Below, piece after piece: positions 1 to 64,000 of a DNA stretch of 64,000 nucleotides (positions are counted from its first letter, which is position 1; the number at the start of each line of letters is the position of its first letter). Location of the stretch: assembly GCA_028705495.1 (NCBI GenBank), contig JAQWDK010000010.1, forward strand, positions 507 to 64,506, written 5' to 3'. Under the pieces are notes generated by a model. It made no database searches. It was not told where the DNA came from and saw nothing but the letters and a program-made list of their open reading frames with translations. This stretch comes from Eubacteriales bacterium (GTDB lineage Bacteria > Bacillota > Clostridia > Oscillospirales > CAG-382). A program made the position numbers and the translations under genes.

Positions 1-1
1 T

Positions 2-1330
2 TATAGCGGTAAAACCTTAACTATCTTAGCTACGCATCAGAATTCGACGTATGGTGAAGCACAAATCGCACCTTTAGAACTAACAAGTGAACCCGTCAAC
101 GATGCGGTTTATGAACGTAATCAGTTACTAAAACAGGAATATGGATTTAACATAACATGTATTTATAATGAAGGCTTCGATAAGCTTGAAGAACAGGTAC
201 GAACAGATACCGCAGCAAACTCTAATAGTTATGATATTGTTGCTTCAGGTGCTATGACTCTTGCTATGCTTACTAAAGAAGGCTATTTTTACGACCTAAA
301 GACCTTGCCTAATTCAAATCTACAACTTGACAAGGACTGGTGGGATACATATCTAATAGATGACCTTTCCATAGGTCACAAGCTGTATTTTGCGACTGGA
401 GATATTTTTGTAAATGATGATGAATATACATCTGTTACTTATTTCAACAAAAAAATCATAGAAGATAATCAACTCGACAACCCTTACGATCTTGTCAAAA
501 AAGGTGAGTGGACTCTCGACGTAATGTATGAGATGATAAAAACAGCAGCAAAAGATGATGGTGACGGAACAATGAATGTCTCCGGTGGTGATGTGTGGGG
601 AATGGTTACTGATGCATTTGACTGTTACAAGTATGTTGTTGGCTGCAATAATCCTCAAGTTTATAAAAACGAAGCAACCGATCTTCCATATTTGGCGATG
701 ACAGAACCGCAAGCTATTTCTTCATTCGAAAAGGTTTTTGATATGTTCATGGACAGATCGAGGGTTGCTTTTACAGAACAGTATTACGCATGGAATCATC
801 CAGAAGCAGGTACTGTAAAAGACTACTTTTACAACGGAAAAGCATTATTTTTTGCTGGTAGAATTGATGCTGTAAGTTCAGAAAAAATGAAGACTTCAAC
901 TATAAAATATGGCATCCTTCCGGTACCGAAATATAATGAGGAACAGGTTAGATACACCTCTGTCGTGGATCCCTATCATTTCTTCTGTTTATCTGTTTTA
1001 AACAACGCTAAAGATATTGAATTTTCAACTTTTGCTATAGAATCAATGGCATATTTATCAAAGCAAATGGTAACACCCGAATATTATAACAGAACGCTTC
1101 AACTGAAGAGATTTGACGACCAAGATTCTTCTGAAATGCTTGACATTATTTTTTCAAATAGGATTGTAGACCTTTCGATAGTATTTAACTGGGATGATTG
1201 CATTCAGTATTACAACAAAATGCTTTTCTCAAATTCAAAAGATATTATTTCATTTATAGACGCAAGAAGAGATGCTTTTAATACAGAAATGAACGCAACC
1301 CTTGAAGCGATAAACGCTTTGAAACAATAG
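2..1330 (+). CDS. Extracellular solute-binding protein (ABC family-1 type, LplA/YtcQ-like), 5' end truncated by the window edge
   Basis: The frame of the 254..1330 ORF stays open back to nt 2 (YSGKTLTILATHQNS...). It is a clear paralogue of the 26014..27525 protein: DWWDTYL..YFATGDIFVNDD..NPYDLVKKGEWTLD matches EWWDQNA..YFTTGDISMLDN..NPYDLLRNDEWTFD, and both carry YGILP(V/M)PK(Y/F). Confidence 0.75.
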   Translation, partial: YSGKTLTILATHQNSTYGEAQIAPLELTSEPVNDAVYERNQLLKQEYGFNITCIYNEGFDKLEEQVRTDTAANSNSYDIVASGAMTLAMLTKEGYFYDLKTLPNSNLQLDKDWWDTYLIDDLSIGHKLYFATGDIFVNDDEYTSVTYFNKKIIEDNQLDNPYDLVKKGEWTLDVMYEMIKTAAKDDGDGTMNVSGGDVWGMVTDAFDCYKYVVGCNNPQVYKNEATDLPYLAMTEPQAISSFEKVFDMFMDRSRVAFTEQYYAWNHPEAGTVKDYFYNGKALFFAGRIDAVSSEKMKTSTIKYGILPVPKYNEEQVRYTSVVDPYHFFCLSVLNNAKDIEFSTFAIESMAYLSKQMVTPEYYNRTLQLKRFDDQDSSEMLDIIFSNRIVDLSIVFNWDDCIQYYNKMLFSNSKDIISFIDARRDAFNTEMNATLEAINALKQ

Positions 1331-1348
1331 TTCGAAATGGAGTTTTCC

Positions 1349-1377
1349 TTGACAAAAGCGGTTCATGATGGTATCAT
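1349..1377 (+). promoter_or_regulatory. Sigma-A type promoter for the 1424 lipoprotein gene
   Basis: TTGACA (1349-1354), 17-nt spacer, TATCAT (1372-1377), preceded by TG (extended -10). Confidence 0.55.
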
Positions 1378-1423
1378 ATATAGAGTAAAAACCTAAAACA
1401 TTCGGAACCGCGAGGTAGTATAA

Positions 1424-1984
1424 ATGCGACTTTTCAAGAAAGTTATTTGCTTACTGTTTGCTTTTACTATGATGATTCTTACAGCATCATGCGGAACAGG
1501 CAACAACGACACATCAGCACCTGCTAATTCTAAACTTGCAGAGAACAAATTTGCTGATTATACATTCTATTATCCCGATGACTGGACACTCGATCATGAT
1601 ACGAGTTTTATCTCAATTATCGGCGGTGGTAATAGTCTTATTCCTGAAGATAAGAGTGTATCAGTTATGGTCAATGATCTGACTCAGCCCAAAACCACGC
1701 CGAGTGAGTTCTGGGTTCAGAGCAAGGGCTATCTATCCGTAACATTTAGCGATTTAAATGAGCTTTCAGTTGAAGAGTTAAAAGTTGGTGGTGCAGATGC
1801 TTGCAAGGTTGTTTATACCGCAAAGATAACAGATAAAGTATACAAATTCGGTCAGACTTTTGTTATAAGAAGCGGTGCGGTTTATATTATCACATATACT
1901 GCAACCGAAGCTGATTTTGATGAAGCTTCTAATGCATATAACATGGTTTTAGAAACATTCTATTTTAAAACATTGCTTGACTAA
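1424..1984 (+). CDS. Hypothetical lipoprotein
   Basis: Signal peptide with lipobox LTASCG. RBS gcgAGGtagta lies upstream. No catalytic motif recognised. Confidence 0.6.
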   Translation: MRLFKKVICLLFAFTMMILTASCGTGNNDTSAPANSKLAENKFADYTFYYPDDWTLDHDTSFISIIGGGNSLIPEDKSVSVMVNDLTQPKTTPSEFWVQSKGYLSVTFSDLNELSVEELKVGGADACKVVYTAKITDKVYKFGQTFVIRSGAVYIITYTATEADFDEASNAYNMVLETFYFKTLLD

Positions 1985-1991
1985 ATAAAGC

Positions 1992-2027
1992 AAAAATATC
2001 CGAAGCCTAAAGCTTCGGATATTTTTT
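1992..2027. terminator. Bidirectional rho-independent terminator between convergent genes
   Basis: Perfect 11-bp stem, atatccgaagc / gcttcggatat, with a 5-nt loop. An A-run lies 5' and a T-run 3'. Confidence 0.8.
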
Positions 2028-2034
2028 ATTTAAA

Positions 2035-2460
2035 TTATTTATCGATAGTAATTTGTTTATCAAGTAGCATTTTTAGGGTGTAGTTGTCAAGATATTCGTT
2101 CATTACATCATATAAACCTTGCCACAACTCCCTTGTTGCACAGCCGTTTTTTTTGTGGGCACAATCGATATCTTCATCTTCAAGGCATATAACAGGCGCG
2201 AGGCATCCTTCAGTAGCGCGTAAAATTTCGCCCACAGTATAATCGCTTGGGCTTCGGGTTAGACGATAACCTCCATAAGCTCCGCGTGTAGATTGAAGAA
2301 AATCATCTTTAATCAGCGAAGCAATAATTTGCTCAAGATATTTCATAGATATCTCTTGGCGTTGGGAAATCTCCTTGAGCGTTATATAATTTCCCTTGTC
2401 ATTAGCTGCGAGATCCAGCATCAGTCTAAGAGCGTATCTTCCTTTTGTAGAAAATTTCAT
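2035..2460 (-). CDS. Rrf2 family transcriptional regulator (IscR/CymR-like, Cys-rich C-terminal half)
   Basis: N-terminus MKFSTKGRYALRLMLDLA is a typical Rrf2 winged helix. The cysteines CLAPVIC..C..C are consistent with Fe-S ligation. Confidence 0.85.
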   Translation of the reverse strand: MKFSTKGRYALRLMLDLAANDKGNYITLKEISQRQEISMKYLEQIIASLIKDDFLQSTRGAYGGYRLTRSPSDYTVGEILRATEGCLAPVICLEDEDIDCAHKKNGCATRELWQGLYDVMNEYLDNYTLKMLLDKQITIDK

Positions 2461-2478
2461 GAAACTAATCCTATTTTT

Positions 2479-3150
2479 TTAATCGACTTTGAACTTAACA
2501 AAGTCTTTAAAAAGCTCTATATTTTGATTGTAAAAATCTATATCTTCGTTCGGTCGTTTGTATCTGACACAGATGACCATTTCATGTTTTAGCGCCGAGA
2601 AACCGCTGAGATTGCTAGCATCAAGATTAGCATATGGTATACCAAAACCATCAGGAAGGGCACTTTCTGGTGTAATTCCGAAAATGTCCTTTAGTGGTAC
2701 GAGATAATTATCATCTACGAGCTTTTCATAAAATATGGGGTTGACAATATAGATAACGGTATTACCAACCATTACTTCGGAAATAAACTGAGTGTAAAAT
2801 TCATCCCCATAAGCGATATAATTGATACTCTCGTCATCGATCAAATTACCGCTTTCGTCAAACTTTGGTCCCAAAGCGGTAGGGAGGAGCATTGTAACGA
2901 GTTCAGCATTCATTTCACCGTCATCATTATAATCTAATCTCAGATAATCAGATGTAGATTTATTAATATCTGTAATTGTGTCTGATGATATCTTTATGGG
3001 ACCTACATACAAAATTGAAAAGTCGGGAGCTTTACGGTTTAGAATTGTAGGAATTGTTACAGACAGAATCGCAAGTGCGATTGCCACAACAAACACTTTC
3101 CATTTGTGGTATTCCCAGAAGTTATCGAACCATCTTTTTAACTTTTCCAA
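2479..3150 (-). CDS. Hypothetical membrane-anchored protein (single N-terminal TM)
   Basis: Long ORF with a hydrophobic segment, VFVVAIALAILSVTIPTIL. It is co-directional with lysS and rrf2, and the gaps are short. Confidence 0.5.
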   Translation of the reverse strand: MEKLKRWFDNFWEYHKWKVFVVAIALAILSVTIPTILNRKAPDFSILYVGPIKISSDTITDINKSTSDYLRLDYNDDGEMNAELVTMLLPTALGPKFDESGNLIDDESINYIAYGDEFYTQFISEVMVGNTVIYIVNPIFYEKLVDDNYLVPLKDIFGITPESALPDGFGIPYANLDASNLSGFSALKHEMVICVRYKRPNEDIDFYNQNIELFKDFVKFKVD

Positions 3151-3181
3151 ATCAAACAGCTCCCTTCTTAATATTTTTATT

Positions 3182-4684
3182 TTAATCTACAGGCCTCATA
3201 GTGGGGAAGAGAAGTACATCTCGAATGGACTGGCTATTCGTCAACAGCATTACGAGACGATCCATGCCAATACCGAGACCACCTGTAGGAGGCATACCGT
3301 ACTCAAGTGCGGTAAGAAAGTCCTCATCCACATCACATGCTTCGTCGTCGCCCTTAGCTTTGAGAGTAGCTTGAGCTTCAAATCTTTCTCTTTGGTCGAT
3401 TGGGTCGTTAAGCTCTGAAAATGCGTTTGCGTGTTCTCTGCCGAGGATGAAGAGTTCAAAGCGTTCAGTCAACTCAGGATGCTCAGGTGAACGTTTTGCA
3501 AGAGGCGATATTTCAACAGGATGGAAAGTAACGAATGTTGGTTGGATTAACTTTTCTTCTGCATAATGTTCAAAAAACAGATTAAGAATATCGCCAATAC
3601 CATGTCTTTGTTCGTATTTTATATTGCGTGAATCAGCAACAGCACGAGCCTGTTCGAGAGTCTTAATCTCAGTGAAATCAACACCAGCATACTGTTTAAC
3701 TGCATCAGTCATTTTAAGCCTTTCGAAAGGCTTGTCAATGTCAATTATAGTTTCACCATATGGTATTTGTCCAGAACCTACGACAGCTTTAGCAAGATAC
3801 TTGATAAGACTTTCTGTAATCTCCATCATACCTTCAAAGTCGGTGTAAGCTTGATAAAGTTCAAGGAGCGTGAATTCGGGGTTATGGCGCGGTGACATAC
3901 CCTCATTCCTAAAAACTCTTCCAATTTCATAAACTTTATCAAAACCACCAACAATCAACCTCTTGAGATGCAGCTCAAGTGCGATGCGGAGGTACAAATC
4001 GATATCAAGTGTATTGTGGTGCGTTATGAAAGGTCTTGCGTTAGCTCCGCCTGCTTGTGAATGAAGAACAGGTGTCTCAACCTCCAGAAAACCACGTGCA
4101 TCAAGGAATTTGCGAGTTTCGGATATTATTTTTGAGCGCTTGACAAAAGCATCTCGGACCTCTGGGTTTACTATCAAGTCGAGATAACGTTTACGGTAAC
4201 GAGTGTCTGTATCTTTTAGGCCATGCCATTTTTCAGGAAGGGGAAGAAGAGCTTTTGATAGAAGCACAACTTCTTTGGCATGAACAGATATTTCACCTCG
4301 TCTTGTGCGGAAGACAAAACCTGATATACCGACTATATCTCCGATATCATAGGTTTTAAAACTTTCGAAGCTTTCTTCTCCGATATCGTCGATACGAACA
4401 TACACTTGCAATCTACCAGAAAAGTCTGAAATATCAATGAAATTCGCTTTTCCCATATCTCTGCGCGACATGATTCTTCCGGCGATTTTTACGTCGGTAT
4501 TCTCAAGAGTATCAAATCTATCTTTTATATCTGAAACGTAAGTATCCCTGTCAAACTTCGTTATAATAAAAGGGTCATGTCCTTCACTCTTTAAGGCAGC
4601 AAGTTTTGCACGCCTTATCTCAAGCTCATTTTGCAGAGATTGTTGCTCATTAGCCTCAGTATTGTTGTTAAGGCTGTCACTCAT
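3182..4684 (-). CDS. lysS: Lysine--tRNA ligase, class II
   Basis: OB-fold N-terminal domain and class II motifs (FLEVETPVLH, RIALELHLKRLIVGGFDKVYEIGRVFRNEG, GGLGIGMDRLVM). Confidence 0.95.
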   Translation of the reverse strand: MSDSLNNNTEANEQQSLQNELEIRRAKLAALKSEGHDPFIITKFDRDTYVSDIKDRFDTLENTDVKIAGRIMSRRDMGKANFIDISDFSGRLQVYVRIDDIGEESFESFKTYDIGDIVGISGFVFRTRRGEISVHAKEVVLLSKALLPLPEKWHGLKDTDTRYRKRYLDLIVNPEVRDAFVKRSKIISETRKFLDARGFLEVETPVLHSQAGGANARPFITHHNTLDIDLYLRIALELHLKRLIVGGFDKVYEIGRVFRNEGMSPRHNPEFTLLELYQAYTDFEGMMEITESLIKYLAKAVVGSGQIPYGETIIDIDKPFERLKMTDAVKQYAGVDFTEIKTLEQARAVADSRNIKYEQRHGIGDILNLFFEHYAEEKLIQPTFVTFHPVEISPLAKRSPEHPELTERFELFILGREHANAFSELNDPIDQRERFEAQATLKAKGDDEACDVDEDFLTALEYGMPPTGGLGIGMDRLVMLLTNSQSIRDVLLFPTMRPVD

Positions 4685-4715
4685 TATTAGTTGTCCTTTC
4701 TTTTGGAACTTAGAA

Positions 4716-5198
4716 TTACATTTTTGAAATTTCGAGAATCCTCATATTATCAACACCGGACGGTGTTTCAAATACTGCTGTGTCACCAACTTTTTTACCT
4801 AGGAGTGCTTTACCCAGCGGGGATTCGTCAGATATGATGAGATTCATCGGGTCAGCTTCGAGTGCACTGACAATTGTGTATTCACACTCTTCGTTAAAAG
4901 TAATATCAAATACTTTTACTTTACACCCTACACTAACTCTATCGGTTTTTATGTTTGAATTGTCGATAATGACAACATTTTTCAATGTCTGCTCGATTTT
5001 TGCTATTTTATTTTCGACCTCAGCTTGTTCATTTTTAGCTTCATCGTACTCACTGTTTTCAGAGAGATCGCCAAAAGCACGTGCTTTGGATATTGCGAGA
5101 CCGACTTCTTTGCGTTTTACCGTAACGAGATACTCAAGCTCTGATGTAAGCTTTTCATATCCTTCTTTTGTTAGGTATACTTGGTTAGTTGCATTCAT
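4716..5198 (-). CDS. greA: Transcription elongation factor GreA
   Basis: LTKEGYEKL...[14 protein letters not shown] coiled-coil followed by a C-terminal FKBP-like domain. 160 aa. Confidence 0.93.
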
Positions 5199-5339
5199 GT
5201 CCTACCCATTTCTCCGGCTTGATATTGTGCAAGATGTGATATTTGTGCCGGCGATTCACACCTTGATTAATACTCCGTTTTTAACAACTCAATTGTTTTT
5301 ACGGTAATATATGATATAAATACTTTATTATAAATTGAT

Positions 5340-6560
5340 TTATGCTTGATTTGAGATTCTTTCTGTGATTTCTCTAAGAGCTTCTTGAAATTGAATGTCC
5401 TCTTCACGAGTCAATTTGTTGAAGTTCTGCATCATCTCATCCGTCATCTGAATCTTAATAGACGGTTCTACACCAATACCGTGATAATTTTCGCCTTTTG
5501 GAGGGTTATACAGGTTTGTTGTAAGGATGAGCATGGAGCCGTCGCTTAGCGGATAAACAGTCTGCATGCATCCTTTACCGAAGGTTTTTTCACCAATAAG
5601 AGCGGCCATTTCATAATCGCGAAGAGCTGAACAGAAAAGCTCGCCACCTGAGGCTGTATTACGGTTTATTAGAACAACCATCGGAAGGTCGGTAAACCTT
5701 GCATCGGAATCAAGCGACTGAATAACCTCGTTCTCTTTGTTTATGATATGGACTATCGGTCCTTTTGGAAGTAGTGGATCAAGAATATTGCAGACACTCT
5801 CAAGATTGCCACCGGGGTTATTACGGACATCGAATATAATTCCCTTAGCTCCGTCGTTTTTTGCCTTATTTAGATGAGTCACAAACTGTTCATCTGTGTT
5901 ATCATTGAATTCGGCAATCTTTATATATGCTATATCGTTATCAAGCATTTCGTATGTCACGCTTTCAACGACAAACTTCTCGCGAGTGATTGAAATGATT
6001 TCTTCTTTTTTGTAATCGGGAAAACGGGCAATTGTGAGCGAAACTTGTGTACCGGGTTCACCGGGCACTGAGTAAATGGCAACATTGTAGTTTGTGTTGT
6101 TTACGGCAAGGTCCCCGACTTTTATTATTAAATCACCGGGTAATAATCCGGCTTTTTCAGCAGGTGAGTTTGGCATTACTCCGGAAATATAAATTGCACT
6201 GTGTTCCGTATCAAAAGAAGCGTAAATACCGATTCCGGATATTTCACCGCTACTGGACTGGTTTTGCATATTTGCTTCTTCCGGCGTGAGATAATAACTA
6301 AACTGGTCGTTAAGTCCCGCGACATATCCTTTCATTATCATCTCTTCGAGTGTAGAATTATCTATGTCAAAAAAGAACTTGTCTTTAACTTGACTATCTA
6401 TATCCGAAAGCTTTTTCAAAAAAGCCTTTTCATAATAGAACTCCCTTTGCTGTTCGGTGTAATAATTACCCACATAGACCGAAGTCAATAAAAAGGTGAG
6501 GACTGTGAAAATAATCGCCACAAATATTAGCGAGCCTACGCCGAATTTATTTTTAGCCAT
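5340..6560 (-). CDS. ctpA: S41 family C-terminal processing peptidase
   Basis: N-terminal TM, PDZ segment (PAEKAGLLPGDLIIKV), S41 core (FDVRNNPGG, NRNTASGGE, TFGKG). Confidence 0.88.
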   Translation of the reverse strand: MAKNKFGVGSLIFVAIIFTVLTFLLTSVYVGNYYTEQQREFYYEKAFLKKLSDIDSQVKDKFFFDIDNSTLEEMIMKGYVAGLNDQFSYYLTPEEANMQNQSSSGEISGIGIYASFDTEHSAIYISGVMPNSPAEKAGLLPGDLIIKVGDLAVNNTNYNVAIYSVPGEPGTQVSLTIARFPDYKKEEIISITREKFVVESVTYEMLDNDIAYIKIAEFNDNTDEQFVTHLNKAKNDGAKGIIFDVRNNPGGNLESVCNILDPLLPKGPIVHIINKENEVIQSLDSDARFTDLPMVVLINRNTASGGELFCSALRDYEMAALIGEKTFGKGCMQTVYPLSDGSMLILTTNLYNPPKGENYHGIGVEPSIKIQMTDEMMQNFNKLTREEDIQFQEALREITERISNQA

Positions 6561-6603
6561 AAAATTTCCTTCTCCGACGACAATAAAGGGAATGCTGTTA
6601 TAA

Positions 6604-6662
6604 ACGGAAGTGAACCGCCGGCCGTCGGACGGTGGTTCAACTCTTGGTTGTTCCGTATTATA
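6604..6662 (-). promoter_or_regulatory. Candidate extended -10 promoter plus a GC-rich stem-loop in the ctpA leader
   Basis: On the minus strand, TGtTATAAT (-10 hexamer at 6662-6657) is followed by a stem UGAACCACCG / CGGCGGUUCA (6639-6630 / 6620-6611). An outer ACGGAA/UUCCGU pairing (6656-6651 / 6609-6604) is also possible. Confidence 0.4.
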
Positions 6663-6728
6663 ACAAATTCTTTCGCTTATATAAACGAAAGAGTTTGTTT
6701 TTCTATATTTAGTTGCTCAAAATATTTA

Positions 6729-7943
6729 TTATGCGCCGTAGTCCTTTGTAAAATTCATACCTTTAGCATCAAAATAACCTGGTGTTTCAGGATTGATCCA
6801 GTTCCCGTCCTTCATAAGTCCGAGGTGTAGATGGGGGCCGGTTGATCTTCCAGTTGAACCGACAAGCCCAACAACACTGCCTTTAAGCACTTTATCACCA
6901 TTAGAAACAAGAAGCTTACTACAGTGACCGTAAAGTGTAGAAATTCCACCGCCATGATCGATAACAACATACCAACCGTATGATTTGTCGTTATATGTAG
7001 CTAAAATAACTGTTCCTGATTGAACCGCATGGATTGGTGTACCTATGGGAGCCGGCATATCAATCCCGTTATGGAATTCGGATTTTCCAAAAATGTAGCG
7101 TTGACCGAAAGTGGAACTAATTCTTTTATTAGGATACGGAAGCGGTCTAAACCATGCACCAACGTATACTTCTTTTTCTTTTATCTGCTTTTGAAGATTT
7201 GCAATGTCCTGAGTTATCTGTTGTTCTGCTGCTTGCTTCTGCTGATAAAGGTACTGGGCTTGTGAGAGATTTTTTTCTAACTCTTTGATCTTATCATTGA
7301 GTTCGACTTGTTTTTTCTCGTATTCTTCTTTTAACGTTTCATTGTCCTGCTGAAGAACGATTAGTTTCTGGGAAGCAGTCTCGTGTTCTAGTTTGCTCTT
7401 ATCAAGGGCAGTAACAGCGCCGCTCAAATCATTTATGAGTTTTTCGTTGTAATCAACCATATAAGAAGCAAACTCAATTTTAGAGAGGAAGCTTGTCAGG
7501 CTTTCGGAGCTGAGGAGCAGTTCAATAACCGAAGGCTCACCCTCAATATAAGTGTACTTTATTATATCACTTATTAGTGAAGCGTATGTATCGATCTCTG
7601 AATTTAAAGTGTCAATTTCTTTCTCGAGCCGAGAGATTTCTTCATCATAACCTGTGATAAGTTTACCAAGAGCATCGATTTCGCTTACTAAATAACCGAT
7701 TTCGTATTCTATGTAATTTTTTTGATCGGTTATGTCATTTTTATTGGCAAGTAGGGAGTTGATCTGTTGTTGAATTTGCTGCCGTTGCGATTTAGCTTCG
7801 TTGTAGTCTTTTTGAATTTCTTTTAGCTGCTCTCTATCTTGATCGATTGTAGTAGCAGCTGATGTTGGCATCACTGAAGAGGCAAAAACAGTTAGACAAA
7901 ACGAAATTATAAGCAAAAATGCTGCAATCTTTTTTTGTAACAT
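6729..7943 (-). CDS. M23 family metallopeptidase with a long coiled-coil N-terminal region (EnvC/PcsB-like partner of FtsEX)
   Basis: C-terminal HNGIDMPAP..GHCS..GSTGRSTGPHLHLG, with a Q/E/K-rich coiled coil. The start is uncertain: 7943, 7955 or 8018. 7943 gives a signal peptide (MLQKKIAAFLLIISF) and has an AAGGAA 11 nt upstream. Confidence 0.85.
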   Translation of the reverse strand: MLQKKIAAFLLIISFCLTVFASSVMPTSAATTIDQDREQLKEIQKDYNEAKSQRQQIQQQINSLLANKNDITDQKNYIEYEIGYLVSEIDALGKLITGYDEEISRLEKEIDTLNSEIDTYASLISDIIKYTYIEGEPSVIELLLSSESLTSFLSKIEFASYMVDYNEKLINDLSGAVTALDKSKLEHETASQKLIVLQQDNETLKEEYEKKQVELNDKIKELEKNLSQAQYLYQQKQAAEQQITQDIANLQKQIKEKEVYVGAWFRPLPYPNKRISSTFGQRYIFGKSEFHNGIDMPAPIGTPIHAVQSGTVILATYNDKSYGWYVVIDHGGGISTLYGHCSKLLVSNGDKVLKGSVVGLVGSTGRSTGPHLHLGLMKDGNWINPETPGYFDAKGMNFTKDYGA

Positions 7944-8121
7944 TACTATGACCATTCCTTTTTTACTAACCTGGAAGTTTGTTTCGTTCGCACCCTTTGC
8001 GATTCGTGCTGCTTTCATAACGAAAGCTTATTTACGGTACGAAAGAAACAAACTTCTGGATTGAAAGATTTATCTTTCAATCTTAACTCCTAAACAAAAA
8101 TCGTTATGAAAAGGCACTGTT

Positions 8122-9036
8122 TTAGGCTTTTAAATATTTTCTCATAGACATCGAGCTTGCAACTATACCAGCGAAAAGACCTACCGTAAGGAACGCAATT
8201 GCTAAAATTCTACTGAACTCAGAAAAGGGAAGAAGTCCAGTTGACGCGAAGTTGCCAAGCATATCGGGCATAACATAAGTGTAGAGGTAGTACTGAAGTC
8301 CGTACGCTATTGCCGATGAAAGAACACCAATGATGATGCCTTCTACAACGAAAGGAGCTACAATAAAACTGGACGTTGCACCGACATATCTCATAATAAT
8401 AATTTCCTGCTTTCTTGAAAAAACAGTGAGTCTTATGGTGTTCATTATTACAAAGAATGACACAACAAGAAGTATAATGAGAAGCCAAACACAAATCATT
8501 GAAATGCCGTTCTTAAAGGATTCAACCTTGTTAGCAATATCAATAACACTTTTTGGATTCTTACCTTGTTCTTTCAAATCGAGGTCTATTCCTTCGATTG
8601 AAGAAAGCTGAAATAAAAGTGGTGTTGATTTTTCTATTTCCGCAAATTCAATTTTATATGTATCCGGCAGAGGATTTAGCTTAACAAATTGCTCAAAAAT
8701 AGCTCTTTGAGTTTCATCGTATTTTTGAAGTTCGAGCTCCCAGGCTTCTTCTTTTGATAAAAATGTAACATTTGTAACATTGTCCATCGCTCGAATCTCA
8801 TCGCCAATTTGTTCAGTACGAGCTTCATCGGTTTCTGGAGCTATGTATAGTAAAATTACATTTAGTTCATCAAGTGAATCCATGTAACTGTTGATATTAG
8901 CGATTACAGTCCAAAAAGTTCCCAAAACAAGCATCGAGGACGCGAGAATTAGTATTGAAGCTGAGGACATTACTGCATTTCGGATTATTCCTAAAAAACC
9001 TTGCTTTATAAAATAAAAAATGTTGCTAATGCGCAT
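8122..9036 (-). CDS. ftsX: Cell-division ABC transporter permease FtsX
   Basis: TM1, a large extracellular loop, then 3 TMs. It overlaps ftsE by 11 nt, the canonical ftsEX arrangement. Confidence 0.9.
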   Translation of the reverse strand: MRISNIFYFIKQGFLGIIRNAVMSSASILILASSMLVLGTFWTVIANINSYMDSLDELNVILLYIAPETDEARTEQIGDEIRAMDNVTNVTFLSKEEAWELELQKYDETQRAIFEQFVKLNPLPDTYKIEFAEIEKSTPLLFQLSSIEGIDLDLKEQGKNPKSVIDIANKVESFKNGISMICVWLLIILLVVSFFVIMNTIRLTVFSRKQEIIIMRYVGATSSFIVAPFVVEGIIIGVLSSAIAYGLQYYLYTYVMPDMLGNFASTGLLPFSEFSRILAIAFLTVGLFAGIVASSMSMRKYLKA

Positions 9037-9709
9037 CGTACATGCCCCCGATCTTATCGCTTACGATGCATCCATCTCCGATACAAACAACGCGTTTTTT
9101 AAAATAATCAACAAGTGATTTTTCATGGGTAACAACAATTACCGTTTTATCAAGTTTGTTGATACGAATAAGTAAGTCGATAATTTCTAACGACATCTGA
9201 GGGTCTACATTTCCGGTAGGCTCGTCCGCAATTATAATTTTCGGATTGTTAACCAAAGCACGGGCAAACGCAACTCTCTGCTGCTCTCCGCCTGATAATT
9301 CATGGGGGAAACGGTCGCATTTATCAGCGAGGTTAACAAGATTAAGTAAATAGGGAACACGCTTATTTATAGCACGGTTTGATTCACCGATTACACGCAT
9401 TGCGAATGCAACATTTTCATATACAGTCATGTTGTCAAACAACCTAAAGTCTTGAAAGACAACACCCATTTCGCGGCGTAGATAAGGTACTTTACTCCGG
9501 CGAATTTTTTCCAGACGATAGTTATTCACTCTGAGCGAGCCTGATGTAATACATTCTTCACGCATAAGCAGTTTGGTTAATGTCGTCTTTCCGGCACCGG
9601 AGTGTCCAACGATAAAAACAAACTCTCCGTCGGCAATGGACAAATTGACATTCCTCAACGCGACAGTACCGTTGGGGTAAGTTTTTGAAACATTCTTGAA
9701 CTCTATCAT
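9026..9709 (-). CDS. ftsE: Cell-division ABC transporter ATP-binding protein FtsE
   Basis: Walker A GHSGAGKTT, signature LSGGEQQR, Walker B IIIADEPTG. 227 aa. Confidence 0.93.
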   Translation of the reverse strand: MIEFKNVSKTYPNGTVALRNVNLSIADGEFVFIVGHSGAGKTTLTKLLMREECITSGSLRVNNYRLEKIRRSKVPYLRREMGVVFQDFRLFDNMTVYENVAFAMRVIGESNRAINKRVPYLLNLVNLADKCDRFPHELSGGEQQRVAFARALVNNPKIIIADEPTGNVDPQMSLEIIDLLIRINKLDKTVIVVTHEKSLVDYFKKRVVCIGDGCIVSDKIGGMYDAH

Positions 9710-9768
9710 TATTGGTATCCTTAAACTTCAATCGGGTATGCGAATGCGCAAGACAGGGCGGGGGTAAT

Positions 9769-10854
9769 TTAGAATTTTGTGGGCTTAGAGATGAGATACT
9801 TTTTAACCATCAGAGCGACCTTGAAAGTTATAGCGTGATCAAATTCACGAAGATCAAGTCCAGTAAGCTTACGAATCTTATCGAGTCTGTAAACAAGAGT
9901 GTTACGGTGAACAAAAAGCTTTCTCGACGTTTCGGAAACATTGAGATTGTTATCGAAAAATGCCTGAATAGTCATAAGTGTTTCGCGATCGAGTGACTCA
10001 AGAGATCCACGCTTAAAAACTTCTTGTAAAAACATCTCACAAAGAGTCGTAGGAAGTTGATATATAAGCCTTCCGATTCCGAGAGATTCGTATTTTATAA
10101 TATTTTTGTCAGTATCAAAAACTTTTCCAACTTCAAGTGCAACTTGTGCATTCTTGAAAGAATGAGCTAAATCGCGTACATTAGTTACAATAGTGCCAAT
10201 ACCAATTGAAACCTTAGCATAGAATTCAGTTGAGGCTGTATCAACAATAGTTTTTGCGATTGCTTCGATGTTCTTTTGCTCAACAGCAAATTTGAGCTCT
10301 TTTACCAGAACTACTTCATTTTCAGAAATTGTTATGCAGTAATCTTTGTTTTTATCTGGGAAAAGGTTTTGAACAATGTCAAATGGGTTAACTTCTGTTT
10401 TGGAATTGAAGCGAATCAAATAAACACAGCGATTTACTTCACTGTCAAAATGAAGTTCTTTTGCTTTGGTATATATATCCCCGGGTAAAATATTATCGAG
10501 TATGATATTTTTTATAAAACTCGCTTTATCGTATTTCTCATCATAAAGCGTTTTGAGGTTTGTGAGCGTGATTGAAAGAAGACCCGCAATGCTTCTTGAC
10601 TCTTCATCTTCGCCTTCAACAAAAACCACATACTCAATTCTTGCATGTGAACCGATCGGGCGATAGGTATAACCGGAGGAAACAACGGTGTCGAATGTGT
10701 AAGTTACTTCTTCGATAATTTCGCGCTGATATTCACCGATTTTTGTCAGCTGACTGCACGCAATTACAGCACCCTTTTCATCAATGACACCTATAGTGCG
10801 ACTGACTGCATCTTTCATCTGGTAAATCAAACCTTGAAACAATTTGTTTGACAT
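9769..10854 (-). CDS. PucR/CdaR family transcriptional regulator
   Basis: C-terminal PucR-type HTH (NVSETSRKLFVHRNTLVYRLDKIRKLTG) with a CdaR-like N-terminal region. Confidence 0.8.
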   Translation of the reverse strand: MSNKLFQGLIYQMKDAVSRTIGVIDEKGAVIACSQLTKIGEYQREIIEEVTYTFDTVVSSGYTYRPIGSHARIEYVVFVEGEDEESRSIAGLLSITLTNLKTLYDEKYDKASFIKNIILDNILPGDIYTKAKELHFDSEVNRCVYLIRFNSKTEVNPFDIVQNLFPDKNKDYCITISENEVVLVKELKFAVEQKNIEAIAKTIVDTASTEFYAKVSIGIGTIVTNVRDLAHSFKNAQVALEVGKVFDTDKNIIKYESLGIGRLIYQLPTTLCEMFLQEVFKRGSLESLDRETLMTIQAFFDNNLNVSETSRKLFVHRNTLVYRLDKIRKLTGLDLREFDHAITFKVALMVKKYLISKPTKF

Positions 10855-10942
10855 AATACTTAAACACCCTTCCTATCCACATGTACTATATTCTACATAA
10901 TATCATAATCACAAAACTTTTTCAAGCATATTTATGTATATT

Positions 10943-11698
10943 TCAACAAAATAATAGTGAAATTGCCGACATAACGAAAATTGGTGCGGTTTCTGTTCTT
11001 AGTATTCGCCTACCAAGCCCTGCCAGAGGTATACCTGCATTGACTGCAGCTTCCGCTTCTTTGAAGGACAAGCCACCTTCGGGACCTATGAAAAACGAAA
11101 CAGACCCTTTGGTAACACCTCGTAAAAGTTCAGGAAGTGGTCTTGTATCATTACCTTCGTAACAGATAAAACCTGTGTCTGACGACTTAATACCACTAAG
11201 CGCTTCATCAAATGAAATCGGTAGACAAATTTCCGGTATACGGCTGCGGCCGCTTTGCTTTGCAGCCCCTTCAGCAATTTTTTGTAACCGACTAATTTTC
11301 TTTTCAGCTGCCAAATTGTCAAGTCTGACAATGCACCTATCGCTCATGACCGGAACAATTCGTGAAACACCCAATTCTGTACATTTCTGGGTTATGAGAT
11401 CAAATTTATCGCCTTTTGGATATGCTTGATATAATGTTACATCGACAGGAAGTTCCGTGTTGCTCTCAACTCTCTCACAAAGCGTAAGAGAAACGGTTTC
11501 GTCAAGTTTCGATATCATCGCCGTATATTCGCTACCATCGGCGAAGCAAACTATAACATAGTCACCAGGTTTCATCCTGAGAACATTCTTTATATGATGT
11601 GCGTCATCTCCTGTGATAGTCACCTGAAATCCTACAGCTTTATCATCGTCTGACAGGGAAGATGGTATAAATAATCTTTTTTCTATTACTTTTTCCAT
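10943..11698 (-). CDS. rsmE: 16S rRNA (uracil1498-N3)-methyltransferase RsmE
   Basis: PUA-like N-terminus and SPOUT C-terminus (KGDKFDLITQKCTELGV, FFIGPEGGLS, LGRRILRTETA). Confidence 0.9.
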   Translation of the reverse strand: MEKVIEKRLFIPSSLSDDDKAVGFQVTITGDDAHHIKNVLRMKPGDYVIVCFADGSEYTAMISKLDETVSLTLCERVESNTELPVDVTLYQAYPKGDKFDLITQKCTELGVSRIVPVMSDRCIVRLDNLAAEKKISRLQKIAEGAAKQSGRSRIPEICLPISFDEALSGIKSSDTGFICYEGNDTRPLPELLRGVTKGSVSFFIGPEGGLSFKEAEAAVNAGIPLAGLGRRILRTETAPIFVMSAISLLFC

Positions 11699-11815
11699 CT
11701 CTACTACCTTTCACAACGAGAATTTATTGTTATTGTTTATTTTCGATATTATACCTCTGTAATCAACATTTGTCAATTATGTCATAGATATAAATCAGTT
11801 AAATCAAAAATGCAT

Positions 11816-11844
11816 GTTGACAAAACGGTTCTTGTATTTTATCA
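11816..11844 (+). promoter_or_regulatory. Sigma-A type promoter for the aldo/keto reductase gene
   Basis: TTGACA, 17 nt, TATCAT, about 35 nt upstream of the RBS AGGAAGG. Confidence 0.5.
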
Positions 11845-11877
11845 TAGAAATATAATAAGTTTTAGGAAGGATGGTTA

Positions 11878-12867
11878 ATGATGTATAACGCTGTTAAGAA
11901 TAGGTACGATAGGATGAAATACAGACGCTGTGGAAACAGTGGACTCATGTTACCTTTTGTATCACTTGGTCTATGGTACAACTATGGTAACAGGGAAAGT
12001 TTCGAAAACATGGAGAATATGTTGACGACAGCTTTCGATAACGGAATAACACATTTCGACATAGCGAACAACTATGGTCCTCCCGCAGGTTCTGCTGAAG
12101 AAAACTTTGGTAGAATAATGAAGAAGGAATTGGGACAATACAGAGACCAGCTTATAGTATCTTCTAAAGCTGGTTATGGTATGTGGGAAGGCCCTTACGG
12201 TGATTTCGGTTCCCGTAAGTATCTGATGGCAAGCATCGATCAAAGCCTTAAACGCACGGGACTTGAGTATTTCGATATCTTCTATTCACACAGACCTGAT
12301 CCCGATACTCCTATCGAAGAAACAATGGGTGCTTTAGCTGACATCGTTAAGCAGGGTAAAGCACTGTATGTAGGCATTTCAAATTATAATCCCGAGCAAA
12401 CGAGAGCGGCTGTAGATTGCCTTGACCAACTTGGTGTCCACTGCCTGATCCATCAACATTCATACAGTATGTTCAATAGGACAAGCGATCACGGTCTTTT
12501 CGATGTCCTTTCTGAAAAAGGTGTTGGCAGTATCGCATTCTCACCACTTGCTCAAGGTCAGCTTACATCACGCTATATCGACGGAATACCTTCTGATTCA
12601 CGCATATCAAAAGGTTATTACCTCAGGAAAGAAGACATAACAGAAGAAAAGCTCCGTAAAATCATTGCACTTAACAATCTTGCTAAAGAAAGAGGGGCAA
12701 CACTTGCACAACTTGCACTTCTTTGGGTCATGAGAAGGCCTGAGATGACGACAGTTCTAATAGGTGCTTCTAAACCTGAACAGATTACTGAAAATGCTGC
12801 AGTAGCATTCCTTCCTCCGCTGAGCGTAGAAGAGATTAACTCCATAAACCTCATACTCGGAGTATAA
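11878..12867 (+). CDS. Aldo/keto reductase (YghZ / L-glyceraldehyde-3-phosphate reductase-like)
   Basis: YRRCGNSGL..LSLGLW, FDIANNYGPP.GSAEENFG, YVGISNY. 329 aa. Confidence 0.85.
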   Translation: MMYNAVKNRYDRMKYRRCGNSGLMLPFVSLGLWYNYGNRESFENMENMLTTAFDNGITHFDIANNYGPPAGSAEENFGRIMKKELGQYRDQLIVSSKAGYGMWEGPYGDFGSRKYLMASIDQSLKRTGLEYFDIFYSHRPDPDTPIEETMGALADIVKQGKALYVGISNYNPEQTRAAVDCLDQLGVHCLIHQHSYSMFNRTSDHGLFDVLSEKGVGSIAFSPLAQGQLTSRYIDGIPSDSRISKGYYLRKEDITEEKLRKIIALNNLAKERGATLAQLALLWVMRRPEMTTVLIGASKPEQITENAAVAFLPPLSVEEINSINLILGV

Positions 12868-12870
12868 GAG

Positions 12871-13635
12871 ATGGGGGAAGATAATATATGGGGGAAAAAC
12901 ATTCTCGGAAAGAGTGTAAGTGTTAAAGTAGATCGGCCAATCGGAAGCAAACACCCCGAATATGAGGATACAATATACCCTTTAAATTATGGTTATATTG
13001 AAGGGATATCTGCTCCCGACGGCGAGGAGCAGGATGTTTATATACTCGGAGTGGACGAGCCTGTCAATCATTTTGATGGGAAAATAATTGCCGTAATTAG
13101 CCGTGAAGATGATATTGAAGAAAAATGGGTTGCCGCTCCCGAGGGTGTTGTTTTTGATCAAGCACAAATCGAAGAGGCTGTACGCTTTCAGGAAAAGTAT
13201 TTCAACTCAAGTATTATCTCGATTTATGAAAGATCTTGCGGTGTCGTTTTATTCCGTGTAAAAAACGGTAAACCCGAATACTTGCTATTGCTACAATCCT
13301 TATCCCAAACATGGAGCTTTCCGAAGGGTCACGCAGAAGCTGGAGAAACAGAGGAACAAACAGCACTTCGTGAATTGAAAGAAGAAACGGGGATAAACGC
13401 AAAACTTATGGATGGTTTTCGAGAGGAGCTTTCATATTGGATTGCAGGCGGAAGACTTAAACGTGTCGTGCTTTATCTCGCGGAAAGCGATGGTGAGAAA
13501 ATAGAAACGAGCAGCGAAGCCGATAACTTCATTTGGGCTGATGTTAGTACAGCCAGGGAGCTTTTAGGCAACCCAGATTACCACGATATACTGGAAAGCG
13601 CAGAAAAATATATTGAAAAATACCTGTCTGAATGA
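12871..13635 (+). CDS. Fusion protein: small inorganic-diphosphatase-like domain + NUDIX hydrolase (Ap4A hydrolase-like)
   Basis: The N-terminal domain reads VDRPIGSKHP..YPLNYGYIEG..DGEEQDVYILG..ISREDD.EEKWV. The C-terminal Nudix box reads GHAEAGETEEQTALRELKEETGI. Confidence 0.75.
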   Translation: MGEDNIWGKNILGKSVSVKVDRPIGSKHPEYEDTIYPLNYGYIEGISAPDGEEQDVYILGVDEPVNHFDGKIIAVISREDDIEEKWVAAPEGVVFDQAQIEEAVRFQEKYFNSSIISIYERSCGVVLFRVKNGKPEYLLLLQSLSQTWSFPKGHAEAGETEEQTALRELKEETGINAKLMDGFREELSYWIAGGRLKRVVLYLAESDGEKIETSSEADNFIWADVSTARELLGNPDYHDILESAEKYIEKYLSE

Positions 13636-14299
13636 AAAAAGAGTTATAATTTTTGATCTTGATGGTACTTTGACCGAATCCCACGATGGGATAATCAATT
13701 CAACAATTTACATGTTGAAAAAAAGAAAGCTACCTGTTCCGCCTAGAAACGAGATGTTTAAAATGATCGGTCCTCCCCTCAAGGAATCATTTGCGAATCT
13801 TTTTGGCGTACCAAAAGCAGATGTCGAAGAAGCGATTAAGGATTACAGGGAGTATTATACCGAAAAAGGAATGTTTGAAAACAATCTTTATAGCGGCATT
13901 CCCGAACTCCTCAAAAGCCTTATTGATAAAGGAAAAAACCTTGCGGTGGCAACTTCAAAAGCAGAACCTTATGCAATTGAAATTCTAAAGTACTTCGGTT
14001 TATGGAAATACATGACCGTTGTGCGCGGTAGCGGATTAAATGGCGGCATTTCCGAAAAAGATGAAGTTCTTGCAGCAACTTTAGAAGATTTAAAGAAACT
14101 CGATGAGAGCTTTGAAAAATCAGAAGCAGTTATGATAGGCGATAGAAAACATGATATCATAGGAGCCAAAGTAAACGGAATTTCGTCGATCGGGGTGTTA
14201 TTCGGTTATGGTAGCAGGGAAGAGCTTGAGAGTTCAGGCGCTGACGCTTTAGTTGCTGACTCTGAAGAGCTACGCAATATACTAACTACGAAGGTTTAA
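13613..14299 (+). CDS. HAD-IA family hydrolase (phosphoglycolate phosphatase / nucleotidase-like)
   Basis: Motif I is IIFDLDGTLT, followed by TSK and GDRKHD motifs. The only in-frame start is TTG at 13613, which overlaps the upstream gene by 23 nt. Confidence 0.8.
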   Translation: MKNTCLNEKRVIIFDLDGTLTESHDGIINSTIYMLKKRKLPVPPRNEMFKMIGPPLKESFANLFGVPKADVEEAIKDYREYYTEKGMFENNLYSGIPELLKSLIDKGKNLAVATSKAEPYAIEILKYFGLWKYMTVVRGSGLNGGISEKDEVLAATLEDLKKLDESFEKSEAVMIGDRKHDIIGAKVNGISSIGVLFGYGSREELESSGADALVADSEELRNILTTKV

Positions 14300-14411
14300 C
14301 TGGTCAATGGATTTACGAGCAATATTTACCTAAGTTAGAATAATCGGGCGTTTATTGTCAAAACTAAAGGCAAGAAACCGGATTTATCCATGAAAGGTTG
14401 TGGTTGATATT

Positions 14412-14606
14412 ATGTTCATTGGCAAAAAACCTAAAAACGGGATGATAATCCCTGCAATGATAGGAGCGTTAACTGCACTTACAGTCGGTGGTATTTTAAT
14501 TACATCGGCAATGTACTGCGATCCAATAAGAGATTTTTTACTCTCTGCGAAAAAGGAAGCAAAAAAGGCTTATAAAGTTGTTGAAGACGAGATCAAGAAG
14601 ATTTAA
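14412..14606 (+). CDS. Small hypothetical membrane protein
   Basis: One TM (IIPAMIGALTALTVGGILI). ATG at 14412 lies inside the GTG-initiated ORF 14400..14606. Confidence 0.4.
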   Translation: MFIGKKPKNGMIIPAMIGALTALTVGGILITSAMYCDPIRDFLLSAKKEAKKAYKVVEDEIKKI

Positions 14607-14614
14607 ATGTCGAA

Positions 14615-14643
14615 AAGGCGAAAAGCTCGAAGCTTTTCGCCTT
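14615..14643. terminator. Hairpin terminator between convergent genes; the T-run lies on the ackA side
   Basis: aaggcgaaaagct / agcttttcgcctt, a 13-bp stem. Confidence 0.7.
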
Positions 14644-14656
14644 AACTTTATTGAAT

Positions 14657-15865
14657 TTATTTCACGTTTTTAACAAGTTCAATGGTATCACGTGCGATAA
14701 CAAGTTCTTCGTTTGTCGGGATTACATAGATCTTAACCTTAGAATCGTCTGCGGAAATTTCAACAGGATCTGGTATGTTGCGGAAATTATCGTTTTTGTT
14801 CGCATCGACCTTTATACCGAAGCTTTCTAAACCTTGTAGTGAATCAAATCTCACACTCTTGTTGTTTTCACCGATTCCGGCAGTGAAAACAATTGCATCA
14901 AGACCACCGAGAACTGCCATATAAGTACCGATGTATTTCTTAATGTCGTAACTGAGTATTTCATAAGCAAGTTTTGCGCGTTCATTGCCTTCTTCAATAG
15001 CAGTATCGATGTCGCGAAGGTCACTTGAAACACCGGAAACACCAAGGAAACCGCATTTTTTATTTAGCCATACACCCATTTCACTGGCTGAAATGTTTTC
15101 TTTTTCCATTAGAAAAGGTACAATTGCTGGGTCAATATTACCACAGCGTGAACCCATTATAATACCTTCGAGAGGTGTAAAGCCCATACTTGTGTCAATG
15201 ACCTTGCCCCCCTTAATTGCACTGATGGAAGAACCGTTGCCAAGGTGACAGGTAATAATCTTTGTGTCTACAGCGGGTTTACCGAGGTATTCAATCGCTT
15301 TAGCGGAAACATATCTGTGAGATGTGCCGTGAAAACCGTAACGGCGGATTTTATATTTTTCATAAAGCTCATAGGGAATAGGATAAAAATAAGCATGTGC
15401 CGGCATTGTCTGATGGAAAGCGGTATCGATTACAAGAACCTGGGGTGTATCCGGCATATTTTCCATGCAACCACGAAGGCCCATAAGATGGGGGCCGGTA
15501 TGAAGCGGTGCTATTGCACGACATTTTTCGAGATCGCCGATAACCTTTTCATCAACTAGAACAGATTTTGTGAGCCACTCGCCACCGTGGACGATACGAT
15601 GACCGCATGCGACGATTTGCGACAAATCATCAATGCAGCCGAACTCGTTGTCACAAAGAATCTTCAGCACTGCTTGGATTGCTTTTGTGTGGTTCGGCAT
15701 AGCTATTTCTTTAGAATATTTTTCTTTACCGTATGTCTGATGAGTCAGAATACCGTCAATTGCGATTCTGTCGCAAAGTCCCTTGGCAAGCACTACTTCG
15801 TTCGCCATATCAAAAAGCTGATATTTAAGCGAGGAGCTGCCGGCGTTGATTACCAATACATACAT
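14657..15865 (-). CDS. ackA: Acetate kinase
   Basis: VLVINAGSSSLKYQLF, HRIVHGG, GFHGTSH, GIGEN motifs. RBS GGAGG. Confidence 0.95.
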   Translation of the reverse strand: MYVLVINAGSSSLKYQLFDMANEVVLAKGLCDRIAIDGILTHQTYGKEKYSKEIAMPNHTKAIQAVLKILCDNEFGCIDDLSQIVACGHRIVHGGEWLTKSVLVDEKVIGDLEKCRAIAPLHTGPHLMGLRGCMENMPDTPQVLVIDTAFHQTMPAHAYFYPIPYELYEKYKIRRYGFHGTSHRYVSAKAIEYLGKPAVDTKIITCHLGNGSSISAIKGGKVIDTSMGFTPLEGIIMGSRCGNIDPAIVPFLMEKENISASEMGVWLNKKCGFLGVSGVSSDLRDIDTAIEEGNERAKLAYEILSYDIKKYIGTYMAVLGGLDAIVFTAGIGENNKSVRFDSLQGLESFGIKVDANKNDNFRNIPDPVEISADDSKVKIYVIPTNEELVIARDTIELVKNVK

Positions 15866-15885
15866 TAAAATTTGTCCTCCGTTAC

Positions 15886-15914
15886 TTGACCTTTGTATGT
15901 TTATTACATATAAT
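15886..15914 (+). promoter_or_regulatory. Near-consensus sigma-A promoter reading toward tmcAL
   Basis: TTGACC (15886-15891), 17 nt, TATAAT (15909-15914). Confidence 0.55.
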
Positions 15915-16054
15915 AAAAATAATGTTTTCCGAAAAAAAAGAAACCCTACGGATAACCACAGAATAGTATATCACTATTTTTCAGCATTTGCAAGGGACTT
16001 TAGCCACTTTGTCGAACTTGACGAAAAAATCAAAAAGCATGGGAGTTAACTATT

Positions 16055-17203
16055 ATGCCACAAAACAATACAAATAAAACAGTCTGTGCTTTAATCTGTG
16101 AGTACAATCCTTTTCATAAGGGACACAAGTACCAACTCGATATTTTAAAAAGCAAATTCGACTATGTTGTTTGCATAATGAGTGGCTCGACTGTTCAGAG
16201 GGGCGAGTTTGCAATTGCTGATAAATACCTTCGTGCAAGTGCCGCTGTGATGGAAGGCGCTGACATCGTATTGGAATTGCCATATCCATATTCATCTCTT
16301 GGCGCCCGCGACTTTGCGGCTGCTGGTGTTCATATAGCAATGTCACTTGGGATTCCGACTCTCGCATTCGGGGCTGAAGATAGCATAGACAAACTTTTGA
16401 ATCTAACGAAATTTTTGTCTGATAAAAGTACACGGGAAATTATTATAAATAGAACGAAAGATGAAAAGAACCTTTCTTATCCGCAAGCGAGACAAGCTTT
16501 GGTTTCTGAAGTTTTGGGTTATGATTACGGAGAACTCCTAACAAAACCAAACAATATACTTGCGATCGAATACATTATTGCTGGAAAAGATAAAATCAAC
16601 TATTATCCTATAAAACGAAATAACGAATTAAAATCAGCTACTTTTATTCGCTCACTCTCTGATGAAAACCTAACAAGTGAACTTCCAACAATAGCAGCTA
16701 AACTTTATTCAACTATAAATCGTAGAAGAACAGAAAATTTATCAGCGGCATTTTTGTCAAAGCTTAGAATAGCAGAACTTGAAGAACTGTCGGATATTTA
16801 TGATATTACCAAAGGTTTTGCATCAAGACTAATAAAAGCTGCTAAAAAAGCGAAAAACTACAGAGAACTCATTGAACTTTCAGCAGCCTCGACTGACACC
16901 ACATCAAAAATACGCAGAGCTGTTTTGCACTGCCTTGCAAGAGGTACAAAAAAAGATGCTTTGACAATGCCGAGATATACAAATCTGCTTGCTGCGAAGC
17001 GAGGAAGTCTGTCTTTTCTAAAAAACACAAGGACAGATATAATTACTGTCCTTGCAAAACCTGCACATTATAAAAAACTTGATAGCATTGCTAAAACGCA
17101 GTTTTTGTTATCAGGTAAGGTTGACGACCTTGCCGCACTCTCCGCTGATAAAATCGAAGTCGGAGGTAAATATCTTACCTCATCACCTGTTATTTTCAAT
17201 TAA
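16055..17203 (+). CDS. tmcAL: tRNA(Met) cytidine acetate ligase (YlbM/TmcAL family nucleotidyltransferase)
   Basis: N-terminal ICEYNPFHKGHKYQL (HxGH-type nucleotidyltransferase, characteristic of the YlbM/UPF0348 family). 382 aa. Confidence 0.8.
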   Translation: MPQNNTNKTVCALICEYNPFHKGHKYQLDILKSKFDYVVCIMSGSTVQRGEFAIADKYLRASAAVMEGADIVLELPYPYSSLGARDFAAAGVHIAMSLGIPTLAFGAEDSIDKLLNLTKFLSDKSTREIIINRTKDEKNLSYPQARQALVSEVLGYDYGELLTKPNNILAIEYIIAGKDKINYYPIKRNNELKSATFIRSLSDENLTSELPTIAAKLYSTINRRRTENLSAAFLSKLRIAELEELSDIYDITKGFASRLIKAAKKAKNYRELIELSAASTDTTSKIRRAVLHCLARGTKKDALTMPRYTNLLAAKRGSLSFLKNTRTDIITVLAKPAHYKKLDSIAKTQFLLSGKVDDLAALSADKIEVGGKYLTSSPVIFN

Positions 17204-18531
17204 ATCTGCTCATCTGGCTCGAGTTTGTTGCGGAACACAGTTACAAAGACTGATAGGAGTGCCATGAGCAGCCCGGTTATTAGCATGAGGAACTGTACGC
17301 TTTCGAAACCGATGTTAAATATAACAATTTTATTTACTCCAATAAGCTTAACAAATCCCGTACCGCACATCATACCGATGAGGGATGCAATATTGACATT
17401 GAATGCATAGAATGCCATATAGTTAGTCCGATCAGTAGAAGGAAGGTTTATGTAAGGGAAGTTCGCATAAGCAATTGTTATCGAAACGCTAAGAAGATGC
17501 TGGGTAAGTCTTACTATTAGCATAAGCCAAACATAGTTTTCGTGGTTTACGAAAGAATAAAGAATATATGTAGGACATAAGAAGAAAATAGATTTTGCAA
17601 ATGCAGTGAACCATGATGTTCTACGGATGAGTCTTTTTGATGCTCCTCCGAATATGATAAAGAAGATAAAATAAACCGCAGTAATGACGTTTATAAAAGT
17701 GTATGTAACACCTACATTATCAAGTAGATAAACATTTATTACGGAGGCCGTCAAGCTTGAAGCGAAAGTGTAACAGAACATGACGAACATAGTCAGAATA
17801 TACTTTTTGTGCTTGAAAGGTAAAGTAAAAGTATCACTAAGCTTTATCTTTTTCCCCGGAGTTGACTCGTAGGGAGCTTCATGAGGCTTTGAGAGGGTGT
17901 AGACATCAAGGGCTGCAAAAACAAGTCCGATTACACGAAGTATTGTAATGATTGTCAACTGCATTGGTGAGCCGGCAAGGGAGTCGGCAATTAGTGAGCT
18001 AATGAGTACAACGAGCCCCATCAGTGCATTTGTTATGATATTTGATATATTAAAATAGTCTGCTCTTACATCGTTCGGTAGAAAATTTATATGCCAAACA
18101 GAAAACCCAGAAGAAAAAAGAGAGTTTATCGCCGAGGCAACAAAAACAATTATACTAAATCCAATAAGCTTTTCCTGCTCACCGCGAACAATTTGCGGCA
18201 AAATTGTCAGTCCGCCTATGTTGATAAGATAATATGCAGATCGGCTTATCAGTAAGATTTTTCGCCTTTTAGGAAAACGCTCGAGTATCATCGGCGAAAA
18301 AAGTCCGAATATTGTTGCGATAAGTGGTATAAATGTTATGATACCAGCATTTACGATATTAATTCCATGTCCAAGAAGGAAACCAGAATAAAAAATACCG
18401 CCTGTTAAACTTCCGATAATTCCGGTGAGAATGCTCGACTGAAGCATGCAAAGACGGCCTTTTGAGTTTTTATCTCCGGACATAAACAGATTATAAAACG
18501 CAGTATTTTGAATAAATTTAAGTTTTTTCAT
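17200..18531 (-). CDS. MFS-type transporter (about 12 TM)
   Basis: Polytopic hydrophobic profile with the basic loop FPKRRKILL after TM2. Substrate unknown. Confidence 0.65.
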   Translation of the reverse strand: MKKLKFIQNTAFYNLFMSGDKNSKGRLCMLQSSILTGIIGSLTGGIFYSGFLLGHGINIVNAGIITFIPLIATIFGLFSPMILERFPKRRKILLISRSAYYLINIGGLTILPQIVRGEQEKLIGFSIIVFVASAINSLFSSGFSVWHINFLPNDVRADYFNISNIITNALMGLVVLISSLIADSLAGSPMQLTIITILRVIGLVFAALDVYTLSKPHEAPYESTPGKKIKLSDTFTLPFKHKKYILTMFVMFCYTFASSLTASVINVYLLDNVGVTYTFINVITAVYFIFFIIFGGASKRLIRRTSWFTAFAKSIFFLCPTYILYSFVNHENYVWLMLIVRLTQHLLSVSITIAYANFPYINLPSTDRTNYMAFYAFNVNIASLIGMMCGTGFVKLIGVNKIVIFNIGFESVQFLMLITGLLMALLSVFVTVFRNKLEPDEQI

Positions 18532-18771
18532 TTTAATAATGTTTTAGTATTACTGTAAAGGTTAGCTTTACTACTCTCCATTAATGGTAAGCGGTAGAAC
18601 CATTTGTTTATTGGTTATGATAACATATAGGCGGAGCTTTGTCACCATCAAAAATGCATTATTATTTTTCAAAATGCGTGGTTTTTGTGTTTACAAACAC
18701 GATACTTAATGGTAAGATGATATTATATACTGCATTCACGACTATAATTTAAACATCGGAGATGCACAAAA

Positions 18772-19773
18772 ATGACAACTTGCAACAAAGCTATTCGAAA
18801 CTTTGTTTTATACATCCTTACTTTAGCATCAATATTAGCGATTATATCGAGCTGTTATTCCAATTCTGATAACTCGAAACCACAATCAAGCATCAGTCAT
18901 TTTTATCAAGACAGTAGCCGAGAAGAAATTGGCACATCAAGTCTTGATGAAACTGTTTCTTATATCGATAGCAGTGCAGACGAACTTTCAAACGAGACTT
19001 CACCGGGTGATTTAGAATCTTCTTATGAATCAGAAAGTTCGGTTGAATCAGATATTTCCTCAGAATCAGATACTTCACCAGAATTTGAAACATCCATAGA
19101 AGAATCCCAAAGACCAAAAAAGGATAATATACTTTATCTAACCTTTGATGATGGTCCACACTCTAAAAACACAGTTAAAGTTCTCGACATTCTAAAAAAG
19201 CATAATATAAAAGCTACATTTTTTATTATCGGTGACTGCGCAAAGCGATATCCGAAACTGGTTAAAAGAATATATGACGAGGGTCATGTAATTGCATCCC
19301 ACTCAATGTCGCATAATTACTACCGCCTTTATGAAACAGTAGAGGACTTTGAGGCAGATCTTAAAAAATGGGAGGAAACAATAAAAACTATTATTGGTAA
19401 AGAACCTGAAACACATATTTTTAGGTTCCCGGGTGGTTCCTCAACCCCTTATCAATACGGACCTGCAGAAGATATTATTAAAGCATTGAAGAAACAAAAC
19501 TATTATATGTATGACTGGACTGCAGCAAACGGTGATAAATGGAGAGATGACATGAAACCTGAGGAAACAGTCGATGAATATCTAAAACGATTGCTTCTCG
19601 AAACTGTCCACTACTGTGACTATAAAAAGAAACCTTGTATTATTTTGATGCATGATTCGGTAAACGAAACAGTCGATATGCTTGACTGGGCGCTCACTGA
19701 GTTAGAAGATGAAGGTTATTCATTTGACACACTTGCAAATTTAAACAAGAGTTACCTGTTCCCGCACAAATAA
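18772..19773 (+). CDS. Polysaccharide deacetylase (NodB homology domain) lipoprotein with an acidic Ser/Glu-rich linker
   Basis: Lipobox IISSCY. NodB motifs LTFDDGP, HSMSH, FRFPGG. Confidence 0.85.
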   Translation: MTTCNKAIRNFVLYILTLASILAIISSCYSNSDNSKPQSSISHFYQDSSREEIGTSSLDETVSYIDSSADELSNETSPGDLESSYESESSVESDISSESDTSPEFETSIEESQRPKKDNILYLTFDDGPHSKNTVKVLDILKKHNIKATFFIIGDCAKRYPKLVKRIYDEGHVIASHSMSHNYYRLYETVEDFEADLKKWEETIKTIIGKEPETHIFRFPGGSSTPYQYGPAEDIIKALKKQNYYMYDWTAANGDKWRDDMKPEETVDEYLKRLLLETVHYCDYKKKPCIILMHDSVNETVDMLDWALTELEDEGYSFDTLANLNKSYLFPHK

Positions 19774-19801
19774 ATAGAGCTCGAAAGGAAAACTAAAAGA
19801 A

Positions 19802-20824
19802 ATGAAAAAGATAGTTACATTTGGAGAAATAATGTTAAGACTTCAACCACCTGGTTATGGTCGTATTCTTGCAACAAACAGCTTTGATGCAACATTTGGA
19901 GGTGGAGAGGCAAATGTCGCTGTTTCACTTTCGTGTTTTGGAGAGGAAGCTGCTTTTGTAACTAAGCTACCCGACAACATGATCGGTCATTCATGCAGAA
20001 ATATTCTCCGCTCTTGGGGAGTAAATACAGATAGTATAGTTTATGGTGGTGATAGGCTTGGTATCTACTACTGCGAAAAAGGTGCATCACAGCGTCCTTC
20101 AAACGTTATATATGATAGAGCAGGTTCTGCTATTGCGACAGCTAACATAAAGGATTTTGATTGGGATAAAATTTTCGACGGTGTGACTTGGTTTCATTTT
20201 ACGGGGATAACACCAGCTCTCGGTGGAGAAATGCCAGAGATTTGCGAAGCGGCCTGCAAGAAAGCAAAAGAGAAAGACATAACAATTTCATGCGACTTAA
20301 ATTACAGAAAAAAACTTTGGAGTCGTGACAAAGCAAAAGAAGTTATGTCTAAACTCTGCGAATACGTTGACGTGCTTATCGCAAACGAAGAAGACAGCGA
20401 GAGTATTTTTGGCATTCATGCAACTGGCACCGACATAGAAAGCGGTGAGCTTTCGAGAGAGGGTTATATTGATGTTGCAAAGCAATTATGCAGACGCTTT
20501 GGAATGAAAAAAGTTGCAATAACGCTCAGAAAATCATTTTCAGCAAGTATAAACGGGTGGTCAGGAATGATTTATAACGGAAGCAAAGCTTGCTTTTCAC
20601 GGGAATATACGATAAATATAGTTGACCGTGTAGGTGGCGGTGATTCTTTTGGTGCCGGGCTCATTTACTCATACCTTAACGGTAAAAGCGATGCAGAAGC
20701 TATCGAATTCGCAGCTGCTGCATCATGCTTGAAGCATACAATAGAGGGGGATTTCAATATATCAACTGTCGCTGAAGTAAACTCCCTTATAAAAGGCGGC
20801 GGAAGTGGAAGAGTAAAGAGATAA
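19802..20824 (+). CDS. kdgK: 2-dehydro-3-deoxygluconokinase (PfkB family)
   Basis: MKKIVTFGEIMLRL N-terminus, GGGEANVA, C-terminal DRVGGGDSF. Confidence 0.85.
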   Translation: MKKIVTFGEIMLRLQPPGYGRILATNSFDATFGGGEANVAVSLSCFGEEAAFVTKLPDNMIGHSCRNILRSWGVNTDSIVYGGDRLGIYYCEKGASQRPSNVIYDRAGSAIATANIKDFDWDKIFDGVTWFHFTGITPALGGEMPEICEAACKKAKEKDITISCDLNYRKKLWSRDKAKEVMSKLCEYVDVLIANEEDSESIFGIHATGTDIESGELSREGYIDVAKQLCRRFGMKKVAITLRKSFSASINGWSGMIYNGSKACFSREYTINIVDRVGGGDSFGAGLIYSYLNGKSDAEAIEFAAAASCLKHTIEGDFNISTVAEVNSLIKGGGSGRVKR

Positions 20825-21708
20825 TGACATATTTTACTCATGTAAATAGTTTTTGCAAAGAATTTAATTATCCTGCTGAAGCTTGCTGTTTTCTTACTGA
20901 GTCCATGAAGAAAATCGAAGGCAACAAAGAGTCATTTTCAATTTTTGATGAACAGGTCATGCTATATGAAAGTGGTTCTACCTTCAGTCACCCAGAGGCA
21001 CTCAAAGCAGCAATTAAAACAGCTGAAATTGCAGGAGTTCATTCATATACAGCTCAGCTCTTGATATATATCTGCTTTGCAAAACATACTCGTGTACTAT
21101 ATGCTAAGCAAGGGATAAGCGACGAGATATATATTATGTCGATGTCGGACCTCAAATGGAAATTGATGGAGTGTTATAATGTATATTCTATATGGGGTAC
21201 TTTTGTTGCATTCTGGTTTGATAGATTCTTTGATTTAACGAGGTTCGCTTTAGGGCGACTTCAGTTTGAAACTGTACCCTTTCAGAATGATTATACAAAT
21301 GGTAATAATACAGTTAAAGCTGGAGATACGGTAATTAATATCCATATTCCGTCCTGCGGACCTTTACAAAAGGAAGATTGTCAAAAATCGTACGATAAGG
21401 CTTCCGAATTTTACAAAAAGCATTTTATCGGTAAAAAGACAATATTTCAATGCAATTCATGGCTGCTTTATCCGAAGCATAGAGAATTCCTTCCACAAAA
21501 CTCAAACATTCTTAGTTTTATGGATGACTTCGATATATATTCTTACAATGACGATCCAGACAATTCGGATGCATGGCGAATATTCGGTTCAGCAGATGCT
21601 AAGAAGCCACTTGAGTTACCACAAAAGACTTCAATACAAAAGGCATACGCTGCTTGGTTTGCCAAAGGTGGCACAATGGGCATAGGGAAGGGCATATTCT
21701 TCAAATAA
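20824..21708 (+). CDS. Hypothetical protein, possibly an acyltransferase (NAT_N / GNAT_C-like architecture)
   Basis: Its start overlaps the kdgK stop (TAATG). Family assignment is from memory of similar ~290 aa Firmicutes proteins and is not verified. Confidence 0.4.
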   Translation: MTYFTHVNSFCKEFNYPAEACCFLTESMKKIEGNKESFSIFDEQVMLYESGSTFSHPEALKAAIKTAEIAGVHSYTAQLLIYICFAKHTRVLYAKQGISDEIYIMSMSDLKWKLMECYNVYSIWGTFVAFWFDRFFDLTRFALGRLQFETVPFQNDYTNGNNTVKAGDTVINIHIPSCGPLQKEDCQKSYDKASEFYKKHFIGKKTIFQCNSWLLYPKHREFLPQNSNILSFMDDFDIYSYNDDPDNSDAWRIFGSADAKKPLELPQKTSIQKAYAAWFAKGGTMGIGKGIFFK

Positions 21709-21712
21709 ATAG

Positions 21713-21747
21713 AAAACAGGCAACCGTAATAATCGGAAGCCTGTTTT
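21713..21747. terminator. Bidirectional terminator
   Basis: aaaacaggc / gcctgtttt stem, flanked by A- and T-runs, between convergent genes. Confidence 0.65.
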
Positions 21748-21750
21748 ATA

Positions 21751-23073
21751 TTATTCAGTGACTATCTTTGTAAGAACGCAGTGCATAACATAACGTTCAT
21801 TTTCGTTAAAAAAGTTATTTGTACAAGTTGAAAAAGTCAATAACCGAGCTGTCGGTTTAATATAGCTCTTAAAAGACGTCGTCCACTTGCTGTGCTTACT
21901 TAGATCAAGTCTTTCTTGGAGAAAGGTAACCCAATCGTTATCATCTCTAAAGTTGTATTCAATATATCGAGATTCTGAAGTTATATAAAGAGAAAAAGGT
22001 TTATAAATATAAAGACCATCTGCAGTGACAATTTGTATCTCTGATGAATTAAACATGGTCCAACTGTCGGTCGAATTGAAAAAGTTAGCGATGCTATTGA
22101 ACATAGTTCCGTCGGAGGATCTGTTATGACCGTAAAGAACTACATGGCGGTTTGAAAGATAATCTTTAGCTGTTCTAAAATCAGCGAAAACCGAACCAGC
22201 TTCATTGTATGAACCATCCGGAGATCGCTTTAGATATTGGTCGTTATCTTTTCCTAACATTATGATATAATCAACACGCGTACCGGGAATTTTTACCCAT
22301 CCGTAAGCATCAGGATATTTCCCTGAACTGATTGTATCACGAAACCCTTTTATTAGAGTCTGGTATTCATCAAGCAATTCTGGAGGAATAAAGTCAATTC
22401 CATCCGTATCTGCGCCAAGCATTTCGGTTAGTGTGAGTGTTTTAGAACTTTTTAGCGATGCTTTGGCGGCTGTTATCTCGCTATTTTTATAAAATTGGTC
22501 TTTTATTTGCAACTGAATCTTCTGGCTTTTTATTGAGTCAGCGTAAGATGCGATTATTTGAATAGCAGAGTAAATAAAAACTCCGCCGCATATCAAGAGC
22601 ATTGCTGATCTAATTAAAGCAGGAACAGGGGAGCTTTTTTTCTTTTTTGGGGGTTGATACCTTTTCGGAATCTCTTTTGCAGTTAAATTATTTAGAGAGT
22701 TTATAAAGTCATCGGTATCGTTTTCTTCACTCCTGACTGATTCGGTCCGGAATGTCTGTTCGGTCTTTTCTTCAGGTGTTTTAGTTTTTTTGGGAAATCT
22801 ATTTGATGCTATCTCATCAGACGGTTGAGCGGTGCGTTTTTTACTAACAGTTGCTCTATTCTTTTTAATCTTAGGCTTTACTTCAAGAATTTCTTCATCT
22901 TCGGGCGCAATAAATAATTCCGTTACTGTGGCCGGTGTTGCAATGTTTTCTTCAAACAAATCAGCCGAAAGTTCAGAATTCTCGTCTTTAATCGAGTTAT
23001 TGCTGATAATTATATCATCAATGAGAAATATCTCATCGTTATTATGTTTGTTTTTCTTTTTGCCGAATATCAA
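21751..23073 (-). CDS. srtB: Class B sortase with a ~150 aa N-terminal cytoplasmic extension
   Basis: VVLYGHNRSSDGTMFNSI (catalytic His) and LLTFSTCTN (catalytic Cys), followed by a downstream Arg. One TM follows PPKKKK. Confidence 0.85.
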   Translation of the reverse strand: MIFGKKKNKHNNDEIFLIDDIIISNNSIKDENSELSADLFEENIATPATVTELFIAPEDEEILEVKPKIKKNRATVSKKRTAQPSDEIASNRFPKKTKTPEEKTEQTFRTESVRSEENDTDDFINSLNNLTAKEIPKRYQPPKKKKSSPVPALIRSAMLLICGGVFIYSAIQIIASYADSIKSQKIQLQIKDQFYKNSEITAAKASLKSSKTLTLTEMLGADTDGIDFIPPELLDEYQTLIKGFRDTISSGKYPDAYGWVKIPGTRVDYIIMLGKDNDQYLKRSPDGSYNEAGSVFADFRTAKDYLSNRHVVLYGHNRSSDGTMFNSIANFFNSTDSWTMFNSSEIQIVTADGLYIYKPFSLYITSESRYIEYNFRDDNDWVTFLQERLDLSKHSKWTTSFKSYIKPTARLLTFSTCTNNFFNENERYVMHCVLTKIVTE

Positions 23074-23110
23074 AGTATTACCTCCTGTGATTTGAAGAAA
23101 ATAAAAGCTT

Positions 23111-24196
23111 TTACTTAAACTTTATTACATCCAAAAGAACAGCATGGAGTACAAATCTCTGTTGTGTGTGGATTGCAGAATAGTTTGTGCAGGTGGAGAA
23201 GGTTATAATTTTTGTGTCAGCTTTGATATAGTCTCTCATATCCTTTTTCCAATTATACAGTCCTTTGTCGTAAATACTTTGAAGAAAAGATACCCAGTCG
23301 GAATCTTTGGAAAAATCCTGCTTAACATAATTATCGTACTGAGTTGTTGCGTAGATCGAGAAGGGCTGATATATGTAAACCGAATCAAGGGTGTATATTC
23401 TTATTATTGAAGAGTCAAAAAGCTCCCAAGAACGCTGATCATTCTTAAAGAGCTGAGGAATCATGCCGAACATAGTGCCGTTGGACATATTATGACCGTA
23501 TAAAACAAGGTTTTTTGTTTTGGAGACATTGTTTGACAACCTGTAATCAGCGAAAATTGTACCGCTTTTTACACCGTCGCGACCTCCGTAAGTTCTGTTA
23601 AGATAAATTGCGTTGTCATTTGCTTTAACTACTGGGTAGTCGATATTAGTGTTAGTCATCTGTACCCAGCAATAAAAATCGTCATTAAGAGCTGCGATTG
23701 TTTTTAAATTGTCTTGAATGTCGGCGATATTAGTTATATCATCGAGAGGGAAACCTGCGCTAACATTAGATATATCAAGAATATCACCGATATTTTTGGA
23801 AACATTCGAGTCGTTTTTATGTTTTAGCATACTTAGTGTGTCATTGTATTCATTTTTTGCAGTCATTGCATCGATGCTCCAGTCTACAAGCACACCAACC
23901 GAGTAAACAAAGCCGCTTATGAAAACAAGAAACAGTAAAACTCTAAAGAAAGACCAACGATTTTTCTTCTTTTTCGGTGGATTATGCTCGCTTGAACCAC
24001 CAGAAAAATGACTACTAAAGTTTGAAGTTTTGGTTTTTCTTTGCAGAAGTTGGGATTTTTTCGAAGCTTCGTGGTGTTGTGGTCGGTATGTTTGATCATC
24101 TGAAACGATAGGTATTCCGTTATTATCTGTAACCATATCTTCGATAATATAAATACCCTTGTGTGTTTGCTTTTTCTTTTTCCTGTTTTTAAACAT
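23111..24196 (-). CDS. srtB: Class B sortase paralogue with a ~85 aa N-terminal extension
   Basis: LVLYGHNMSNGTMFGMI and IITFSTCTN. It shares the N-terminal motif and the PPKKKK-TM with the neighbouring sortase. Confidence 0.85.
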   Translation of the reverse strand: MFKNRKKKKQTHKGIYIIEDMVTDNNGIPIVSDDQTYRPQHHEASKKSQLLQRKTKTSNFSSHFSGGSSEHNPPKKKKNRWSFFRVLLFLVFISGFVYSVGVLVDWSIDAMTAKNEYNDTLSMLKHKNDSNVSKNIGDILDISNVSAGFPLDDITNIADIQDNLKTIAALNDDFYCWVQMTNTNIDYPVVKANDNAIYLNRTYGGRDGVKSGTIFADYRLSNNVSKTKNLVLYGHNMSNGTMFGMIPQLFKNDQRSWELFDSSIIRIYTLDSVYIYQPFSIYATTQYDNYVKQDFSKDSDWVSFLQSIYDKGLYNWKKDMRDYIKADTKIITFSTCTNYSAIHTQQRFVLHAVLLDVIKFK

Positions 24197-24334
24197 TTCA
24201 GGGAATATCCTTTTAATGCGGTTGATTTTGTGACTTGGCTATATCAAATACTGTTAGCATTATACAAAATCTTGTCAATAAATACAATGCAAAAGCTAAT
24301 TGTTTTAAAAGTTGTTACATTTTGACTGAAATAG

Positions 24335-24456
24335 AATATTCATCTTGAATTCTGTAATGCTTTAATGGTATAATAGTCGTGCATTTACAATATTCAAATA
24401 ATATTACCACTAATCAGCACGACCAAAGCTTAGGTTTTTGATCAGGTTGCTAATAA
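24335..24456 (+). promoter_or_regulatory. Promoter plus conserved leader module, copy A, upstream of the MATE gene
   Basis: TTGAAT, 18 nt, TGgTATAAT. The following sequence matches the minus strand of 44041..44137: a 22-nt perfect block ATGGTATAATAGTCGTGCATTT, then ATTACCA..AATC.GCACGACC and TCAGGTT..TAATAA. It contains the inverted repeat GTCGTGC / GCACGAC. Confidence 0.6.
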
Positions 24457-24479
24457 TTCGAGTGACGGGAATTGCAAAA

Positions 24480-25841
24480 ATGACAAGGGATTTAACTAAA
24501 GGTAATATAACAAAAACGTTGTTATTGTATTCACTTCCGATGATGGGAAGTGTTATATTCCAGCAGATGTACAACATTGCTGACAGCGTTATAGTCGGCA
24601 AGTTAATTGGAGAAGATGCTCTGGCAACTGTTACAGCATCAATACCAGTAACAATGCTTCTGGTTGCTGTAGCTACCGGTTTTAGTATCGGTTCTTCGGT
24701 TATAATCAGTCAGCAGTTTGGCGCAAAAGACATGACAGCGATGAAAACCTCTGCCAACACTGCTCTGATTTATGCGGCTGGAGTTAGTGTTCTTCTGTCA
24801 GCGATCGCGATGCTCTTATGTAACCCACTGCTAAAACTTATGAACACACCGCAGTCTATATTCAACGATAGCGCAGCCTTTCTTTACATAAACATACTTG
24901 GTTTTGTGTTTTTAATGGTCTATAACACATGCACTGGAATCTTTACCGCACTCGGGAACAGTAAACTTCCTCTATATTTTTTAATTGGTTCTTCGACACT
25001 TAATGTTGTTCTTGACTTGATTTTTGTCTCTATATTCAATATGGGTATACGTGGGGTCGCATGGACAACCGTAATCGCTCAAGGACTAGCAATGGTTTTG
25101 TCTCTAACCGTACTTCTTAAAAAGCTAAAAGAGATAGAGACGACTCAGAAACCTTCGCTTTTTTCAAAAACTGCTGTCAAAAAGCTTAACAAGATCGCAT
25201 TACCAAGCATTCTACAGCAGAGTTTTATAGCAATAGGCAATTTATTTGTTCAGGGTGAAATCAACGGGTATGGGCAGGCTGTAATTGCTGGTTATGGTTC
25301 TGCTGTAAAACTGAATACATTTTGCATAATGAGCATAAATACTTTAGCGAGTGGTATTTCAAGTTTCACAGCACAAAACTATGGAGCGAAACGCTATGAT
25401 AGAATAGAAAAAGGTTATAAGACCGGTATCCTTATTGTTTCGGCTGTCGTTACTCCTTTTATTATTTTATACCTTTTATTTGGTTCGCAGCTTGTAGGTA
25501 TATTTATGAAAGAAGAAAGCGTTCAAGCGTTATCTGTCGGTGTAAATTTCTTAAGAATCGTCTCACCATTCTATTACATTGTCGCAGTTAAGATAATTTC
25601 AGACTCACTCCTGAGGGGTTCCGGAAACATGAGGTCGTTTGTTATTGCAACATTCGCCGACCTTCTTATGAGAGTTATTTTTTTATACATACTATCTTTC
25701 GTTTTTAAAAGCGCGGATTGGCTTTGGGCATCGTGGCCCATTGGTTGGGGTGTTTCAATGGTCATATCGCTTGTGTATGCGCTAAGGCAGATAAAATACA
25801 TGAAGACTCAAACGGATTGTAAGAGTAATCAAATGTGTTGA
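24480..25841 (+). CDS. MATE family efflux transporter
   Basis: MTRDLTKGNITKTLLLYSLPMMGSVIFQQMYNIADSVIVG is a typical MATE N-terminus; 12 TM. ATG 24480 is preferred over the upstream 24438 start. Confidence 0.88.
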   Translation: MTRDLTKGNITKTLLLYSLPMMGSVIFQQMYNIADSVIVGKLIGEDALATVTASIPVTMLLVAVATGFSIGSSVIISQQFGAKDMTAMKTSANTALIYAAGVSVLLSAIAMLLCNPLLKLMNTPQSIFNDSAAFLYINILGFVFLMVYNTCTGIFTALGNSKLPLYFLIGSSTLNVVLDLIFVSIFNMGIRGVAWTTVIAQGLAMVLSLTVLLKKLKEIETTQKPSLFSKTAVKKLNKIALPSILQQSFIAIGNLFVQGEINGYGQAVIAGYGSAVKLNTFCIMSINTLASGISSFTAQNYGAKRYDRIEKGYKTGILIVSAVVTPFIILYLLFGSQLVGIFMKEESVQALSVGVNFLRIVSPFYYIVAVKIISDSLLRGSGNMRSFVIATFADLLMRVIFLYILSFVFKSADWLWASWPIGWGVSMVISLVYALRQIKYMKTQTDCKSNQMC

Positions 25842-26013
25842 AAAATTATATTTATAATATAAAATTAATATATAAGTAATATATCTCGATTCGTTATACA
25901 TGCTTTTAAAGTATGTTTTTCCTACTCGAAACAATTGATTAACAAAAAGTTTTATCAAGAGTGATAATATAGTGTATAATGGTTTAATACACCGTATTTA
26001 AAGGAGGATGGTT

Positions 26014-27525
26014 ATGAAAAAGCGTATCTTGTCCGCACTTGCAGCTATAATTCTCATCGTCACTACATTTGCTTCTTGTAACACCGGTAATACCGAGAGC
26101 GATGCAAAAGATGTATCAGTAGCTACAAGTGCTACCGAAAGTTTAGTTGAAAATTCAAAATGGAAGTACGACCCGAAAATTCCCGAGAGCTTCGACGGGG
26201 AAGGAAAGGATTTTACCTTTCTTGTAGTCGGCGGCGACAACGAAGCGTATCACTCAGTTGACATAGGTCATATCGAGGAGCTTGAAGGCGACTTGATATA
26301 TGACGCTGTTCAAAAGAGAAATCAGTTTGTTGAAGAAGAACTCAACATAAAGATTAAAGTTGAATTCAGACTTTGGACTGAAATTTCCAATGAAGTCAGA
26401 AATACAGTCAACCTTCAAGACCAGTCCTATGATGTCGTCATGCCCTTTATGAACGACGCTTCTACTTTGGCAATGGAAGGCTTTTTACGTCCACTGAATA
26501 CAATTGACACACTTCAACTTGAAGCTGAATGGTGGGATCAGAATGCTAATGCCCAGCTAACAGTAGGGGATGCGTTATATTTTACAACCGGAGACATCAG
26601 CATGCTTGACAATGACTGCACACAGTCTATTATGTTCAGCATGGATCTCGTTAATAGTCTGTCTCTAACTAACCCATACGATCTTTTGAGAAATGACGAG
26701 TGGACTTTTGATAATATGATTTCACTCGCCAAAGATGCAACAAGTTTTGATGACCAATATCCTACAACATCCTATAAAAACCGTTGGGGCCTCCATATTA
26801 ATGGAAACGGTGCGACAGGACTTTTCCTTGCAGCAGGAGAAAAACTTACTACAAAGGATTCAACCGATTACCCGGTAATCGCTCTTGATACTTCGAGAGC
26901 AGTGAGCGTTTTTGCAAAAATATTTGATATAATGCACGACAAGAGTTATGCAATTATAATCGAAGATTATAACGTTGAAGCTCAAGCAGATGGTTTTCAA
27001 AACTGCTATAGAGCAGCTGCTGAACAGATAGCAAAGGGCAATGCACTTTTCAGAGTAATGTCTATGTCCGACACCGATAGGCTTCTTGAATACAACTGCA
27101 ATTATGGAATCTTACCCATGCCCAAGTTTGACGAAGATCAGGATAGATACTATGCACTTGTCAGCACTCTTGCTGTTCCCGGTGTTTGTATACCCGTTAC
27201 TAATGACGAATCGAACATGGAAAGAACAGGTTACATACTTGACGCTATGGCAGCAAAAGCAAAAGAAGATGTTACATACGCTTATTACGATGTTAAGATG
27301 AAGAACAGAATTGCGAATGACCTCGACGCACGTTATTCGCTTGACCTCATATTTGATAGCACAGTCTATGACCTTGGTGTCGTATATAACTGGGGTGGTA
27401 TCAGAGGTTTCATCAATGATGCTGCTATTGCAGCAACAAATAATTATACCTCAAAGCTTGATGCAGCTAAGGATTCAATTGAGCTTGCCATTGACGCAAC
27501 TGTTTCTAAATTCAAGGAACAGTAA
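26014..27525 (+). CDS. Extracellular solute-binding lipoprotein (ABC family-1 type), orphan
   Basis: Lipobox TTFASCN. AGGAGG lies 6 nt upstream of ATG 26014. It is a paralogue of the 2..1330 protein. No permease or ATPase genes are adjacent. Confidence 0.8.
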   Translation: MKKRILSALAAIILIVTTFASCNTGNTESDAKDVSVATSATESLVENSKWKYDPKIPESFDGEGKDFTFLVVGGDNEAYHSVDIGHIEELEGDLIYDAVQKRNQFVEEELNIKIKVEFRLWTEISNEVRNTVNLQDQSYDVVMPFMNDASTLAMEGFLRPLNTIDTLQLEAEWWDQNANAQLTVGDALYFTTGDISMLDNDCTQSIMFSMDLVNSLSLTNPYDLLRNDEWTFDNMISLAKDATSFDDQYPTTSYKNRWGLHINGNGATGLFLAAGEKLTTKDSTDYPVIALDTSRAVSVFAKIFDIMHDKSYAIIIEDYNVEAQADGFQNCYRAAAEQIAKGNALFRVMSMSDTDRLLEYNCNYGILPMPKFDEDQDRYYALVSTLAVPGVCIPVTNDESNMERTGYILDAMAAKAKEDVTYAYYDVKMKNRIANDLDARYSLDLIFDSTVYDLGVVYNWGGIRGFINDAAIAATNNYTSKLDAAKDSIELAIDATVSKFKEQ

Positions 27526-27556
27526 AGCATTAATGATTTTATAAAAATATAACTAT

Positions 27557-27596
27557 ACGACCACTGAATTACTCTGAGAGAGATTTCAGCGGTCGT
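27557..27596 (+). terminator. Stem-loop downstream of the SBP gene (weak terminator, poor T-run)
   Basis: acgaccactgaa / ttcagcggtcgt, 12-bp stem with one mismatch. Confidence 0.4.
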
Positions 27597-27681
27597 AAGT
27601 TAATATGTCATTGTTTCGTTATAACAACGAAATACATCAGCACATTTGTTCGATTTTCATATAAAATTTTACAGACTTGTA

Positions 27682-27710
27682 TTTACAAGCATCAGTCAAA
27701 ATGATATAAT
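27682..27710 (+). promoter_or_regulatory. Sigma-A promoter for the cytoplasmic ADP-ribosylglycohydrolase gene
   Basis: TTTACA (27682-27687), 17 nt, TGaTATAAT (-10 at 27705-27710). Confidence 0.55.
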
Positions 27711-27775
27711 ATAAGTTAGTGCTGTAATGTGACTTATATTAATAATATAAATAAACACTCTGAAAGGGTAAACCA

Positions 27776-29077
27776 ATGAGCTATACTGAGATTCATGGAA
27801 TAAACAACAAGCTCTATATGTTCAAACAGTACTTAGCAATGTGTGACGATCTAAAATGTGAGGGGATCTCTCAGACTATCGCAGCGCTCGAAGAAGAAAT
27901 CATTAGGGCTACAGAGACGCTGAAAACTTTAAAACCTGACCCTGTTATGACAGCAAAAGAACCTGATGATTACGACGAAATCAGAGAGCTTTGCGCTCCT
28001 GCAAAAATGCTTTATACAAATCTGCCATCTGATTTTAAGGACAAGCTTAGTGCGGCAATTTTATCACGTTTTGCCGGTTGTACACTCGGTGCGCCTGTTG
28101 AAGGCTGGACAGTAGATCAAATTGAAAATTACGCCAAAGAGCTCGGGCTTCCTATCCCACTAACCGATTATTGGACTGACACCCCTCTAAAGGGAACAAA
28201 AAGATATATCTATTCGAAATTCGAAGACTATACGAAACCATACTTGAACTCTGTTCCATGTGACGACGATGTAGGATTCACAATACTTTCTCTTCTTATT
28301 GCCGAAGAGGGAAAAGGACATGAACTCGATACTGAAGATGTCGCAAAAGCATGGTTAAAATACATAACAGAAGCATATACCGCCGAACAGGCTGCAATGG
28401 ATAACTTGAAAGCAGGGGTTGCTCCCAAAGAAGCGGCTATACCTAACAATCCGTATATCGAGTGGATAGGTGCTGATATCAGATGCGACGGTTATGGATA
28501 TATGGCACCCGGTAATCCGGAACTCGCTGCAAAACTCGCTTATGAAGATGCATATCTTTCACACCGCAGAAATGGCATTTATGGTTCGATGTTTTTTGCA
28601 GCAACCATAAGCGCAGCATTTGCATTAGGTGATCCTATTCTTGCGATAGAAGAAGGTTTAAAGTATATACCACAAGAATGCAGGCTGGCTGATGATGTTC
28701 GCTGGGCGCTTGACATCAGAAAAACAATAAAAAATGCACGTCATGCAGCAGAACTTGTCGACGAGCGTTTCAAAGGGATGCATATTGTCCATACTCTTAA
28801 CAACGCATGCCTTGTTGTTTTTGCTCTTGAGTTAGGTGGTAAAGACATCGGTAAAGTTTTTTCAAATGCAGTATTTATGGCGCATGACGCTGACTGTACC
28901 GCTGCCACAGCCGGATCAATTGCAGGAGCATGTTATGGTATGGAAGCTCTCGAAAAGCATTGGTATGATGTCTTTAACAATAAGGTTTTATCCTTCTATA
29001 ACGGTCCGAGAGAGTATCAGATTGATGATATAATCGAAAGATATTATAAGCTCGCAGAGAAGTCTATTGATAAGTAA
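27776..29077 (+). CDS. ADP-ribosylglycohydrolase (ARH/DraG fold) family protein, cytoplasmic
   Basis: N-terminal ILSRFAGCTLGAPVEGW and C-terminal HDADCTAATAGSIAGACYG match the two metal-binding signature regions of the ARH family. No signal peptide. Confidence 0.8.
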   Translation: MSYTEIHGINNKLYMFKQYLAMCDDLKCEGISQTIAALEEEIIRATETLKTLKPDPVMTAKEPDDYDEIRELCAPAKMLYTNLPSDFKDKLSAAILSRFAGCTLGAPVEGWTVDQIENYAKELGLPIPLTDYWTDTPLKGTKRYIYSKFEDYTKPYLNSVPCDDDVGFTILSLLIAEEGKGHELDTEDVAKAWLKYITEAYTAEQAAMDNLKAGVAPKEAAIPNNPYIEWIGADIRCDGYGYMAPGNPELAAKLAYEDAYLSHRRNGIYGSMFFAATISAAFALGDPILAIEEGLKYIPQECRLADDVRWALDIRKTIKNARHAAELVDERFKGMHIVHTLNNACLVVFALELGGKDIGKVFSNAVFMAHDADCTAATAGSIAGACYGMEALEKHWYDVFNNKVLSFYNGPREYQIDDIIERYYKLAEKSIDK

Positions 29078-29100
29078 GCGTTAATTTTTTCATTGTAAAC

Positions 29101-29153
29101 CTGCCGCTGCATGATATGAAAGTAAGCTTTTCTTGCTGCGGCAGTGTTTTTCT
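29101..29153 (+). terminator. Rho-independent terminator after the ARH gene
   Basis: ctgccgctgca / tgctgcggcag stem with one mismatch, followed by tgtttttct. Confidence 0.6.
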
Positions 29154-29189
29154 TAGTTATAGAAGGTGTTTTTGAAAGGCGGTATCTCA

Positions 29190-30359
29190 ATGAGTCTTTT
29201 AGGAATTGCTTTTGAAGGCGGGGGAGCCCGTGGCTCTTATCAAGCTGGAGCTGCGAAAGCACTTGTTGAAAATGGTTATGTATTCAACGGGTGTGTTGGC
29301 TCTTCCATTGGTTCAATAAACGGCGCTCTAATGGCGCAAAACAACCTCGATGTTATGCTTGACCTTTGGAGCACAACCGAGGTTTCGTCCTTATTTGATA
29401 TGGACGATGACGTTGCAAAATATATTGTCAATATGCAGTTTGACAAGCTCGATATGACGAAAATTTATAATGCTCTGACAAAGGTTATAAAAGACAGAGG
29501 AGCTGATACATCAAAAATCAGAAAGCTCCTGAATGAAATTATCGATGAAGAAAAAATCAGGTCAAGCGGTAACGATTATGGTCTTGTAACAGTCGGTCTA
29601 CCCGACTTTAGACCATATGAGGTTATGATTGATGAAATTCCATCGGGAAAACTAATTGATTATATAATGGCATCTTCATGTTTTCCGGGCTTTAAATCAG
29701 CGCAGATAGGTGCAAAACAATTTATTGACGGCGGATTTTATGACAATATGCCGGTTAATTTACTCGCCAAGCGCGGATACAAAAATATTTTCGCTATTAG
29801 AACTGATGCGCCAGGCATGTTAAGAAAGCTTGAGTTTGAGGATGTTGAAGTAACAACAATTAAACCATCTGAAAATCTTGGTTTATTGATGTATTTTTCA
29901 TCGGAACAAGCTAAGAAGAATATAACTCTCGGTTATTATGATACATTGAAAACTGTAAAGAATCTGTCGGGAGTAAGATATTATGTAGAAGCTCCATCAG
30001 ATCAAACATCATTTGAACTGCTCAGTAAACTCGAAGATGTCGTCATTTCCGGTATAGCGACGCCCTTGGGCATAAAAGAAAAAGCTGGGAAGAGACTGCT
30101 TTTCGAAAAGGTGATTCCTACTTTATCACCGAAGCTTAAGATTCCAAAAAACGCTGGATACAGTGATTTTATTGTTGGATTATTTGAATTTGCAGCTGAT
30201 GAATGGGAAGTGGAGAGATTTAAAACATACTCTTTTATAGAATTTGTTGTCTCGGTCAGGGCGAAAATAGACAGTCATCATAAATCAAAGAGTGAAATGA
30301 CGCCTATAATAACCTCTGTACTACGATTAATAGCTGCTCTACCTATTGAAAGAAAATGA
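29190..30359 (+). CDS. Patatin-like phospholipase family protein
   Basis: Oxyanion GGGARG, nucleophile GSSIGS (GxSxG), DGG(F/V) Asp motif (FIDGGFYDN). Its stop overlaps the uvrB start (ATGA). Confidence 0.85.
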
Positions 30360-32344
30360 ATATAAATACGGAAAAAACAGATATGGACGCAAAATTCAAA
30401 CTTGTTAGTGAGTATAAACCTACAGGCGACCAACCTAACGCGATTCAAAGCTTAAGCGAAGGGATGCTGAAGGGTTATAAAAACCAAGTTTTAAAAGGTG
30501 TAACCGGAAGCGGCAAAACCTTTACAATGGCAAATATAATAGCAAACCTAAACCGTCCTGCGCTTGTGCTTGCACACAACAAAACGCTGGCAGCGCAGCT
30601 TTGCTCAGAATTTCGCGCTCTTTTTCCGGATAATGCAGTTGAATATTTTGTGAGTTATTATGATTATTACCAACCGGAGGCATATGTCCCAGGCAAGGAT
30701 GTTTATATTGAAAAAGACTCTTCTATAAACGACGAAATAGATAAATTAAGGCACTCGGCAACTTCTGCCTTGTTCGAACGTAGAGATGTGATAATAGTTT
30801 CAAGTGTTTCTTGTATTTATTCCCTTGGTGATCCCATTGAATATAAAAACCAGGTTATTTCTCTTCGTCCGGGTTTAAAGATGCGACGCGAAGAACTTAT
30901 AAAAAAACTTGTATCACTTCAATATACAAGAAGCGATATCGCCATGGAGCGTAACAAATTCCGCGTTAGGGGAGATGTTGTCGAAATTTTTCCTGCTGAA
31001 TCATCTGGCGATGCAGTTAGAGTTGAGTTTTTTGGCCATGAAATAGAAAGATTATCACTTATTAATACCATTACTGGAGAAATAACTGCAAGACTGGCCC
31101 ATTCAGCAATATACCCAGCGTCGCATTATGTCACAAATGAGGATAAGAAGGAAGCTGCTCTCGAAGAAATAAAACGCGAGATGGAAGCGCGAGAAATTGA
31201 GTTTTTGAAATCTGATAGACATGTCGAAGCGCAGCGAATACGCGAAAGAACACTTTACGACATCGAATGTATACGTGAAATTGGTTATTGCAGCGGGGTT
31301 GAAAACTATTCAAGGGTACTATCTGGGAGAGAACCGGGAAGTGTCCCATACACTCTGCTGGATTATTTTCCAAATGATTTCGTATTGTTTATTGATGAAA
31401 GTCACATGACTATTCCACAAGTTAGGGGAATGAGCGGTGGAGATACTGCAAGAAAGAGAAATCTTATAGACTACGGCTTCAGACTCCCGTCTGCTTATGA
31501 TAACAGACCCCTAAGATTCGAAGAGTTTATGAAGAAAAAGGGGCAGACAATTTATGTTAGTGCTACTCCCGCAGAGTTCGAACTCTCGTTATCAGAGAAC
31601 ACTGTTGAACAGATCATCAGACCGACCGGACTGCTCGATCCTGAAATTGAGGTTAGACCCATCGCAGGGCAAATTGACGACCTTATGTCGGAAATAAACG
31701 ATAGAGCAAAACGCAAAGAACGAATCCTTGTCACAACATTAACGAAGAAGATGGCAGAAGATCTTACTGAGTTCTTTGAAAAAAACTCCATCAGATGCAA
31801 ATATATGCATTACGATATAGATACAATAGAACGAATGGAACTGCTTCGCGGCTTTAGAATGGGAGAATTTGATGTACTTGTCGGTATAAACCTTCTCCGT
31901 GAAGGTCTTGATCTCCCGGAAGTAACATTAGTTGCGATACTGGATGCTGATAAAGAGGGTTTCCTCCGCTCTGAAAGTGCTTTAATTCAGACTACAGGAC
32001 GTGCTGCAAGAAACTCTGACGGTAAGGTCATAATGTATGCTGATAAAATAACTGGATCAATGCGCCGAGCAATTGATGAGACAAACCGCCGCAGAGACAT
32101 ACAACATGAATACAATGTCCAAAATGGAATTACACCCAAAACTATTGTCAAAGAGATACGCTCAACTCTTGAAATAACATCAAAAGCTGATTTAGATGCG
32201 GGAATGCATGGTAAACTGAGTGAAAAAGCGAAAGCTACACTGATTGAAAAATTAACCGCAGATATGAAGAAAGCAGCAAAAACTCTCGACTTTGAGACTG
32301 CTGCCGCTCTTAGAGATAAGATTAAGCTAATTAACTCGAAATAG
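30356..32344 (+). CDS. uvrB: Excinuclease ABC subunit B
   Basis: [29 protein letters not shown], and a C-terminal UVR domain ([11 protein letters not shown]). Confidence 0.97.
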
Positions 32345-32384
32345 CTATTTTATATAGCCGCTCTTGCGGCAGAATGGACGATAC

Positions 32385-35234
32385 ATGGCAAAAGATTTTA
32401 TTACTGTAAAAGGTGCAAGAGTAAACAATTTAAAAAATATAGATGTAACAATCCCACGTGATAAATTTGTTGTTTTAACCGGTTTATCAGGTTCAGGTAA
32501 ATCGTCACTTGCATTCGATACATTGTACGCCGAAGGACATCGACGTTTTGTTGAGTCGCTATCCTCTTATGCGCGTCAGTTTTTAGGGCAGCTTGATAAA
32601 CCTGACATTGACAGCATAGACGGACTATCTCCGGCAATTTCCATCGACCAAAAAACTACTTCACGAAACCCACGCTCGACTGTTGGTACTGTAACAGAAA
32701 TTTACGATTACCTCCGACTTTTGTACGCACGTATTGGTGTGCCGCATTGCCCTGTATGCGGTGAAGAAATTAAACAGCAAACAGTTGACGAGATTGTATC
32801 TTACATTATGCAGCTACCTGAGGGAGCACGTTTTATGGTTCTCGCGCCGATTATCTCAGGTAAAAAAGGTATGTTTGAAAAAGTTTTTGAGGATGCTGCA
32901 AAGTCCGGTTTTGTAAGAGTAAGAGTTGACGGATCTATGTATGACCTCAGTGAAAAGATCGAACTTGATAAAAACAAAAAGCATGATATTGATATAGTTG
33001 TTGACAGACTCGTTATGGAGAAAGAAACAATTCGTGGAAGACTGACAGATAGTATCGAGAACGCATCTAGTCACTCAAACGGTATTGTTACAATAGTCCT
33101 TGTTGAAGAAATTGAAGGCTTCCAAACGGAAATGACTTTTTCGCAAAACTATGCTTGTAAAACTCATGGAATAAGTATAGGTGAGCTTGCACCGAGGATG
33201 TTCTCCTTTAACAATCCGTTCGGTGCATGTGAGGCGTGTACAGGACTTGGTGAGAGCTTTGTTTTTACTCCTGAGCGGATAGCTCCAGATAGAAACCTTT
33301 CGTTGTCTCAAGGTGCGATTATTGTAAACGGGTTTAAATCGATTGATGGTGTGTCTTATCAGGGAAAATTCTTCAATCAACTTGGTTCCTTTTACGGTTT
33401 CAATATCCATACACCGTTGTCTAAATATACGGCAGATGCTCTTAAATGTTTATTTTACGGAAACAGCGGAGGCAGCGGAGTCAGGCGTCGTGATTTGACC
33501 GAACCACTTTTTGACGGTATTATCGAAACAATAAAACGCAGATATGACCAAGCATCCCAACCTGACCAAAAAGAATATTACGAAGATTTTATGGAAACCG
33601 TTCCATGTAAATCATGTAACGGAAAAAGGCTAAAAAAAGAAAGTCTTGCGGTTACCGTAGGCAATAAAAATATTGCTGATCTCTGTGATTTATCTATTGA
33701 AAATTCTGTGGATTTTTTTGATAATGTAAAGCTTGGAGAAAAAGATTCGGTTATTGCAAAAGATATATTTAAGGAAATAAAGTTCCGTCTCGGATTTTTA
33801 CGTTCAGTCGGACTTGAGTATCTGACATTAGCGAGAAAATCAGGAACTTTGTCCGGTGGTGAAGCTCAGAGAATCCGTCTTGCTACTCAAATCGGTTCTT
33901 CCCTTGTGGGAGTTATGTACATTCTTGATGAACCAAGTATAGGTTTACACCAGAGGGATAATATAAAACTCATAGAAACCCTAAAAAGACTTAGAGATAT
34001 CGGTAACACACTCATTGTCGTTGAACACGACGAAGAAACTATGCTCGAAGCAGATTATATTGTTGATATAGGTCCTATGGCTGGCATTCATGGTGGTGAA
34101 GTTGTGGCTGTCGGTACACCAAAGGATATTATAAATAATCCAAACTCGATTACTGGTAAATATCTTTCAGGCGAACTAAAAATAGATTTACCAAAAGAAC
34201 GTCGTCCCGGTAACGGGAAATTTATCACCATTACTGGAGCTGCTGAGAATAATCTCAAAAATGTAACTGTAAGCTTCCCACTCGGCTGTTTTGTTTGTGT
34301 AACCGGAGTTTCCGGGAGCGGGAAATCATCGCTTGTGAATTCCATTTTGTTCAGAGGTATAAGCAAGCATTTCGGTAGAGTCGGGCATATACCCGGAAAA
34401 TTCGAAACCATAGAGGGAATAGAAGAGATTGATAAAATCATCGATATAGATCAGTCCCCAATCGGCAGAACTCCGCGCTCAAATCCTGCTACTTACACGG
34501 GAATGTTTACCGATATTCGTAGTATTTTTGCGACTACTCCCGAAGCAAAAGCCCGCGGATATAAAGAAGGCAGATTTTCGTTCAACATAAAAGGTGGACG
34601 GTGCGAAGCCTGCAAGGGTGATGGTACACTTCGAATCGAAATGCATTTCCTGCCTGATGTGTATGTCACTTGTGATGTTTGTAAAGGTCGCAGATATAAC
34701 AGAGAAACTCTCGAAGTAAAATATAAAGGTAAGAGTATTCAGGATGTATTAGAGATGACAGTCGATGAAGCACTCGGCTTTTTCGAGAACCATAGAACAA
34801 TTTATCGAAAAATAAAAACTCTTTCTGATGTTGGACTTGGTTATATCAAACTTGGTCAATCTTCAACAACATTGTCCGGTGGTGAAGCACAGCGTGTTAA
34901 ACTTTCCACAGAACTGTCAAGAAGTGCAACAGGGAAGACTATGTATATTCTTGACGAGCCGACAACTGGTCTCCATACCTACGACGTGGACATGCTTCGT
35001 AAAGTTCTCCAAAAGCTTGTTGATAATGGCAACACTGTTGTTGTAATTGAGCACAACCTTGATTTAATCAAGACTGCAGACTTTATAATCGACATGGGTC
35101 CTGAAGGTGGAGACAAAGGCGGTTATGTTATCGCACAGGGTACACCTGAAGAAGTCGCAAAAAATCCCGTTTCATATACGGGTAAGTATTTGCGTCCAAA
35201 ATTAAAATTGAATGAGGAACAGAAGAATGATTGA
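32385..35234 (+). CDS. uvrA: Excinuclease ABC subunit A
   Basis: [19 protein letters not shown], two ABC modules (GLSGSGKSS / [17 protein letters not shown] twice), zinc modules CxxC. Confidence 0.97.
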
Positions 35235-37071
35235 TAATGCGCTTCTAAAGAAGATGCTTAGAGAGGTTGATAAACCAGGCAGATATATCGGCGGTGAATA
35301 CAGTGAAATAGTAAAGAAAAAAAAAGAGGGCGAACTATCTGTTGCTTTCTGTTTTCCTGACTCGTATGAAATTGGAATGTCAAACCTGGGAATAAAGATA
35401 CTTTACGGTGTTATTAACGAAAACGAATTTATCCGATGCGAACGTTGTTTCGCCCCTTGGGTTGATATGGAAAAACAGCTCCGAGAAAACAATGTTCCGC
35501 TTTTTACTTTAGAATCAAAGACTCCATTAGCGGAATTTGATGTTATCGCCTTCTCGCTCCAATATGAGCTTTGCTATACAAATATGCTCAACATGCTTTC
35601 ACTTGCCGGAATACCTTTTTACACATCTGAGCGAGATGAAACTCACCCTCTTGTGATTGCGGGAGGACCGTCTACATATAACCCCGAGCCTATCGCTGAT
35701 TTTTTTGATATTATCTCAATAGGGGAAGGTGAATATTCACTTCCAGCTTTGTTTGAGTTATATAGAAAATGCCGAAATAACTCAGTTAGTAAAAAGGAGT
35801 TTTTGAAAAAAGCTTATTTAGTCGAAGGTATGTATGTCCCATCTTTCTATAAGACAGAGTACAATCCTGATGGAACAATATCTTCAGTTATAGCTTCCGA
35901 GGGAGCACCTGAAAGAGTAACAAAAGCAATTGTAAAAGACCTTGACAGATCCTTTTATCCCGAAAAACCGATTGTTCCTTATATATCTACCGTACATGAT
36001 AGGATCATGCTTGAAGTTTTTCGTGGTTGCATCAGAGGATGCCGCTTTTGTCAAGCGGGAATTGTCTATCGCCCATACAGGGAAAAGACCGCTGAGAAGC
36101 TAAACTGTCAAGCAAAGGAATGTGTAAAGAATACTGGTTACAATGAAATTTCATTGTTGTCATTATCGATAAGCGATTACAACGAACTTCCGGAACTCAC
36201 AGACAAGTTACTTGAGTGGACTGAAGATGAAAAAGTAAGTTTATCTTTACCATCCATGCGCGTTGATTCATTCTATAAAGAGTTAATGGATAAGGTTATG
36301 AGTGTCCGCCAAAGCGGTATTACTTTTGCTCCGGAAGCCGGCAGTCAGAGGCTGCGAGATGTAATAAATAAAAATATAAGCGAAGAAGAAATATTAAACG
36401 CTTGCGATGTCGCATTCGAAGGCGGAAAAGATTCGATTAAGTTGTATTTTATGAATGGTCTTCCAACTGAAACAAATGAAGACATTATTGCTATTCCCAC
36501 GCTCGCGAAGAAGATTGTTGACAGATATTTTGCCTCACCACACCATAAAAAGGGAAGAAGTATCAGTATCACAGTAAGTGTATCTTGCTTTGTCCCGAAG
36601 CCAGACACTCCATTTCAGTGGTTTGGACAACACTCACTTGAGGAGCTTGTTAGGAAGCAAAAACTACTCAGCACATCAATTGAAAGTAAGCGCATATCTC
36701 ATAAATGGCATGAAGCAAAGGTCAGCAAGTTAGAAGCTGTGTTTTCGAGGGGCGATCGCAGGCTATCGCCTGCAATTGTAGAAGCTCATAAAAGAGGGAT
36801 GCGATTTGACAGCTGGGATGAATTTTTCGATTTTGATAAGTGGAAGGATGTTTTTAGTTTTTGTGGTATAGACCCACTGTTTTACTCAGACAGGGACATA
36901 CCTTTCGATGAAGTTTTACCGTGGGATCATATTGACTGCGGTGTTAGCAAAGAATTTCTTGTAAGAGAAGCCAAAAGCGCACTTACAGGAGTTACAACCC
37001 CTGATTGCCGCACTCAATGCAGCGGTTGTGGAGCAAACAGTTTCGGAGGTGAACGCAGTTGTTGTCCATAA
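35227..37071 (+). CDS. B12-binding-domain radical SAM protein (TIGR03960 family)
   Basis: [12 protein letters not shown]-terminus and a CxxxCxxC-like cluster, [14 protein letters not shown] 35227 has GAGGA 8 nt upstream and overlaps the uvrA stop. Confidence 0.85.
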
Positions 37072-37697
37072 GAGTATTTTTCAAAAAATTAGGTCCTCTG
37101 GCCTATATCTCCCATCTTGATTTGAATCGTGCTGTTCTTCGTGCTTTTCAAAGAGCAAAGTTACCCGTTGTTTACACCGAAGGGTTCAACCCGCATCCAA
37201 AGCTTGTTTTTACGCAGCCACTTTCGCTGTTTCAAGAGAGTGAAACGGAAATATTTGAATTCAAAGTAGAGCCAGATATGCCCTACGATGAAATAGAAAA
37301 GCGATTAAGAGGAGCGTTACCAGTTGCGCTTGAGATAACAAAAGTCGGAGCACCTGTTAAAAAGTTGTCAGAGATCGCTTTTGCTGAGTATGTAATTAAC
37401 ATAAAATCAGATGGTATAAGCGCTGATGAAGTAGAAAGGCTTTTAAGCCAAAAGATAATTGTCATCAAAAAAACAAAAAAAGGTGAAGAAGAGGTTGATA
37501 TATCACCGCAAATAAAAGTGTTCTCAGTAGAAGAAACAGAAGAAGGGATTAGCATTAGTGCAACTCTTTCAAACTCCTCTGATAGCTATCTTAATCCGCA
37601 GTATATTGTAGACTATCTAAACCGCTTTATAAAAATTGAATCATCTGGTATTACTCGATATAAATTATTTGATAGAGATATGTCACTGTTTGAATAA
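37059..37697 (+). CDS. Radical-SAM-associated protein (TIGR03936 / DUF2344 family)
   Basis: ISHLDLNRAVLRAFQRAKLPVVYTEGFNPHPK. TTG start with GGAGG 8 nt upstream. Confidence 0.8.
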   Translation: MLSIRVFFKKLGPLAYISHLDLNRAVLRAFQRAKLPVVYTEGFNPHPKLVFTQPLSLFQESETEIFEFKVEPDMPYDEIEKRLRGALPVALEITKVGAPVKKLSEIAFAEYVINIKSDGISADEVERLLSQKIIVIKKTKKGEEEVDISPQIKVFSVEETEEGISISATLSNSSDSYLNPQYIVDYLNRFIKIESSGITRYKLFDRDMSLFE

Positions 37698-37699
37698 TA

Positions 37700-37745
37700 A
37701 AAATGACACAGCTAACTGGTATACAGTTAGCTGTGTTTTTGTTTT
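37700..37745. terminator. Bidirectional rho-independent terminator
   Basis: acacagctaactg / cagttagctgtgt, a 13-bp perfect stem, with a T-run 3' and an A-run 5'. Confidence 0.85.
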
Positions 37746-37752
37746 GTATTTA

Positions 37753-38340
37753 TTAGCTTACTTGCTTACGAAATAGTTCCGGTGGGTCTTTCTCGAGAAT
37801 TTCCACTGCAGAGCGGTTATCTCTGAGCCAAAAGTTAATGTCCTGACGATCGAGGATAACCGGCATCCTGTTATGTATGTCAGATACATCGTCGTTTGCA
37901 TCACGGGTAAGTATAACAAACTTCGGAACATTTTCAATTACTGAATAAACACCTGCCATAAATAGTGTCTTCTCATCAGGGAGACTAAAATGGAACTTTT
38001 TCTTTTTGGTGTCTTTCGACCATTCGTAAAAGCCTGTACTTGGAATGATACAGCGTCTGTTACTAAAGGATGATGAAAACGTTCTTTTTTGTGCAACTGT
38101 TTCTGACCGCGCATTTATGATAACACCTTTTGAATCAAAACCTGGGATACCCCATAAATAAATTTCAGGTGTATATCCACGGGAGTCCTTATCATCCCGA
38201 ACAAGCACTGGTGCAAATGACGACGGGAATACTTCTCCTCTTGAAAACTGTCCAGTAGGATACTTTTTTCTCAACTCATTCAAGAAGCTGAAGATTTCAA
38301 AATAGTCATCATCGTCATAAAGGCTATATCGACCGCACAT
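37753..38340 (-). CDS. SOS response-associated peptidase (SRAP/YedK family, abasic-site processing)
   Basis: MCGRYSL N-terminus when started at ATG 38340 (catalytic Cys2), not at the ORF-track start 38397. Confidence 0.85.
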   Translation of the reverse strand: MCGRYSLYDDDDYFEIFSFLNELRKKYPTGQFSRGEVFPSSFAPVLVRDDKDSRGYTPEIYLWGIPGFDSKGVIINARSETVAQKRTFSSSFSNRRCIIPSTGFYEWSKDTKKKKFHFSLPDEKTLFMAGVYSVIENVPKFVILTRDANDDVSDIHNRMPVILDRQDINFWLRDNRSAVEILEKDPPELFRKQVS

Positions 38341-38443
38341 AATAATATCCATTCTGCCGCGTAGCGGCTGCACAAAACATTCGGAGTGTGAATGCATCGT
38401 AATTGGACTTCATCTGAGCTAAATTTTACGCTAGTCTTCTGTT

Positions 38444-40423
38444 TTACTTCGCTTCAACGCCGGTTACTTCAAGCTCAATTATGCTGATAAAACCTGCATC
38501 TCCACCCGCTGTACCAAATATTCTGATGCCTTCGCACTCTATTTCGTCAAAAGTAAAAGTATATGAAGTGAAATTACTACCGAAAGAGCTCATGTTAGTT
38601 CCATTCGGATATTCAGGTGATACAGTAGTTTCAATGTCGATCCACTGACCACCCTTGAATGCTTGCAGTTTTAGAGAACCATTTGCAAACCAACCGCCGT
38701 TATTAAAATGCATTCCTTCAGTGAAAATTACAGAGCTGATTTTAAAATCTTCGTAGAAAACATATCCGACAAATTCGTCATGAGCGGACATATATCCAAC
38801 ATAGGTATCAAACTGATCAGTGTTACCGCCGGTCTTTTTACCATCTCTAATAACTTCTAAGTCTTTACTTCCGCTTCCGGTAGGGACTAAATCAGAACAA
38901 ATCGGTACGCCCGCTTCAGCAACATTTCTTACTTGCCCACGATTAGGACTAGTATATGATCCGATCTTTTCGATTTTTATTTCTTGTGTTACTTCAGTGC
39001 TCTGATCATCGTTATTGGTGATGATGCATTTTATTGTATAATCTCCAACTTCATCGTACATGTGCATTGTGTTGCCACTTGAAGTTGATGAACCGTCTCC
39101 GAAGTCACATTCAACCGATTTAATTCCAGTAATATCATGAGCGTTGACGGAAAGAATTAATACATTGTCTTTTACATTATACCCAATTTCAGCAGTCGGC
39201 ATCGGAGGCCACTGTTCATATTCAACTGGGACTATTTCTTCAGAAGTTGTGATTTCCCAGTTTCCATCTGTATTATTAAATCCCTTTGATTCTAAAAGTT
39301 CGAGAGCGAGCTCAAAATTTAGGTCAACAGCTGATTTCATCGTATGTTCTGTAAAGGAGAACTTAAATCCAGTTAAATCGATTTTTGATTTCCATACTTC
39401 CGGAAGCTTTTCAAAACCATAAAAGTTGCCAAGTATAGCGCCTACGCTGGATGGGTTGCAGTCGCTGTCCTGTCCGCACTGCATAGAAATTTGCATCGAC
39501 TTATTGAAATCACCTTCGCCGTAGAGAAGTCCGATCAAAATATAACCTGAATTCATCTTTGCGTCTATATTAGCAGTGCCATTAGCATACCAAAGACAGC
39601 GTTTTGTGGGATCCCATTTTTCATCAAGTTTCTGCCAGCATTCTTGCCATATCATACCTTCACTATGCCATTTTACGATATCATTTATTAATAATCTGAA
39701 CTGTGTGTCCTCGGGTATAGAGGCAATTCCAGCATCAATTATATCTTTATATGAATCTGCAGTAAATGCTGCTGCGTGCATTGCAGTGACAAAAACACCG
39801 CCATAAACGCCATCACCATAGTTCATAATATGTCCTATTTCAAAGGCACGTTCTGCTGCTTCGCTGACCATGCCGGGATAAAGGTGTCCGAGAAAATCAG
39901 CTTCAATTTGCCAGTCGATGTCATCGCTATGGAAGTTATTTGTATAGTGACCGGACATTGGAGCTTCAATACCGTTGCGAAGGTTTTGTCTGCCGATCTT
40001 ATTTGCGTGGTCAAGCCCGAATTCAGAATCTCTGAACTTGTCTGCAAGCTGTTTTAGTGAGCAGTTAACTCCGTACTCCTTCATTGCGTCAATGAAGGGT
40101 AATTCAACATACAGGTCGTCTTGGTATGATACATCGTTTAAATTCAAAGATTCAATGACTGGGACTTTATCATCGGGAATCATAGCTCTTTGATACTGGA
40201 ACTCAGTTGTTGCTCCCCAGACAACGCCCGCTGCTTGACCTACCCAAGAGCCTAATATTTTGTCATAAATCTCGTCCTCAGACAAAGTAAAAGTTATAGT
40301 GCTATTCGACGTTTCGTTTGTAGATGACGATGTTCCATCGGTTGATGAACCATCGATTGTTTGCGTACATGAAGATAGAATGAGCAGTAGAACAACGATA
40401 AAACAAAGAATTTTTGTTTTCAT
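38444..40423 (-). CDS. Exported lipoprotein: ARH-fold domain + PKD domain + discoidin/F5-8C-like C-terminal domain
   Basis: Lipobox ILSSCT. ARH signatures ILGSWVGQAAGVVWG and CGQDSDCNPSSVGAILGNFYG. PKD-like segment CDFGDGSS..HMYDEVGDYTIKC. The C-terminal beta-sandwich ends in ISIIELEV. Confidence 0.7.
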   Translation of the reverse strand: MKTKILCFIVVLLLILSSCTQTIDGSSTDGTSSSTNETSNSTITFTLSEDEIYDKILGSWVGQAAGVVWGATTEFQYQRAMIPDDKVPVIESLNLNDVSYQDDLYVELPFIDAMKEYGVNCSLKQLADKFRDSEFGLDHANKIGRQNLRNGIEAPMSGHYTNNFHSDDIDWQIEADFLGHLYPGMVSEAAERAFEIGHIMNYGDGVYGGVFVTAMHAAAFTADSYKDIIDAGIASIPEDTQFRLLINDIVKWHSEGMIWQECWQKLDEKWDPTKRCLWYANGTANIDAKMNSGYILIGLLYGEGDFNKSMQISMQCGQDSDCNPSSVGAILGNFYGFEKLPEVWKSKIDLTGFKFSFTEHTMKSAVDLNFELALELLESKGFNNTDGNWEITTSEEIVPVEYEQWPPMPTAEIGYNVKDNVLILSVNAHDITGIKSVECDFGDGSSTSSGNTMHMYDEVGDYTIKCIITNNDDQSTEVTQEIKIEKIGSYTSPNRGQVRNVAEAGVPICSDLVPTGSGSKDLEVIRDGKKTGGNTDQFDTYVGYMSAHDEFVGYVFYEDFKISSVIFTEGMHFNNGGWFANGSLKLQAFKGGQWIDIETTVSPEYPNGTNMSSFGSNFTSYTFTFDEIECEGIRIFGTAGGDAGFISIIELEVTGVEAK

Positions 40424-40435
40424 TTGAGTACTCCC

Positions 40436-41392
40436 TTAAGATTTACTGTTTATATTCTTAAAAACGTTGTTAAATTCGTCAAGCGGAGGTTCGCCATGTA
40501 ATTTACAATACTCACTGCTTATGTATGAAGCAAAGGATTTGATTGTATCGATTCCAAGAGAAGTGTAAAATCCCGCATCAGCTGAAATAATGTCAATTGA
40601 AAGAGGTGCTTTGACAGGAGGGTATTTATATCCTGAATACAGAGCGATATCATACCAGTATTCGAGGATTTGAGAATCACATGAAGGAAAAATTTTAAGC
40701 AACTCTTTTAGTAAAGAGACATAATTTTGGCTCTTTTCTTCATTTTGATCTGTTATTGGTTTAAAGTGATTTCTGTCCATTGGGGCAAATTCGAGAAACA
40801 CTCCATCATCCGGCTTAACAGTAGGGACTTGCAAAGCTGAAGCGTATGCAAGATATGACATCCTTGCCTTAGAATTATATGCTCTAACACCTTTAAGCAT
40901 TGCATTAACAATTAACATGTTTTGGTCTGATGGAGAAAGACTGCTACACATATCGCATTCGCAGAAACCATCAAAAGCATCGTCTGTCCAGAAAAAGTAA
41001 TCAAAAGATTCTTGTTTTAGAAGCTTTGCAAGCGTATAGGAATTCTGTGATATAATCTCCAGAGCTTCGCTATTTGAAACACAGCAATTAAGATCGTTAT
41101 TGCGTTTTCCCTCTTTTTCTCTAAAAAGCTTAGGTTTGTCAGAAAACAGCGATCGGGGTAGAAGCCATTCAAGAGCATGAAGTTCGTATTGGATACTTAT
41201 TGCATTATCTTGAAAGCGTGATATTAGTGACCTTTTATCGTTGTCTAATTGTCTTAGAAGGTCGCTCACGCTATCGGAACCTGGAATTGCAATCTTATGT
41301 AATCCAAGGGTAGCAATACCTGCTTTTTTTGACCATTCAATCCATTCTGGTATAAAATCCTCGATAAGTATTACAAGCCCAAGGTTTTTCAT
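40436..41392 (-). CDS. Hypothetical cytoplasmic protein, glycoside-hydrolase-like (possibly DUF4838-like) with a CxCxxC motif
   Basis: No signal peptide; FCECDMC motif. Its start overlaps the YfhO stop (ATGA). The domain name is from memory only. Confidence 0.35.
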   Translation of the reverse strand: MKNLGLVILIEDFIPEWIEWSKKAGIATLGLHKIAIPGSDSVSDLLRQLDNDKRSLISRFQDNAISIQYELHALEWLLPRSLFSDKPKLFREKEGKRNNDLNCCVSNSEALEIISQNSYTLAKLLKQESFDYFFWTDDAFDGFCECDMCSSLSPSDQNMLIVNAMLKGVRAYNSKARMSYLAYASALQVPTVKPDDGVFLEFAPMDRNHFKPITDQNEEKSQNYVSLLKELLKIFPSCDSQILEYWYDIALYSGYKYPPVKAPLSIDIISADAGFYTSLGIDTIKSFASYISSEYCKLHGEPPLDEFNNVFKNINSKS

Positions 41393-43974
41393 ATTCTCTT
41401 TGTCTCGTTATTGTCAGAGTTTGCATCTTCTGATTGTTTGTCTTCAACATCAACCTTCTCATCATTGTCTATTTCTTTGTCAACCTCTCCTGAGAAAACA
41501 GCTTGATAGCTTATTGGTTTAGAGGGGAAGGGAATATAATCTTCTTCATAATAATTTTCTCTGAAGAATTTATATGGTTTATTCTCGGGTTTCCTAAACT
41601 TTCTTACAAGGAGGATATATACAACCCAAACAAGAATGCCGCCGATTGTAAGATAGATTCCTTCCATCATACCTGGTGCTGTGTACTCAAACCTTATTTC
41701 GTTAGCACCCACATCTGCTTTGACAGCCATCAAACCGGAGAAGACTTTAACAATTTCCGCATCATTACCGTTAACCTTCGCGCTCCATCCCGAGTCGATT
41801 GGAACACTGAAGAAAACATAGTTTTCTTCGTCAAGATTTATGATTGAAGTGAAACCCTTGTTGTCATACTCGAAGCTCGAACCAGCGCTCGCTGCTCTGA
41901 GCTTACAATTTGCAGAATAATCATTGTAATCAAGGGACTTCTTTTCAGAGTTCTTTACTTGTTTCATAAACTTTGAAAATTTGTCTGCGTCTTCATCTTC
42001 TACAACAAGATAAGCGGTGGAGTACAAATGCTTTTGTGAGGCAGTTATTTTATTAAATTCCGTAAGAGTCATAAATTCTGTATAAGTATATCCCATTGGG
42101 ATAAAGTCTTCGTTAATCATAACAGTAAAACCGTTCTGTTTACTATGCTCCACGAAACCTTTAGGTTTTACTTTCGATGTTTTTGAATCTTCGATAGCGC
42201 CATATTTAACAGAAAGAAAACCGCGAAGTCCATAAAGTTTCGATTCCGGCCTTGTACCGACACTTCGTTCAACGCTAAAGAGAGGATAGAATTCCATAAC
42301 AGATGGAGGAACTACAGTATGGAAACATCTTATACTCGGAACATCCCAGTAAAGTCCGAGGTTATCAAGCGAATCTTCAAAGGTGTCAATTCGGAAAAAT
42401 TCATCTCCTTCAAATTCCATCTTATATATACCACCAATCGCTTGTTCGCGAAGGAAATTACCGGACCATGAATGACTTCTACCGTAAAATAAGTGATTTA
42501 TACCGTAAATTACAATGGTCGCCATAACTGCGTAAGTAACAAGAGTCTGAAATATTTTCTTTCCTCGGAAATATTTGATGAGAAAATAGGTAATAATCAA
42601 AGAGACCGCGGCAATTAATACGCTCACCCAAAAACGATCCATTTTTGGAGCTTGCCCGAGTTGAAGATTATCACCAGTTTTTTTCCAGCTTAAACCGAGT
42701 GTAATAGCAAAAATAGAACACACAATAGCGTTAAAAGCAAGACCGAATTTAAAGCTTATCTCACGCTTTTCTATCACAACAATTGTAGCTAAAACCATTA
42801 TTAATATCATCATATAGAGTTCGCGTGCATAATATTGATTTTTTAACAAATAGAAAAATGAATGGAGAACCGGAACAAGCGACATAATGAAAAGTGCAAT
42901 GCAAAGAATGGAAATCCAACTCCTTCTTTTTGCTTTGATATAAGAAATTACACCGGCCATTCCGAACATTGGGACCCATGCTGCAAGCGATGCCCACCTT
43001 GCGCCATTTTCGGGGAAAAAGTTTGCTCTAGATGGTATGTCTGGCGGGAAGAAATATGATTGAATAATTGATAGAATTCTATCCCAATAAATTTTACCTT
43101 TACTCATAAAGACAACGTTTGCCCAACCCTTAAATCCGTTTGAATCAACCCTCGGATTATCCAAAACAGCAAGAGCACCAGGTAAAAAGATAATCATGCC
43201 CATAACAAATCCGAGAACAGCTTCGAAAACAAGCCAGAGAAACTTTTTAAAATCAATTTTAAAAGTAGCGTTTAGACTGCGAGCAAAAAAGTAGATAACA
43301 CAAAATACAACTTGTCCAGCAAACATAAAATAATTTATCATCGAGTTGAGCATTACCGCAACAGCGAAAAGACCCTTACGGTTGTTCTGAACAAGTTCCT
43401 CCATGCCGAGAAGCAGAAGAGGGAAAAAAGCTACAACTTCGTGAAATTGGTTAAAGAAAACATTATAAATATTGAAACCGCAAAAAGCGTATAATAGTCC
43501 GCCGAGAACTGCGTAATTTTGATTTTTAACAAAACGTTTTAAGTAAGCATATGAAAAAACACCAGCTGCCATGAATTTCATAATGAAGACGGGACCCATT
43601 AAGTATGGCGCCCAATTTGAGGGGAAAAGGCACATAAACCAAAAGAACGGGCTACCGAGCATATAATATGAGTAGCTACCAATAAAGTTTGAGCCTAAGT
43701 CTGTTTTAAAGTCCCAAAAAATCGAACCATTATGTACGGACTCAATAGCATGGCGATAAAAGGGAATTTGCTGTGCGTTGTAATCACCATAATAGAGAAA
43801 AACGCCTTTGTCAATTATTATAAACGGAAGCATTATCAGAGAAGCAGCAATAAAAGAGTAAAAAAGCACCCTTTTATAATAGTAAAATCGATTGGTTTCG
43901 AACGGATCGATATCAGACTCCTGTATAATATTTATTGAAAAAAAGTTTTTCAGCTTTGATGCCGCATTCTGCAT
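41389..43974 (-). CDS. YfhO family membrane protein (GT-C-like glycosyltransferase) with a large C-terminal extracytoplasmic domain and an acidic tail
   Basis: YGDYNAQQIPFY motif near the N-terminus and more than 12 TM. ATG 43974 has AGGA 9 nt upstream and is preferred over GTG 43992. Confidence 0.8.
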   Translation of the reverse strand: MQNAASKLKNFFSINIIQESDIDPFETNRFYYYKRVLFYSFIAASLIMLPFIIIDKGVFLYYGDYNAQQIPFYRHAIESVHNGSIFWDFKTDLGSNFIGSYSYYMLGSPFFWFMCLFPSNWAPYLMGPVFIMKFMAAGVFSYAYLKRFVKNQNYAVLGGLLYAFCGFNIYNVFFNQFHEVVAFFPLLLLGMEELVQNNRKGLFAVAVMLNSMINYFMFAGQVVFCVIYFFARSLNATFKIDFKKFLWLVFEAVLGFVMGMIIFLPGALAVLDNPRVDSNGFKGWANVVFMSKGKIYWDRILSIIQSYFFPPDIPSRANFFPENGARWASLAAWVPMFGMAGVISYIKAKRRSWISILCIALFIMSLVPVLHSFFYLLKNQYYARELYMMILIMVLATIVVIEKREISFKFGLAFNAIVCSIFAITLGLSWKKTGDNLQLGQAPKMDRFWVSVLIAAVSLIITYFLIKYFRGKKIFQTLVTYAVMATIVIYGINHLFYGRSHSWSGNFLREQAIGGIYKMEFEGDEFFRIDTFEDSLDNLGLYWDVPSIRCFHTVVPPSVMEFYPLFSVERSVGTRPESKLYGLRGFLSVKYGAIEDSKTSKVKPKGFVEHSKQNGFTVMINEDFIPMGYTYTEFMTLTEFNKITASQKHLYSTAYLVVEDEDADKFSKFMKQVKNSEKKSLDYNDYSANCKLRAASAGSSFEYDNKGFTSIINLDEENYVFFSVPIDSGWSAKVNGNDAEIVKVFSGLMAVKADVGANEIRFEYTAPGMMEGIYLTIGGILVWVVYILLVRKFRKPENKPYKFFRENYYEEDYIPFPSKPISYQAVFSGEVDKEIDNDEKVDVEDKQSEDANSDNNETKRI

Positions 43975-44040
43975 TTTTTCTTTTCCTTTCACGACAACTA
44001 ATCTAAAATAGTAAGTTATTATTTAGGACATTATACCATG

Positions 44041-44166
44041 TTATTAACCTGACCTTCGCAAAATCGTAGATTTTGTTGGGTCGTGCCGATTGATGGTAAT
44101 TAATTTGGTTATGGAAAATGCACGACTATTATACCATGTTTCTTTTGCCTTGTAAACAAAACAATT
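44041..44166 (-). promoter_or_regulatory. Promoter plus conserved leader module, copy B, upstream of the YfhO operon
   Basis: On the minus strand: TTTACA, 17 nt, TGgTATAAT, then the same leader as 24365..24456. A second CATGGTATAAT box follows at about 44029-44039. Confidence 0.6.
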
Positions 44167-44216
44167 ACATTGATATAGAATAAAATGAAAATTATAACAA
44201 AATACCCGGAGGCAGT

Positions 44217-44480
44217 ATGATAAAGGGACTTACAAAAACAGTAGTAATAATGAAGTGTGAAAAAGAATCGATCTTTGAGGAAGCATTATTTTTCTTAAAA
44301 GATCCTGAAGCAACCGATAGTGATGATATGGTAACGGTAGCTTCTAAGCTTATTGGACTTGCAGATAAAGAAAAGAAAAGAAATGAAATGATAAAAAAGA
44401 AGTTAATTGGTGTTATAACCTTCGTTTCAGGAGTAGGGGTAGGAATTTTCTGTATGCTTCTTGTTGGTTCAATTAGTTAA
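44217..44480 (+). CDS. Small hypothetical protein with a C-terminal TM
   Basis: RBS GGAGG, 87 aa, TM GVITFVSGVGVGIFCMLLVG. Confidence 0.45.
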   Translation: MIKGLTKTVVIMKCEKESIFEEALFFLKDPEATDSDDMVTVASKLIGLADKEKKRNEMIKKKLIGVITFVSGVGVGIFCMLLVGSIS

Positions 44481-44510
44481 TTAAAATTAAATAACGTATG
44501 CAAATTCAAA

Positions 44511-44545
44511 ACCGTCGTAATAATAACGACGGCTTTGTCATTTTT
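44511..44545 (+). terminator. Rho-independent terminator
   Basis: ccgtcgt / acgacgg stem, followed by ctttgtcattttt. Confidence 0.6.
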
Positions 44546-44758
44546 ACTAATGTACAATTTAACAACATCTTGTGTCTCTGAGCTTTGAAAGACTATATAT
44601 CGTATGGTTGCAGGAAGTATACATAATGCATATGACATAATACAATGGCATAATCACCAAAATCTAAAAAATATAGAAATAGGGCTTGTATTTTTTGATT
44701 AAATGTATTATCATTATGTTTACATTAATCAATTCTTTACTTTGGTGGTATGCAATAT

Positions 44759-45571
44759 ATGGCAAAAAACTATTCCTTCATCGGCGCCGGAAACATGGCA
44801 GGTGCAATTATAAAATCATTCTTACTGAATGGAGTATCAGCACCGAATGCGATAGCTGCATTCGACATTGACAAAAATAAATACAACACGCTAAAAGAAA
44901 CAGGTATTATTCTTTGCAACGATATAAGTGAAGCTATCAGTTTCGCGGACTATGTTGTACTAGCGGTAAAACCTCAGTTTATACTTTCGACGCTTGAAAT
45001 GATAAAAGCAGTTCTTGGTTTTGAAAACAAAATTTATGTTTCAATTGCAGCCGGCATAACGACTGAGTTTATCGAAGATGCATTAAGCATAAAACTTCCT
45101 ATAATAAGGACAATACCTAACACACCTTTTCTCGTTGGGATGGGCGCGATTGCATTGTCAAAAAATGTTAGAGTTTCGAATATGGATTTTGAGACTGTAC
45201 ATAATGATTTTTCATTGGTCGCAGCAACAGCCGTACTCCAAGAAAATCAGATGAATCAGATTGTATCTGTAAACGGATCATCTCCCGCATATGTGTTCAA
45301 GTTTATAAGAGCAATGCTCGATGGTGCTATGGCACAAGGCTTTAGTGAAGACCAGGTTAAGGAGCTTATTTTTCGCTCAATAGAAGGATCTGTGGAAATG
45401 GTTAGGAGTTCAGGTTTTTCATTGCAGCAACTCATAGACATGGTGACTTCAAAAAAAGGTACAACAGAAAAAGCAATTGAAACTTTGGATCAAAACAGCT
45501 TTGAAGAATCAATAAAGCTCGCAATGAATGCGTGCACTAAGAGAGCTATCGAACTTGCTGAAGGGAAATAA
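44759..45571 (+). CDS. proC: Pyrroline-5-carboxylate reductase
   Basis: FIGAGNMAGAI Rossmann motif and the C-terminal TSKKGTTEKAI motif. Confidence 0.9.
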   Translation: MAKNYSFIGAGNMAGAIIKSFLLNGVSAPNAIAAFDIDKNKYNTLKETGIILCNDISEAISFADYVVLAVKPQFILSTLEMIKAVLGFENKIYVSIAAGITTEFIEDALSIKLPIIRTIPNTPFLVGMGAIALSKNVRVSNMDFETVHNDFSLVAATAVLQENQMNQIVSVNGSSPAYVFKFIRAMLDGAMAQGFSEDQVKELIFRSIEGSVEMVRSSGFSLQQLIDMVTSKKGTTEKAIETLDQNSFEESIKLAMNACTKRAIELAEGK

Positions 45572-45633
45572 ATTAAACTTCAAAGGTTATATGTAATTAT
45601 TTTTCGCATATCATTAATCAAGGATGTGATGAT

Positions 45634-46596
45634 ATGCAAGATAGCAAAAATAACAAAAAAACCGAGGGAGTACAAGCCCGGTTCTTTACATGGGAATACG
45701 ATGTTCCTGTAAAACAAGTTGATGAACAGCAAGTTGCTGAACCTGCAGAATTGCCCGCCGAGAAAGCCATGGTAAATATTTCGAATGAAGCTACCTATTC
45801 AACTGTTGTTGAAGAAAATATTTCTCGGGAAAATGCAGCTACTGATTCTGTAAATGATGACTCAATAATTTCCCGAGAAATTGAATCTGTATCAGTTTCC
45901 GATACAAATGATCCTTCGTTAAATGGTACAAAACCCGTAGAAGAAAGCGAAGTATTGACTGAGCCAATTGATTCTGCTGAACAAGCAGAATTCTCAGACG
46001 AAGCATCTACAAAACGCTACACAAAAGCAAGCGATTTTAGCAGATTAGCTATGGTTTTTAGAGGCAGGAAGTTGCAGTACTGTTTATATATAGTCCTTTT
46101 TTTTGCGGCATCCGTCAGTGCTGCAACCTTGATGTTTAAGTTCGAAAAATCAGGTATCATTACTGCAAATCAGATAGCTTTAGATTATATGACATATGGT
46201 GAAACTCTTAAGAGTGATTTATTGGGGTCGATGTTGTTCGCTTCGCCGTTCATACTTGGTTCACTTTTTGTATACTTTGGTGGTTACACGATATTTGCTA
46301 AATTTTTATCCTCGATTTGGATGGTTGGAACGGGATTTTTCTGGAGTCTTTTTTCGGTTTCAGCTTATCCTAAGTTCAGCGGAAATAAATTTATTATTTT
46401 TGGTTTCCTTTCAGCTCTTTTGATACTTAACAACATCATTTTAGCTGCAGAGGCAGGAAAGTATTCAGGCCTTAATTTGTATGGGAAAAATGAGCTTACG
46501 AAGTTTGAGAATGTTAGACAATTTTCAATCGTTTACATAGGTTACTGTATTTTTACATGTGCGATTTCTTACTTTGTTCTAAGGTTTGTGGTATAA
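45634..46596 (+). CDS. Hypothetical membrane protein (acidic N-terminal region, 4-5 C-terminal TMs; possibly SpoIIM-like)
   Basis: The hydrophobic C-terminal half and its position upstream of xerD recall spoIIM in Bacillus. No motif check was possible. Confidence 0.35.
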   Translation: MQDSKNNKKTEGVQARFFTWEYDVPVKQVDEQQVAEPAELPAEKAMVNISNEATYSTVVEENISRENAATDSVNDDSIISREIESVSVSDTNDPSLNGTKPVEESEVLTEPIDSAEQAEFSDEASTKRYTKASDFSRLAMVFRGRKLQYCLYIVLFFAASVSAATLMFKFEKSGIITANQIALDYMTYGETLKSDLLGSMLFASPFILGSLFVYFGGYTIFAKFLSSIWMVGTGFFWSLFSVSAYPKFSGNKFIIFGFLSALLILNNIILAAEAGKYSGLNLYGKNELTKFENVRQFSIVYIGYCIFTCAISYFVLRFVV

Positions 46597-46678
46597 AATG
46601 ACGGCTCCGCAAAAAGGAGCGCGGAGGTAAAATAGGAAAGGCAAACGGAGTTAACATCTCCGGTGTTTGGGAGAAAAG

Positions 46679-47596
46679 ATGAATAGCCAGGCAGTTAAAA
46701 AAAATAATAATATGACGGAGCTGACAGATAAATTTATCAGCTACTTGTGCGACGTAAAAAAATCCTCCCAAAACACCCTTGACGCTTACAGAAGGGATCT
46801 TGGATCATTTTTGAAGTACGCTGAACGAGAATTTATAAACAGTTTCAGTGATGTCACCGTGGAGTCAGTAGAGGGGTACAAGCAGTACTTGACACAAAAA
46901 GGTCTATCCTCATCTTCGACAAGCCGCTCTTTGTCTGCCCTTAGAAGTCTGTTTCAATATTTAATTATGGAATCTATAGCCGACAGTAATCCGGCACGTG
47001 AAATACCAAATGACAAATACGAAAAAAAGGGACCACAGGTTCTGACAAATAAAGAAATTGAGATTCTTTTATCCCAACCTTCTCTTGATGATACAAAAGG
47101 CATCAGAGATAAAGCAATGTTGGAAGTTTTGTATGCAACAGGTATAAAAGTTTCCGAGCTTATTTCACTTGATGTAGATGATGTGAACCTTAATATGTCC
47201 TTTATTCGCTGCGCTAAAAACGACCGTGAAAGATTTATACCTATGTATCCAATTGCGGTAAAATCCTTATCAAACTATCTCGAGTCATCAAGAAAACTTT
47301 TAATAGTTAATAAAGACGAAAAGGCACTTTTTGTCAATATATCAGGCGATAGAATGACAAGACAAGGCTTTTGGAAAATCCTCAATATTTATGCAAAGCA
47401 AGCGAAAATATACAAACAAATAACCCCTCACTCTCTAAGACATTCCTTTGCCGCTCATCTTCTTGAAAACGGCGCCGATATACATGATATTCAAGAAATT
47501 CTTGGACATTCCGATATATCTTCAACCCAAAGATATGCTCAATTTTTAAAGGATAGAATGAAAAATAGCTATATGAAATTCCATCCACGCGCATAA
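46679..47596 (+). CDS. xerD: Tyrosine recombinase XerD/XerC
   Basis: N-terminal SAM-like domain (FISYL...SQNTLDAYRRDL). Catalytic region HSLRHSFAAHLLENGADIHDIQEILGHSDISSTQRY. Confidence 0.88.
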   Translation: MNSQAVKKNNNMTELTDKFISYLCDVKKSSQNTLDAYRRDLGSFLKYAEREFINSFSDVTVESVEGYKQYLTQKGLSSSSTSRSLSALRSLFQYLIMESIADSNPAREIPNDKYEKKGPQVLTNKEIEILLSQPSLDDTKGIRDKAMLEVLYATGIKVSELISLDVDDVNLNMSFIRCAKNDRERFIPMYPIAVKSLSNYLESSRKLLIVNKDEKALFVNISGDRMTRQGFWKILNIYAKQAKIYKQITPHSLRHSFAAHLLENGADIHDIQEILGHSDISSTQRYAQFLKDRMKNSYMKFHPRA

Positions 47597-47632
47597 AATA
47601 CAAATATAAAGTTGAAGAACTGCATTTTTAAG

Positions 47633-47662
47633 TTTACATATTCACAATTAGTATGTTATAAT
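47633..47662 (+). promoter_or_regulatory. Sigma-A promoter for the YesL-like gene
   Basis: TTTACA, 18 nt, TGtTATAAT. Confidence 0.5.
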
Positions 47663-47698
47663 AATAAATGCTAATTATCTCTAATGAAAGGTTTCGTA

Positions 47699-48697
47699 AT
47701 GGGAAAGTTGTTCAACTTTTTTTCCGGCAACAGCACAAAAGAAAGAAAAGAAATTTCCAAAGAAGAAGCTAAGAAACTAAAAAACCTTAACTTTGCTAAC
47801 TTTTTTAAACTTCTTGGTGTTCGTTTTAATAATATTGTAAAAGGTAACGGGCTTTTTTTACTCTGCAATATACCGATACTTTTCGCGGTTTATGCCACAG
47901 CGGGCTATCACAACATTAAGACAAGAGTGCCGACAGACTTGTTTTTTCCTAATGTTTACGGTGCAACAGTTTATGAAGGAAATAATGCAGTAACGGCCGC
48001 TCTCAACGGACTTTTTGGATTTTTTACGAATTTTTCAGTGCCAAGTACAACGACAATTATACTCTATCTAATATCATTCCTTTGCATCTTTACCTTCGGT
48101 CTTTCAAACGCCGGGCTTACCTACCTTATGAGGGAATCGGTACGCAGTAATGTTGTAATGGCGTGGTCGGATTTCTGGTCAACTATCAAGAAAAATTTTA
48201 AACAGTGCTTGTTTATTGGTGTTTTTGATATTATCGTTATCTTTTTACTCGTATATGATCTGGTTGTTTTTTATCAGACAAGCAACGACACGACGGGAGC
48301 AATTGGTTTTACCGCGATTCTGCTTCTTTCTTTCACCTACCTGATAATGCGTAATTATATTTACCTTATTGCTATCACTTTTGATTTTAAATTCAAAGTA
48401 ATTATGAATTATTCGTTCCGCCTTTCGTTACTTGGTATAAAACGCAATCTTGCAGGGGTAGTCGGTATTGTTGTTGTAATAATCTTAAACTTTATCATAG
48501 CAGGATTCGCTTTAGCAATTGGACTTATACTACCGTTTATAATTACAATCGGAATCTGTGCCTTTATTGGTGCGTATACAGCTTGGCCTGTTGTAGAAAA
48601 ATATCTAGTGGATGTAGATGCAGAAAAAAAGAAAAAAACTTTATATGAATATTATGATTTTGAAGATGATGTGAGCGGTGAAGACACTGCTAAATAA
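47699..48697 (+). CDS. DUF624 / YesL family membrane protein
   Basis: NGLFLLCNIPILF-type N-terminal TM and multiple further TMs. ATG 47699 has GAAAGG 7 nt upstream. Confidence 0.55.
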   Translation: MGKLFNFFSGNSTKERKEISKEEAKKLKNLNFANFFKLLGVRFNNIVKGNGLFLLCNIPILFAVYATAGYHNIKTRVPTDLFFPNVYGATVYEGNNAVTAALNGLFGFFTNFSVPSTTTIILYLISFLCIFTFGLSNAGLTYLMRESVRSNVVMAWSDFWSTIKKNFKQCLFIGVFDIIVIFLLVYDLVVFYQTSNDTTGAIGFTAILLLSFTYLIMRNYIYLIAITFDFKFKVIMNYSFRLSLLGIKRNLAGVVGIVVVIILNFIIAGFALAIGLILPFIITIGICAFIGAYTAWPVVEKYLVDVDAEKKKKTLYEYYDFEDDVSGEDTAK

Positions 48698-48736
48698 AAT
48701 ATAATATCAACGATAAAACGAAACGGAGAGCTTTAA

Positions 48737-49678
48737 ATGATCAGTAAAGCACTTGAAACCTTTGCAGAAGATATCGGCTTAAAGATTGAAAACGACTGCG
48801 CTTATGGCGACTACAAAGGATATATGATAACACTGTCCGAAAAGGGTAACAAAAGAAATGTTTTCATAAACTACTATCTGATGGACAGCGAAAGCGATGC
48901 TTTGAAAAAGTTCCGCCTTTCAGAGAGTGTTAAAAGTGATATGTCAAAATTCGGTATCAAGGAATTTGATATCGACGACAACGGTCTTTCAGCTGAGTTG
49001 ATTGATACAATTTCTAAACTTTCTGAATACCTTGACATCCTTATCGAAAAGCTTAATGATGAAGATATTGTCGGACATTCAAATTGTTCCGAATGCGGAA
49101 AGCATAATAACAGCGACACTAAATACAAAACAGTTTCACTTAACCAAAACAGGTATGTGCTCTGCGATTCTTGTACCTTGAATCTAATACAGAATTCGAG
49201 TAAAATGGAGGCGGAAAAGAAAGCAGAAGATACAAGCGGAAGCCTCGTGCTTGGCATACTTGGTAGCGTTATCGGGTTGCTTGTTGGAACAGCTATATGG
49301 GGTTTTATTGCAAGCTTAGGTATCATAACAATGTGGATGGGCTTTGCTCTTGCTCTTCTTATTTATATAGGTTATGTGCTGTTCAAAGGCAAAAAAGGAA
49401 AAACCCGTATTATAGTTATCAGCGCAGTAAGTTTGGTCGGTGTTATTTTAAACTCAATGTCCTCTGAAGTTATAAAAGTCTTTAAGCTTACTGAGACGGT
49501 TTTAGATAAATTTTTAATTTCACCTATATCACATATCCAAGTAGCAATGGAACATGAAAAATATGATTTTACAATAACATTTATAATAGCTTTGCTATGT
49601 GCAGCGTTTGCAATCATAATTTTTGCGACAGATATTCTCAAAGATAAACCAAAGCCTGAAACAATAAAGATCGATTAA
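48737..49678 (+). CDS. Hypothetical membrane protein: N-terminal soluble domain, CxxC..CxxC zinc-ribbon, 4 C-terminal TMs
   Basis: CSECGK...CDSC, followed by hydrophobic segments. RBS GGAGAG. Confidence 0.5.
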   Translation: MISKALETFAEDIGLKIENDCAYGDYKGYMITLSEKGNKRNVFINYYLMDSESDALKKFRLSESVKSDMSKFGIKEFDIDDNGLSAELIDTISKLSEYLDILIEKLNDEDIVGHSNCSECGKHNNSDTKYKTVSLNQNRYVLCDSCTLNLIQNSSKMEAEKKAEDTSGSLVLGILGSVIGLLVGTAIWGFIASLGIITMWMGFALALLIYIGYVLFKGKKGKTRIIVISAVSLVGVILNSMSSEVIKVFKLTETVLDKFLISPISHIQVAMEHEKYDFTITFIIALLCAAFAIIIFATDILKDKPKPETIKID

Positions 49679-49694
49679 TAAAATTAAATATATA

Positions 49695-49956
49695 AAGGCT
49701 ATGACGAAGACGGAGTGTAAAACTGCTTTCAGAGAGCCGTCGCTAGGTGCGAGACGGCAGTAGTATACATAAACCTATCACTTCCGAGCCGGAAGACTGA
49801 ATAATTCTTTGTTGAAAACCAAAGAAAAACAGTAAGTTTTCCCGTATGCCGCGTTAAGGTAAAGGCTTTTTAGCCTAAGAGTGGCGCATTGCGCAATTTG
49901 AGTGGTACCGCGGATAAAAACTCCGTCTCAAGAAATTTGAGACGGAGTTTATTTTT
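49695..49956 (+). promoter_or_regulatory. T-box riboswitch leader, probable Ile (AUC) specifier
   Basis: K-turn/stem I base GGCUAUGACGAAG ... CUUCCGAGCC. AG bulge AGAGAG (49731). Distal loop GGUGCGAGA. Specifier AUC-A (49777-49780) immediately 5' of CUUC. F-box-like GCGUUA. T-box AAUUUGAGUGGUACCGCGG (49896-49914). Terminator aaactccgtctcaa / ttgagacggagttt plus a T-run (49918-49956). Confidence 0.9.
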
Positions 49957-50013
49957 GAAATAAAAAACAATAAAAATCATATAATTATTTATAATCCGAA
50001 AGGGAAGAAGCAT

Positions 50014-52314
50014 ATGGAACAAAAAATCAAAGATATTGCAAGACGAATCAGAGAACTGCGTGAGATACTTGGGATTTCAGCTGCAGAGATGTCTGAAGTC
50101 ACATCAGTAAGCGTAGACGAATACAAAGCGCTTGAAAACGGGGAAACAGATTTTTCTTTTACTTTTATCTACAAATGCGCGAAAAAATTTGGAGTTGAAG
50201 TTACAGATTTACTTTCTGGTATCAGCCCTACGCTTTCATCATATTCCGTTGTTAGAAAAGGTGAAGGTACACCGCTTGCTCGTAGGAAGGGTTTTTCCTA
50301 CCAGTCGATTGCACCGCTTTTCAGAAAAAAGCTTGCTGAACCTTTTCTTGTTAAAGCACCGTACAACGAAGCAGAACAAGATAAACAGATTAAACTCAGC
50401 ACCCACAAGGGACAGGAGTTTGATATCGTTGTTTCTGGAAGTTTAAAGGTTTGTATTGATGGAAACATCGAAATACTAAACGAAGGTGACACAATTTATT
50501 ATGATAGTGCAACTCCGCACGGCATGATAGCAGTTGGCGGAAAAGAGTGCGTGTTTTATGCTATTGTTATTAACGCTGATAGCAGTGATTACAAACAACT
50601 TGAAGAGCCGGACGCTACTGAGTTCGCAAAACCGTCTGAACATCACACATTAACGGGTGCTGTTTACGAAAAGTTCGTCGATTTTACTCTTGATGATAAC
50701 GGTGTACTGAAAGACATACAATTTAAAAATACCGATACTTTTAACTTCGGCTTTGATGTTCTTGATGTTCTCGCTGAAAAAACGCCGATTAAAGTTGCTA
50801 TGTTGCATATCTCAAACGATATGACAGAAAGACGCTTTACTTTTGCTGAAATAAAAAAGTACAGCAACATGACTGCAAACTATTTCAAGTCGCTTGGAAT
50901 TGGTAAGGGCGATAAGGTTATGCTTGTATTAAAACGCCATTATCAGTTCTGGTTTTCAATCCTCGCTCTTCACAAACTTGGCGCAGTAGCAATACCTGCA
51001 ACAAACCAGCTTGTAAAGAAAGATTTTGAATATCGCTTCAACGCAGCTGAAGTCAGTGCGGTTATTTGTACAGCAGACGGTGATACAGCGCATCAAATAG
51101 ATCTTTCACTCGATGAATCTCCGACCCTAAAAACCAGAGTTATCGCTGGAGGTAAAAGAGAAGGTTGGAACAGTTTTGACGAGCAGCTTGATTGTTTTTC
51201 TGATAAATTCGATCGTCCGGCGGATGCAGCATGTGGTGAAGACCTAATGCTTATGTTTTTCACAAGCGGCACAACGGGCTATCCGAAGATTGCAAAGCAC
51301 AGCCACACTTACCCCTTAGGTCACTTTATTACCTCTGAATTTTGGCATAATGTAGACCCTGACGGCATTCACTTCACAATTTCCGACACAGGCTGGGGTA
51401 AAGCACTTTGGGGTAAACTCTACGGTCAGTGGCTAAGTGAAGGCGCTGTCTTTGTTTATGACTTTGACAAATTTATCGCTCATGATATCCTATCGATGTT
51501 TAAGAAGTATAATATTACAACCTTCTGCGCACCGCCTACAATGTATAGGTTTTTTATAAAAGAAGACCTTTCAAAATACGATCTCTCAAGCTTAAAATAT
51601 GCTACTACTGCAGGTGAAGCACTTAATCCGGAAGTATTCAATCAATTCAAAAAAGCTACTGGTCATGTCATAATGGAAGGCTTCGGTCAAACAGAAACAA
51701 CCCTGACAATCTGCAACCTTGTCGGTACTACACCACGTATCGGTTCTATGGGTAGACCTAGCCCGATGTACGATGTCGACCTAGTGGATGCAAACGATAA
51801 AACTGTAGCTCTCGGTGAAACAGGTGAAATTGTAATAAGAACCGATAAAAGCAAACCTTGCGGTCTCTTCCTCGGTTATTATAAAGACGAAGAGAAAACC
51901 AAAGAAGCTTGGCATGATGATGTTTATCACACAGGAGACACTGCTTGGCGTGATGAAGATGGTTATCTCTGGTATGTCGGTAGAACTGATGATTTAATTA
52001 AATCTTCGGGTTATCGAATCGGGCCTTTTGAAATTGAAAATGTCATTATGGAACTGCCTTATGTCCTTGAGTGTGCTATAACAGGGGTGCCCGATGAAAT
52101 CAGAGGTCAAGTAGTTAAAGCCACAATAGTTCTGACAAGAGGAACAGAAGCATCAGAAGAATTAAAGAAAGAAATACAAGAATATGTCAAACACAACACT
52201 GCACCGTACAAATACCCTCGTATTGTTGAATTCGTAAGTGAATTACCTAAGACAATAAGCGGTAAAATACGCCGTGTTGAACTTCGTGAAAAGCACGAAA
52301 AAACATCCGGATAA
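50014..52314 (+). CDS. Fusion protein: XRE-type HTH + cupin + AMP-forming medium-chain acyl-CoA synthetase (ACSM/MacS-like)
   Basis: HTH IRELREILGISAAEMSEVTSVSVDEYKALENGE. Cupin GDTIYYDSATPHG. AMP-binding FFTSGTTGYPK, YHTGDTAWRDEDGYLWYVGRTDDLIKSSGYRIGPFEIE, PKTISGKIRR. Confidence 0.85.
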   Translation: MEQKIKDIARRIRELREILGISAAEMSEVTSVSVDEYKALENGETDFSFTFIYKCAKKFGVEVTDLLSGISPTLSSYSVVRKGEGTPLARRKGFSYQSIAPLFRKKLAEPFLVKAPYNEAEQDKQIKLSTHKGQEFDIVVSGSLKVCIDGNIEILNEGDTIYYDSATPHGMIAVGGKECVFYAIVINADSSDYKQLEEPDATEFAKPSEHHTLTGAVYEKFVDFTLDDNGVLKDIQFKNTDTFNFGFDVLDVLAEKTPIKVAMLHISNDMTERRFTFAEIKKYSNMTANYFKSLGIGKGDKVMLVLKRHYQFWFSILALHKLGAVAIPATNQLVKKDFEYRFNAAEVSAVICTADGDTAHQIDLSLDESPTLKTRVIAGGKREGWNSFDEQLDCFSDKFDRPADAACGEDLMLMFFTSGTTGYPKIAKHSHTYPLGHFITSEFWHNVDPDGIHFTISDTGWGKALWGKLYGQWLSEGAVFVYDFDKFIAHDILSMFKKYNITTFCAPPTMYRFFIKEDLSKYDLSSLKYATTAGEALNPEVFNQFKKATGHVIMEGFGQTETTLTICNLVGTTPRIGSMGRPSPMYDVDLVDANDKTVALGETGEIVIRTDKSKPCGLFLGYYKDEEKTKEAWHDDVYHTGDTAWRDEDGYLWYVGRTDDLIKSSGYRIGPFEIENVIMELPYVLECAITGVPDEIRGQVVKATIVLTRGTEASEELKKEIQEYVKHNTAPYKYPRIVEFVSELPKTISGKIRRVELREKHEKTSG

Positions 52315-52315
52315 C

Positions 52316-52358
52316 AAAAAGAAGGTCCCCAACTTATCAAAAGTTGGGGACCGATTTA
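52316..52358. terminator. Bidirectional rho-independent terminator
   Basis: ggtccccaactt / aagttggggacc, a 12-bp perfect stem, with an A-run 5'. Confidence 0.8.
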
Positions 52359-52359
52359 A

Positions 52360-54096
52360 TTATTTACCACGCTTTATATAGTGGGTATGTAGAATGTCAT
52401 GGGCCTTATGGCTTCCGGGATTACCGAGGAATTCTTCGTAAATCTCTATAACCTGAGGGTTTTCATGAGATTTTCTTATGCCAAGGTTTTTATCAGCATT
52501 GTAAAGAACAGCGGCTCTAAGTTCCTTCAAAGGTACATAATTTCTAACATATGAAGGTTGAGTAGGCTGTCCACCGCCGTTAACGCAACCGCCGGGACAT
52601 GCCATAATTTCGATAAAATGAAATTCCTCTTCACCGCTTTTTACAAGGTCAAGAAGCTCTGCAGCATTTGATGTACCACTGGCTACAGCAACCTTCAGCT
52701 CAAGGTCACCAATGCGATATGTAGCTTTTTTCACACCCTCAACACCACGTACCTCTGTAAAATCAACTGCTTCAAGGGGTTTATTAAGTATTGCTTCTGC
52801 AGCTGTTCTAAGTGCTGCTTCCATAACGCCGCCTGTTGCTCCAAAGATCGCTCCGGCACCCGAACCGAGCTGGAAGGGATTATCAAAATCTTCATCCGGT
52901 AAGCTGTTAAATGAAATTCCGCTACGTTCAATCATCTTGCCAAGTTCTCTTGTTGTTATAGCATAATCAACATCATAAACACCTGCAGCAGATTGACCGT
53001 CGCGTTTAACTTCAAATTTCTTTGCTGTGCAAGGAATAACTGAGACGAATATAATATCCTCAGGATTCCAGCCCATCTTCTGCGCATAATATGTCTTAGC
53101 AATTGCTCCAAACATCTGCTGAGGAGATTTACAGCTTGAAAGATTTTCAACGAATTCAGGATAATAGTGTTCGCAGAACTTTATCCAACCAGGTGAGCAG
53201 GATGTAATGAGTGGGAGTTTGCCACCGTTTTGAATGCGTTCGATAAGTTCATGAGCTTCTTCGAGAATAGTAAGGTCTGCTGTCAGGTTCATATTAAAGA
53301 CACCTTCAAAACCTATTCTTCTTAGAGCTGCAACCATTTTACCTTCAACATCCGTTCCGGGTTCATTACCAAAACACTCACCAAGCGTCGCTCTGACTGA
53401 AGGTGCTGTACAAACGAGAGCATGTTTGGACTTGTCGGCAATAGCCTCCAGGACTTCGTCTGTCTGATCCCTCTCTGATAAAGCACCGGTAGGACATACA
53501 ACAATACATTGACCGCAAAGGATGCAGGGTGAATCGGAAAGGTCCTTTTCAAAAGCACAGCCGATATGTGTATCGAAACCACGGTCGTTTGCACCGATAA
53601 CGCCAACATTCTGTGTTACTTTACAAGCGGCAACACAGCGGCGGCAGAGTATACATTTATTATTATCACGAACGATAGACAGAGTTGATTCGTCTTTACT
53701 AAATTCATTGGTCTTACCCTTGAAATAGTTTTCGTCCGTAACACCGTATTCAACACAGTATTTTTGAAGTTCACAGCTCTTATTTCTTACGCAGCTAAGG
53801 CATGACTTATCATGATCCGAGAGTATCAATTCAAGATTAAGCTTTCTTGCGCGTCTGACCTGAGGAGTGTTGGTGAATATCTCCATGCCTTCATTTACCG
53901 GAGCGACACAAGATGCGACCATTGACCTTGCACCCTTTACCTCCACAAGGCAAAGACGACAAGCGCCTATTGCGTTTATGTCTTTGAGATAACATAGTGT
54001 CGGTATATGAATCGAAGCTGCTTTACAAGCGTCAAGGATGGTTGCATTCTTTGGAACTGAATAGGCGACACCGTTTATCTTTAAATTTACATTCAT
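52360..54096 (-). CDS. hydA: [FeFe]-hydrogenase catalytic subunit (HydA/HndD type, multimeric NAD(P)-linked group)
   Basis: N-terminal 2Fe-2S (CYLKDINAIGACRLC), His-ligated and 2x[4Fe-4S] domains. H-cluster motifs TSCSPGW (L1 variant), IPCTAKKFE (L2), EIMACPGGCVNGGGQP (L3). Confidence 0.92.
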   Translation of the reverse strand: MNVNLKINGVAYSVPKNATILDACKAASIHIPTLCYLKDINAIGACRLCLVEVKGARSMVASCVAPVNEGMEIFTNTPQVRRARKLNLELILSDHDKSCLSCVRNKSCELQKYCVEYGVTDENYFKGKTNEFSKDESTLSIVRDNNKCILCRRCVAACKVTQNVGVIGANDRGFDTHIGCAFEKDLSDSPCILCGQCIVVCPTGALSERDQTDEVLEAIADKSKHALVCTAPSVRATLGECFGNEPGTDVEGKMVAALRRIGFEGVFNMNLTADLTILEEAHELIERIQNGGKLPLITSCSPGWIKFCEHYYPEFVENLSSCKSPQQMFGAIAKTYYAQKMGWNPEDIIFVSVIPCTAKKFEVKRDGQSAAGVYDVDYAITTRELGKMIERSGISFNSLPDEDFDNPFQLGSGAGAIFGATGGVMEAALRTAAEAILNKPLEAVDFTEVRGVEGVKKATYRIGDLELKVAVASGTSNAAELLDLVKSGEEEFHFIEIMACPGGCVNGGGQPTQPSYVRNYVPLKELRAAVLYNADKNLGIRKSHENPQVIEIYEEFLGNPGSHKAHDILHTHYIKRGK

Positions 54097-54114
54097 AGCT
54101 TTTTTTGCCTTTCG

Positions 54115-55911
54115 TTATTTTCTGATTATGGCGTTGAATTTACACTTGGTAACACAGACACCGCACTTAATACATTTTACCTTATCGATAATATGCACCT
54201 GTTTGACTTCGCCGCTGATAGCATTAACGGGGCATGCTCTCTTGCAAGCAGTACAACCCTTGCAGTTTTCGGGTACCACTTCGTAGGAGACGAGGTTTTT
54301 ACAAACACCTGCAGGACATCTCTTTTCAACAACATGAGCGATATATTCATCTCTGAAATAGCGGAGTGTGGAAAGAATCGGGTTTGGAGATGTTTGACCA
54401 AGTCCGCAAAGAGATGTTGCTCTAATATGATGAGCAAGCTCTTCAAGTTTATCTAAATCCTCGAGTGTGCCGTTGCCGTTAGTTATCTTTTCGAGTATCT
54501 CGAGCATACGCCTTGTTCCTATACGGCAAGGAGTACATTTACCGCATGACTCATCTACAGTAAATTCAAGGAAGAATTTTGCGATGTCAACCATACAGTT
54601 GTCTTCATCAAGAACAATAAGACCGCCGCTTCCCATCATTGATCCGATTGCCAAAAGATTATCGTAATCAATAGGGGTATCGATATTCGAAGCAGGTATA
54701 CAGCCGCCAGAGGGTCCACCGGTTTGTGCTGCTTTAAACTTTTTACCATTAGGAACACCACCGCCGATTTCCTCAACGATTTCTCTAAGTGTTGTTCCCA
54801 TAGGAATTTCAACAAGTCCTGTGTGTGTAATTTTACCGCCAAGAGCGAATACCTTTGTACCTTTAGATTTTTCTGTTCCCATAGAGGCGAACCATGAAGC
54901 ACCTTTGAGGATTATTTGAGGTATGTTAGCGTATGTTTCAACGTTATTTATAATCGTTGGTTGACCGAAAAGTCCTTTAACAGCGGGGAAGGGAGGACGG
55001 GGTCTTGGTTCACCTCTATTACCTTCGATTGAGGTCAGAAGTGCTGTTTCCTCACCGCAGACAAATGCCCCGGCACCAAAGCGGAGCTGTATATCAAAAT
55101 TAAAACCAGAAGAGAAAATATCTTCACCGAGAAGGCCCATCTCTCTCGCCTGAGCAATTGCAATTGTAAGGCGTTTGATTGCAATCGGGTATTCGGCTCT
55201 TACATATATGTAACCTTCATCAGCACCGATTGCGTATCCTGCAATAGCCATAGCTTCAATTACTGCATGGGGGTCACCTTCAAGTATCGACCTGTCCATG
55301 AAAGCTCCCGGGTCGCCTTCATCTGCATTACAAACGACATACTTTTTATCAGAAACACTTTTAACAGCAAAATCCCATTTCATGCCTGTGGGGAACCCAC
55401 CGCCGCCTCTGCCACGAAGACCGCTGTCTTTCATTACCTGAATGACTTGGGCAGGTGACATTTCAGTAAGAACCTTACCAAGTGCCATGTAGCCGTCCAT
55501 GCCTATGTATTCTTCGATTGACTCAGGGTTAATATAACCGCAATTTCTGAGTGCAACACGTTTTTGCTTCTTGTAGAAAACAGTATCGTTGAGTGAAACA
55601 TGTGTTCCGTCGTCAACTTCTTCAACGGTATCATTGTAAACGAGTCTTTTAACGATCCTACCTTTGAGAAGATGCTCCTCCACAATTTCAGAAAGGTCGC
55701 TTACAGTAACACGGCTATAAAATGTTCCGTCAGGATAAACTATTATAATCGGTCCAAGAGCGCACAAGCCGAAACAGCCTGTCATAACAATTTTTATTTC
55801 GTCTTCCAGTCCTTTCGCCTTGAGCTCAAGTGCCAGGGCATCTTTTATAGCAAGGCTTCCGGACGATGTGCAGCCTGTACCGCCGCAAATCAGAATATGT
55901 GAGCGTATCAT
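54115..55911 (-). CDS. hydB: NuoF-like flavoprotein subunit of the hydrogenase (HydB/HndC), with an N-terminal Trx-like 2Fe-2S domain and C-terminal 2x[4Fe-4S]
   Basis: GRGGGGFPTG (FMN/NAD site), ESCGKCTPCR, C-terminal CKGCTACKRACP / CIKCGVCVTKC. The start is either ATG 55911 or TTG 55935. Confidence 0.92.
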   Translation of the reverse strand: MIRSHILICGGTGCTSSGSLAIKDALALELKAKGLEDEIKIVMTGCFGLCALGPIIIVYPDGTFYSRVTVSDLSEIVEEHLLKGRIVKRLVYNDTVEEVDDGTHVSLNDTVFYKKQKRVALRNCGYINPESIEEYIGMDGYMALGKVLTEMSPAQVIQVMKDSGLRGRGGGGFPTGMKWDFAVKSVSDKKYVVCNADEGDPGAFMDRSILEGDPHAVIEAMAIAGYAIGADEGYIYVRAEYPIAIKRLTIAIAQAREMGLLGEDIFSSGFNFDIQLRFGAGAFVCGEETALLTSIEGNRGEPRPRPPFPAVKGLFGQPTIINNVETYANIPQIILKGASWFASMGTEKSKGTKVFALGGKITHTGLVEIPMGTTLREIVEEIGGGVPNGKKFKAAQTGGPSGGCIPASNIDTPIDYDNLLAIGSMMGSGGLIVLDEDNCMVDIAKFFLEFTVDESCGKCTPCRIGTRRMLEILEKITNGNGTLEDLDKLEELAHHIRATSLCGLGQTSPNPILSTLRYFRDEYIAHVVEKRCPAGVCKNLVSYEVVPENCKGCTACKRACPVNAISGEVKQVHIIDKVKCIKCGVCVTKCKFNAIIRK

Positions 55912-55936
55912 AGACTTTTTGTATACTCCAATCAAA

Positions 55937-56305
55937 TTATTTTACTTCGCCGATTGTAAACTCTTTGACGGGTTTACCGCCTTTTATATGCTCTTCGACG
56001 ATTCGTGCGACTTTATCAGCAGTCATTTTTACATATGTAACCTTGTCTTTACCTTTTTCAAATACCTCAACAACGGGTTCGTATTGACAGATTCCAATGC
56101 ATCCCGTTTGAGTTACAGAAACAGTTCCTGAAAGTCCACTTTCGTTGATGGCGCTAACAAAGGTATTGAGTACCGGACGTGCTCCTGCAGCTATTCCGCA
56201 GGTCGCCATTCCGACAACTATCCTTTTGTCGCCTAATCCTTCTCGAAGTGCGACTTTTTCTTTCATTCTATCTCGTATTTCCACAAGTTCAGCCAATGTT
56301 TTCAT
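55937..56305 (-). CDS. Thioredoxin-like [2Fe-2S] ferredoxin subunit (HndB-like)
   Basis: 122 aa with the cysteine pattern MATCGIAAGA ... QTGCIGICQYEP. Confidence 0.8.
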   Translation of the reverse strand: MKTLAELVEIRDRMKEKVALREGLGDKRIVVGMATCGIAAGARPVLNTFVSAINESGLSGTVSVTQTGCIGICQYEPVVEVFEKGKDKVTYVKMTADKVARIVEEHIKGGKPVKEFTIGEVK

Positions 56306-56326
56306 TAGTTTTGTCCTTTCGATTTA

Positions 56327-56878
56327 TTACAAAGTGCTATACTGTTCAGTAAGATAGTCTTTAATCCATTCTAAAACCTCAGGAGTGTTCAGTGGAACAT
56401 CACCTAGCACTTGACGCATTTCTTTCGTCTCAAGCTTTAATGAGCCTGTCGGTGAAGAATGGTGAAAATAGAAGTCAATGTTTGGGTTTGTATGTATTAA
56501 AAGACTTAATGTTGAAATTATATCTCCGATAGGAGGAAAATCGATATGTCTTGAGTTGAAGTCAGCTGTTACTTCTGTCCCGTGGTCATCGATGTATTGT
56601 TCTTGATCCCGAGAATTAATTACCACCCGACCACCTGTTTGCTCAGCAGCCATAATTAGATAAGGAACACCTAAGCCGACCTTTCTCGTTGTTCTGGAAG
56701 TGTAAAACGGTTTTTTAACCTGGTTAAGTGTTTCTTCATCCATGCCGCAACCGTCGTCGGTAACTTTCATCTGTAGCATACCGTTATCATACTCGGTAAT
56801 TGATATTCCGATGTTTTTCGCGCCAGCGGTTATTGAGTTCTGGACGATGTCAAGTATGTATAAAGACAGCTCTTTCAT
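56327..56878 (-). CDS. Stand-alone GHKL/HATPase_c ATP-binding protein encoded inside the hydrogenase operon (HydD-like)
   Basis: N-box LDIVQNSITAGA, G1 DDGCGM, G2 GLGVP. No DHp/His or receiver domain. Confidence 0.8.
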   Translation of the reverse strand: MKELSLYILDIVQNSITAGAKNIGISITEYDNGMLQMKVTDDGCGMDEETLNQVKKPFYTSRTTRKVGLGVPYLIMAAEQTGGRVVINSRDQEQYIDDHGTEVTADFNSRHIDFPPIGDIISTLSLLIHTNPNIDFYFHHSSPTGSLKLETKEMRQVLGDVPLNTPEVLEWIKDYLTEQYSTL

Positions 56879-56893
56879 AATAACCGGATTCTC

Positions 56894-57391
56894 TTAAATA
56901 GTATATTTAGAGAGAATTCCCGCTACATCATCTTTAGTCAATCTACCATAAACATCATCATTAACAGTGAGGACTGGAGCAAGTCCACAGGCTCCAATGC
57001 AGCGTGTCGCCTCGATGGAATATTTGCCGTCAGCACTCGAACCTCCTTGAGGAATACCGAGAATCTCAGAAATTTTGTTTAATATCTCGCCACTTCCTTT
57101 AACATAACAAGCCGTTCCCAAGCAAACAGAAATTGCATATTTACCTTTGGGGTTGAGAGAGAACTGAGAATAGAACGAAACTATTCCATAAATCTCCTCA
57201 AGAGGTATACCTGTCTCATCGGACACGATTCTCTGGACTTCGATAGGCAGATAGCCATATATTTCTTGGGCTTCCTGCAGTATCGGCATCGTAGAGCCTT
57301 TGATATCTTTGTACTTCTCAATAACTTTTAGGAGCTTTAACTCCTGTTCTTTGGTGCCGTTAAACACGACTGTCGTGAGCTTTTTTTTCAT
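56894..57391 (-). CDS. hydC: NuoE-like [2Fe-2S] subunit of the hydrogenase (HydC/HndA)
   Basis: ISVCLGTACYVKG ... RCIGACGLAP cysteine pattern. 165 aa. Confidence 0.9.
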   Translation of the reverse strand: MKKKLTTVVFNGTKEQELKLLKVIEKYKDIKGSTMPILQEAQEIYGYLPIEVQRIVSDETGIPLEEIYGIVSFYSQFSLNPKGKYAISVCLGTACYVKGSGEILNKISEILGIPQGGSSADGKYSIEATRCIGACGLAPVLTVNDDVYGRLTKDDVAGILSKYTI

Positions 57392-57588
57392 GTAATAAAA
57401 TCCCCCTGTAGCTTTCCCGATAGGTAGTATATTCTAAATGAAGTTTTAGAACAATCGAGAGCTATTATATACAATGCCTAAAAATGACATAATACATCAT
57501 ACTTATAATAATTAACAAGATGACATGTGATTGTTAAGGATGTTTGTGTAAGTGCTTTAGTAGGAATTAACCTTTACCCATCCTTGCT

Positions 57589-57617
57589 ATTATATTACAA
57601 AACTCTGAAGAATTCAA
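57589..57617 (-). promoter_or_regulatory. Sigma-A promoter for the hydrogenase structural operon, giving a ~190-nt 5' UTR
   Basis: On the minus strand: TTGAAT (57617-57612), 17 nt, TATAAT (57594-57589), immediately downstream of the PHP gene stop. Confidence 0.55.
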
Positions 57618-57637
57618 GGGTTACAGAAAAGTAATTA

Positions 57638-58363
57638 TCAAAGTAAAGAATTAATTATAGATTCTGATTTCAAGGGCCATGGTAAGTTATCATCTAAAAT
57701 AAAATATCCGAAAGAATCTCCGAATTTTGAAAGGCAGTGCGAATCAGACCCGAAGAGACTTCTCATTGTTTTAATCTTCTGATGCTTTGTTGATATATTA
57801 ATGAGGTTGTCTGCGTTAGAAAGCTCAAAATATTTAAATGGTGGTTCATCAGGAAATATACCAAGAACAGAAGTAACTGAGAATGACGGTCTATCTATAT
57901 GAGCGGGGTAACAGATTCCACCATACGAATTTATTTTATAAAAGGCTTCAGAAAGCGTTAAAGACGATGCTGAAGAAAGTAAAAGGTCACATTCATAGGT
58001 TTCTGTTTCATTTATGGAATAAATAATTTGGTGACCGAAAATATCAGGCTTATTTTTTATATTTAATAACGTTTTTTCGACAAAACTCGAAAAATCAAGG
58101 GCTGATTCAAGTCGTGGGAATAGGCATATTAGATGGATTTCTTCGGCCGTGCACAATTCCATACCAGCAATTGGGATTATCCCATAATAATTGCATGCAT
58201 GGAAAAAGGCAGGTAAGTTCAGACAAGTGTTGTGGTCTGTTAATGCAACTGCATCAAGACCATTTACCTTTGCCATACCTGCTATGTCAAATGGTGTCAT
58301 ATCATCATCCGCACATGGTGATAGGCAGGAATGAACATGAAAGTCATAAATTAGCTTTTTCAT
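57638..58363 (-). CDS. PHP (polymerase/histidinol phosphatase) domain phosphoesterase
   Basis: DFHVHSCLSPCA, ALTDHNT, YPAHIDR, GSDSH metal-binding motifs. ATG 58363 lies within the GTG 58375 ORF. Confidence 0.8.
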   Translation of the reverse strand: MKKLIYDFHVHSCLSPCADDDMTPFDIAGMAKVNGLDAVALTDHNTCLNLPAFFHACNYYGIIPIAGMELCTAEEIHLICLFPRLESALDFSSFVEKTLLNIKNKPDIFGHQIIYSINETETYECDLLLSSASSLTLSEAFYKINSYGGICYPAHIDRPSFSVTSVLGIFPDEPPFKYFELSNADNLINISTKHQKIKTMRSLFGSDSHCLSKFGDSFGYFILDDNLPWPLKSESIINSLL

Positions 58364-58676
58364 GAATCGAAACACAAAGCTCGTAAACAGAAGCGCAAGA
58401 TCTAAGCATATTTACTCCTTTTACTGACGCAATAGCAATAATTTCATCTGAGATTTCAGCATTTTCAGCGATGATAACACAAGCTGCATCGACAAGAGAT
58501 GCAACAGCGCAAACATTAACATTTGTCATAATTGTTATCCAAGCACAACCGCTTTCAGCTCTTCCCATTACCCAGCTGAGAAGGTCGCCCGTGTAGATGT
58601 TTTCAACTAATCGCTCGCCGTCAGGCAGTGAGAGGATTTCACAATTCAATGTACTTGCAAGCTCGTTTACATTCAT
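58344..58676 (-). CDS. DRTGG domain protein (copy 2)
   Basis: About 110 aa and a paralogue of the 60451..60816 protein: MNVNELASTLNCEIL vs MKIKEIVRLLEADVL, and GDLLSWVM vs SDMMSDVL. Start chosen by alignment with the paralogue. Confidence 0.7.
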   Translation of the reverse strand: MNVNELASTLNCEILSLPDGERLVENIYTGDLLSWVMGRAESGCAWITIMTNVNVCAVASLVDAACVIIAENAEISDEIIAIASVKGVNMLRSCASVYELCVSIHEKANL

Positions 58677-58699
58677 ATACAAATTCCTGCTTTCGTTTT

Positions 58700-59992
58700 T
58701 CAAAAACAACCTTCGCTTTCGGGAAGCTGTTTAATCTTTTCTCTCATCTTTATTATACATTCTATCTCATGTGCGTCACCCTTTACGATATCTTCAGCAA
58801 AGGTGTGACAAGTAGGTGCACCACATGAACCGCAATCAAGGCAGGGAAGTCTTGATGCGATGTCCTCGATTTCAGCAAGTTTTCGCATAGCTTCGGTGCG
58901 ATCTGATGATAAAGCTGAAACGGGGTTATATGTAACTGCTTCTTTTACAAGGATCTCATCCGGTACAAAACAATCGCTTTTAGCATGATAATTTTCTATT
59001 CTATTACAGGAGATCGGAAGGTATCTTCTTAAATTTTGTAACCTTGCTTTAGCTATAAAGGGGTTCTCTACAGTAAGAACACCACCTACACAACCACTTG
59101 TGCAAGCGTTAAGTTCAACAAATTCGAGATCGGGAAAATTACCTGTTTCAAGCTGATCCAGCACCTTAATAACGTTTTCTATACCATCAGCAGCCAGATA
59201 ACGATCGTTAAAAAGCGAAGTAGCTTCACCACCGGTAGATGCCCAGCTTATTCCGATAACACCTGTTTTTGAGGAGGTTTTAGGGATATGCTGTTTTTTC
59301 ATAACCGATAATAGTTCAAAATAAATTTCATTCATTGATAAGACAAAATCTACGCAACCTTTAACCGAATAGAAACCGTTTTTTATGTAGCTTATCTTTG
59401 CAGGACAAGGAGAAATAAAAACTGTACAAATATCTTCTTCTTTTAAATCAGGGTGTTCTAAGAGAGCTCTTTCTTTAGCTTTGATACCCGCGATTTCCAT
59501 TGGCGACATTATAGGCATGATGTTGTTACAAAGGTAAGGGAACCTCATACTAATGAGTCTAACAACTACAGGGCAAGCAGAACTGATTACCGGACGTTTA
59601 ATTGCTGGCGTTTTTAAATAGTGGCGTGTATATTCGGACACAATTTCAGCAGCTCTTGCAACTTCATATACATCATCAAAACCGATATCAAGGAGTCCTT
59701 GTAAGACATAGTCAATGTCATCAAGGTTATCAAATTGACCGTAGAGAGAAGGTGCCGGAAGCGCAATTTTCCACTTATAGTTCATCACACTGTCAAGCTT
59801 ATCGAAAACAGCGGTTTTTGCCTTATATGGGCATACTCTTATGCATTCGCCACAGTCAATACAGCGTTCAGAATTGATTTGTGCATGACCGTCTCTTACC
59901 CTAATCGCTTCAGTTGGGCATCTTTTAAGGCAATTTGTGCAACCCTTGCATTTTTCTAAGTTCAGTAGAACTGAATGATTGTATTTATTCAT
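58700..59992 (-). CDS. HydS-like putative sensory [FeFe]-hydrogenase (2x[4Fe-4S] + H-cluster domain + C-terminal Cys motif)
   Basis: CKGCTNCLKRCP / CIDCGECIRVCP. H-domain motifs SSACP (L1 with Ala at the proton-relay position), SPCPAK (L2), ELNACTSGCVGG (L3). C-terminal CLDCGSCGAPTC. Confidence 0.8.
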   Translation of the reverse strand: MNKYNHSVLLNLEKCKGCTNCLKRCPTEAIRVRDGHAQINSERCIDCGECIRVCPYKAKTAVFDKLDSVMNYKWKIALPAPSLYGQFDNLDDIDYVLQGLLDIGFDDVYEVARAAEIVSEYTRHYLKTPAIKRPVISSACPVVVRLISMRFPYLCNNIMPIMSPMEIAGIKAKERALLEHPDLKEEDICTVFISPCPAKISYIKNGFYSVKGCVDFVLSMNEIYFELLSVMKKQHIPKTSSKTGVIGISWASTGGEATSLFNDRYLAADGIENVIKVLDQLETGNFPDLEFVELNACTSGCVGGVLTVENPFIAKARLQNLRRYLPISCNRIENYHAKSDCFVPDEILVKEAVTYNPVSALSSDRTEAMRKLAEIEDIASRLPCLDCGSCGAPTCHTFAEDIVKGDAHEIECIIKMREKIKQLPESEGCF

Positions 59993-59996
59993 GGCA

Positions 59997-60419
59997 TCAT
60001 ATATTTACCGTCATGGTTATTCTTGTACCGACACCAAGTTCGGTTTGAATAGCCATCGTATCGGTGTACCTTTTCATATTTGGCAATCCCATTCCAGCAC
60101 CAAAACCTAAAGAGCGTATATTATCCGGTGCTGTTGAAAAGCCTTCTTGCATAGCAAGGTCTATATTGGGGATCCCCGGACCGTGGTCGTCGAGAATTAT
60201 TTCAATTCGATCGTTTTTTACAACAACCTCAGCTTTCCCACCATGAGCGTGAATGACCATGTTAATCTCACCTTCATACATTGCGATGGAAACGCGCCTT
60301 ATGATTTCTGGGGCAAAACCAAGCTGTCTTAGTTTCTTCTTGACTGAAACCGAAGCTTCACCGGCTGAAGTAAAATTACTGCCATCTATTTCGTATCTGA
60401 AAATCAACTGTTCGTCCAT
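59997..60419 (-). CDS. Anti-sigma-factor-type Ser/Thr protein kinase (SpoIIAB/RsbW-like HATPase)
   Basis: 140 aa. YEGEINMVIHA (N-box), DDHGPGI (G1), GFGAGMGLPNM (G2). Confidence 0.8.
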   Translation of the reverse strand: MDEQLIFRYEIDGSNFTSAGEASVSVKKKLRQLGFAPEIIRRVSIAMYEGEINMVIHAHGGKAEVVVKNDRIEIILDDHGPGIPNIDLAMQEGFSTAPDNIRSLGFGAGMGLPNMKRYTDTMAIQTELGVGTRITMTVNI

Positions 60420-60450
60420 AATGAGCTTGCGCCTTTCAAGGTGTTATCTT

Positions 60451-60816
60451 TCAATCAGTATTTGCGGGTTTTGTGCATCCGCCAATAAGACCCGCGGTGT
60501 AAAGTCTGCCGCAGGCTTCATACATGCGTTCGGCGGTTGCCAAAAGAACAATACCATTCTCCTCAGCAAGCGAAAGAACCTCCTGACCCGGTCTTTTATT
60601 TCTAACGAAAACAATGCATCGCATATCCATCATTTCAGCGGTTCTCACTACCTGTTGATTAAGAAGACCTGTTAAAAGCACACCTTGATCCTTTACAAAA
60701 GCAAGAACATCACTCATCATATCACTACCGCAAGCAGAATAAACATCGCTATCAAGCAGATTTTCACATGTCAGAACATCAGCCTCGAGTAGTCGGACTA
60801 TTTCCTTTATTTTCAT
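60451..60816 (-). CDS. DRTGG domain protein (copy 1)
   Basis: 121 aa, with LLTGLLNQQVVRTAEMMD and IVLLAT segments typical of DRTGG. First gene of the module. Confidence 0.7.
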   Translation of the reverse strand: MKIKEIVRLLEADVLTCENLLDSDVYSACGSDMMSDVLAFVKDQGVLLTGLLNQQVVRTAEMMDMRCIVFVRNKRPGQEVLSLAEENGIVLLATAERMYEACGRLYTAGLIGGCTKPANTD

Positions 60817-60862
60817 ATATGACCATTCCTTTCGAAAAAATCGGGAAAATTTATCTCAATTC

Positions 60863-60891
60863 ATTATAATAAATAAAGTAGTAAAAGTAAA
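60863..60891 (-). promoter_or_regulatory. Sigma-A promoter for the DRTGG-kinase-HydS module
   Basis: On the minus strand: TTTACT, 17 nt, TATAAT. Confidence 0.5.
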
Positions 60892-60937
60892 CAGTAAATT
60901 AATGAAATGAGCATGCATTTATAAATTTATATAAAAC

Positions 60938-60969
60938 AAAGGAACGCTTTGAAATTCTTCAAAGCGTTC
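60938..60969 (-). terminator. Rho-independent terminator downstream of tRNA-Thr
   Basis: gaacgctttgaa / ttcaaagcgttc, a 12-bp stem, followed on the minus strand by cuuuguuuua. Confidence 0.75.
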
Positions 60970-61045
60970 TGGAGCTACTGATGTGACTCGAACACACGAC
61001 CTGCTGATTACGAATCAGCTGCTCTACCGGCTGAGCTACAGTAGC
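60970..61045 (-). tRNA. tRNA-Thr (anticodon CGU), CCA encoded
   Basis: The reverse complement folds as a cloverleaf. Acceptor GCTACTG/CAGTAGC, D arm GCTC-AGCCGGTA-GAGC, anticodon arm GCTGA-TTCGTAA-TCAGC, T arm GTGTG-TTCGAGT-CACAT, discriminator T, 3' CCA. Confidence 0.93.
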
Positions 61046-61066
61046 AAAACATAGCCGACGAGCGTT

Positions 61067-61095
61067 ATTATATCAAATATCAACCGTAGTGTCAA
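61067..61095 (-). promoter_or_regulatory. Consensus sigma-A promoter for tRNA-Thr
   Basis: On the minus strand: TTGACA (61095-61090), 17 nt, TATAAT (61072-61067), about 20 nt upstream of the tRNA 5' end. Confidence 0.7.
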
Positions 61096-61118
61096 GACGA
61101 TTTTTTGTCAGTGAACAG

Positions 61119-63728
61119 CTATTCGACATTGATATTTACAGTGAATGAAATTTCAAAACCGTCAATAAATTTCGCTACAGCGCAGAAATAATCCTGCCCT
61201 TCAAAACCTTTTAGAGCTCTATAGCTATACGTTCCGTTTGGGTTCATCTCGATATTACCGTATTTCGGTGAAACGGAAAGTGAGATTTCATAACCACTTG
61301 CATTTTCTAATGTTAGTTTTCCTGTATGTTTTTTGTCAGTTACAGCTATGATAACCGTCATATCTTTCAAATCACTATGGTTGCAATAGGAAATATAACT
61401 ATAATTTTTATCAAGTAATCCTTTTGAAAACAGATAGGTATCCTTATATACCGATGCAGTGTATGGATCCGGATCATTCATAGCATTAGTGATTTCAGAA
61501 GGGATCACATTGTGATAATAAACCTTAACTGCGTCCATATAACCGTATTTAACACCGTATTCGAGATACCGTTTATATCTTACAATATTCGTAAGATTAG
61601 TATATGTGTTAATTTCAAGCTCAACGCTCATTCCGTGAAGCCTTGCTTGATACGCTGTTGTCACAAGTCTTTCCGCATCTGAAGTGTAATCAAAAGCATA
61701 ATTTGGTTGCAGGCATGCGAGATCAAATCCAAAATCCTTCCAAAGGTCAAAGGATTGAGCGCGGTAATATGGAATCCAAATAATTTTATAACCCTTTGAA
61801 TGAACATAATCTCTTATATACTCAAAAGCTTCAACCTCAAAAGGATCAGCAGAATTAATAAATTCTTCTTGCCAGTAGAAACCTACAAGGTTGATTTTAT
61901 CAAGGTTAGCATCATCAAGCATCTCTAACTGAGTGTCAACCATCCACTTGAGCGCCTTCTTGCGATTTTCAACTTTGTCCAATGGGTCATCCTTACCATC
62001 GCCATCTATATCACCGAAGGTGTTTACAACTCCATCTGAAACATAAGGTACAGGCCTTAACAGTGACATAAATATGTTTGCTTTATAATCATTTTTATCA
62101 AGAGCCTCAGATACTATTTTTATAGCATCGTTTAGTGCAAGAATGTTTGTTCCTTCAATAAACTGACTGTTCAGATAAAATTTCCAGCCATCAAACCTTA
62201 TTCTGTCTTCAGCTTTTGTAAAACCTGAGCAGGGAGAGAACAAATAGGTATTAATAAATGTATCCTTAATTTCACCGTTTTCATAATAACCTACATAAGG
62301 CAAAAATTCTTCGACAGTAACCATACCGAGATCGTCATATATTACCCCATCGCCAATACAAACCGGAGTGCACATTATATTGTCAATACCACTAAACTCT
62401 TCAGGAGTTTTGAAACTATCGCTCAGCTTTGTTATATCAGGCAAATTGGGATTAGGATTTTTTGCAGCGGATGGAATCGATTTTGTTCCGAATATTTCTA
62501 TTTCCCCAACTGCTCTGAAAGCAGGACTAAGAAAAGTGACTTTAATAAACCGAGCTTTAAAGACTCCTTCGAAATTAGCAGTAAATCTGCAACTCTGAGC
62601 ATCTTTAGCTTTGTCGTAAGTCACCTCAGCGCTTCCAATACCTTGCCAATCGTAGCCGTTGACACTTGCGCTGAAACCAACAGCAGTTGCTGGGTAGACA
62701 CCCCAGGAAATATGGGCTATGAATTCACCCGATGCAGATTCAACCGCAGAAATTTTTTCGAGGTCAATGATAATAGACCGACCATCTCCTCTTGTGAAGC
62801 GGAAAACATTAGGGTTATCCCAAGCGGGTCCGTTAACATACTTTCCATCATTAATTTTAGCTGCGTTCTCAATTGGACTGTTTAAAGAAGCAATGCAGTC
62901 GTCCTCTAAAAGGGAGGTAAATGCAGATATATATACTGGTTTATTCAAAGCAAGATTTTGTTTTTCGTTAAAATCCTTTTCGCTTTTGTCCCAATAAACA
63001 TCAGCAGCTTCGGATAAATTAAAGGACGGATAATAATCAAAAACCTTTTCAGCACCGTCAGTTGTGTTTTCAGATGAATAAGTATATGCTGATATTTCGT
63101 CGACAAAAATAAACCCGCCCTGAGTTCTTGCAAACACCAATTTCATATACTGCGCTGAAACCGAGTTTTGCATGTAAAAATTATAACTATATCGCCTGAC
63201 ATCCTTGATCTGAGAAGGTTTTTCTACTCTACTCACTCTTGTGTAATCAGTGCCGTCGTTGGAAAAGTAAAGCTCGGCATAGTCCGGTAAACCAATGCCA
63301 TAATCAAGCTGAGAAAGTAATCCAATCTCAACATCGGCTATATCACTTTTCTTTTCCCCAAAATCAAAAACAATCTCTACTCTGCTTTTGTTGACAAAAC
63401 CGACCCAGTTATATGTATCAAAACCGCCTACAGCGATTCCATCGGTAAGCATCCCACCTCTGTCTACGTACGAACCGTTATCGCCTGAATCAACAGACGA
63501 CTTGTAGGGAACGCCTTTTAAAAAGTTTGAACGAGTGAGAGTTCGGTCTATATCACCAACTAGCATATTATTGATTGCCTTGACAGCATGCGGAACTACA
63601 TACTCTGAAGGTGTAGAAAAGTCTGATTCCGCTGAAACGCTTAACGATTCGTCGTTTATATCACGTTGACAAGAAGCACAGGTAACTAATAATATAATCA
63701 GAAGGATAATTGCAACAAATTTTTTCAT
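61119..63728 (-). CDS. Large exported lipoprotein: two discoidin/F5-8C-like modules + TIM-barrel-like domain (DUF4855-like) + C-terminal Ig-like domain
   Basis: Lipobox VTCASCQ. LVGFYWQEEF and IIWIPYY segments resemble DUF4855 from memory. The domain name is not verified. Confidence 0.45.
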   Translation of the reverse strand: MKKFVAIILLIILLVTCASCQRDINDESLSVSAESDFSTPSEYVVPHAVKAINNMLVGDIDRTLTRSNFLKGVPYKSSVDSGDNGSYVDRGGMLTDGIAVGGFDTYNWVGFVNKSRVEIVFDFGEKKSDIADVEIGLLSQLDYGIGLPDYAELYFSNDGTDYTRVSRVEKPSQIKDVRRYSYNFYMQNSVSAQYMKLVFARTQGGFIFVDEISAYTYSSENTTDGAEKVFDYYPSFNLSEAADVYWDKSEKDFNEKQNLALNKPVYISAFTSLLEDDCIASLNSPIENAAKINDGKYVNGPAWDNPNVFRFTRGDGRSIIIDLEKISAVESASGEFIAHISWGVYPATAVGFSASVNGYDWQGIGSAEVTYDKAKDAQSCRFTANFEGVFKARFIKVTFLSPAFRAVGEIEIFGTKSIPSAAKNPNPNLPDITKLSDSFKTPEEFSGIDNIMCTPVCIGDGVIYDDLGMVTVEEFLPYVGYYENGEIKDTFINTYLFSPCSGFTKAEDRIRFDGWKFYLNSQFIEGTNILALNDAIKIVSEALDKNDYKANIFMSLLRPVPYVSDGVVNTFGDIDGDGKDDPLDKVENRKKALKWMVDTQLEMLDDANLDKINLVGFYWQEEFINSADPFEVEAFEYIRDYVHSKGYKIIWIPYYRAQSFDLWKDFGFDLACLQPNYAFDYTSDAERLVTTAYQARLHGMSVELEINTYTNLTNIVRYKRYLEYGVKYGYMDAVKVYYHNVIPSEITNAMNDPDPYTASVYKDTYLFSKGLLDKNYSYISYCNHSDLKDMTVIIAVTDKKHTGKLTLENASGYEISLSVSPKYGNIEMNPNGTYSYRALKGFEGQDYFCAVAKFIDGFEISFTVNINVE

Positions 63729-63739
63729 AAAGATTTGCC

Positions 63740-64000
63740 CTATTTGCTTTTTAGTCTTGATTTAATTTTTGATACAAGAACGATAGAAAGCACGAGCATG
63801 ATGATTGCTGCAAACATTATAACGCCGCCCCACCATGAAGGTTCATCAAAGAAATGCTCAAGTTTTATATAACCGAACTGTCCGAGTGGTAAAATTGCAA
63901 GAACAATTATTGCGACGGTCATTATTGCATATGACATAAACTTCATTATCCGATAACCGGTTATAAGCGATTTTATGTTTTTGCTCTGTGTTTCAATAAT
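63740..64000 (-). CDS. Membrane protein, probably the 3' end of a longer gene that starts beyond the window
   Basis: The frame of the 68-aa ORF (63740..63946) stays open upstream to nt 64000 (..IIETQSKNIKSLITGYRI-MKFMSY..). Two TMs. Confidence 0.4.
   Translation of the reverse strand: MIETQSKNIKSLITGYRIMKFMSYAIMTVAIIVLAILPLGQFGYIKLEHFFDEPSWWGGVIMFAAIIMLVLSIVLVSKIKSRLKSK

Follow-up and report, generated by a model that had tools for sequence, protein, structure and literature searches.

The window, by which is meant the whole 64,000-nucleotide (64-kb) stretch of DNA analyzed here, contains two related segments of ~95 alignable nucleotides, one located upstream of a MATE-family transporter gene (copy A) and the other upstream of the YfhO operon (copy B). 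Both copies lie in divergent intergenic DNA, with a sortase gene on the opposite side of copy A and an 87-aa ORF on the opposite side of copy B, and they are oriented alike with respect to the downstream gene, which is MATE on the plus strand and YfhO on the minus strand. The two upstream regions align with a z of 21.5 compared with shuffled sequences, and the core identity is 53/63 (84%). A block of 22 nucleotides, ATGGTATAATAGTCGTGCATTT, is found at 24365–24386 (plus strand) and 44116–44137 (minus strand), that is, exactly twice in the window with 0 expected; when up to three mismatches are allowed, there are still 2 matches as opposed to 0 in 100 shuffles. From there, the similarity runs through the islands ATTACCA-NN-AATC-N-GCACGACC, a short hairpin (hairpin 2), TCAGGTT, and (T)AATAA, the islands being common to copies A and B, and it stops before both start codons. 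In addition, each copy contains an inverted repeat with 0 expected, namely GTCGTGC-N34-GCACGAC at 24376–24423 in copy A and GTCGTGC-N33-GCACGAC at 44080–44126 in copy B. The perfect block, the ~95-nucleotide alignment, the inverted repeat with its spacing of 33 to 34 nucleotides, the islands, and the common orientation were all described in an earlier note on this DNA, and these descriptions hold. The same note assigned a spacer devoid of G to copy B, which is wrong: it is the spacer of copy A that contains 0 G, and that of copy B has a single G as its last base. The features of both loci are collected in Table 1.

Table 1. Features of the MATE locus (A) and the YfhO locus (B), in window coordinates.
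Feature	Position	Strand	Remarks
Locus A unit, lineage-specific, 121 nt, contains copy A	24340..24460	+	Alignment to sister-species contig L002
Predicted promoter, copy A	24345..24374	+	-35-like TTGAAT 24345-24350, TG 24366-24367, TATAAT 24369-24374
22-nt block shared with copy B	24365..24386	+	Extended -10, discriminator, first transcribed bases (predicted)
5' arm GTCGTGC, copy A	24376..24382	+	About -5 to +2, predicted +1 = G24381
3' arm GCACGAC, copy A	24417..24423	+	Polymorphic in L037: A24422 -> G
Hairpin 2, copy A, AU-rich	24424..24440	+	CAAAGC-TTAG-GTTTTTG
3' islands TCAGGTT, TAATAA, copy A	24442..24456	+	Similarity ends here
MATE-family transporter gene, downstream of copy A	24480..25841	+	PF01554, 1.4e-53
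Predicted promoter P1, copy B	44128..44156	-	-35 TTTACA 44156-44151, 17-nt spacer, TG, TATAAT 44133-44128
Locus B unit, 98-nt insertion	44040..44137	-	ATGGTATAAT + AGTCGTGC...TAATAAC; collinear alignment to L042/L043
5' arm GTCGTGC, copy B	44120..44126	-	GTCGCAC in allele L041
3' arm GCACGAC, copy B	44080..44086	-	
Hairpin 2, copy B	44059..44075	-	CAAAATC-TAC-GATTTTG; L041: loop TTT, same stems
P2, ancestral extended -10 of YfhO operon	44030..44042	-	Second AACATGGTATAAT / ACATGGTATAAT
YfhO-family gene, downstream of copy B	41389..43974	-	
DUF4838 gene, after YfhO	40436-41392	-	
ADP-ribosylglycohydrolase-PKD gene, after DUF4838	38444-40423	-	

The genes downstream of the two copies, MATE and YfhO, are non-paralogous. 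ADP-ribosylglycohydrolase-family genes occur in both operons (27776–29077, plus strand; 38444–40423, minus strand), one of them with PKD. Because the downstream genes are non-paralogous and the two ADP-ribosylglycohydrolases are merely 25% identical, a segmental duplication of an operon is ruled out as the source of the similarity.

The similarity between the copies starts abruptly at the extended −10 (TG-n-TATAAT). The −35-like hexamers in front of it are non-homologous, being TTGAAT with an 18-nucleotide spacer in copy A and TTTACA with a 17-nucleotide spacer in copy B; a −35 box in front of each copy had already been recognized in the earlier note. The match to the promoter consensus is 10/12 for copy A and 11/12 for copy B, with the TG present in each, and this strong match points to a putative sigma-A-type promoter, predicted to be active, for both operons. 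The 5' arm of the inverted repeat begins 1 nucleotide past the −10 hexamer in both copies. In sigma-70-type promoters, the usual start is the seventh base past the −10 hexamer. Because of this standard spacing, the transcript is expected to start at G24381 and G44121, respectively, corresponding to base six of the 5' arm. The 5' arm would then be mostly untranscribed, with only ~2 nucleotides of it entering the RNA, so that a hairpin between the two arms would be unavailable to the transcript from this promoter. Since the module carries a very good extended −10, some common expression behavior of both operons is plausible. Two other readings of this region were rejected. An ECF-sigma or sigma-54 promoter based on CGAC and GGCACG has the wrong spacing and is missing the −12/−35 elements. 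An inverton is rejected since its arms would be just 7 bp around 33 to 34 bp that contain no promoter, the −10 box being situated outside the arms.

The origin of copy A can be appreciated from a sister species, whose MATE (contig L002) is 87% identical to that of the window. Window positions 24131–24339 align with L002 479–679, which is the sortase-side intergenic DNA, and the alignment resumes at window position 24461 and L002 position 1983, from where it covers the last 18 nucleotides of the MATE leader and the gene. Between these junctions, 24340–24460, which nearly coincides with the interval given in the earlier note, shows no homology with L002. Hence, a unit of 121 nucleotides stands in place of ~1.3 kb in L002, which consists of the Fe-ADH gene and a divergent promoter region. 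This Fe-dependent alcohol dehydrogenase gene is located between the sortase genes and MATE in L002 (680–1982), and the window lineage is devoid of it. The element is absent upstream of all MATE orthologs compared, which are 87, 75, 74, and 69% identical. The orthologs of 74 to 75% identity (L005 430–656, L006 1780–2003) share a well-conserved upstream region of their own, of ~180 nucleotides (z = 36.6), which is unrelated to the window element and may reflect the close relatedness of the two contigs. A resemblance of the sister-species MATE leader to the leader downstream of P2 in the window was considered and is not significant.

At locus B, the sister-species contigs (L042–L044) were reached via homologs of the neighboring 87-aa ORF, and two of them come from the same samples as the contigs with the 87% identical MATE. 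Over 554 aa, the YfhO of these contigs shares 88% identity with that of the window. They contain one promoter, TTTACA...TG-n-TATAAT, with a short leader, and the element is absent upstream of YfhO. If 44040–44137 is taken out, the window is collinear with L042/L043, and the inserted DNA is flanked by a perfect direct repeat of 13 nucleotides, AACATGGTATAAT. The −35 of P1 is ancestral, being conserved in L012 and L041–L044. The −10 box of P2 (44030–44038), with a predicted start near 44023, lies ~98 bp downstream and is cut off from its −35 by the insertion. In the more distant YfhO ortholog L012 (68%), no arms are found. A tandem duplication at this locus was rejected, the DNA after the second ATGGTATAAT being unrelated to the element. 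Judged from these alignments, the element is derived at both loci in the window lineage, because the sister species lacks it at MATE as well as at YfhO. Conservation among orthologs, on which the earlier note had made its reading depend, is thus confined to conspecific assemblies at locus B, including the divergent allele L041, and does not extend to the sister species at either locus. A third GTCGTG is located at 43990–43995 (minus strand), directly upstream of the YfhO Shine–Dalgarno sequence (TTGTCGTGAAAGGA); the sister species has TTGTTGCGAAAGGA in its place, which makes it part of the ancestral leader sequence. The ORF of 87 to 89 aa that is divergent from YfhO (44217–44480, plus strand; L012 2446–2715; L042–L044) is present in all relatives examined and has a hydrophobic C-terminal segment and no Pfam match.

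We consider it moderately probable that the two copies represent a lineage-specific duplicated promoter–leader segment of the kind termed "putative mobile promoter." A lineage-specific duplication or transposition of ~90 to 100 bp would have created the paralogous promoter pieces A and B, each composed of the extended −10 core and a leader of roughly 80 nucleotides. At the YfhO locus, the 98 bp would have been inserted exactly at the old −10 box under duplication of 13 bp; herein, the old −35 would now work with the newly gained −10 (P1), and the former −10 (P2) would have been left ~98 bp downstream. At the MATE locus, the 121-bp segment would have taken the place of the 1.3 kb that held Fe-ADH together with the former divergent promoter region, and copy A may now be the sole recognizable promoter of the operon. 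Transcription would start from a sigma-A-type TG-n-TATAAT at about G24381 and G44121 and proceed into an AU-rich, largely unstructured leader, most of which would evolve at about the neutral rate. The copying between A and B, in its direction as well as its mechanism, is something that we infer. A recent local duplication without effect in reporter fusions had been named as an outcome that would speak against a shared regulatory element; as for the duplication itself, the similarity does look lineage-specific and local.

How strongly the element is constrained can be estimated from the variation among conspecific strains. Four assemblies have the same copy B, and a divergent conspecific allele (L041) also has the element. 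For copy A, two Logan strains (99.5% identical overall) exhibit up to three SNPs in 92 nucleotides; strain L037 has 21 SNPs in 4.36 kb, of which 3 are located in the 92-nucleotide element, and its 3' arm becomes GCACGGC. Compared with the window, L041 is 98.3% identical in the YfhO coding DNA (third positions 4.1% divergent), 93% in the P2 leader, 92.8% in the 87-aa ORF (third positions 13.6% divergent), 87% in the upstream spacer, and 76.3% in the element (23/97 differences). By this comparison, no other segment diverges as fast as the element, whose rate is at least that of the synonymous sites nearby and apparently near-neutral. Over window positions 41712–44737, the divergence of L041 is mosaic, with YfhO set off from the adjacent leader, intergenic DNA, and 87-aa ORF (76–93%), which suggests a recombination breakpoint near the start of YfhO.

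Not all parts of the element diverge alike. In L041, the island ATTACCA reads ATTATCG and TCAGGTT reads TGAGATT. Invariant among copy A, copy B, and the copy B of L041 are TG-n-TATAATAGTCG, CAAAT, AATC-N-GCACGACC, and the stems of hairpin 2, the latter with 0 changes in 14 positions at 24% divergence (p about 0.02). In all three versions, the −10 core is maintained by selection. Within the 22-mer, L041 differs from the window copies at six positions, and copies A and B are the same. Outside the 22-mer, copy A has diverged most, and the B of the window and that of L041 each carry changes of their own. This pattern fits a tree with the B alleles as sisters, in which a short tract would have been homogenized between A and B at a later time. 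Under uniform decay, a run of 22 matches in a ~75%-identical alignment of 95 nucleotides has a p of about 0.04 by a rough estimate, so that extra constraint or conversion appears to be needed, which need not be an operator. The 22-bp tract is probably explained by a constrained core promoter together with a short gene conversion by which the window genome made A and B alike.

The arms of the inverted repeat could alternatively be the half-sites of a DNA operator, which we regard as unlikely. In such a system, a lineage-specific repressor or activator would bind GTCGTGC (−5 to +2) and GCACGAC (+37 to +43), which are separated by about four helical turns and would lie on the same face, and the protein would block initiation or early elongation and thereby unite the operons of MATE and YfhO in one regulon. 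In neither copy does the inverted repeat contain a mismatch; it overlaps the predicted start, and its center spacing of 40/41 bp is held despite an indel in the spacer. Moreover, there is the third GTCGTG next to the YfhO RBS (43990–43995), GCACGACC is retained in both window copies and in L041, and both operons are envelope-related and contain an ADP-ribosylglycohydrolase-family gene, which fits co-regulation. However, the 5' arm of L041 reads GTCGCAC, with two of seven positions changed despite the high identity of the YfhO coding DNA, the 3' arm of L037 is altered as described above, and neither locus of the sister species has the sites. Among 30 flanking genes scanned against Pfam, there was no DNA-binding regulator, the presence of which would be supportive but is not required. 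No other stable site is found in the 64 kb, where GTCGTGC alone occurs 7 times compared with 3.25 expected; since 5 of 100 shuffles reach 7, it is not clearly enriched. The pattern is also not found in 185,579 species genomes, the source species not being among them. For an operator, single half-sites of 7 bp at a distance of 40 bp are an unusual arrangement. Repressor operators over the transcription start, which act by roadblock or occlusion, resemble the present arrangement in having one arm over the predicted start and one downstream of it; the differences are the 7-bp half-sites spaced by 40 bp, the mutated arm in a conspecific allele, and that neither a cognate regulator nor a regulon is found here. 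Of the shared cis-regulatory element proposed in the earlier note, the homologous promoter-proximal module stands, and the regulon is weakened by arms that are changed in conspecifics and by a sister species without the element. A perfect palindrome with the same hexamer as the arms, CACGAC-N-GTCGTG, is present at 57365–57377 inside the 5' end of the ORF 56894–57391 (minus strand) and is probably coincidental.

Further copies, a search for which had been proposed as the way to define a regulon, were found neither in the window nor in 20 related loci nor in public collections, which are devoid of the source species. Within the 64 kb, blastn-short and a sequence model (R1) run with filters off yielded no stable third copy, and in the 20 related loci, which include those of the sister species, the same two methods recovered the known copies only. 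An unstable R1 match of 10.7 bits (rough E of 0.03) at 18701–18748 (minus strand; TATAGTCGTG ... TTACCAT) is located between an MFS transporter gene (17200–18531, minus strand) and a polysaccharide deacetylase gene (18772–19773); it fragmented when a smaller region was searched again and is probably a chance match. The pattern GTCGTGCAT-N20-32-AATCNGCACGAC gives 13 matches in the 185,579 species genomes, which is about the chance number, most of them in GC-rich genomes and none similar to the element. TGCATTT-N16-22-TTACCANNAATCNGCA gives 9 matches in JGI metagenome contigs, all by chance, two scans of viral contigs give one chance match each, and blastn against plasmids and phages gives no match. 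The window's own copies were not recovered from the genome and metagenome collections, which shows that the source species is absent there.

These searches also bear on a miniature mobile element, a reading that we hold to be improbable. It would be a nonautonomous element of 85 to 98 bp that brings along a −10 box or restores one upon its insertion at promoters, under a target duplication of 10 to 13 bp. That both loci have gained the element in comparison with the sister species and that the insertion at locus B is clean, with a perfect 13-nucleotide direct repeat, are in line with it, and at two copies per 64 kb, a genome would be expected to contain many. However, no terminal inverted repeats are present at 24340–24460 or 44040–44137, the GTCGTGC/GCACGAC pair being internal. 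No duplication flanks copy A, the left end of which contains the very ATGGTATAAT that would be the "target" at locus B. No copies are found in the public collections searched, and no transposase was found among the scanned flanking genes, in which the sole recombinase is a XerC/D-like integrase (46667–47596). Correia elements of Neisseria, ERIC, RUP/BOX of streptococci, and REPIN are likewise ~100 bp in length and intergenic, can supply a promoter, and show presence/absence polymorphism among close relatives. They differ from the present unit, which has no terminal inverted repeats and no consistent target duplication, is seen in two copies, and has no family members in the collections searched. 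There is only an outside chance that the 85- to 98-bp unit is an undescribed promoter-carrying mobile element of an uncultured Clostridia lineage, which would insert with precision at extended −10 boxes, or the operator of a lineage-specific regulator.

The reading of the element as a cis-acting leader RNA, in which a protein, a small RNA, or a ligand would recognize AUUACCA..AAUC.GCACGACC, the small hairpin, and UCAGGUU and thereby control stability, elongation, or translation, is very improbable. By its geometry, the sole good promoter would leave nearly all of the 5' arm out of the transcript. The 5' leader hairpin suggested in the earlier note is not supported on the same ground, and a consensus fold and covariation are missing as well. 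Scanning the whole window with Rfam 15 at the gathering threshold gives one T-box and one tRNA, nothing else, and nothing at copy A or B; sensitive scans of both copies (E up to 10) return noise with E of at least 0.3, far under the gathering scores, so even below E of 10 there is no Rfam match. The earlier statement that the element belongs to no known riboswitch class is in agreement with this. The T-box leader is full-length (49692–49933, plus strand; 105 bits, E = 3.7e-22) and lies just upstream of a 766-aa ORF (50014–52314). Folding of the single sequences is unremarkable, with z values of −1.1 and −1.3 for the two copies, and the arm helix in these folds closes an unstructured loop of 33 to 34 nucleotides. 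From the predicted +1, RNAalifold gives no consensus fold (−0.85 and −0.79 kcal/mol). Covariation in the GTCGTGC/GCACGAC arms, which the earlier note had asked for, is not seen: counted over the arms and hairpin 2, 92.5% of the cells are paired compared with 90.2% in shuffles, with one double change, and in L041 (GTCGCAC...GCACGAC) two arm pairs are broken with no compensating change. Neither terminator-like sites (0 after the element at either copy) nor an evident RBS-sequestering structure or other expression platform is found, and at copy B, the second promoter, P2, sits between the element and the RBS. ATTACCA and UCAGGUU are not retained in L041. In favor of an RNA, the hairpin-2 stems are the same in the three versions (A, B, and B of L041), with the loops TTAG, TAC, and TTT, which is weak support; there is a 5-bp helix with a C-G, U-G, U-A series in the three versions, and in L037, the substitution of G for A would create a G-U pair if the arms paired. 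The Rfam leaders at MATE genes, guanidine-IV/mepA and ykkC, resemble the element in being located upstream of a MATE transporter gene. The element differs from them in that it lacks a covariance-model match, a conserved fold, a terminator, or another evident expression platform and in that its putative 5' strand lies outside the predicted transcript. Three further candidates were rejected: small ORFs in the element on either strand, whose frames differ between the copies; a RAT/antiterminator, to which the resemblance is superficial; and longer imperfect inverted repeats from the −35 regions to the leader, whose geometry differs between A and B and which were treated as chance in AT-rich DNA.

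The duplicated promoter–leader segment, in comparison, has documented counterparts. Thousands of pairs of "putative mobile promoters" upstream of unrelated genes have been documented (PMC3575422), and they are defined by an identity of ≥80% over ≥50 nucleotides between upstream regions in one genome (PMC3575422). Copies A and B fall within this definition with the identity and z score given above, and their adjacent coding sequences, MATE and YfhO, are non-paralogous as it demands. They also resemble putative mobile promoters (PMC3575422) in forming an upstream pair of ~84% over 63 nucleotides next to non-homologous genes, in showing neither recognizable mobile-element machinery nor an Rfam match, and in that one copy displaced the earlier promoter of a gene, which amounts to promoter capture. 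They are unlike them in that the A/B block starts at the −10, without a −35, and spans the leader, and in that copy B is a precise insertion with a 13-nucleotide duplication. The survey of Matus-Garcia, Nijveen & van Passel in 2012 sampled the region from −150 to −50 relative to the start codon (PMC3575422).

If the element were mobile, it would duplicate 10 to 13 bp at extended −10 boxes and rewire envelope-related operons, and under this or the operator reading, it would have been caught shortly after its spread to two loci. Should it prove multicopy in the full genome, it would deserve description as a new small repeat, either mobile or regulatory. With the reuse of promoter DNA, one event would have rebuilt the MATE promoter where the sister species has Fe-ADH, and the other would have shifted the −10 of YfhO by 98 bp upstream. 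The two loci thus provide a natural example of promoter capture, in which both junctions are resolved against the sister species and a divergent conspecific allele serves as a check of constraint. A striking block shared between upstream regions is not necessarily the sign of a regulon or a riboswitch, and the comparative data herein point to the recent reuse of promoter DNA.

Follow-up and report, generated by a model that had tools for sequence, protein, structure and literature searches.

A tRNA-Ile T-box leader precedes a gene for an XRE-HTH-cupin-acyl-CoA ligase fusion: a proposed route of isoleucine salvage from 2-methylbutyrate

The window, by which we mean the whole 64-kb stretch of DNA that was analysed, contains a T-box leader followed by a single gene (Table 1). 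The gene encodes a 766-residue protein in which an XRE-type helix-turn-helix (HTH), a cupin and a MacS-type acyl-CoA synthetase are joined, all of the Pfam domains scoring above the Pfam cut-offs. More than 120 protein clusters have the same length and architecture, at 65–97% identity, and the AF2 model of the protein has a pLDDT of 77.7 with a low-confidence linker at residues 189–207. The gene is monocistronic. The next genes are on the opposite strand, and one hairpin terminates the ligase gene as well as a hydrogenase operon that converges on it. On the other side, the candidate promoter overlaps the end of the upstream open reading frame (stop at 49678), and read-through from the upstream gene into the leader cannot be excluded. 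Related loci carry a strong TTGACA-17-TATAAT at the equivalent place, and their GAAAGGAG has the same spacing to the start codon as the ribosome-binding site AAGGGAAG in the window.

Table 1. Positions of the leader, the fusion gene and their parts, numbered from the first letter of the window.
Feature	Position	Strand	Basis and remarks
Candidate sigma-70 promoter, CTGAAA-17-TAAAAT	49656..49684	+	9/12 consensus positions; weak, uncertain
T-box leader (Stem I, Stem II, IIA/B region, Stem III, antiterminator)	49692..49933	+	RF00230
K-turn UGA	49702..49704	+	partner CUUC-C-GAGC at 49781-49789
AG bay AGAGAG, Stem I	49731..49736	+	aligns with model AGAGA; kept in 60/60 aligned leaders
Distal loop GGUGCGAGA, Stem I, platform for tRNA elbow	49746..49754	+	aligns with model UUGGUGaaA
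Specifier codon AUC (Ile), then A at 49780	49777..49779	+	covariance-model alignment
F-box-like GCGUUA	49851..49856	+	aligns with model CGUUA
T-box sequence AAUUUGAGUGGUACCGCGG	49895..49913	+	sequence reading and RF00230 alignment
Antiterminator helix, UUGAG / 7-nt bulge / GCGGA ... UCCGU CUCAA	49898..49931	+	folding; fits Rfam consensus structure
Intrinsic terminator, perfect 14-bp stem, 5-nt loop, T-run	49918..49956 (stem-loop to 49950)	+	
Ribosome-binding site AAGGGAAG	50000..50007	+	read from sequence
766-aa fusion: XRE-HTH, cupin, MacS-type acyl-CoA synthetase	50014..52314	+	open reading frame and Pfam domains
XRE-type HTH, aa 10-70	50041..50223	+	HTH_19 36.4 bits, HTH_3 34 bits
Cupin_2, aa 125-184	50386..50565	+	44.3 bits
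AMP-forming acyl-CoA synthetase: AMP-binding aa 254-623, AMP-binding_C aa 673-751	50773..52266	+	Pfam
Bidirectional terminator hairpin	52324..52352	both	12-bp stem, 7 G-C pairs, found on both strands

The leader is matched by the Rfam covariance model RF00230 over the full model (positions 1–219) with 105.1 bits and an E-value of 3.7e-22, which is above the gathering score of 93. Its Stem I was scored for covariation on a hand-drawn structure. Across 60 orthologous leaders, 96.2% of the cells pair and compensatory changes occur in 15 of the 19 pairs; none of 500 shuffles reaches the observed value, and slid controls give 28–47%. The helix beneath the GGUGCGAGA distal loop shows compensatory changes in five of six pairs. 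At the other end of the leader, a UGGU bulge (49903-49906) lies within AAUUUGAGUGGUACCGCGG, and its predicted partner is the 3' end of a tRNA, NCCA, where N is A73. Bacterial tRNA-Ile has A at position 73. The only tRNA gene in the window is that for tRNA-Thr(CGU), and no tRNA-Ile gene was found in the 64 kb or in 60 related loci.

The codon in the specifier loop is AUC, which matches the anticodon GAU of tRNA-Ile. The covariance-model alignment also places AUC in the codon position in two related loci (L072 and L083), and the same codon was identified by eye in a third (L081). Across 60 aligned orthologous leaders, each from a different species, ATC is invariant and the bases on either side of it vary (the next position holds A 41 times, C 19 times, G three times and U once), so that overlapping codon frames are excluded. 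Covariation is also seen in the helices that flank the specifier loop. That the downstream gene serves isoleucine has not been demonstrated; we infer it from the homology of the ligase to MacS and MbcS and from a paralogue that stands behind a valine T-box together with genes for a VOR-type oxidoreductase, both described below.

The intrinsic terminator that follows has a folding energy of −21.6 kcal/mol (z = −7.2), and none of 200 shuffles folds as well. Once its 3' arm is omitted from the fold, the antiterminator forms. Because UCCGUCUCAA is common to the 5' arm of the terminator and the 3' strand of the antiterminator, the two structures are mutually exclusive. A sequence-only reading of the window had described a complete T-box leader with an AUC (Ile) specifier and a 14-bp terminator with a T-run. 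Every feature that it listed is present where it was placed, RF00230 puts AUC in the codon position, and comparison of the two folds bears out the alternative between terminator and antiterminator.

The C-terminal part of the protein resembles an enzyme of known type. The ligase scores 204 bits for AMP-binding and 79 bits for AMP-binding_C in Pfam and aligns with MacS of M. acetivorans (PDB 3ETC) at 54% identity over 525 residues (676.8 bits, E 2e-202); the Foldseek TM-score between the two is 0.88. The core motifs TSGTTGxPK, YHTGD and PKTxSGKIxR, the last containing the catalytic lysine, are invariant in 23 homologues. Every MacS residue that has been tested by mutagenesis is kept in the ligase domain and is invariant in the family. 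W466 is the equivalent of the MacS pocket residue Trp259 (chain index 282) and is invariant. FGQTE aligns with the same motif of MacS, where a glycine, also invariant, stands in place of the Acs pocket residue Trp416. In the CoA site, the stretches SGYR, PDEIRGQ and APYKYPR align with MacS residue for residue. Gly459/Tyr460 and YHTGD of MacS are kept, and Arg490, Lys519 and Tyr525/Tyr527 correspond to R697, K726 and Y732/Y734. Tyr460, Arg490, Tyr525 and Tyr527 make up a CBAL-like CoA site, and R697, Y732 and Y734 are invariant. Among NCBIfam models, the best match of the protein is MbcS (NF047394; 454.4 bits). The earlier reading had named a 766-residue XRE HTH-cupin-AMP-forming synthetase with ACSM/MacS-type motifs as the sole downstream gene, and the open reading frame, its domains, its monocistronic arrangement and these matches agree with it. 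The preferred substrate of MacS is 2-methylbutyrate. For MbcS, the Km is below 10 µM with 2-methylbutyrate and with isobutyrate, and isovalerate is a poor substrate. Specificity of the fusion for 2-methylbutyrate rests on 54% identity and a few conserved residues, with no biochemical data, and remains a prediction.

The N-terminal part is less well defined. The HTH resembles those of DdrO and the 434 repressor, and many of its residues are invariant across homologues, as are H131, E135 and H169 of the cupin. The match of the HTH-cupin part to the HTH-cupin regulator 1Y9Q is weak (E about 2e-3). Stand-alone HTH-cupin homologues of 190 residues exist, with 57–61% identity. We infer that the XRE-HTH-cupin part is probably a ligand-responsive DNA-binding unit, for which no ligand or operator has been identified.

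We observe the same arrangement in many relatives. At least 594 matching stretches are found across species-representative genomes. The hosts are rumen and gut Clostridia. The locus is also present in cultured strains, namely Neglectibacter timonensis, Hydrogenoanaerobacterium saccharovorans and [Clostridium] cellulosi. In 66 of 80 species-level loci the T-box core AGTGGTACCGCG lies 90–280 nt upstream of the orthologue. The genes that flank the orthologues are not conserved, which indicates that the T-box leader travels with the fusion gene; the absence of conserved neighbours in most loci is nevertheless a point against the interpretation that we favour. So is the occurrence of the same fusion without a T-box in a 'Ruminococcus sp.' clade, which shows that the family can do without T-box control. 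In [Clostridium] cellulosi and Hydrogenoanaerobacterium saccharovorans the protein is split: an HTH-cupin gene comes first and a gene for the ligase second, both behind one AUC T-box.

In seven loci a tandem paralogue is present behind a T-box with the valine specifier GUA, confirmed in L072 by covariance-model alignment. Two of these loci, L072 and L037, were examined downstream of the paralogue, and both contain there, in the same orientation, genes for a four-subunit VorB-type 2-oxoacid:ferredoxin oxidoreductase. In L072, open reading frames for a P-loop protein, a ferredoxin-like subunit of 68 residues and alpha, beta and gamma subunits follow in the same direction, and the alpha subunit matches VorB (NF005507) with 545.8 bits against a cut-off of 399. 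The open reading frames in L037 match this set in size and order. By neighbour clustering, the P-loop and alpha genes are found downstream in six to seven loci. The specifiers of the family comprise Ile and Val and lack Leu, mirroring the substrate pair of MbcS. Eighteen positions separate the Val copies from their sister Ile copies, and all except one are in the HTH-cupin part. The sole difference in the ligase, G462A, is four residues before the pocket residue W466 and fits a predicted pocket that is smaller by one carbon in the Val copy.

Based on these observations, we suggest that a transcription-attenuating tRNA-Ile T-box governs a branched-acid ligase whose role is to salvage 2-methylbutyrate into isoleucine by reductive carboxylation, an interpretation that we regard as probable. 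With tRNA-Ile charged, the 14-bp terminator would form and transcription would stop ahead of the gene. When uncharged tRNA-Ile accumulates, its anticodon would pair with AUC in the specifier loop of Stem I and its free NCCA end with the UGGU bulge, stabilising the antiterminator and allowing RNA polymerase to enter the single downstream gene. The product, most likely a ligase of the MacS/MbcS type, would convert exogenous 2-methylbutyrate, ATP and CoA to 2-methylbutyryl-CoA. A VOR-type 2-oxoacid:ferredoxin oxidoreductase, assumed to be encoded elsewhere in the genome, would carboxylate the acyl-CoA reductively to 2-oxo-3-methylvalerate, and transamination would yield isoleucine. The XRE-HTH-cupin part may provide a further input or regulate additional genes of the pathway. 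Both the induction by Ile starvation and the direction of flux are inferred, as neither expression data nor biochemical data are available.

In the rumen, 2-methylbutyrate is a precursor of isoleucine and isobutyrate of valine, both by carboxylation (PMC7356843). A conserved Ile T-box, together with a Val paralogue that is accompanied by VOR genes in L072 and L037, is what a pathway from branched acid through acyl-CoA and 2-oxoacid to amino acid predicts. Isoleucine salvage from 2-methylbutyrate had been put forward in the sequence-only reading; the T-box in 66 of 80 loci, the invariant AUC and the Val paralogue with its VOR genes give it comparative support, and it is still an inference. Several observations count against it. 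The promoter in the window is weak, and about 30% of the leaders have a pyrimidine after the specifier in place of the usual purine. The score of the protein against NF047394 falls below the equivalog cut-off of 850 bits, so that membership in MbcS by the NCBI criterion is not met. Neither a VOR gene nor ilvE is found in the 64-kb window, so that the remaining steps of the route are assumed for this organism.

The same switch could serve lipids instead. Isoleucine shortage would then lead to the salvage of external 2-methylbutyrate for priming branched-chain fatty acids, as by MbcS of S. aureus, and not for making isoleucine. Anteiso fatty acids start from 2-methylbutyryl-CoA, whose normal source is isoleucine catabolism, and MbcS, to which the protein is closest among NCBIfam models, is documented to supply fatty acid synthesis initiated by FabH with 2-methylbutyrate and isobutyrate. 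Rumen Ruminococcus use branched acids for both lipids and amino acids. We consider this explanation unlikely. A T-box reports tRNA charging, and hence translation demand, and no fab genes are linked to the ligase in any of the 80 loci. Furthermore, VOR genes follow the Val-T-box paralogue in both loci examined downstream. An oxidative VOR expressed under valine starvation would destroy the valine precursor and duplicate the product of the ligase, whereas the reductive direction places ligase and VOR in series.

The conservation of the HTH raises the question whether the protein is mainly a transcription factor, with the ligase acting as a sensor or making an acyl-adenylate corepressor, as BirA does, and the T-box setting the level of the regulator. 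The HTH resembles true DNA-binding XRE proteins, some species have the 190-residue HTH-cupin as a separate protein, and the concentration of the Val-versus-Ile differences in the HTH-cupin part would suit a regulator. The leader is also bracketed, in 24 related loci, by a conserved inverted repeat of the symmetry TTTG-N7-CAAA. This repeat is absent from the window, however, and its variants preserve G-U pairing, so that an RNA helix fits as well as an operator. The invariance of every ligase residue that takes part in catalysis or CoA binding argues for a working enzyme, and where the protein is split, the ligase stands alone as an ordinary enzyme. We give a mainly regulatory role little credence; regulation would add to the enzymatic role and not replace it.

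Within the salvage interpretation, the HTH-cupin part as a second layer of control, also proposed in the earlier reading, has only indirect support. A more specific version, in which it senses one branched-chain compound and forms a two-input gate with the T-box, is speculative and in our judgement rather doubtful. Candidate ligands are the acid, the 2-oxoacid, for which the invariant His-Glu-His triad would be the binding site, and the acyl-adenylate of the protein's own ligase. If this were true, the riboswitch would report demand (uncharged tRNA-Ile) and the protein supply (available 2-methylbutyrate), the fusion would be a BirA-like enzyme-regulator, and the Ile and Val duplicates would have diverged mainly in the sensor, avoiding cross-talk.

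Least credible is the activation of propionate by the Ile-type enzyme, with propionyl-CoA carboxylated reductively to 2-oxobutyrate for the ordinary ilv pathway: anaerobes are known to carboxylate propionate reductively, MacS forms an adenylate with propionate and 2-oxobutyrate is specific to the Ile branch, which would make Ile-specific control sensible, but MacS releases or breaks down propionyl adenylate without forming the CoA ester and completes the reaction only with 2-methylbutyrate, MbcS has no acetate activity and its tested substrates are branched acids, the change of Gly462 to Ala in the Val copies implies a larger pocket in the Ile enzyme where a C3 acid would lead one to expect a smaller one, and the Val-specific paralogue is left unexplained.

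That branched-chain volatile fatty acids serve rumen and gut anaerobes as starting material for valine, isoleucine and leucine has been known for decades. At these loci a tRNA-sensing riboswitch labels the gene with its amino acid: one ligase is marked Ile and its paralogue Val, and the two labels together with the VorB-type gene set of the loci examined provide a gene-level, testable assignment for the pathway. The T-box regulon would be extended from aminoacyl-tRNA synthetases, biosynthesis and transport to the salvage of a fermentation product, and a regulator-enzyme fusion that has not been studied is presented. In practical terms, the assignment bears on branched-chain volatile fatty acid supplementation of ruminants, on cross-feeding in the gut and on the annotation of apparent amino-acid auxotrophies in metagenome-assembled genomes.

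Comparison with known systems shows what is shared and what differs. HTH-cupin regulators such as 1Y9Q of Vibrio cholerae have, like the fusion, an XRE HTH at the N-terminus and a small cupin barrel after it, in about 190 residues; the similarity of the fusion to solved examples is marginal at the E-value given above. PuuR-type proteins are further one-component regulators of this kind. BirA likewise joins an HTH to an adenylate-forming enzyme, but the catalytic folds are unrelated and the likeness is one of analogy only. Methanosarcina MacS shares with the ligase the pocket Trp259, the glycine that replaces Acs Trp416 and Tyr460, Arg490, Tyr525 and Tyr527 of the CoA site. Unlike the fusion, it is archaeal, lacks the N-terminal HTH-cupin and a T-box, and has no defined physiological role; to our knowledge, archaea have no T-boxes. 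The substrate pair of Staphylococcus aureus MbcS matches the Ile and Val specifiers of the fusion family, and its poor use of isovalerate matches the lack of Leu specifiers, but MbcS is a single-domain monomer without a known T-box and feeds fatty-acid synthesis.

The reductive carboxylation route of the rumen (Allison and co-workers), which is VOR-type, resembles the related loci in which genes for a VorB-type oxidoreductase come after the Val-T-box ligase paralogue. The classical work was physiological, and in the literature searched the activating enzyme and its regulation have no gene assignment in Clostridia; the locus in the window has no linked oxidoreductase. The T-box or RNA-regulon surveys consulted in that literature mention no CoA ligase or ferredoxin oxidoreductase as a target, and no description of a T-box on an XRE-cupin-ligase fusion was found there. 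The leader itself is of the canonical kind, sharing with those of B. subtilis ileS, tyrS and glyQS the K-turn, specifier loop, AG bay and distal loop, as well as Stem II, the F-box, Stem III, the T-box sequence with its UGGN bulge and the competing terminator and antiterminator. The canonical targets are aminoacyl-tRNA synthetases, de novo biosynthesis and transporters, whereas here the T-box precedes an acyl-CoA ligase fused to a DNA-binding module.

The ligase gene is preceded by the only T-box leader in the 64 kb. The Rfam T-box model matches it over its full length at 49692-49933 on the forward strand, with a score of 105.1 bits (E 3.7e-22) against a gathering score of 93. All of the motifs named in the sequence-only reading are present, and the leader is complete, as had been claimed there. 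The terminator has a folding energy of -21.6 kcal/mol (z = -7.2). When its 3' arm is left out of the folding, the antiterminator appears, consisting of UUGAG, a 7-nt bulge containing UGGU, GCGGA, a loop and UCCGUCUCAA. Because the antiterminator uses the bases of the terminator 5' arm, the two structures are mutually exclusive. Elsewhere in the window, a class II aminoacyl-tRNA synthetase gene of the Asp/Lys/Asn type (3182-4684, reverse strand), adjoining greA, has no T-box.

The specifier codon had been read as AUC, and the covariance-model alignment agrees: AUC at 49777-49779 occupies the codon position, followed by A and the closing helix CUUC. When each GTDB species was represented by one genome and these were scanned, relatives of the downstream protein appeared in at least 594 stretches, of which the best 80 loci were kept. 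The T-box core AGTGGTACCGCG lies 90-280 nt upstream of the gene in 66 of these best 80 of at least 594 loci; two further loci end too near the gene for the core to be judged. By pattern matching, ATC is in the same register in 62 of 64 leaders with a full Stem I; it was recognized by eye in one more, and one has GTA. When 60 Stem I sequences were aligned with MAFFT, ATC was invariant and the preceding base varied. The specifier is followed by A in 41 cases, by C in 19, by G in 3 and by U in 1. Because ATC is invariant while its neighbouring bases vary, none of the overlapping frames (CUA, UAU, UCA and CAC) can be the specifier. RNAalifold recovered only the distal helices from the 60 sequences, and the basal helices were drawn by hand and tested by pair counts. 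Pairing holds in 96.2% of the cells of the resulting structure, and compensatory changes are seen in 15 of its 19 pairs. This level of pairing was reached by none of 500 shuffles, and slid partners pair in only 28-47%. Both helices delimiting the specifier loop covary, for example from GAAG/CUUC to GAGG/CCUC in nine sequences. On this comparative evidence the specifier is AUC, predicted to be read by tRNA-Ile(GAU). The UGGU bulge implies an A73 discriminator on the tRNA; no tRNA-Ile gene in which position 73 could be read was found in the window or in 60 related loci.

Features of the T-box leader, the fusion gene and the encoded protein
Feature	Position	Strand	Source or remark
K-turn	UGA 49702-49704 opposite CUUC-C-GAGC 49781-49789	+	
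AGAGAG motif	49731-49736	+	
Distal loop GGUGCGAGA	49746-49754	+	
GCGUUA	49851-49856	+	
T-box sequence AAUUUGAGUGGUACCGCGG	49895-49913	+	
Terminator	49918-49950	+	perfect 14-bp hairpin, then T-run
ORF, 766 aa	50014-52314	+	sole gene downstream of T-box
Bidirectional terminator	52324-52352		ends ligase gene
XRE-type HTH	aa 10-70		Pfam
Cupin_2 barrel	aa 125-184		Pfam
AMP-binding	aa 254-623		Pfam
AMP-binding_C	aa 673-751		Pfam
MacS Trp259 (pocket)	W466		
Gly in FGQTE replacing acetate-pocket Trp of Acs			conserved
YHTGD			conserved
MacS Gly459/Tyr460			conserved
MacS Arg490	R697		
MacS Tyr525/Tyr527	Y732/Y734		
MacS Lys519	K726		

Downstream of the leader, the sequence-only reading had described a single gene for a fusion of an HTH, a cupin and an AMP-forming synthetase of the ACSM/MacS type. 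Each part of this description was upheld. The ORF is followed by a bidirectional terminator, beyond which the next cluster lies on the opposite strand, and its product contains four Pfam domains. The same architecture, at approximately 760 residues, occurs in more than 120 protein clusters with 65-97% identity; most of these clusters derive from MAGs of Oscillospiraceae and other Clostridia. The fusion is therefore real, and the equal length and architecture of these clusters rule out that two genes were joined artificially by misassembly or a frameshift. The opposing cluster (52360-57391, reverse strand) encodes a HydABC-type [FeFe] hydrogenase, comprising a HydA-like protein of 578 aa, a NuoF-like protein of 606 aa, a small HATPase protein and a NuoE-like protein of 165 aa. 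The cluster and the ligase gene are convergent and have the terminator in common; related loci do not conserve this neighbourhood. Approximately 2 kb upstream of the leader, a tyrosine recombinase gene (46667-47596; Phage_integrase with a SAM-like N-terminal domain, XerC/D-like) sits between proC and two membrane-protein genes.

The ligase part matches MacS of Methanosarcina acetivorans (PDB 3ETC) with 54% identity over 525 residues (676.8 bits, E 2e-202), and an AlphaFold model (pLDDT 77.7) superimposes on 3ETC with a TM-score of 0.88. The preferred substrate of MacS is 2-methylbutyrate, the only one with which it carries CoA ligation to completion (PMC10455477). The MacS residues named as functionally important in that study are all kept in the window protein and are invariant in the family. 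The top NCBIfam model is that of the methylbutyryl-CoA synthetase MbcS from Staphylococcus aureus, although the score of 454 bits is under its cut-off of 850. For 2-methylbutyrate and isobutyrate, MbcS has a Km below 10 uM, whereas it uses isovalerate poorly (PMC10026030). This substrate pair is matched by the specifiers of the family, which are only Ile and Val among the best 80 of at least 594 loci.

A search for conserved neighbours of the gene in the 80 loci, the best of at least 594, found no universal partner, only clade-specific ones. Since the flanks are not conserved across these loci, the leader travels with the gene and not with its neighbourhood. HTH-cupin (190 aa) and ligase (551-557 aa) are encoded by separate genes in [Clostridium] cellulosi and Hydrogenoanaerobacterium saccharovorans. 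The two genes stand back to back behind a T-box with an AUC specifier (Rfam, approximately 110 bits); the association of leader, sensor and ligase is therefore independent of fusion. A 'Ruminococcus sp.' clade has the fusion without a T-box, behind only a sigma-70 promoter and a short leader. In these loci (L011, L020, L022, L027, L031, L032, L045, L058, L061 and L062), the promoter is of consensus type and lies approximately 150 nt upstream of the gene, with a conserved ATGTAAGCA right behind the -10 box.

Seven loci carry two fusion copies in tandem (L037, L046, L048, L049, L055, L063 and L072). Copy 1 has the AUC T-box, and copy 2 has its own promoter and a T-box with the valine codon GUA. 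Rfam reports both leaders in L072, and in its alignment GUA occupies the codon position of the second leader. Downstream of this Val copy, in the same direction, are ORFs that encode a P-loop protein, a ferredoxin-like subunit of 68 aa, and alpha, beta and gamma subunits; the alpha subunit matches NCBIfam NF005507 'VorB' with 545.8 bits (cut-off 399), a subunit of branched-chain 2-oxoacid:ferredoxin oxidoreductase (VOR). ORFs of equal size and order are found in L037, and by neighbour clustering six to seven loci have the P-loop and alpha genes downstream. The Val copy and VOR are the enzyme pair needed to convert isobutyrate to 2-oxoisovalerate, behind a switch for valine starvation. By the same logic, 2-methylbutyrate should be the acid activated by the Ile-switched copy. 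The ligase could instead supply primers for anteiso fatty acids, as MbcS does. This is possible as a side benefit and unlikely as the selected function: a valine-starvation switch on an oxidative VOR would destroy the valine precursor, whereas the ligase and a reductive VOR work in series.

Other T-boxes for branched-chain amino acids lie near some of these genes. In the [Clostridium] cellulosi locus (L081:11230-12579, reverse strand), an Aminotran_4 (IlvE-like) gene stands behind a second T-box (113.7 bits), whose codon position holds GUC (Val); they lie approximately 5 kb from the operon of HTH-cupin and ligase genes with the Ile T-box. Elsewhere, a LeuA-like gene (HMGL and LeuA_dimer, approximately 462 aa) lies behind a CUC (Leu) T-box and is followed by a gene for an 825-aa fusion, without assigned function, of a xylose-isomerase-like TIM barrel and a FadD/feruloyl-CoA-synthetase-like AMP-binding ligase (L033:1400-5700, L050, L054, L074-L077, L030 and L049, minus strand). 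This pair is directly upstream of the Ile-T-box gene.

The N-terminal module is under purifying selection and is also found as a stand-alone protein, and its HTH resembles genuine XRE DNA-binding domains. The N-terminal 205 residues give only weak XRE and cupin matches in the PDB, and Foldseek with the full-length model returned ligase structures only and nothing on this module. In the cupin, H131, E135 and H169 (window 50404-50520) are invariant in 23 homologues, and Gly replaces the second His that motif 1 usually has. These residues are a possible metal site; they resemble a 2-His-1-carboxylate triad that might bind a metal together with a 2-oxoacid. The N-terminal parts of the Ile and Val paralogues are 47% identical, compared with 73% for the ligase parts. 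Of the 18 positions that discriminate Val copies from sister Ile copies, 17 fall in residues 1-216, compared with 39-71% in the N-terminal part for control clade pairs; faster N-terminal evolution is thus not the whole cause, and the excess is real but modest. A strict comparison of Val copies with all Ile copies leaves K54R and F111L only, both N-terminal. This pattern suggests that the module may read something that differs between the two branches, or may have diverged against cross-talk. A second, ligand-dependent layer of control through the module is plausible, with no experimental data. A primarily regulatory protein is in our view very unlikely: its catalytic residues are invariant, which points to a functional enzyme, and any regulatory role would be additional. 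When specificity residues were sought in the ligase, G462A alone distinguished Val copies from their sister Ile copies, four residues before the pocket Trp. The Ile enzyme therefore has a roomier pocket, which fits C5 versus C4, not C3. Activation of propionate en route to 2-oxobutyrate is highly improbable, as it conflicts with this difference, leaves the Val paralogue unexplained and is a reaction that MacS leaves incomplete (PMC10455477).

No operator or bracketing inverted repeat is evident in the leader of the window, where only A/T-rich chance matches were seen. Such a repeat brackets the whole T-box leader in L024 (5650-6000), L026, L033, L050, L070 and 19 other loci, and is absent from window positions 49640-50020. 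One arm, ATTTGAATATCACAAA, separates the -10 box from Stem I; the other, TTTGTTTTATTCAAA, directly follows the terminator T-run, 270-281 nt apart. Variants preserve G-U pairing, and L014 and L065 have another 3' arm, again complementary to the 5' arm. Two readings are possible: the arms may pair in the RNA as a long-range helix that closes the leader, or they may be a pair of operators, each TTTG-N7-CAAA, serving the fused HTH.

We propose that uncharged tRNA-Ile would bind Stem I, with AUC pairing with GAU and the elbow resting on the distal platform. Its free 3' end would pair with UGGU and stabilize the antiterminator, allowing transcription to read through into the ligase gene. These steps are inferred from family membership and structure. 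The enzyme would then convert external 2-methylbutyrate to 2-methylbutyryl-CoA, VOR would use reduced ferredoxin and CO2 to form 2-oxo-3-methylvalerate, and transamination would yield isoleucine. Synthesis of Ile from 2-methylbutyrate and of Val from isobutyrate by reductive carboxylation is established rumen physiology (PMC7356843, citing Allison papers). For this organism, activation, carboxylation and transamination are an inference from homology and the arrangement of related loci. A tblastn search of the 64-kb window found no match to VOR subunits, the P-loop protein or an ilvE-like aminotransferase, and because the window has no VOR, ilvE or tRNA-Ile gene, the carboxylation route remains inference only here.

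The T-box and RNA-regulon surveys searched list no CoA ligase and no ferredoxin oxidoreductase as a target. The literature searched does not link T-boxes with acyl-CoA synthetases, VOR or branched-acid assimilation; an earlier mention is not excluded. We class the finding as an extension of the T-box regulon to fermentation-acid salvage, acting on an unstudied regulator-enzyme fusion. It gives a long-known pathway a gene-level, directly testable assignment, and some of the organisms carrying the gene are cultured. The mutual exclusion of terminator and antiterminator in this leader is the same as in transcription-attenuating T-boxes. As a T-box, the leader is ordinary for its family; it is the target that is unusual.

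Follow-up and report, generated by a model that had tools for sequence, protein, structure and literature searches.

A six-gene cassette with a group D sensory-type [FeFe]-hydrogenase is genetically tied to NuoE/NuoF-type bifurcating enzymes

The window, i.e., the whole 64,000-nt stretch of Eubacteriales DNA analysed here, contains a cluster of ten genes on the minus strand that is closed by a hairpin terminator with a 12-bp stem and seven GC pairs (52324..52352). In the direction of transcription, the cluster starts with the gene for DRTGG-1 (60451..60816), a 121-aa protein with a single DRTGG domain, followed by those for a 140-aa SpoIIAB/RsbW-like GHKL ATPase of the serine kinase type (59997..60419), a 430-aa putative sensory [FeFe]-hydrogenase of group D (M2e), HydS (58700..59992), a 110-aa DRTGG-1 paralogue, DRTGG-2 (58344..58676), and a 241-aa metal-dependent phosphoesterase of the PHP family (57638..58363). 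The DRTGG-2 reading frame is open from 58709, with a likely start at the ATG at 58676, which has an AGGA ribosome-binding site, and a stop at 58344; that for PHP is open from a GTG at 58375 and probably starts with the ATG at 58363, ending at 57638. The gaps or overlaps separating these five genes amount to 4 to 31 nt. All five had been described in a sequence-only reading of the region; each was found as an open reading frame, and both the domain assignments and the motifs of the active site were upheld. A spacer of 246 nt (57392..57637) leads to hydC, encoding a NuoE-like [2Fe-2S] subunit (56894..57391), which is followed by genes for a 183-aa GHKL ATPase ('HisK', 56327..56878) with matches to HATPase_c and HATPase_c_3, a small thioredoxin-like, HydD-like [2Fe-2S] ferredoxin (55937..56305), the NuoF-like FMN/NAD subunit HydB (54115..55935) and the catalytic [FeFe]-hydrogenase HydA (52360..54096). 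HydC, the ferredoxin and HydB were assigned by Pfam/NCBIfam profile matches. HydA belongs to the NADH-dependent bifurcating type (NF040763, 869 bits, cut-off 765), and its closest solved structure is that of Acetobacterium woodii HydA1 (7Q4V, E = 5.6e-200).

A promoter-like site (TTTACT-17-TATAAT, 60863..60891, minus strand) lies upstream of the DRTGG-1 gene, just downstream of a tRNA-Thr terminator (60969..60942), and a second one is present in the spacer ahead of hydC (57617..57589). Each agrees with the consensus at 10 of 12 positions. Such sites are not enriched in the region (25 found, 23.2 expected in shuffles), and both are therefore plausible by position only. Thus, a promoter-like site is indeed located where a promoter proper to the five-gene set had been proposed, but not in excess over chance. 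No terminator-like site was seen between the PHP gene and hydC. The arrangement as a separate operon upstream of the structural genes is present in the window but is a minority layout: in 65 of 71 related loci, the five genes are embedded, with hydC preceding DRTGG-1 and PHP leading straight into the gene for the 183-aa ATPase. In agreement with the earlier proposal, the module encodes no DNA-binding protein, as profile searches gave no HTH, receiver, sigma, STAS or PAS domain at E <= 0.01. Nor was any gene family found to recur around the cluster in 80 related loci.

HydS comprises two Fer4 domains, Fe_hyd_lg_C and FeS (PF04060). Its L1 motif is SSACP, with Ala139 occupying the position of the first cysteine of HydA, L2 reads SPCPAK and L3 reads ELNACTSGCVGG (pattern ELNACxxGC). 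The predicted additional C-terminal cysteine motif is real and takes the form Cx2Cx4Cx16C with the conserved residues C387, C390, C395 and C412, whereas C384, originally taken as its first cysteine, is not conserved. These motifs confirm the assignment to the group D (M2e) sensory-type enzymes, as represented by TamHydS from Thermoanaerobacter mathranii, which likewise contains two [4Fe-4S] clusters, an H-domain and a C-terminal four-cysteine cluster and lacks PAS (PMC8163306, PMC13104023). The two proteins share SSACP, SPC and the C-terminal motif, C387 corresponding to C379 of TamHydS, and are at least 47% identical over residues 4-310, a value obtained with a TamHydS coding sequence that contained OCR frame errors. 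The TamHydS gene also adjoins genes for a bifurcating HydABC and a 'histidine kinase-like ATPase'. Differences concern the residue before the L3 cysteine (Asn here, Leu in TamHydS) and a flanking AraC regulator, which is missing from the window locus. TamHydS interconverts H+ and H2 reversibly but slowly (PMC8163306), and its C-terminal cluster is not reduced by H2 (PMC13104023).

DRTGG-1 matches the Pfam DRTGG profile with 28.9 bits (cut-off 25.2). In a Foldseek search with its AF2 model (pLDDT 93), 2IOJ was the best match (TM 0.80), and the N-domain of HPr kinase/phosphorylase (TM 0.67) and the CBS-DRTGG regulatory insert of family II pyrophosphatase (TM 0.70) are also similar. A STAS fold was rejected, as Foldseek returned no STAS match and the fold is that of DRTGG and HPr-kinase N-domains instead. 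Any analogy to partner switching can thus be functional only. D32 and S35 of DRTGG-1 are invariant across 74 diverse representatives, and both paralogues carry an invariant D-x-x-S motif with the serine at a helix N-cap, a position similar to that of the phosphorylated serine in SpoIIAA. The same serine occurs in the unrelated DRTGG protein AF_1212 and may therefore be structural. The canonical GDRxD motif is replaced by L-x-N-x-Q. DRTGG-1 and the kinase are fused in at least 120 protein clusters (261-289 aa, query coverage at least 94%) spanning Thermoanaerobacterales, Aminicenantales and Desulfobacterota, an arrangement that a regulatory or docking function of DRTGG-1 would explain no less well than a substrate role. 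The SpoIIAB/RsbW-like nature of the kinase was borne out by a match to HATPase_c_2 and by N, G1 and G2 boxes that are invariant in relatives. Its closest PDB matches are SpoIIAB and RsbW (1TIL, 1L0O, 1TH8; E about 2e-6).

DRTGG-2 remains below the Pfam cut-off of 25.2 (20 bits) but is a clear full-length paralogue of DRTGG-1 (BLASTP E = 2e-10), and its residues D42, L43 and S45 are conserved in 84 sequences. For the phosphoesterase, the original assignment holds: the PHP domain is present (46 bits against Pfam PHP) and the metal-binding motifs HxH, DH, E, H and DxH are conserved in relatives. No sequence relative was found in the PDB, and the nearest NCBIfam matches are PHP enzymes of the nucleotide or nucleic acid type, not protein phosphatases of the CpsB/YwqE type. 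The 183-aa ATPase, left out of the set of five, is another constant member of the cassette, its sixth. Across the loci L081-L170, its gene comes immediately after that for PHP in 50 adjacent pairs, and where hydC has moved, it is still found with DRTGG-2 and PHP, as it is in a locus devoid of hydrogenase (L087). Among 37 metagenomic loci anchored on this ATPase, PHP is nearby in 35 and DRTGG-2 as well in 34. Its ATP-binding boxes are conserved in relatives, and judged by the catalytic motifs retained, the kinase, PHP and the 183-aa ATPase all look active.

The locus is a typical copy of a very widespread group D HydS gene cluster. HydS relatives are present in at least 598 species-level genomes, and the order of the five genes is identical in 67 of 67 related loci with sufficient flanking sequence. 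The complete set including HydS was found in 22 of the 37 metagenomic loci, while nine encode DRTGG-1, kinase, DRTGG-2 and PHP without HydS. In six of ten kinase-bearing loci lacking HydS, the kinase reading frame is extended N-terminally by 175-251 codons, and in the one such locus tested (L165), the extension is a pair of CBS domains (Pfam). Fusions of HydS itself were also seen, one relative joining it to DRTGG-1 and another to a histidine kinase. In two loci (L109, L159) the relative position of the two sub-modules is changed. The hydrogenase-free L087 combines the cassette with a receiver protein, and in L092 it adjoins a NuoF-GltD enzyme, with neither HydA nor HydS detected. Genes for receiver, NtrC-type or Rex proteins neighbor the cassette in several lineages.

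It had also been suggested that the output runs through a leader of about 190 nt, i.e., the spacer between PHP and hydC. This finds no support. The spacer is not conserved in the closest relative (L081), not unusually structured (fold z-score -1.34), without match in Rfam and missing in 65 of 71 relatives. Neither does it contain a Rex box with up to three mismatches. In Caldicellulosiruptor, hyd operons are controlled by Rex (PMC6391272), and about half of the embedded operons of relatives (35 of 65) are preceded by Rex-box-like sites, as against 7% in shuffles. Three loci (L086, L134, L149) have a rex gene next to the cassette. The window, in contrast, contains neither a rex gene nor a Rex box within three mismatches.

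HfsC, the serine phosphatase of group C systems, is a PP2C-type enzyme. The group C proteins HydS of Thermotoga maritima, HydS of Ruminococcus albus and HfsB of Thermoanaerobacterium (hfsABCD) resemble the HydS studied here in being of the sensor type, in missing the relay cysteine and in carrying a C-terminal four-cysteine cluster, and they too are encoded alongside phospho-signalling proteins and next to catalytic hydrogenases. They differ by a fused PAS domain and by HfsC (PMC11837493), whereas the window lacks PAS and features a PHP phosphoesterase, two DRTGG proteins and two GHKL ATPases. The SpoIIAB-SpoIIAA-SpoIIE, RsbW-RsbV-RsbU and RsbR/S/T/X stressosome systems share with the cassette a small GHKL kinase, a phosphatase and two paralogous small proteins, each with a conserved N-cap serine; here, however, DRTGG stands in place of STAS and PHP in place of PP2C, no sigma factor is linked and fusion of one of the small proteins to the kinase is common. 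Thermoanaerobacterales kinases with fused DRTGG-1 differ in this respect from the window, where both are separate genes. The regulatory [NiFe]-hydrogenase system HoxBC/HoxJ/HoxA signals via a PAS histidine kinase and a DNA-binding response regulator. It offers the precedent of a low-turnover hydrogenase that senses H2 and controls a catalytic hydrogenase, and HoxBC-type enzymes served as comparison for TamHydS (PMC8163306), but the metal centre is unrelated and both signalling components are missing here. Family II pyrophosphatases pair DRTGG with CBS, reminiscent of the CBS-kinase variants of the cassette, and HPr kinase/phosphorylase carries DRTGG as the N-domain of a protein kinase, comparable to the DRTGG-kinase fusions. 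Unlike the DRTGG proteins described here, these are domains inside one enzyme, and their function is poorly defined.

Several explanations can be considered. The sequence-only reading, which is supported in part, envisaged an autonomous five-gene partner-switching circuit with kinase and PHP acting antagonistically on both DRTGG proteins as STAS substitutes and with a post-translational or leader-mediated output. The kinase type, the invariant D-x-x-S with its N-cap serine and the promoter-like sites ahead of both gene sets speak for it, but it omits the 183-aa ATPase and is difficult to reconcile with the embedding of the module in 65 of 71 relatives, the featureless leader, the fold of DRTGG-1 and, in many lineages, the joining of this protein to the kinase, an unusual state for a freely switching antagonist. 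In this form we regard it as rather unlikely. The kinase could also be a true anti-sigma factor for a sigma factor encoded elsewhere, with the DRTGG proteins as anti-anti-sigma factors and a transcriptional output. While its best NCBIfam match is indeed anti-sigma F factor SpoIIAB and its best PDB matches are SpoIIAB and RsbW, it scores only 58.6 bits against TIGR01925 (spIIAB; equivalog cut-off 135 bits) and stays far under the equivalog cut-offs for both SpoIIAB and RsbW. Arg20 of SpoIIAB, important for partner binding, aligns with a serine. In addition, no sigma factor family recurs beside the cluster in the 80 loci and none appears in the annotated contexts of relatives, rendering this possibility very improbable.

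A role in assembly or maintenance would also be compatible with the 1:1 co-transcription with structural genes and with the presence of the cassette beside non-hydrogenase Bfu enzymes; the accessory proteins would then serve as assembly, maturation or repair factors of NuoEF-type complexes, the GHKL proteins being chaperone-like and PHP a hydrolase. The cassette accompanies Bfu-type enzymes even where hydrogenase or HydS is lacking, and the products of the homologous operon genes 'hisK' and hydD are absent from the purified holoenzyme of A. mobile (PMC9304861). On the other hand, the closest relatives of the kinase are regulatory serine kinases, the sensor-type inputs HydS and CBS pair are interchangeable, and receiver, NtrC-type or Rex genes lie beside the cassette in several lineages. 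HydABC has, furthermore, been purified or solved without cassette proteins (7Q4V, 8A6T; A. mobile, PMC9304861), although the source organisms may or may not encode the cassette. We consider such a role improbable. Least probable of all is that HydS is a slow catalytic or electron-entry hydrogenase working alongside HydABC, with kinase and phosphatase regulating something else. The slow reversible activity of TamHydS would allow this, but the relay cysteine is missing, and the affinity for H2 and the tolerance of CO are like those of regulatory hydrogenases (PMC8163306). It is also at odds with the strict synteny of HydS with the kinase on one side and DRTGG-2 on the other, with its fusions to DRTGG-1 and a histidine kinase, and with the lack of HydS in about one quarter of the cassettes from metagenomes, where an extended CBS-type kinase is present instead in several cases.

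Our results show that a six-gene cassette consisting of DRTGG-1, kinase, HydS, DRTGG-2, PHP and 183-aa ATPase is genetically tied to NuoE/NuoF-type HydABC/Bfu bifurcating enzymes. With somewhat better than even confidence, we favor the cassette as a modular phospho-signalling unit for such enzymes, for which HydS would provide the H2 input, while phospho-acceptor and output are inferred. DRTGG-1 would be the kinase's own regulatory or docking domain, linking it to the sensor, and a second sub-module, made up of DRTGG-2, PHP and the 183-aa ATPase, would take up the signal and reset it. The kinase would most likely phosphorylate a serine of a partner protein, for which DRTGG-2 with its invariant D-x-x-S motif is the leading candidate, and PHP may remove the phosphate. 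The output would be neither a leader RNA nor a cluster-encoded regulator but probably either a direct post-translational action on the bifurcating enzyme or an effect via an unlinked factor such as Rex. The comparison with relatives thus supplies concrete leads on HydS signalling.

The five minus-strand open reading frames of the module lie where the sequence-only reading had placed them, and profile searches with Pfam and NCBIfam bore out its domain calls, including the statement that the five proteins are free of HTH, receiver, sigma and STAS domains. They have no PAS domain either. DRTGG-1 is followed by a SpoIIAB/RsbW-like kinase (HATPase_c_2), by HydS with two Fer4 domains, Fe_hyd_lg_C and the PF04060 'FeS' motif, by DRTGG-2 and by a protein with a PHP domain. 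DRTGG-1 matches the Pfam DRTGG profile with 28.9 bits. DRTGG-2 reaches 20 bits, which is below the 25.2-bit cut-off, and aligns with DRTGG-1 over its full length in BLASTP (E = 2e-10); it is, by this alignment, a genuine paralogue of DRTGG-1. Reading of the DNA places the probable start of DRTGG-2 at the ATG at 58676 (minus strand), which has an AGGA ribosome-binding site, and that of the PHP gene at the ATG at 58363 (minus strand), making both genes slightly shorter than the longest open reading frames. Neighboring genes of the module overlap or are separated by 4 to 31 nt, and no terminator-like site was found between the PHP gene and hydC in the window. Two promoter-like sites had been proposed, and both indeed match the consensus at 10 of 12 positions; such sites are plausible by position only, because they are not more common here than in shuffled sequence (25 versus 23.2). 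Directly upstream of the module resides a minus-strand gene for tRNA-Thr(CGT) (60970..61045) with a perfect TTGACA-17-TATAAT promoter with TG (61067..61095) and its own terminator hairpin (60942..60969). This unit insulates the module from the gene for an 869-aa protein at 61119..63728.

The 430-aa protein is, judged by its residues, a HydS of group D (M2e), i.e., a putative sensor. This assignment is made because it combines the M2e traits described by Land et al. (PMC8163306), namely loss of C299, exchange of Met353 for Ser or Thr, a Cx2Cx4Cx16C motif, absence of PAS and proximity to a bifurcating group A enzyme, with an alignment to TamHydS, the group D HydS of Thermoanaerobacter mathranii. 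The Fer4 dicluster covers residues 8-58 and Fe_hyd_lg_C residues 76-304, and 22 relatives all share the cysteine ligands of the H-cluster (C140, C196, C297 and C301). SSACP forms the L1 motif, just as in TamHydS; its Ala139 aligns with the first Cys of TSCSPGW in the HydA of the window and takes the position of the first Cys in canonical TSCCP, the proton-relay cysteine (C299 in CpI). The expectation of a sensory-type hydrogenase devoid of the relay cysteine was thus correct. L2 reads ISPCPAK (ISPCAAK in TamHydS) with S194 invariant in the 22 relatives, and Met353 is thus replaced by a hydroxyl residue, Ser. The anticipated C-terminal cysteine motif is present, but its conserved set is C387, C390, C395 and C412 (Cx2Cx4Cx16C), invariant in the 22 relatives and spanned by PF04060 (residues 382-413), while C384, originally taken as the first cysteine, is not conserved in the alignment. 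Pfam yielded no PAS match in HydS at E <= 0.01, and the trait of group C (M2f), a PAS domain fused after the C-terminal cluster, is absent, the protein ending 18 residues past C412. Compared with TamHydS, whose coding sequence we translated from the supplement of PMC13104023, a text with OCR frame errors, agreement is at least 47% over residues 4-310 and 58% over residues 388-425. The two proteins have SSACP and ISPC in common, and C387 corresponds to C379 of TamHydS, mutation of which turns the C-terminal cluster into a [3Fe-4S] cluster. HydS relatives are abundant, with at least 8000 scored matches in the protein search and at least 598 species-representative genomes carrying one.

Downstream of the module, the structural genes encode what profile and structure matches identify as a HydABC/Bfu electron-bifurcating [FeFe]-hydrogenase. 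HydA scores 869 bits against NF040763 (NADH-dependent type; cut-off 765 bits) and matches A. woodii HydA1 (7Q4V) with E = 5.6e-200, and NCBIfam finds NuoF-family (HydB) and NuoE-family (HydC) proteins in the same cluster. The L1 motif of HydA (52360..54096, minus strand; residues ~297-303) is TSCSPGW, with Ser for the second Cys of canonical TSCCPxW. It is invariant in 52 HydA relatives, identical in A. woodii HydA1 and has been remarked upon once, for Melainabacteria (PMC3787301). Convergent with hydA lies a plus-strand reading frame for 766 aa (50014..52314), whose N-terminus reads like an XRE-type HTH plus cupin, apparently fused to an AMP-forming acyl-CoA synthetase; the two genes have a bidirectional hairpin at 52324..52352 in common.

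The module does not stand alone. We surveyed 80 genome loci, each from a different species, and in all 67 with enough flank the genes for DRTGG-1, kinase, HydS, DRTGG-2 and PHP occur in this order. At 65 of 71 loci hydC precedes DRTGG-1 with a median gap of 38 nt, and the PHP gene is followed, after ~60 nt, by those for a 183-aa GHKL ATPase (56327..56878, minus strand, in the window), HydD, HydB and HydA. The five-gene module is therefore usually embedded in the structural operon. Its description as a separate operon upstream of the structural one holds for the window, but this is the minority layout, found also in the closest relative (L081) and six further loci. Several gut-metagenome loci show yet another arrangement, in which the module diverges from hydC, with the 183-aa ATPase and structural genes coming after hydC. 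When metagenomes were scanned with the ATPase as anchor, 37 loci offered enough upstream sequence, and these add to the picture of a six-gene cassette: PHP is nearby in 35 of the 37, in 34 of these 35 together with DRTGG-2, and the full set with HydS is present in 22.

Comparison with relatives also reveals that the cassette is modular. Nine of the 37 ATPase-anchored loci contain DRTGG-1, kinase, DRTGG-2 and PHP without HydS. Five of the nine (L128, L151, L164, L165 and L168), and in addition L150, which lacks DRTGG-1, encode a kinase with an N-terminal extension of 175-251 codons; in L165 (3902-4909), the one locus tested with Pfam, the extension is a CBS pair. At another locus the cassette sits beside a NuoF-GltD fusion, and neither HydA nor HydS was detected. 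A Desulfobacterota MAG (L087:8001-10822) combines a DRTGG-1-kinase fusion with DRTGG-2, PHP, the ATPase and a single-domain receiver at a locus without HydS, HydA or NuoEF. DRTGG-1 and kinase form a unit: Thermoanaerobacterales, Aminicenantales and Desulfobacterota contribute at least 120 protein clusters in which the two are fused, with the remaining cassette and HydABC following the fusion. At the Aminicenantales-type loci L088-L090, HdrC/HdrB/HdrA-like genes (Fer4_8, CCG, FAD) directly precede this fusion and HydS. In L109 and L159 the blocks [DRTGG-1, kinase, HydS] and [DRTGG-2, PHP, ATPase] swap their relative position. DRTGG-1-HydS, PHP-ATPase and HydS-histidine-kinase fusions were each seen as single examples, and none of 61 adjacent DRTGG-2 and PHP pairs is fused.

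Motif conservation across ~70 to 100 relatives makes the accessory proteins look functional. The kinase retains its N (YEGEINMVIHA), G1 (DxGPGI) and G2 (GFGAGMGLPNMKR) boxes, the PHP protein its metal ligands (HxH, DH, E, H, DxH), and the 183-aa ATPase likewise its N, G1 and G2 boxes. No mutual similarity is detectable between the kinase and the ATPase, the two GHKL proteins. Residues 111-119 of the latter, C-terminal to the ATPase domain, form a conserved H-[IP]-D-x-x-P-[LI]-G-D motif. The spacing of its P and L resembles a histidine-kinase H-box, its His is 85-97% conserved, i.e., not invariant, and a permuted mini histidine kinase is a conceivable identity for the protein. No sequence relative of the PHP protein has a solved structure in the PDB, and its best named relatives in NCBIfam are nucleotide- or nucleic-acid-directed PHP enzymes. 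Weak likeness to TrlF and Ppl prompted a search for an anti-phage role, for which PADLOC returned nothing relevant, and this role was rejected.

An AF2 model of DRTGG-1 (pLDDT 93) led Foldseek to AF_1212 (2IOJ, TM 0.80), a CBS-pyrophosphatase DRTGG domain (0.70) and the HPr kinase N-domain (0.67). The idea that DRTGG-1 stands in for a STAS protein by fold was abandoned: only DRTGG, HPr kinase N-domain and Mur-ligase N-domain folds were retrieved, and no STAS protein appeared among the top 50 matches. Both DRTGG paralogues carry an invariant D-x-x-S motif with the Ser at a helix N-cap, which is suggestive of a phospho-site. Ser35/Ser45 as a phospho-site specific to this subfamily is weakened, because AF_1212 has Ser at the same aligned position. 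Single-sequence AF2 modeling of a natural DRTGG-kinase fusion gave a pLDDT of 37.5.

Where might a signal go? The ~190-nt leader of the structural operon had been suggested as an output. It has no Rfam match at E <= 1, its fold z is -1.34, it is not conserved in the closest relative L081, it has nothing beyond SD and -10 elements in common with six loci of the same layout, and most relatives lack such a PHP-hydC spacer altogether. We thus discard leader RNA as the output. The proposed lack of a DNA-binding output holds in cis. The flanks of the 80 loci have no recurrent gene family, the largest being a solute-binding protein at 6, and a conserved DNA-binding or sigma gene is rejected for this clade. 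An AraC regulator has been reported beside TamHydS (PMC8163306). As to Rex, boxes of this type are enriched in relatives only, not in the window. Of 65 embedded operons, 35 are preceded by Rex-box-like sites, versus 7% of shuffles. The 64 kb of the window contain 11 matches within 3 mismatches versus 12.5 expected, neither promoter region has one, no rex gene is present, and a Rex operator is therefore rejected for the window. A rex gene is found directly beside the cassette in L086 (7372-8004), L134 (6971-7681) and L149 (7034-7687). In a Thermosediminibacter locus it lies upstream and overlaps the cassette start, and two metagenomic loci with high GC content carry it on the downstream side of the ATPase. 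A different element, [CG]TATAG-N19-21-TGTATAAT, perhaps an extended -10 promoter combined with a palindromic operator, precedes both transcription units, ahead of DRTGG-1 and between PHP and hydC, at five loci with the layout of the window (L015, L017, L019, L023 and L066). It also occurs in 8 of 65 embedded loci and is lacking in the window.

In principle, these genes can be explained in several ways, of which those given first are rivals that we consider less likely. HydS might be a catalytic subunit, but Ala at the relay position speaks against this. A group D HydS would be expected to bind an H-cluster, to turn over slowly, to have high affinity for H2 and to tolerate CO, properties studied in TamHydS by maturation, FTIR, EPR and electrochemistry; the HydS of the window is a candidate for them. 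The accessory proteins might be assembly factors. Their genes are mostly embedded among the structural ones, a homologue of the 183-aa ATPase, 'hisK', is absent from the purified A. mobile holoenzyme (Schut et al., PMC9304861), and the cassette also occurs at loci where HydA was not found. A true anti-sigma factor is the role that the kinase would have by its nearest solved structures, SpoIIAB and RsbW (E about 2e-6). Its score against its best NCBIfam family, SpoIIAB, is 58.6 bits with an equivalog cut-off of 135 bits, which shows relatedness to SpoIIAB/RsbW and does not imply equivalence. Moreover, partner switching has a linked sigma factor, whereas none was found among linked genes, neither in the cluster of the window nor recurrently in the flanks of the 80 loci; one may be encoded elsewhere in the genome.

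The same kinase family also favored the literal partner-switching circuit with post-translational or leader output put forward in the sequence-only reading. That interpretation is partly supported: the sensory hydrogenase and the absence of a DNA-binding output in cis survive, but the leader does not. Partner switching further relies on a STAS antagonist with a phospho-Ser and on a PP2C phosphatase (SpoIIE/RsbU), whereas the module has no STAS protein and a PHP enzyme as its only phosphoesterase. Two-component systems differ as well, since HisKA/DHp and receiver domains are both absent from the cluster. Among relatives, receivers or NtrC-type regulators adjoin the cassette in L087, in L099 (202-3268), where DRTGG-2 and the ATPase lie beside a receiver and a HydS fused to HisKA and HATPase_c, and in L135 (1510-4269), where PHP and ATPase in one reading frame are followed by an NtrC-type sigma-54 activator.

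The mechanism that we favor would start with HydS supplying the H2 signal. DRTGG-1 would be a regulatory or docking domain of the kinase, in parallel to HPr kinase with its DRTGG-like N-domain. A partner would be phosphorylated by the kinase, with DRTGG-2 as the leading candidate, PHP would reset the signal and the 183-aa ATPase would be an effector or second phospho-carrier. As output, the bifurcating enzyme would be controlled post-translationally, or the signal would act on a regulator that is not linked, such as Rex. Taken jointly from input to output, this package appears slightly more probable than its negation, the phospho-acceptor being its least secure part. A wider reading, which we put forward tentatively and would not bet on with all its parts together, is that the six genes are an undescribed modular phospho-signaling cassette for NuoEF/Bfu-type electron-bifurcating enzymes. 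In it, the part of STAS proteins in partner switching would fall to DRTGG proteins and that of PP2C to a PHP enzyme, with another GHKL ATPase, an orphan, serving as effector or phospho-carrier. Inputs would be exchangeable, with HydS responding to H2 or a CBS pair responding to adenylates, and the signal would be passed onto the enzyme itself or Rex, not via a dedicated DNA-binding partner.

Group D HydS is already known and the window locus is an ordinary instance, which alone adds nothing new; the value comes from comparison with relatives. TamHydS has been characterized spectroscopically, and no response to H2 was seen in its C-terminal cluster (PMC13104023). For Halanaerobium the neighborhood has been listed by annotation (PMC4237134), for T. 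mathranii it receives a single sentence (PMC8163306), related clusters are also on record in Thermoanaerobacter or Thermoanaerobacterium, and recent overviews still treat group D as functionally undefined (PMC11216029). Papers that could be searched neither link DRTGG to hydrogenases or kinases nor assign a part in hydrogen sensing to the PHP enzyme, the 183-aa ATPase or the DRTGG proteins, and the cassette-level reading is absent from the literature searched. Group D HydS is under intense spectroscopic study, in a field that itself calls the signal route an open matter. Here, the comparison pairs DRTGG-1 with the kinase and groups DRTGG-2 with PHP and the ATPase as likely partners, removes the leader-RNA idea and indicates that Bfu enzymes other than hydrogenases are served by the cassette too, with different inputs. 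Bifurcating hydrogenases set the balance of H2, NADH and ferredoxin in gut, rumen and biofuel Clostridia. If true, post-translational H2 feedback on these enzymes would matter for the control of fermentation and for engineering.
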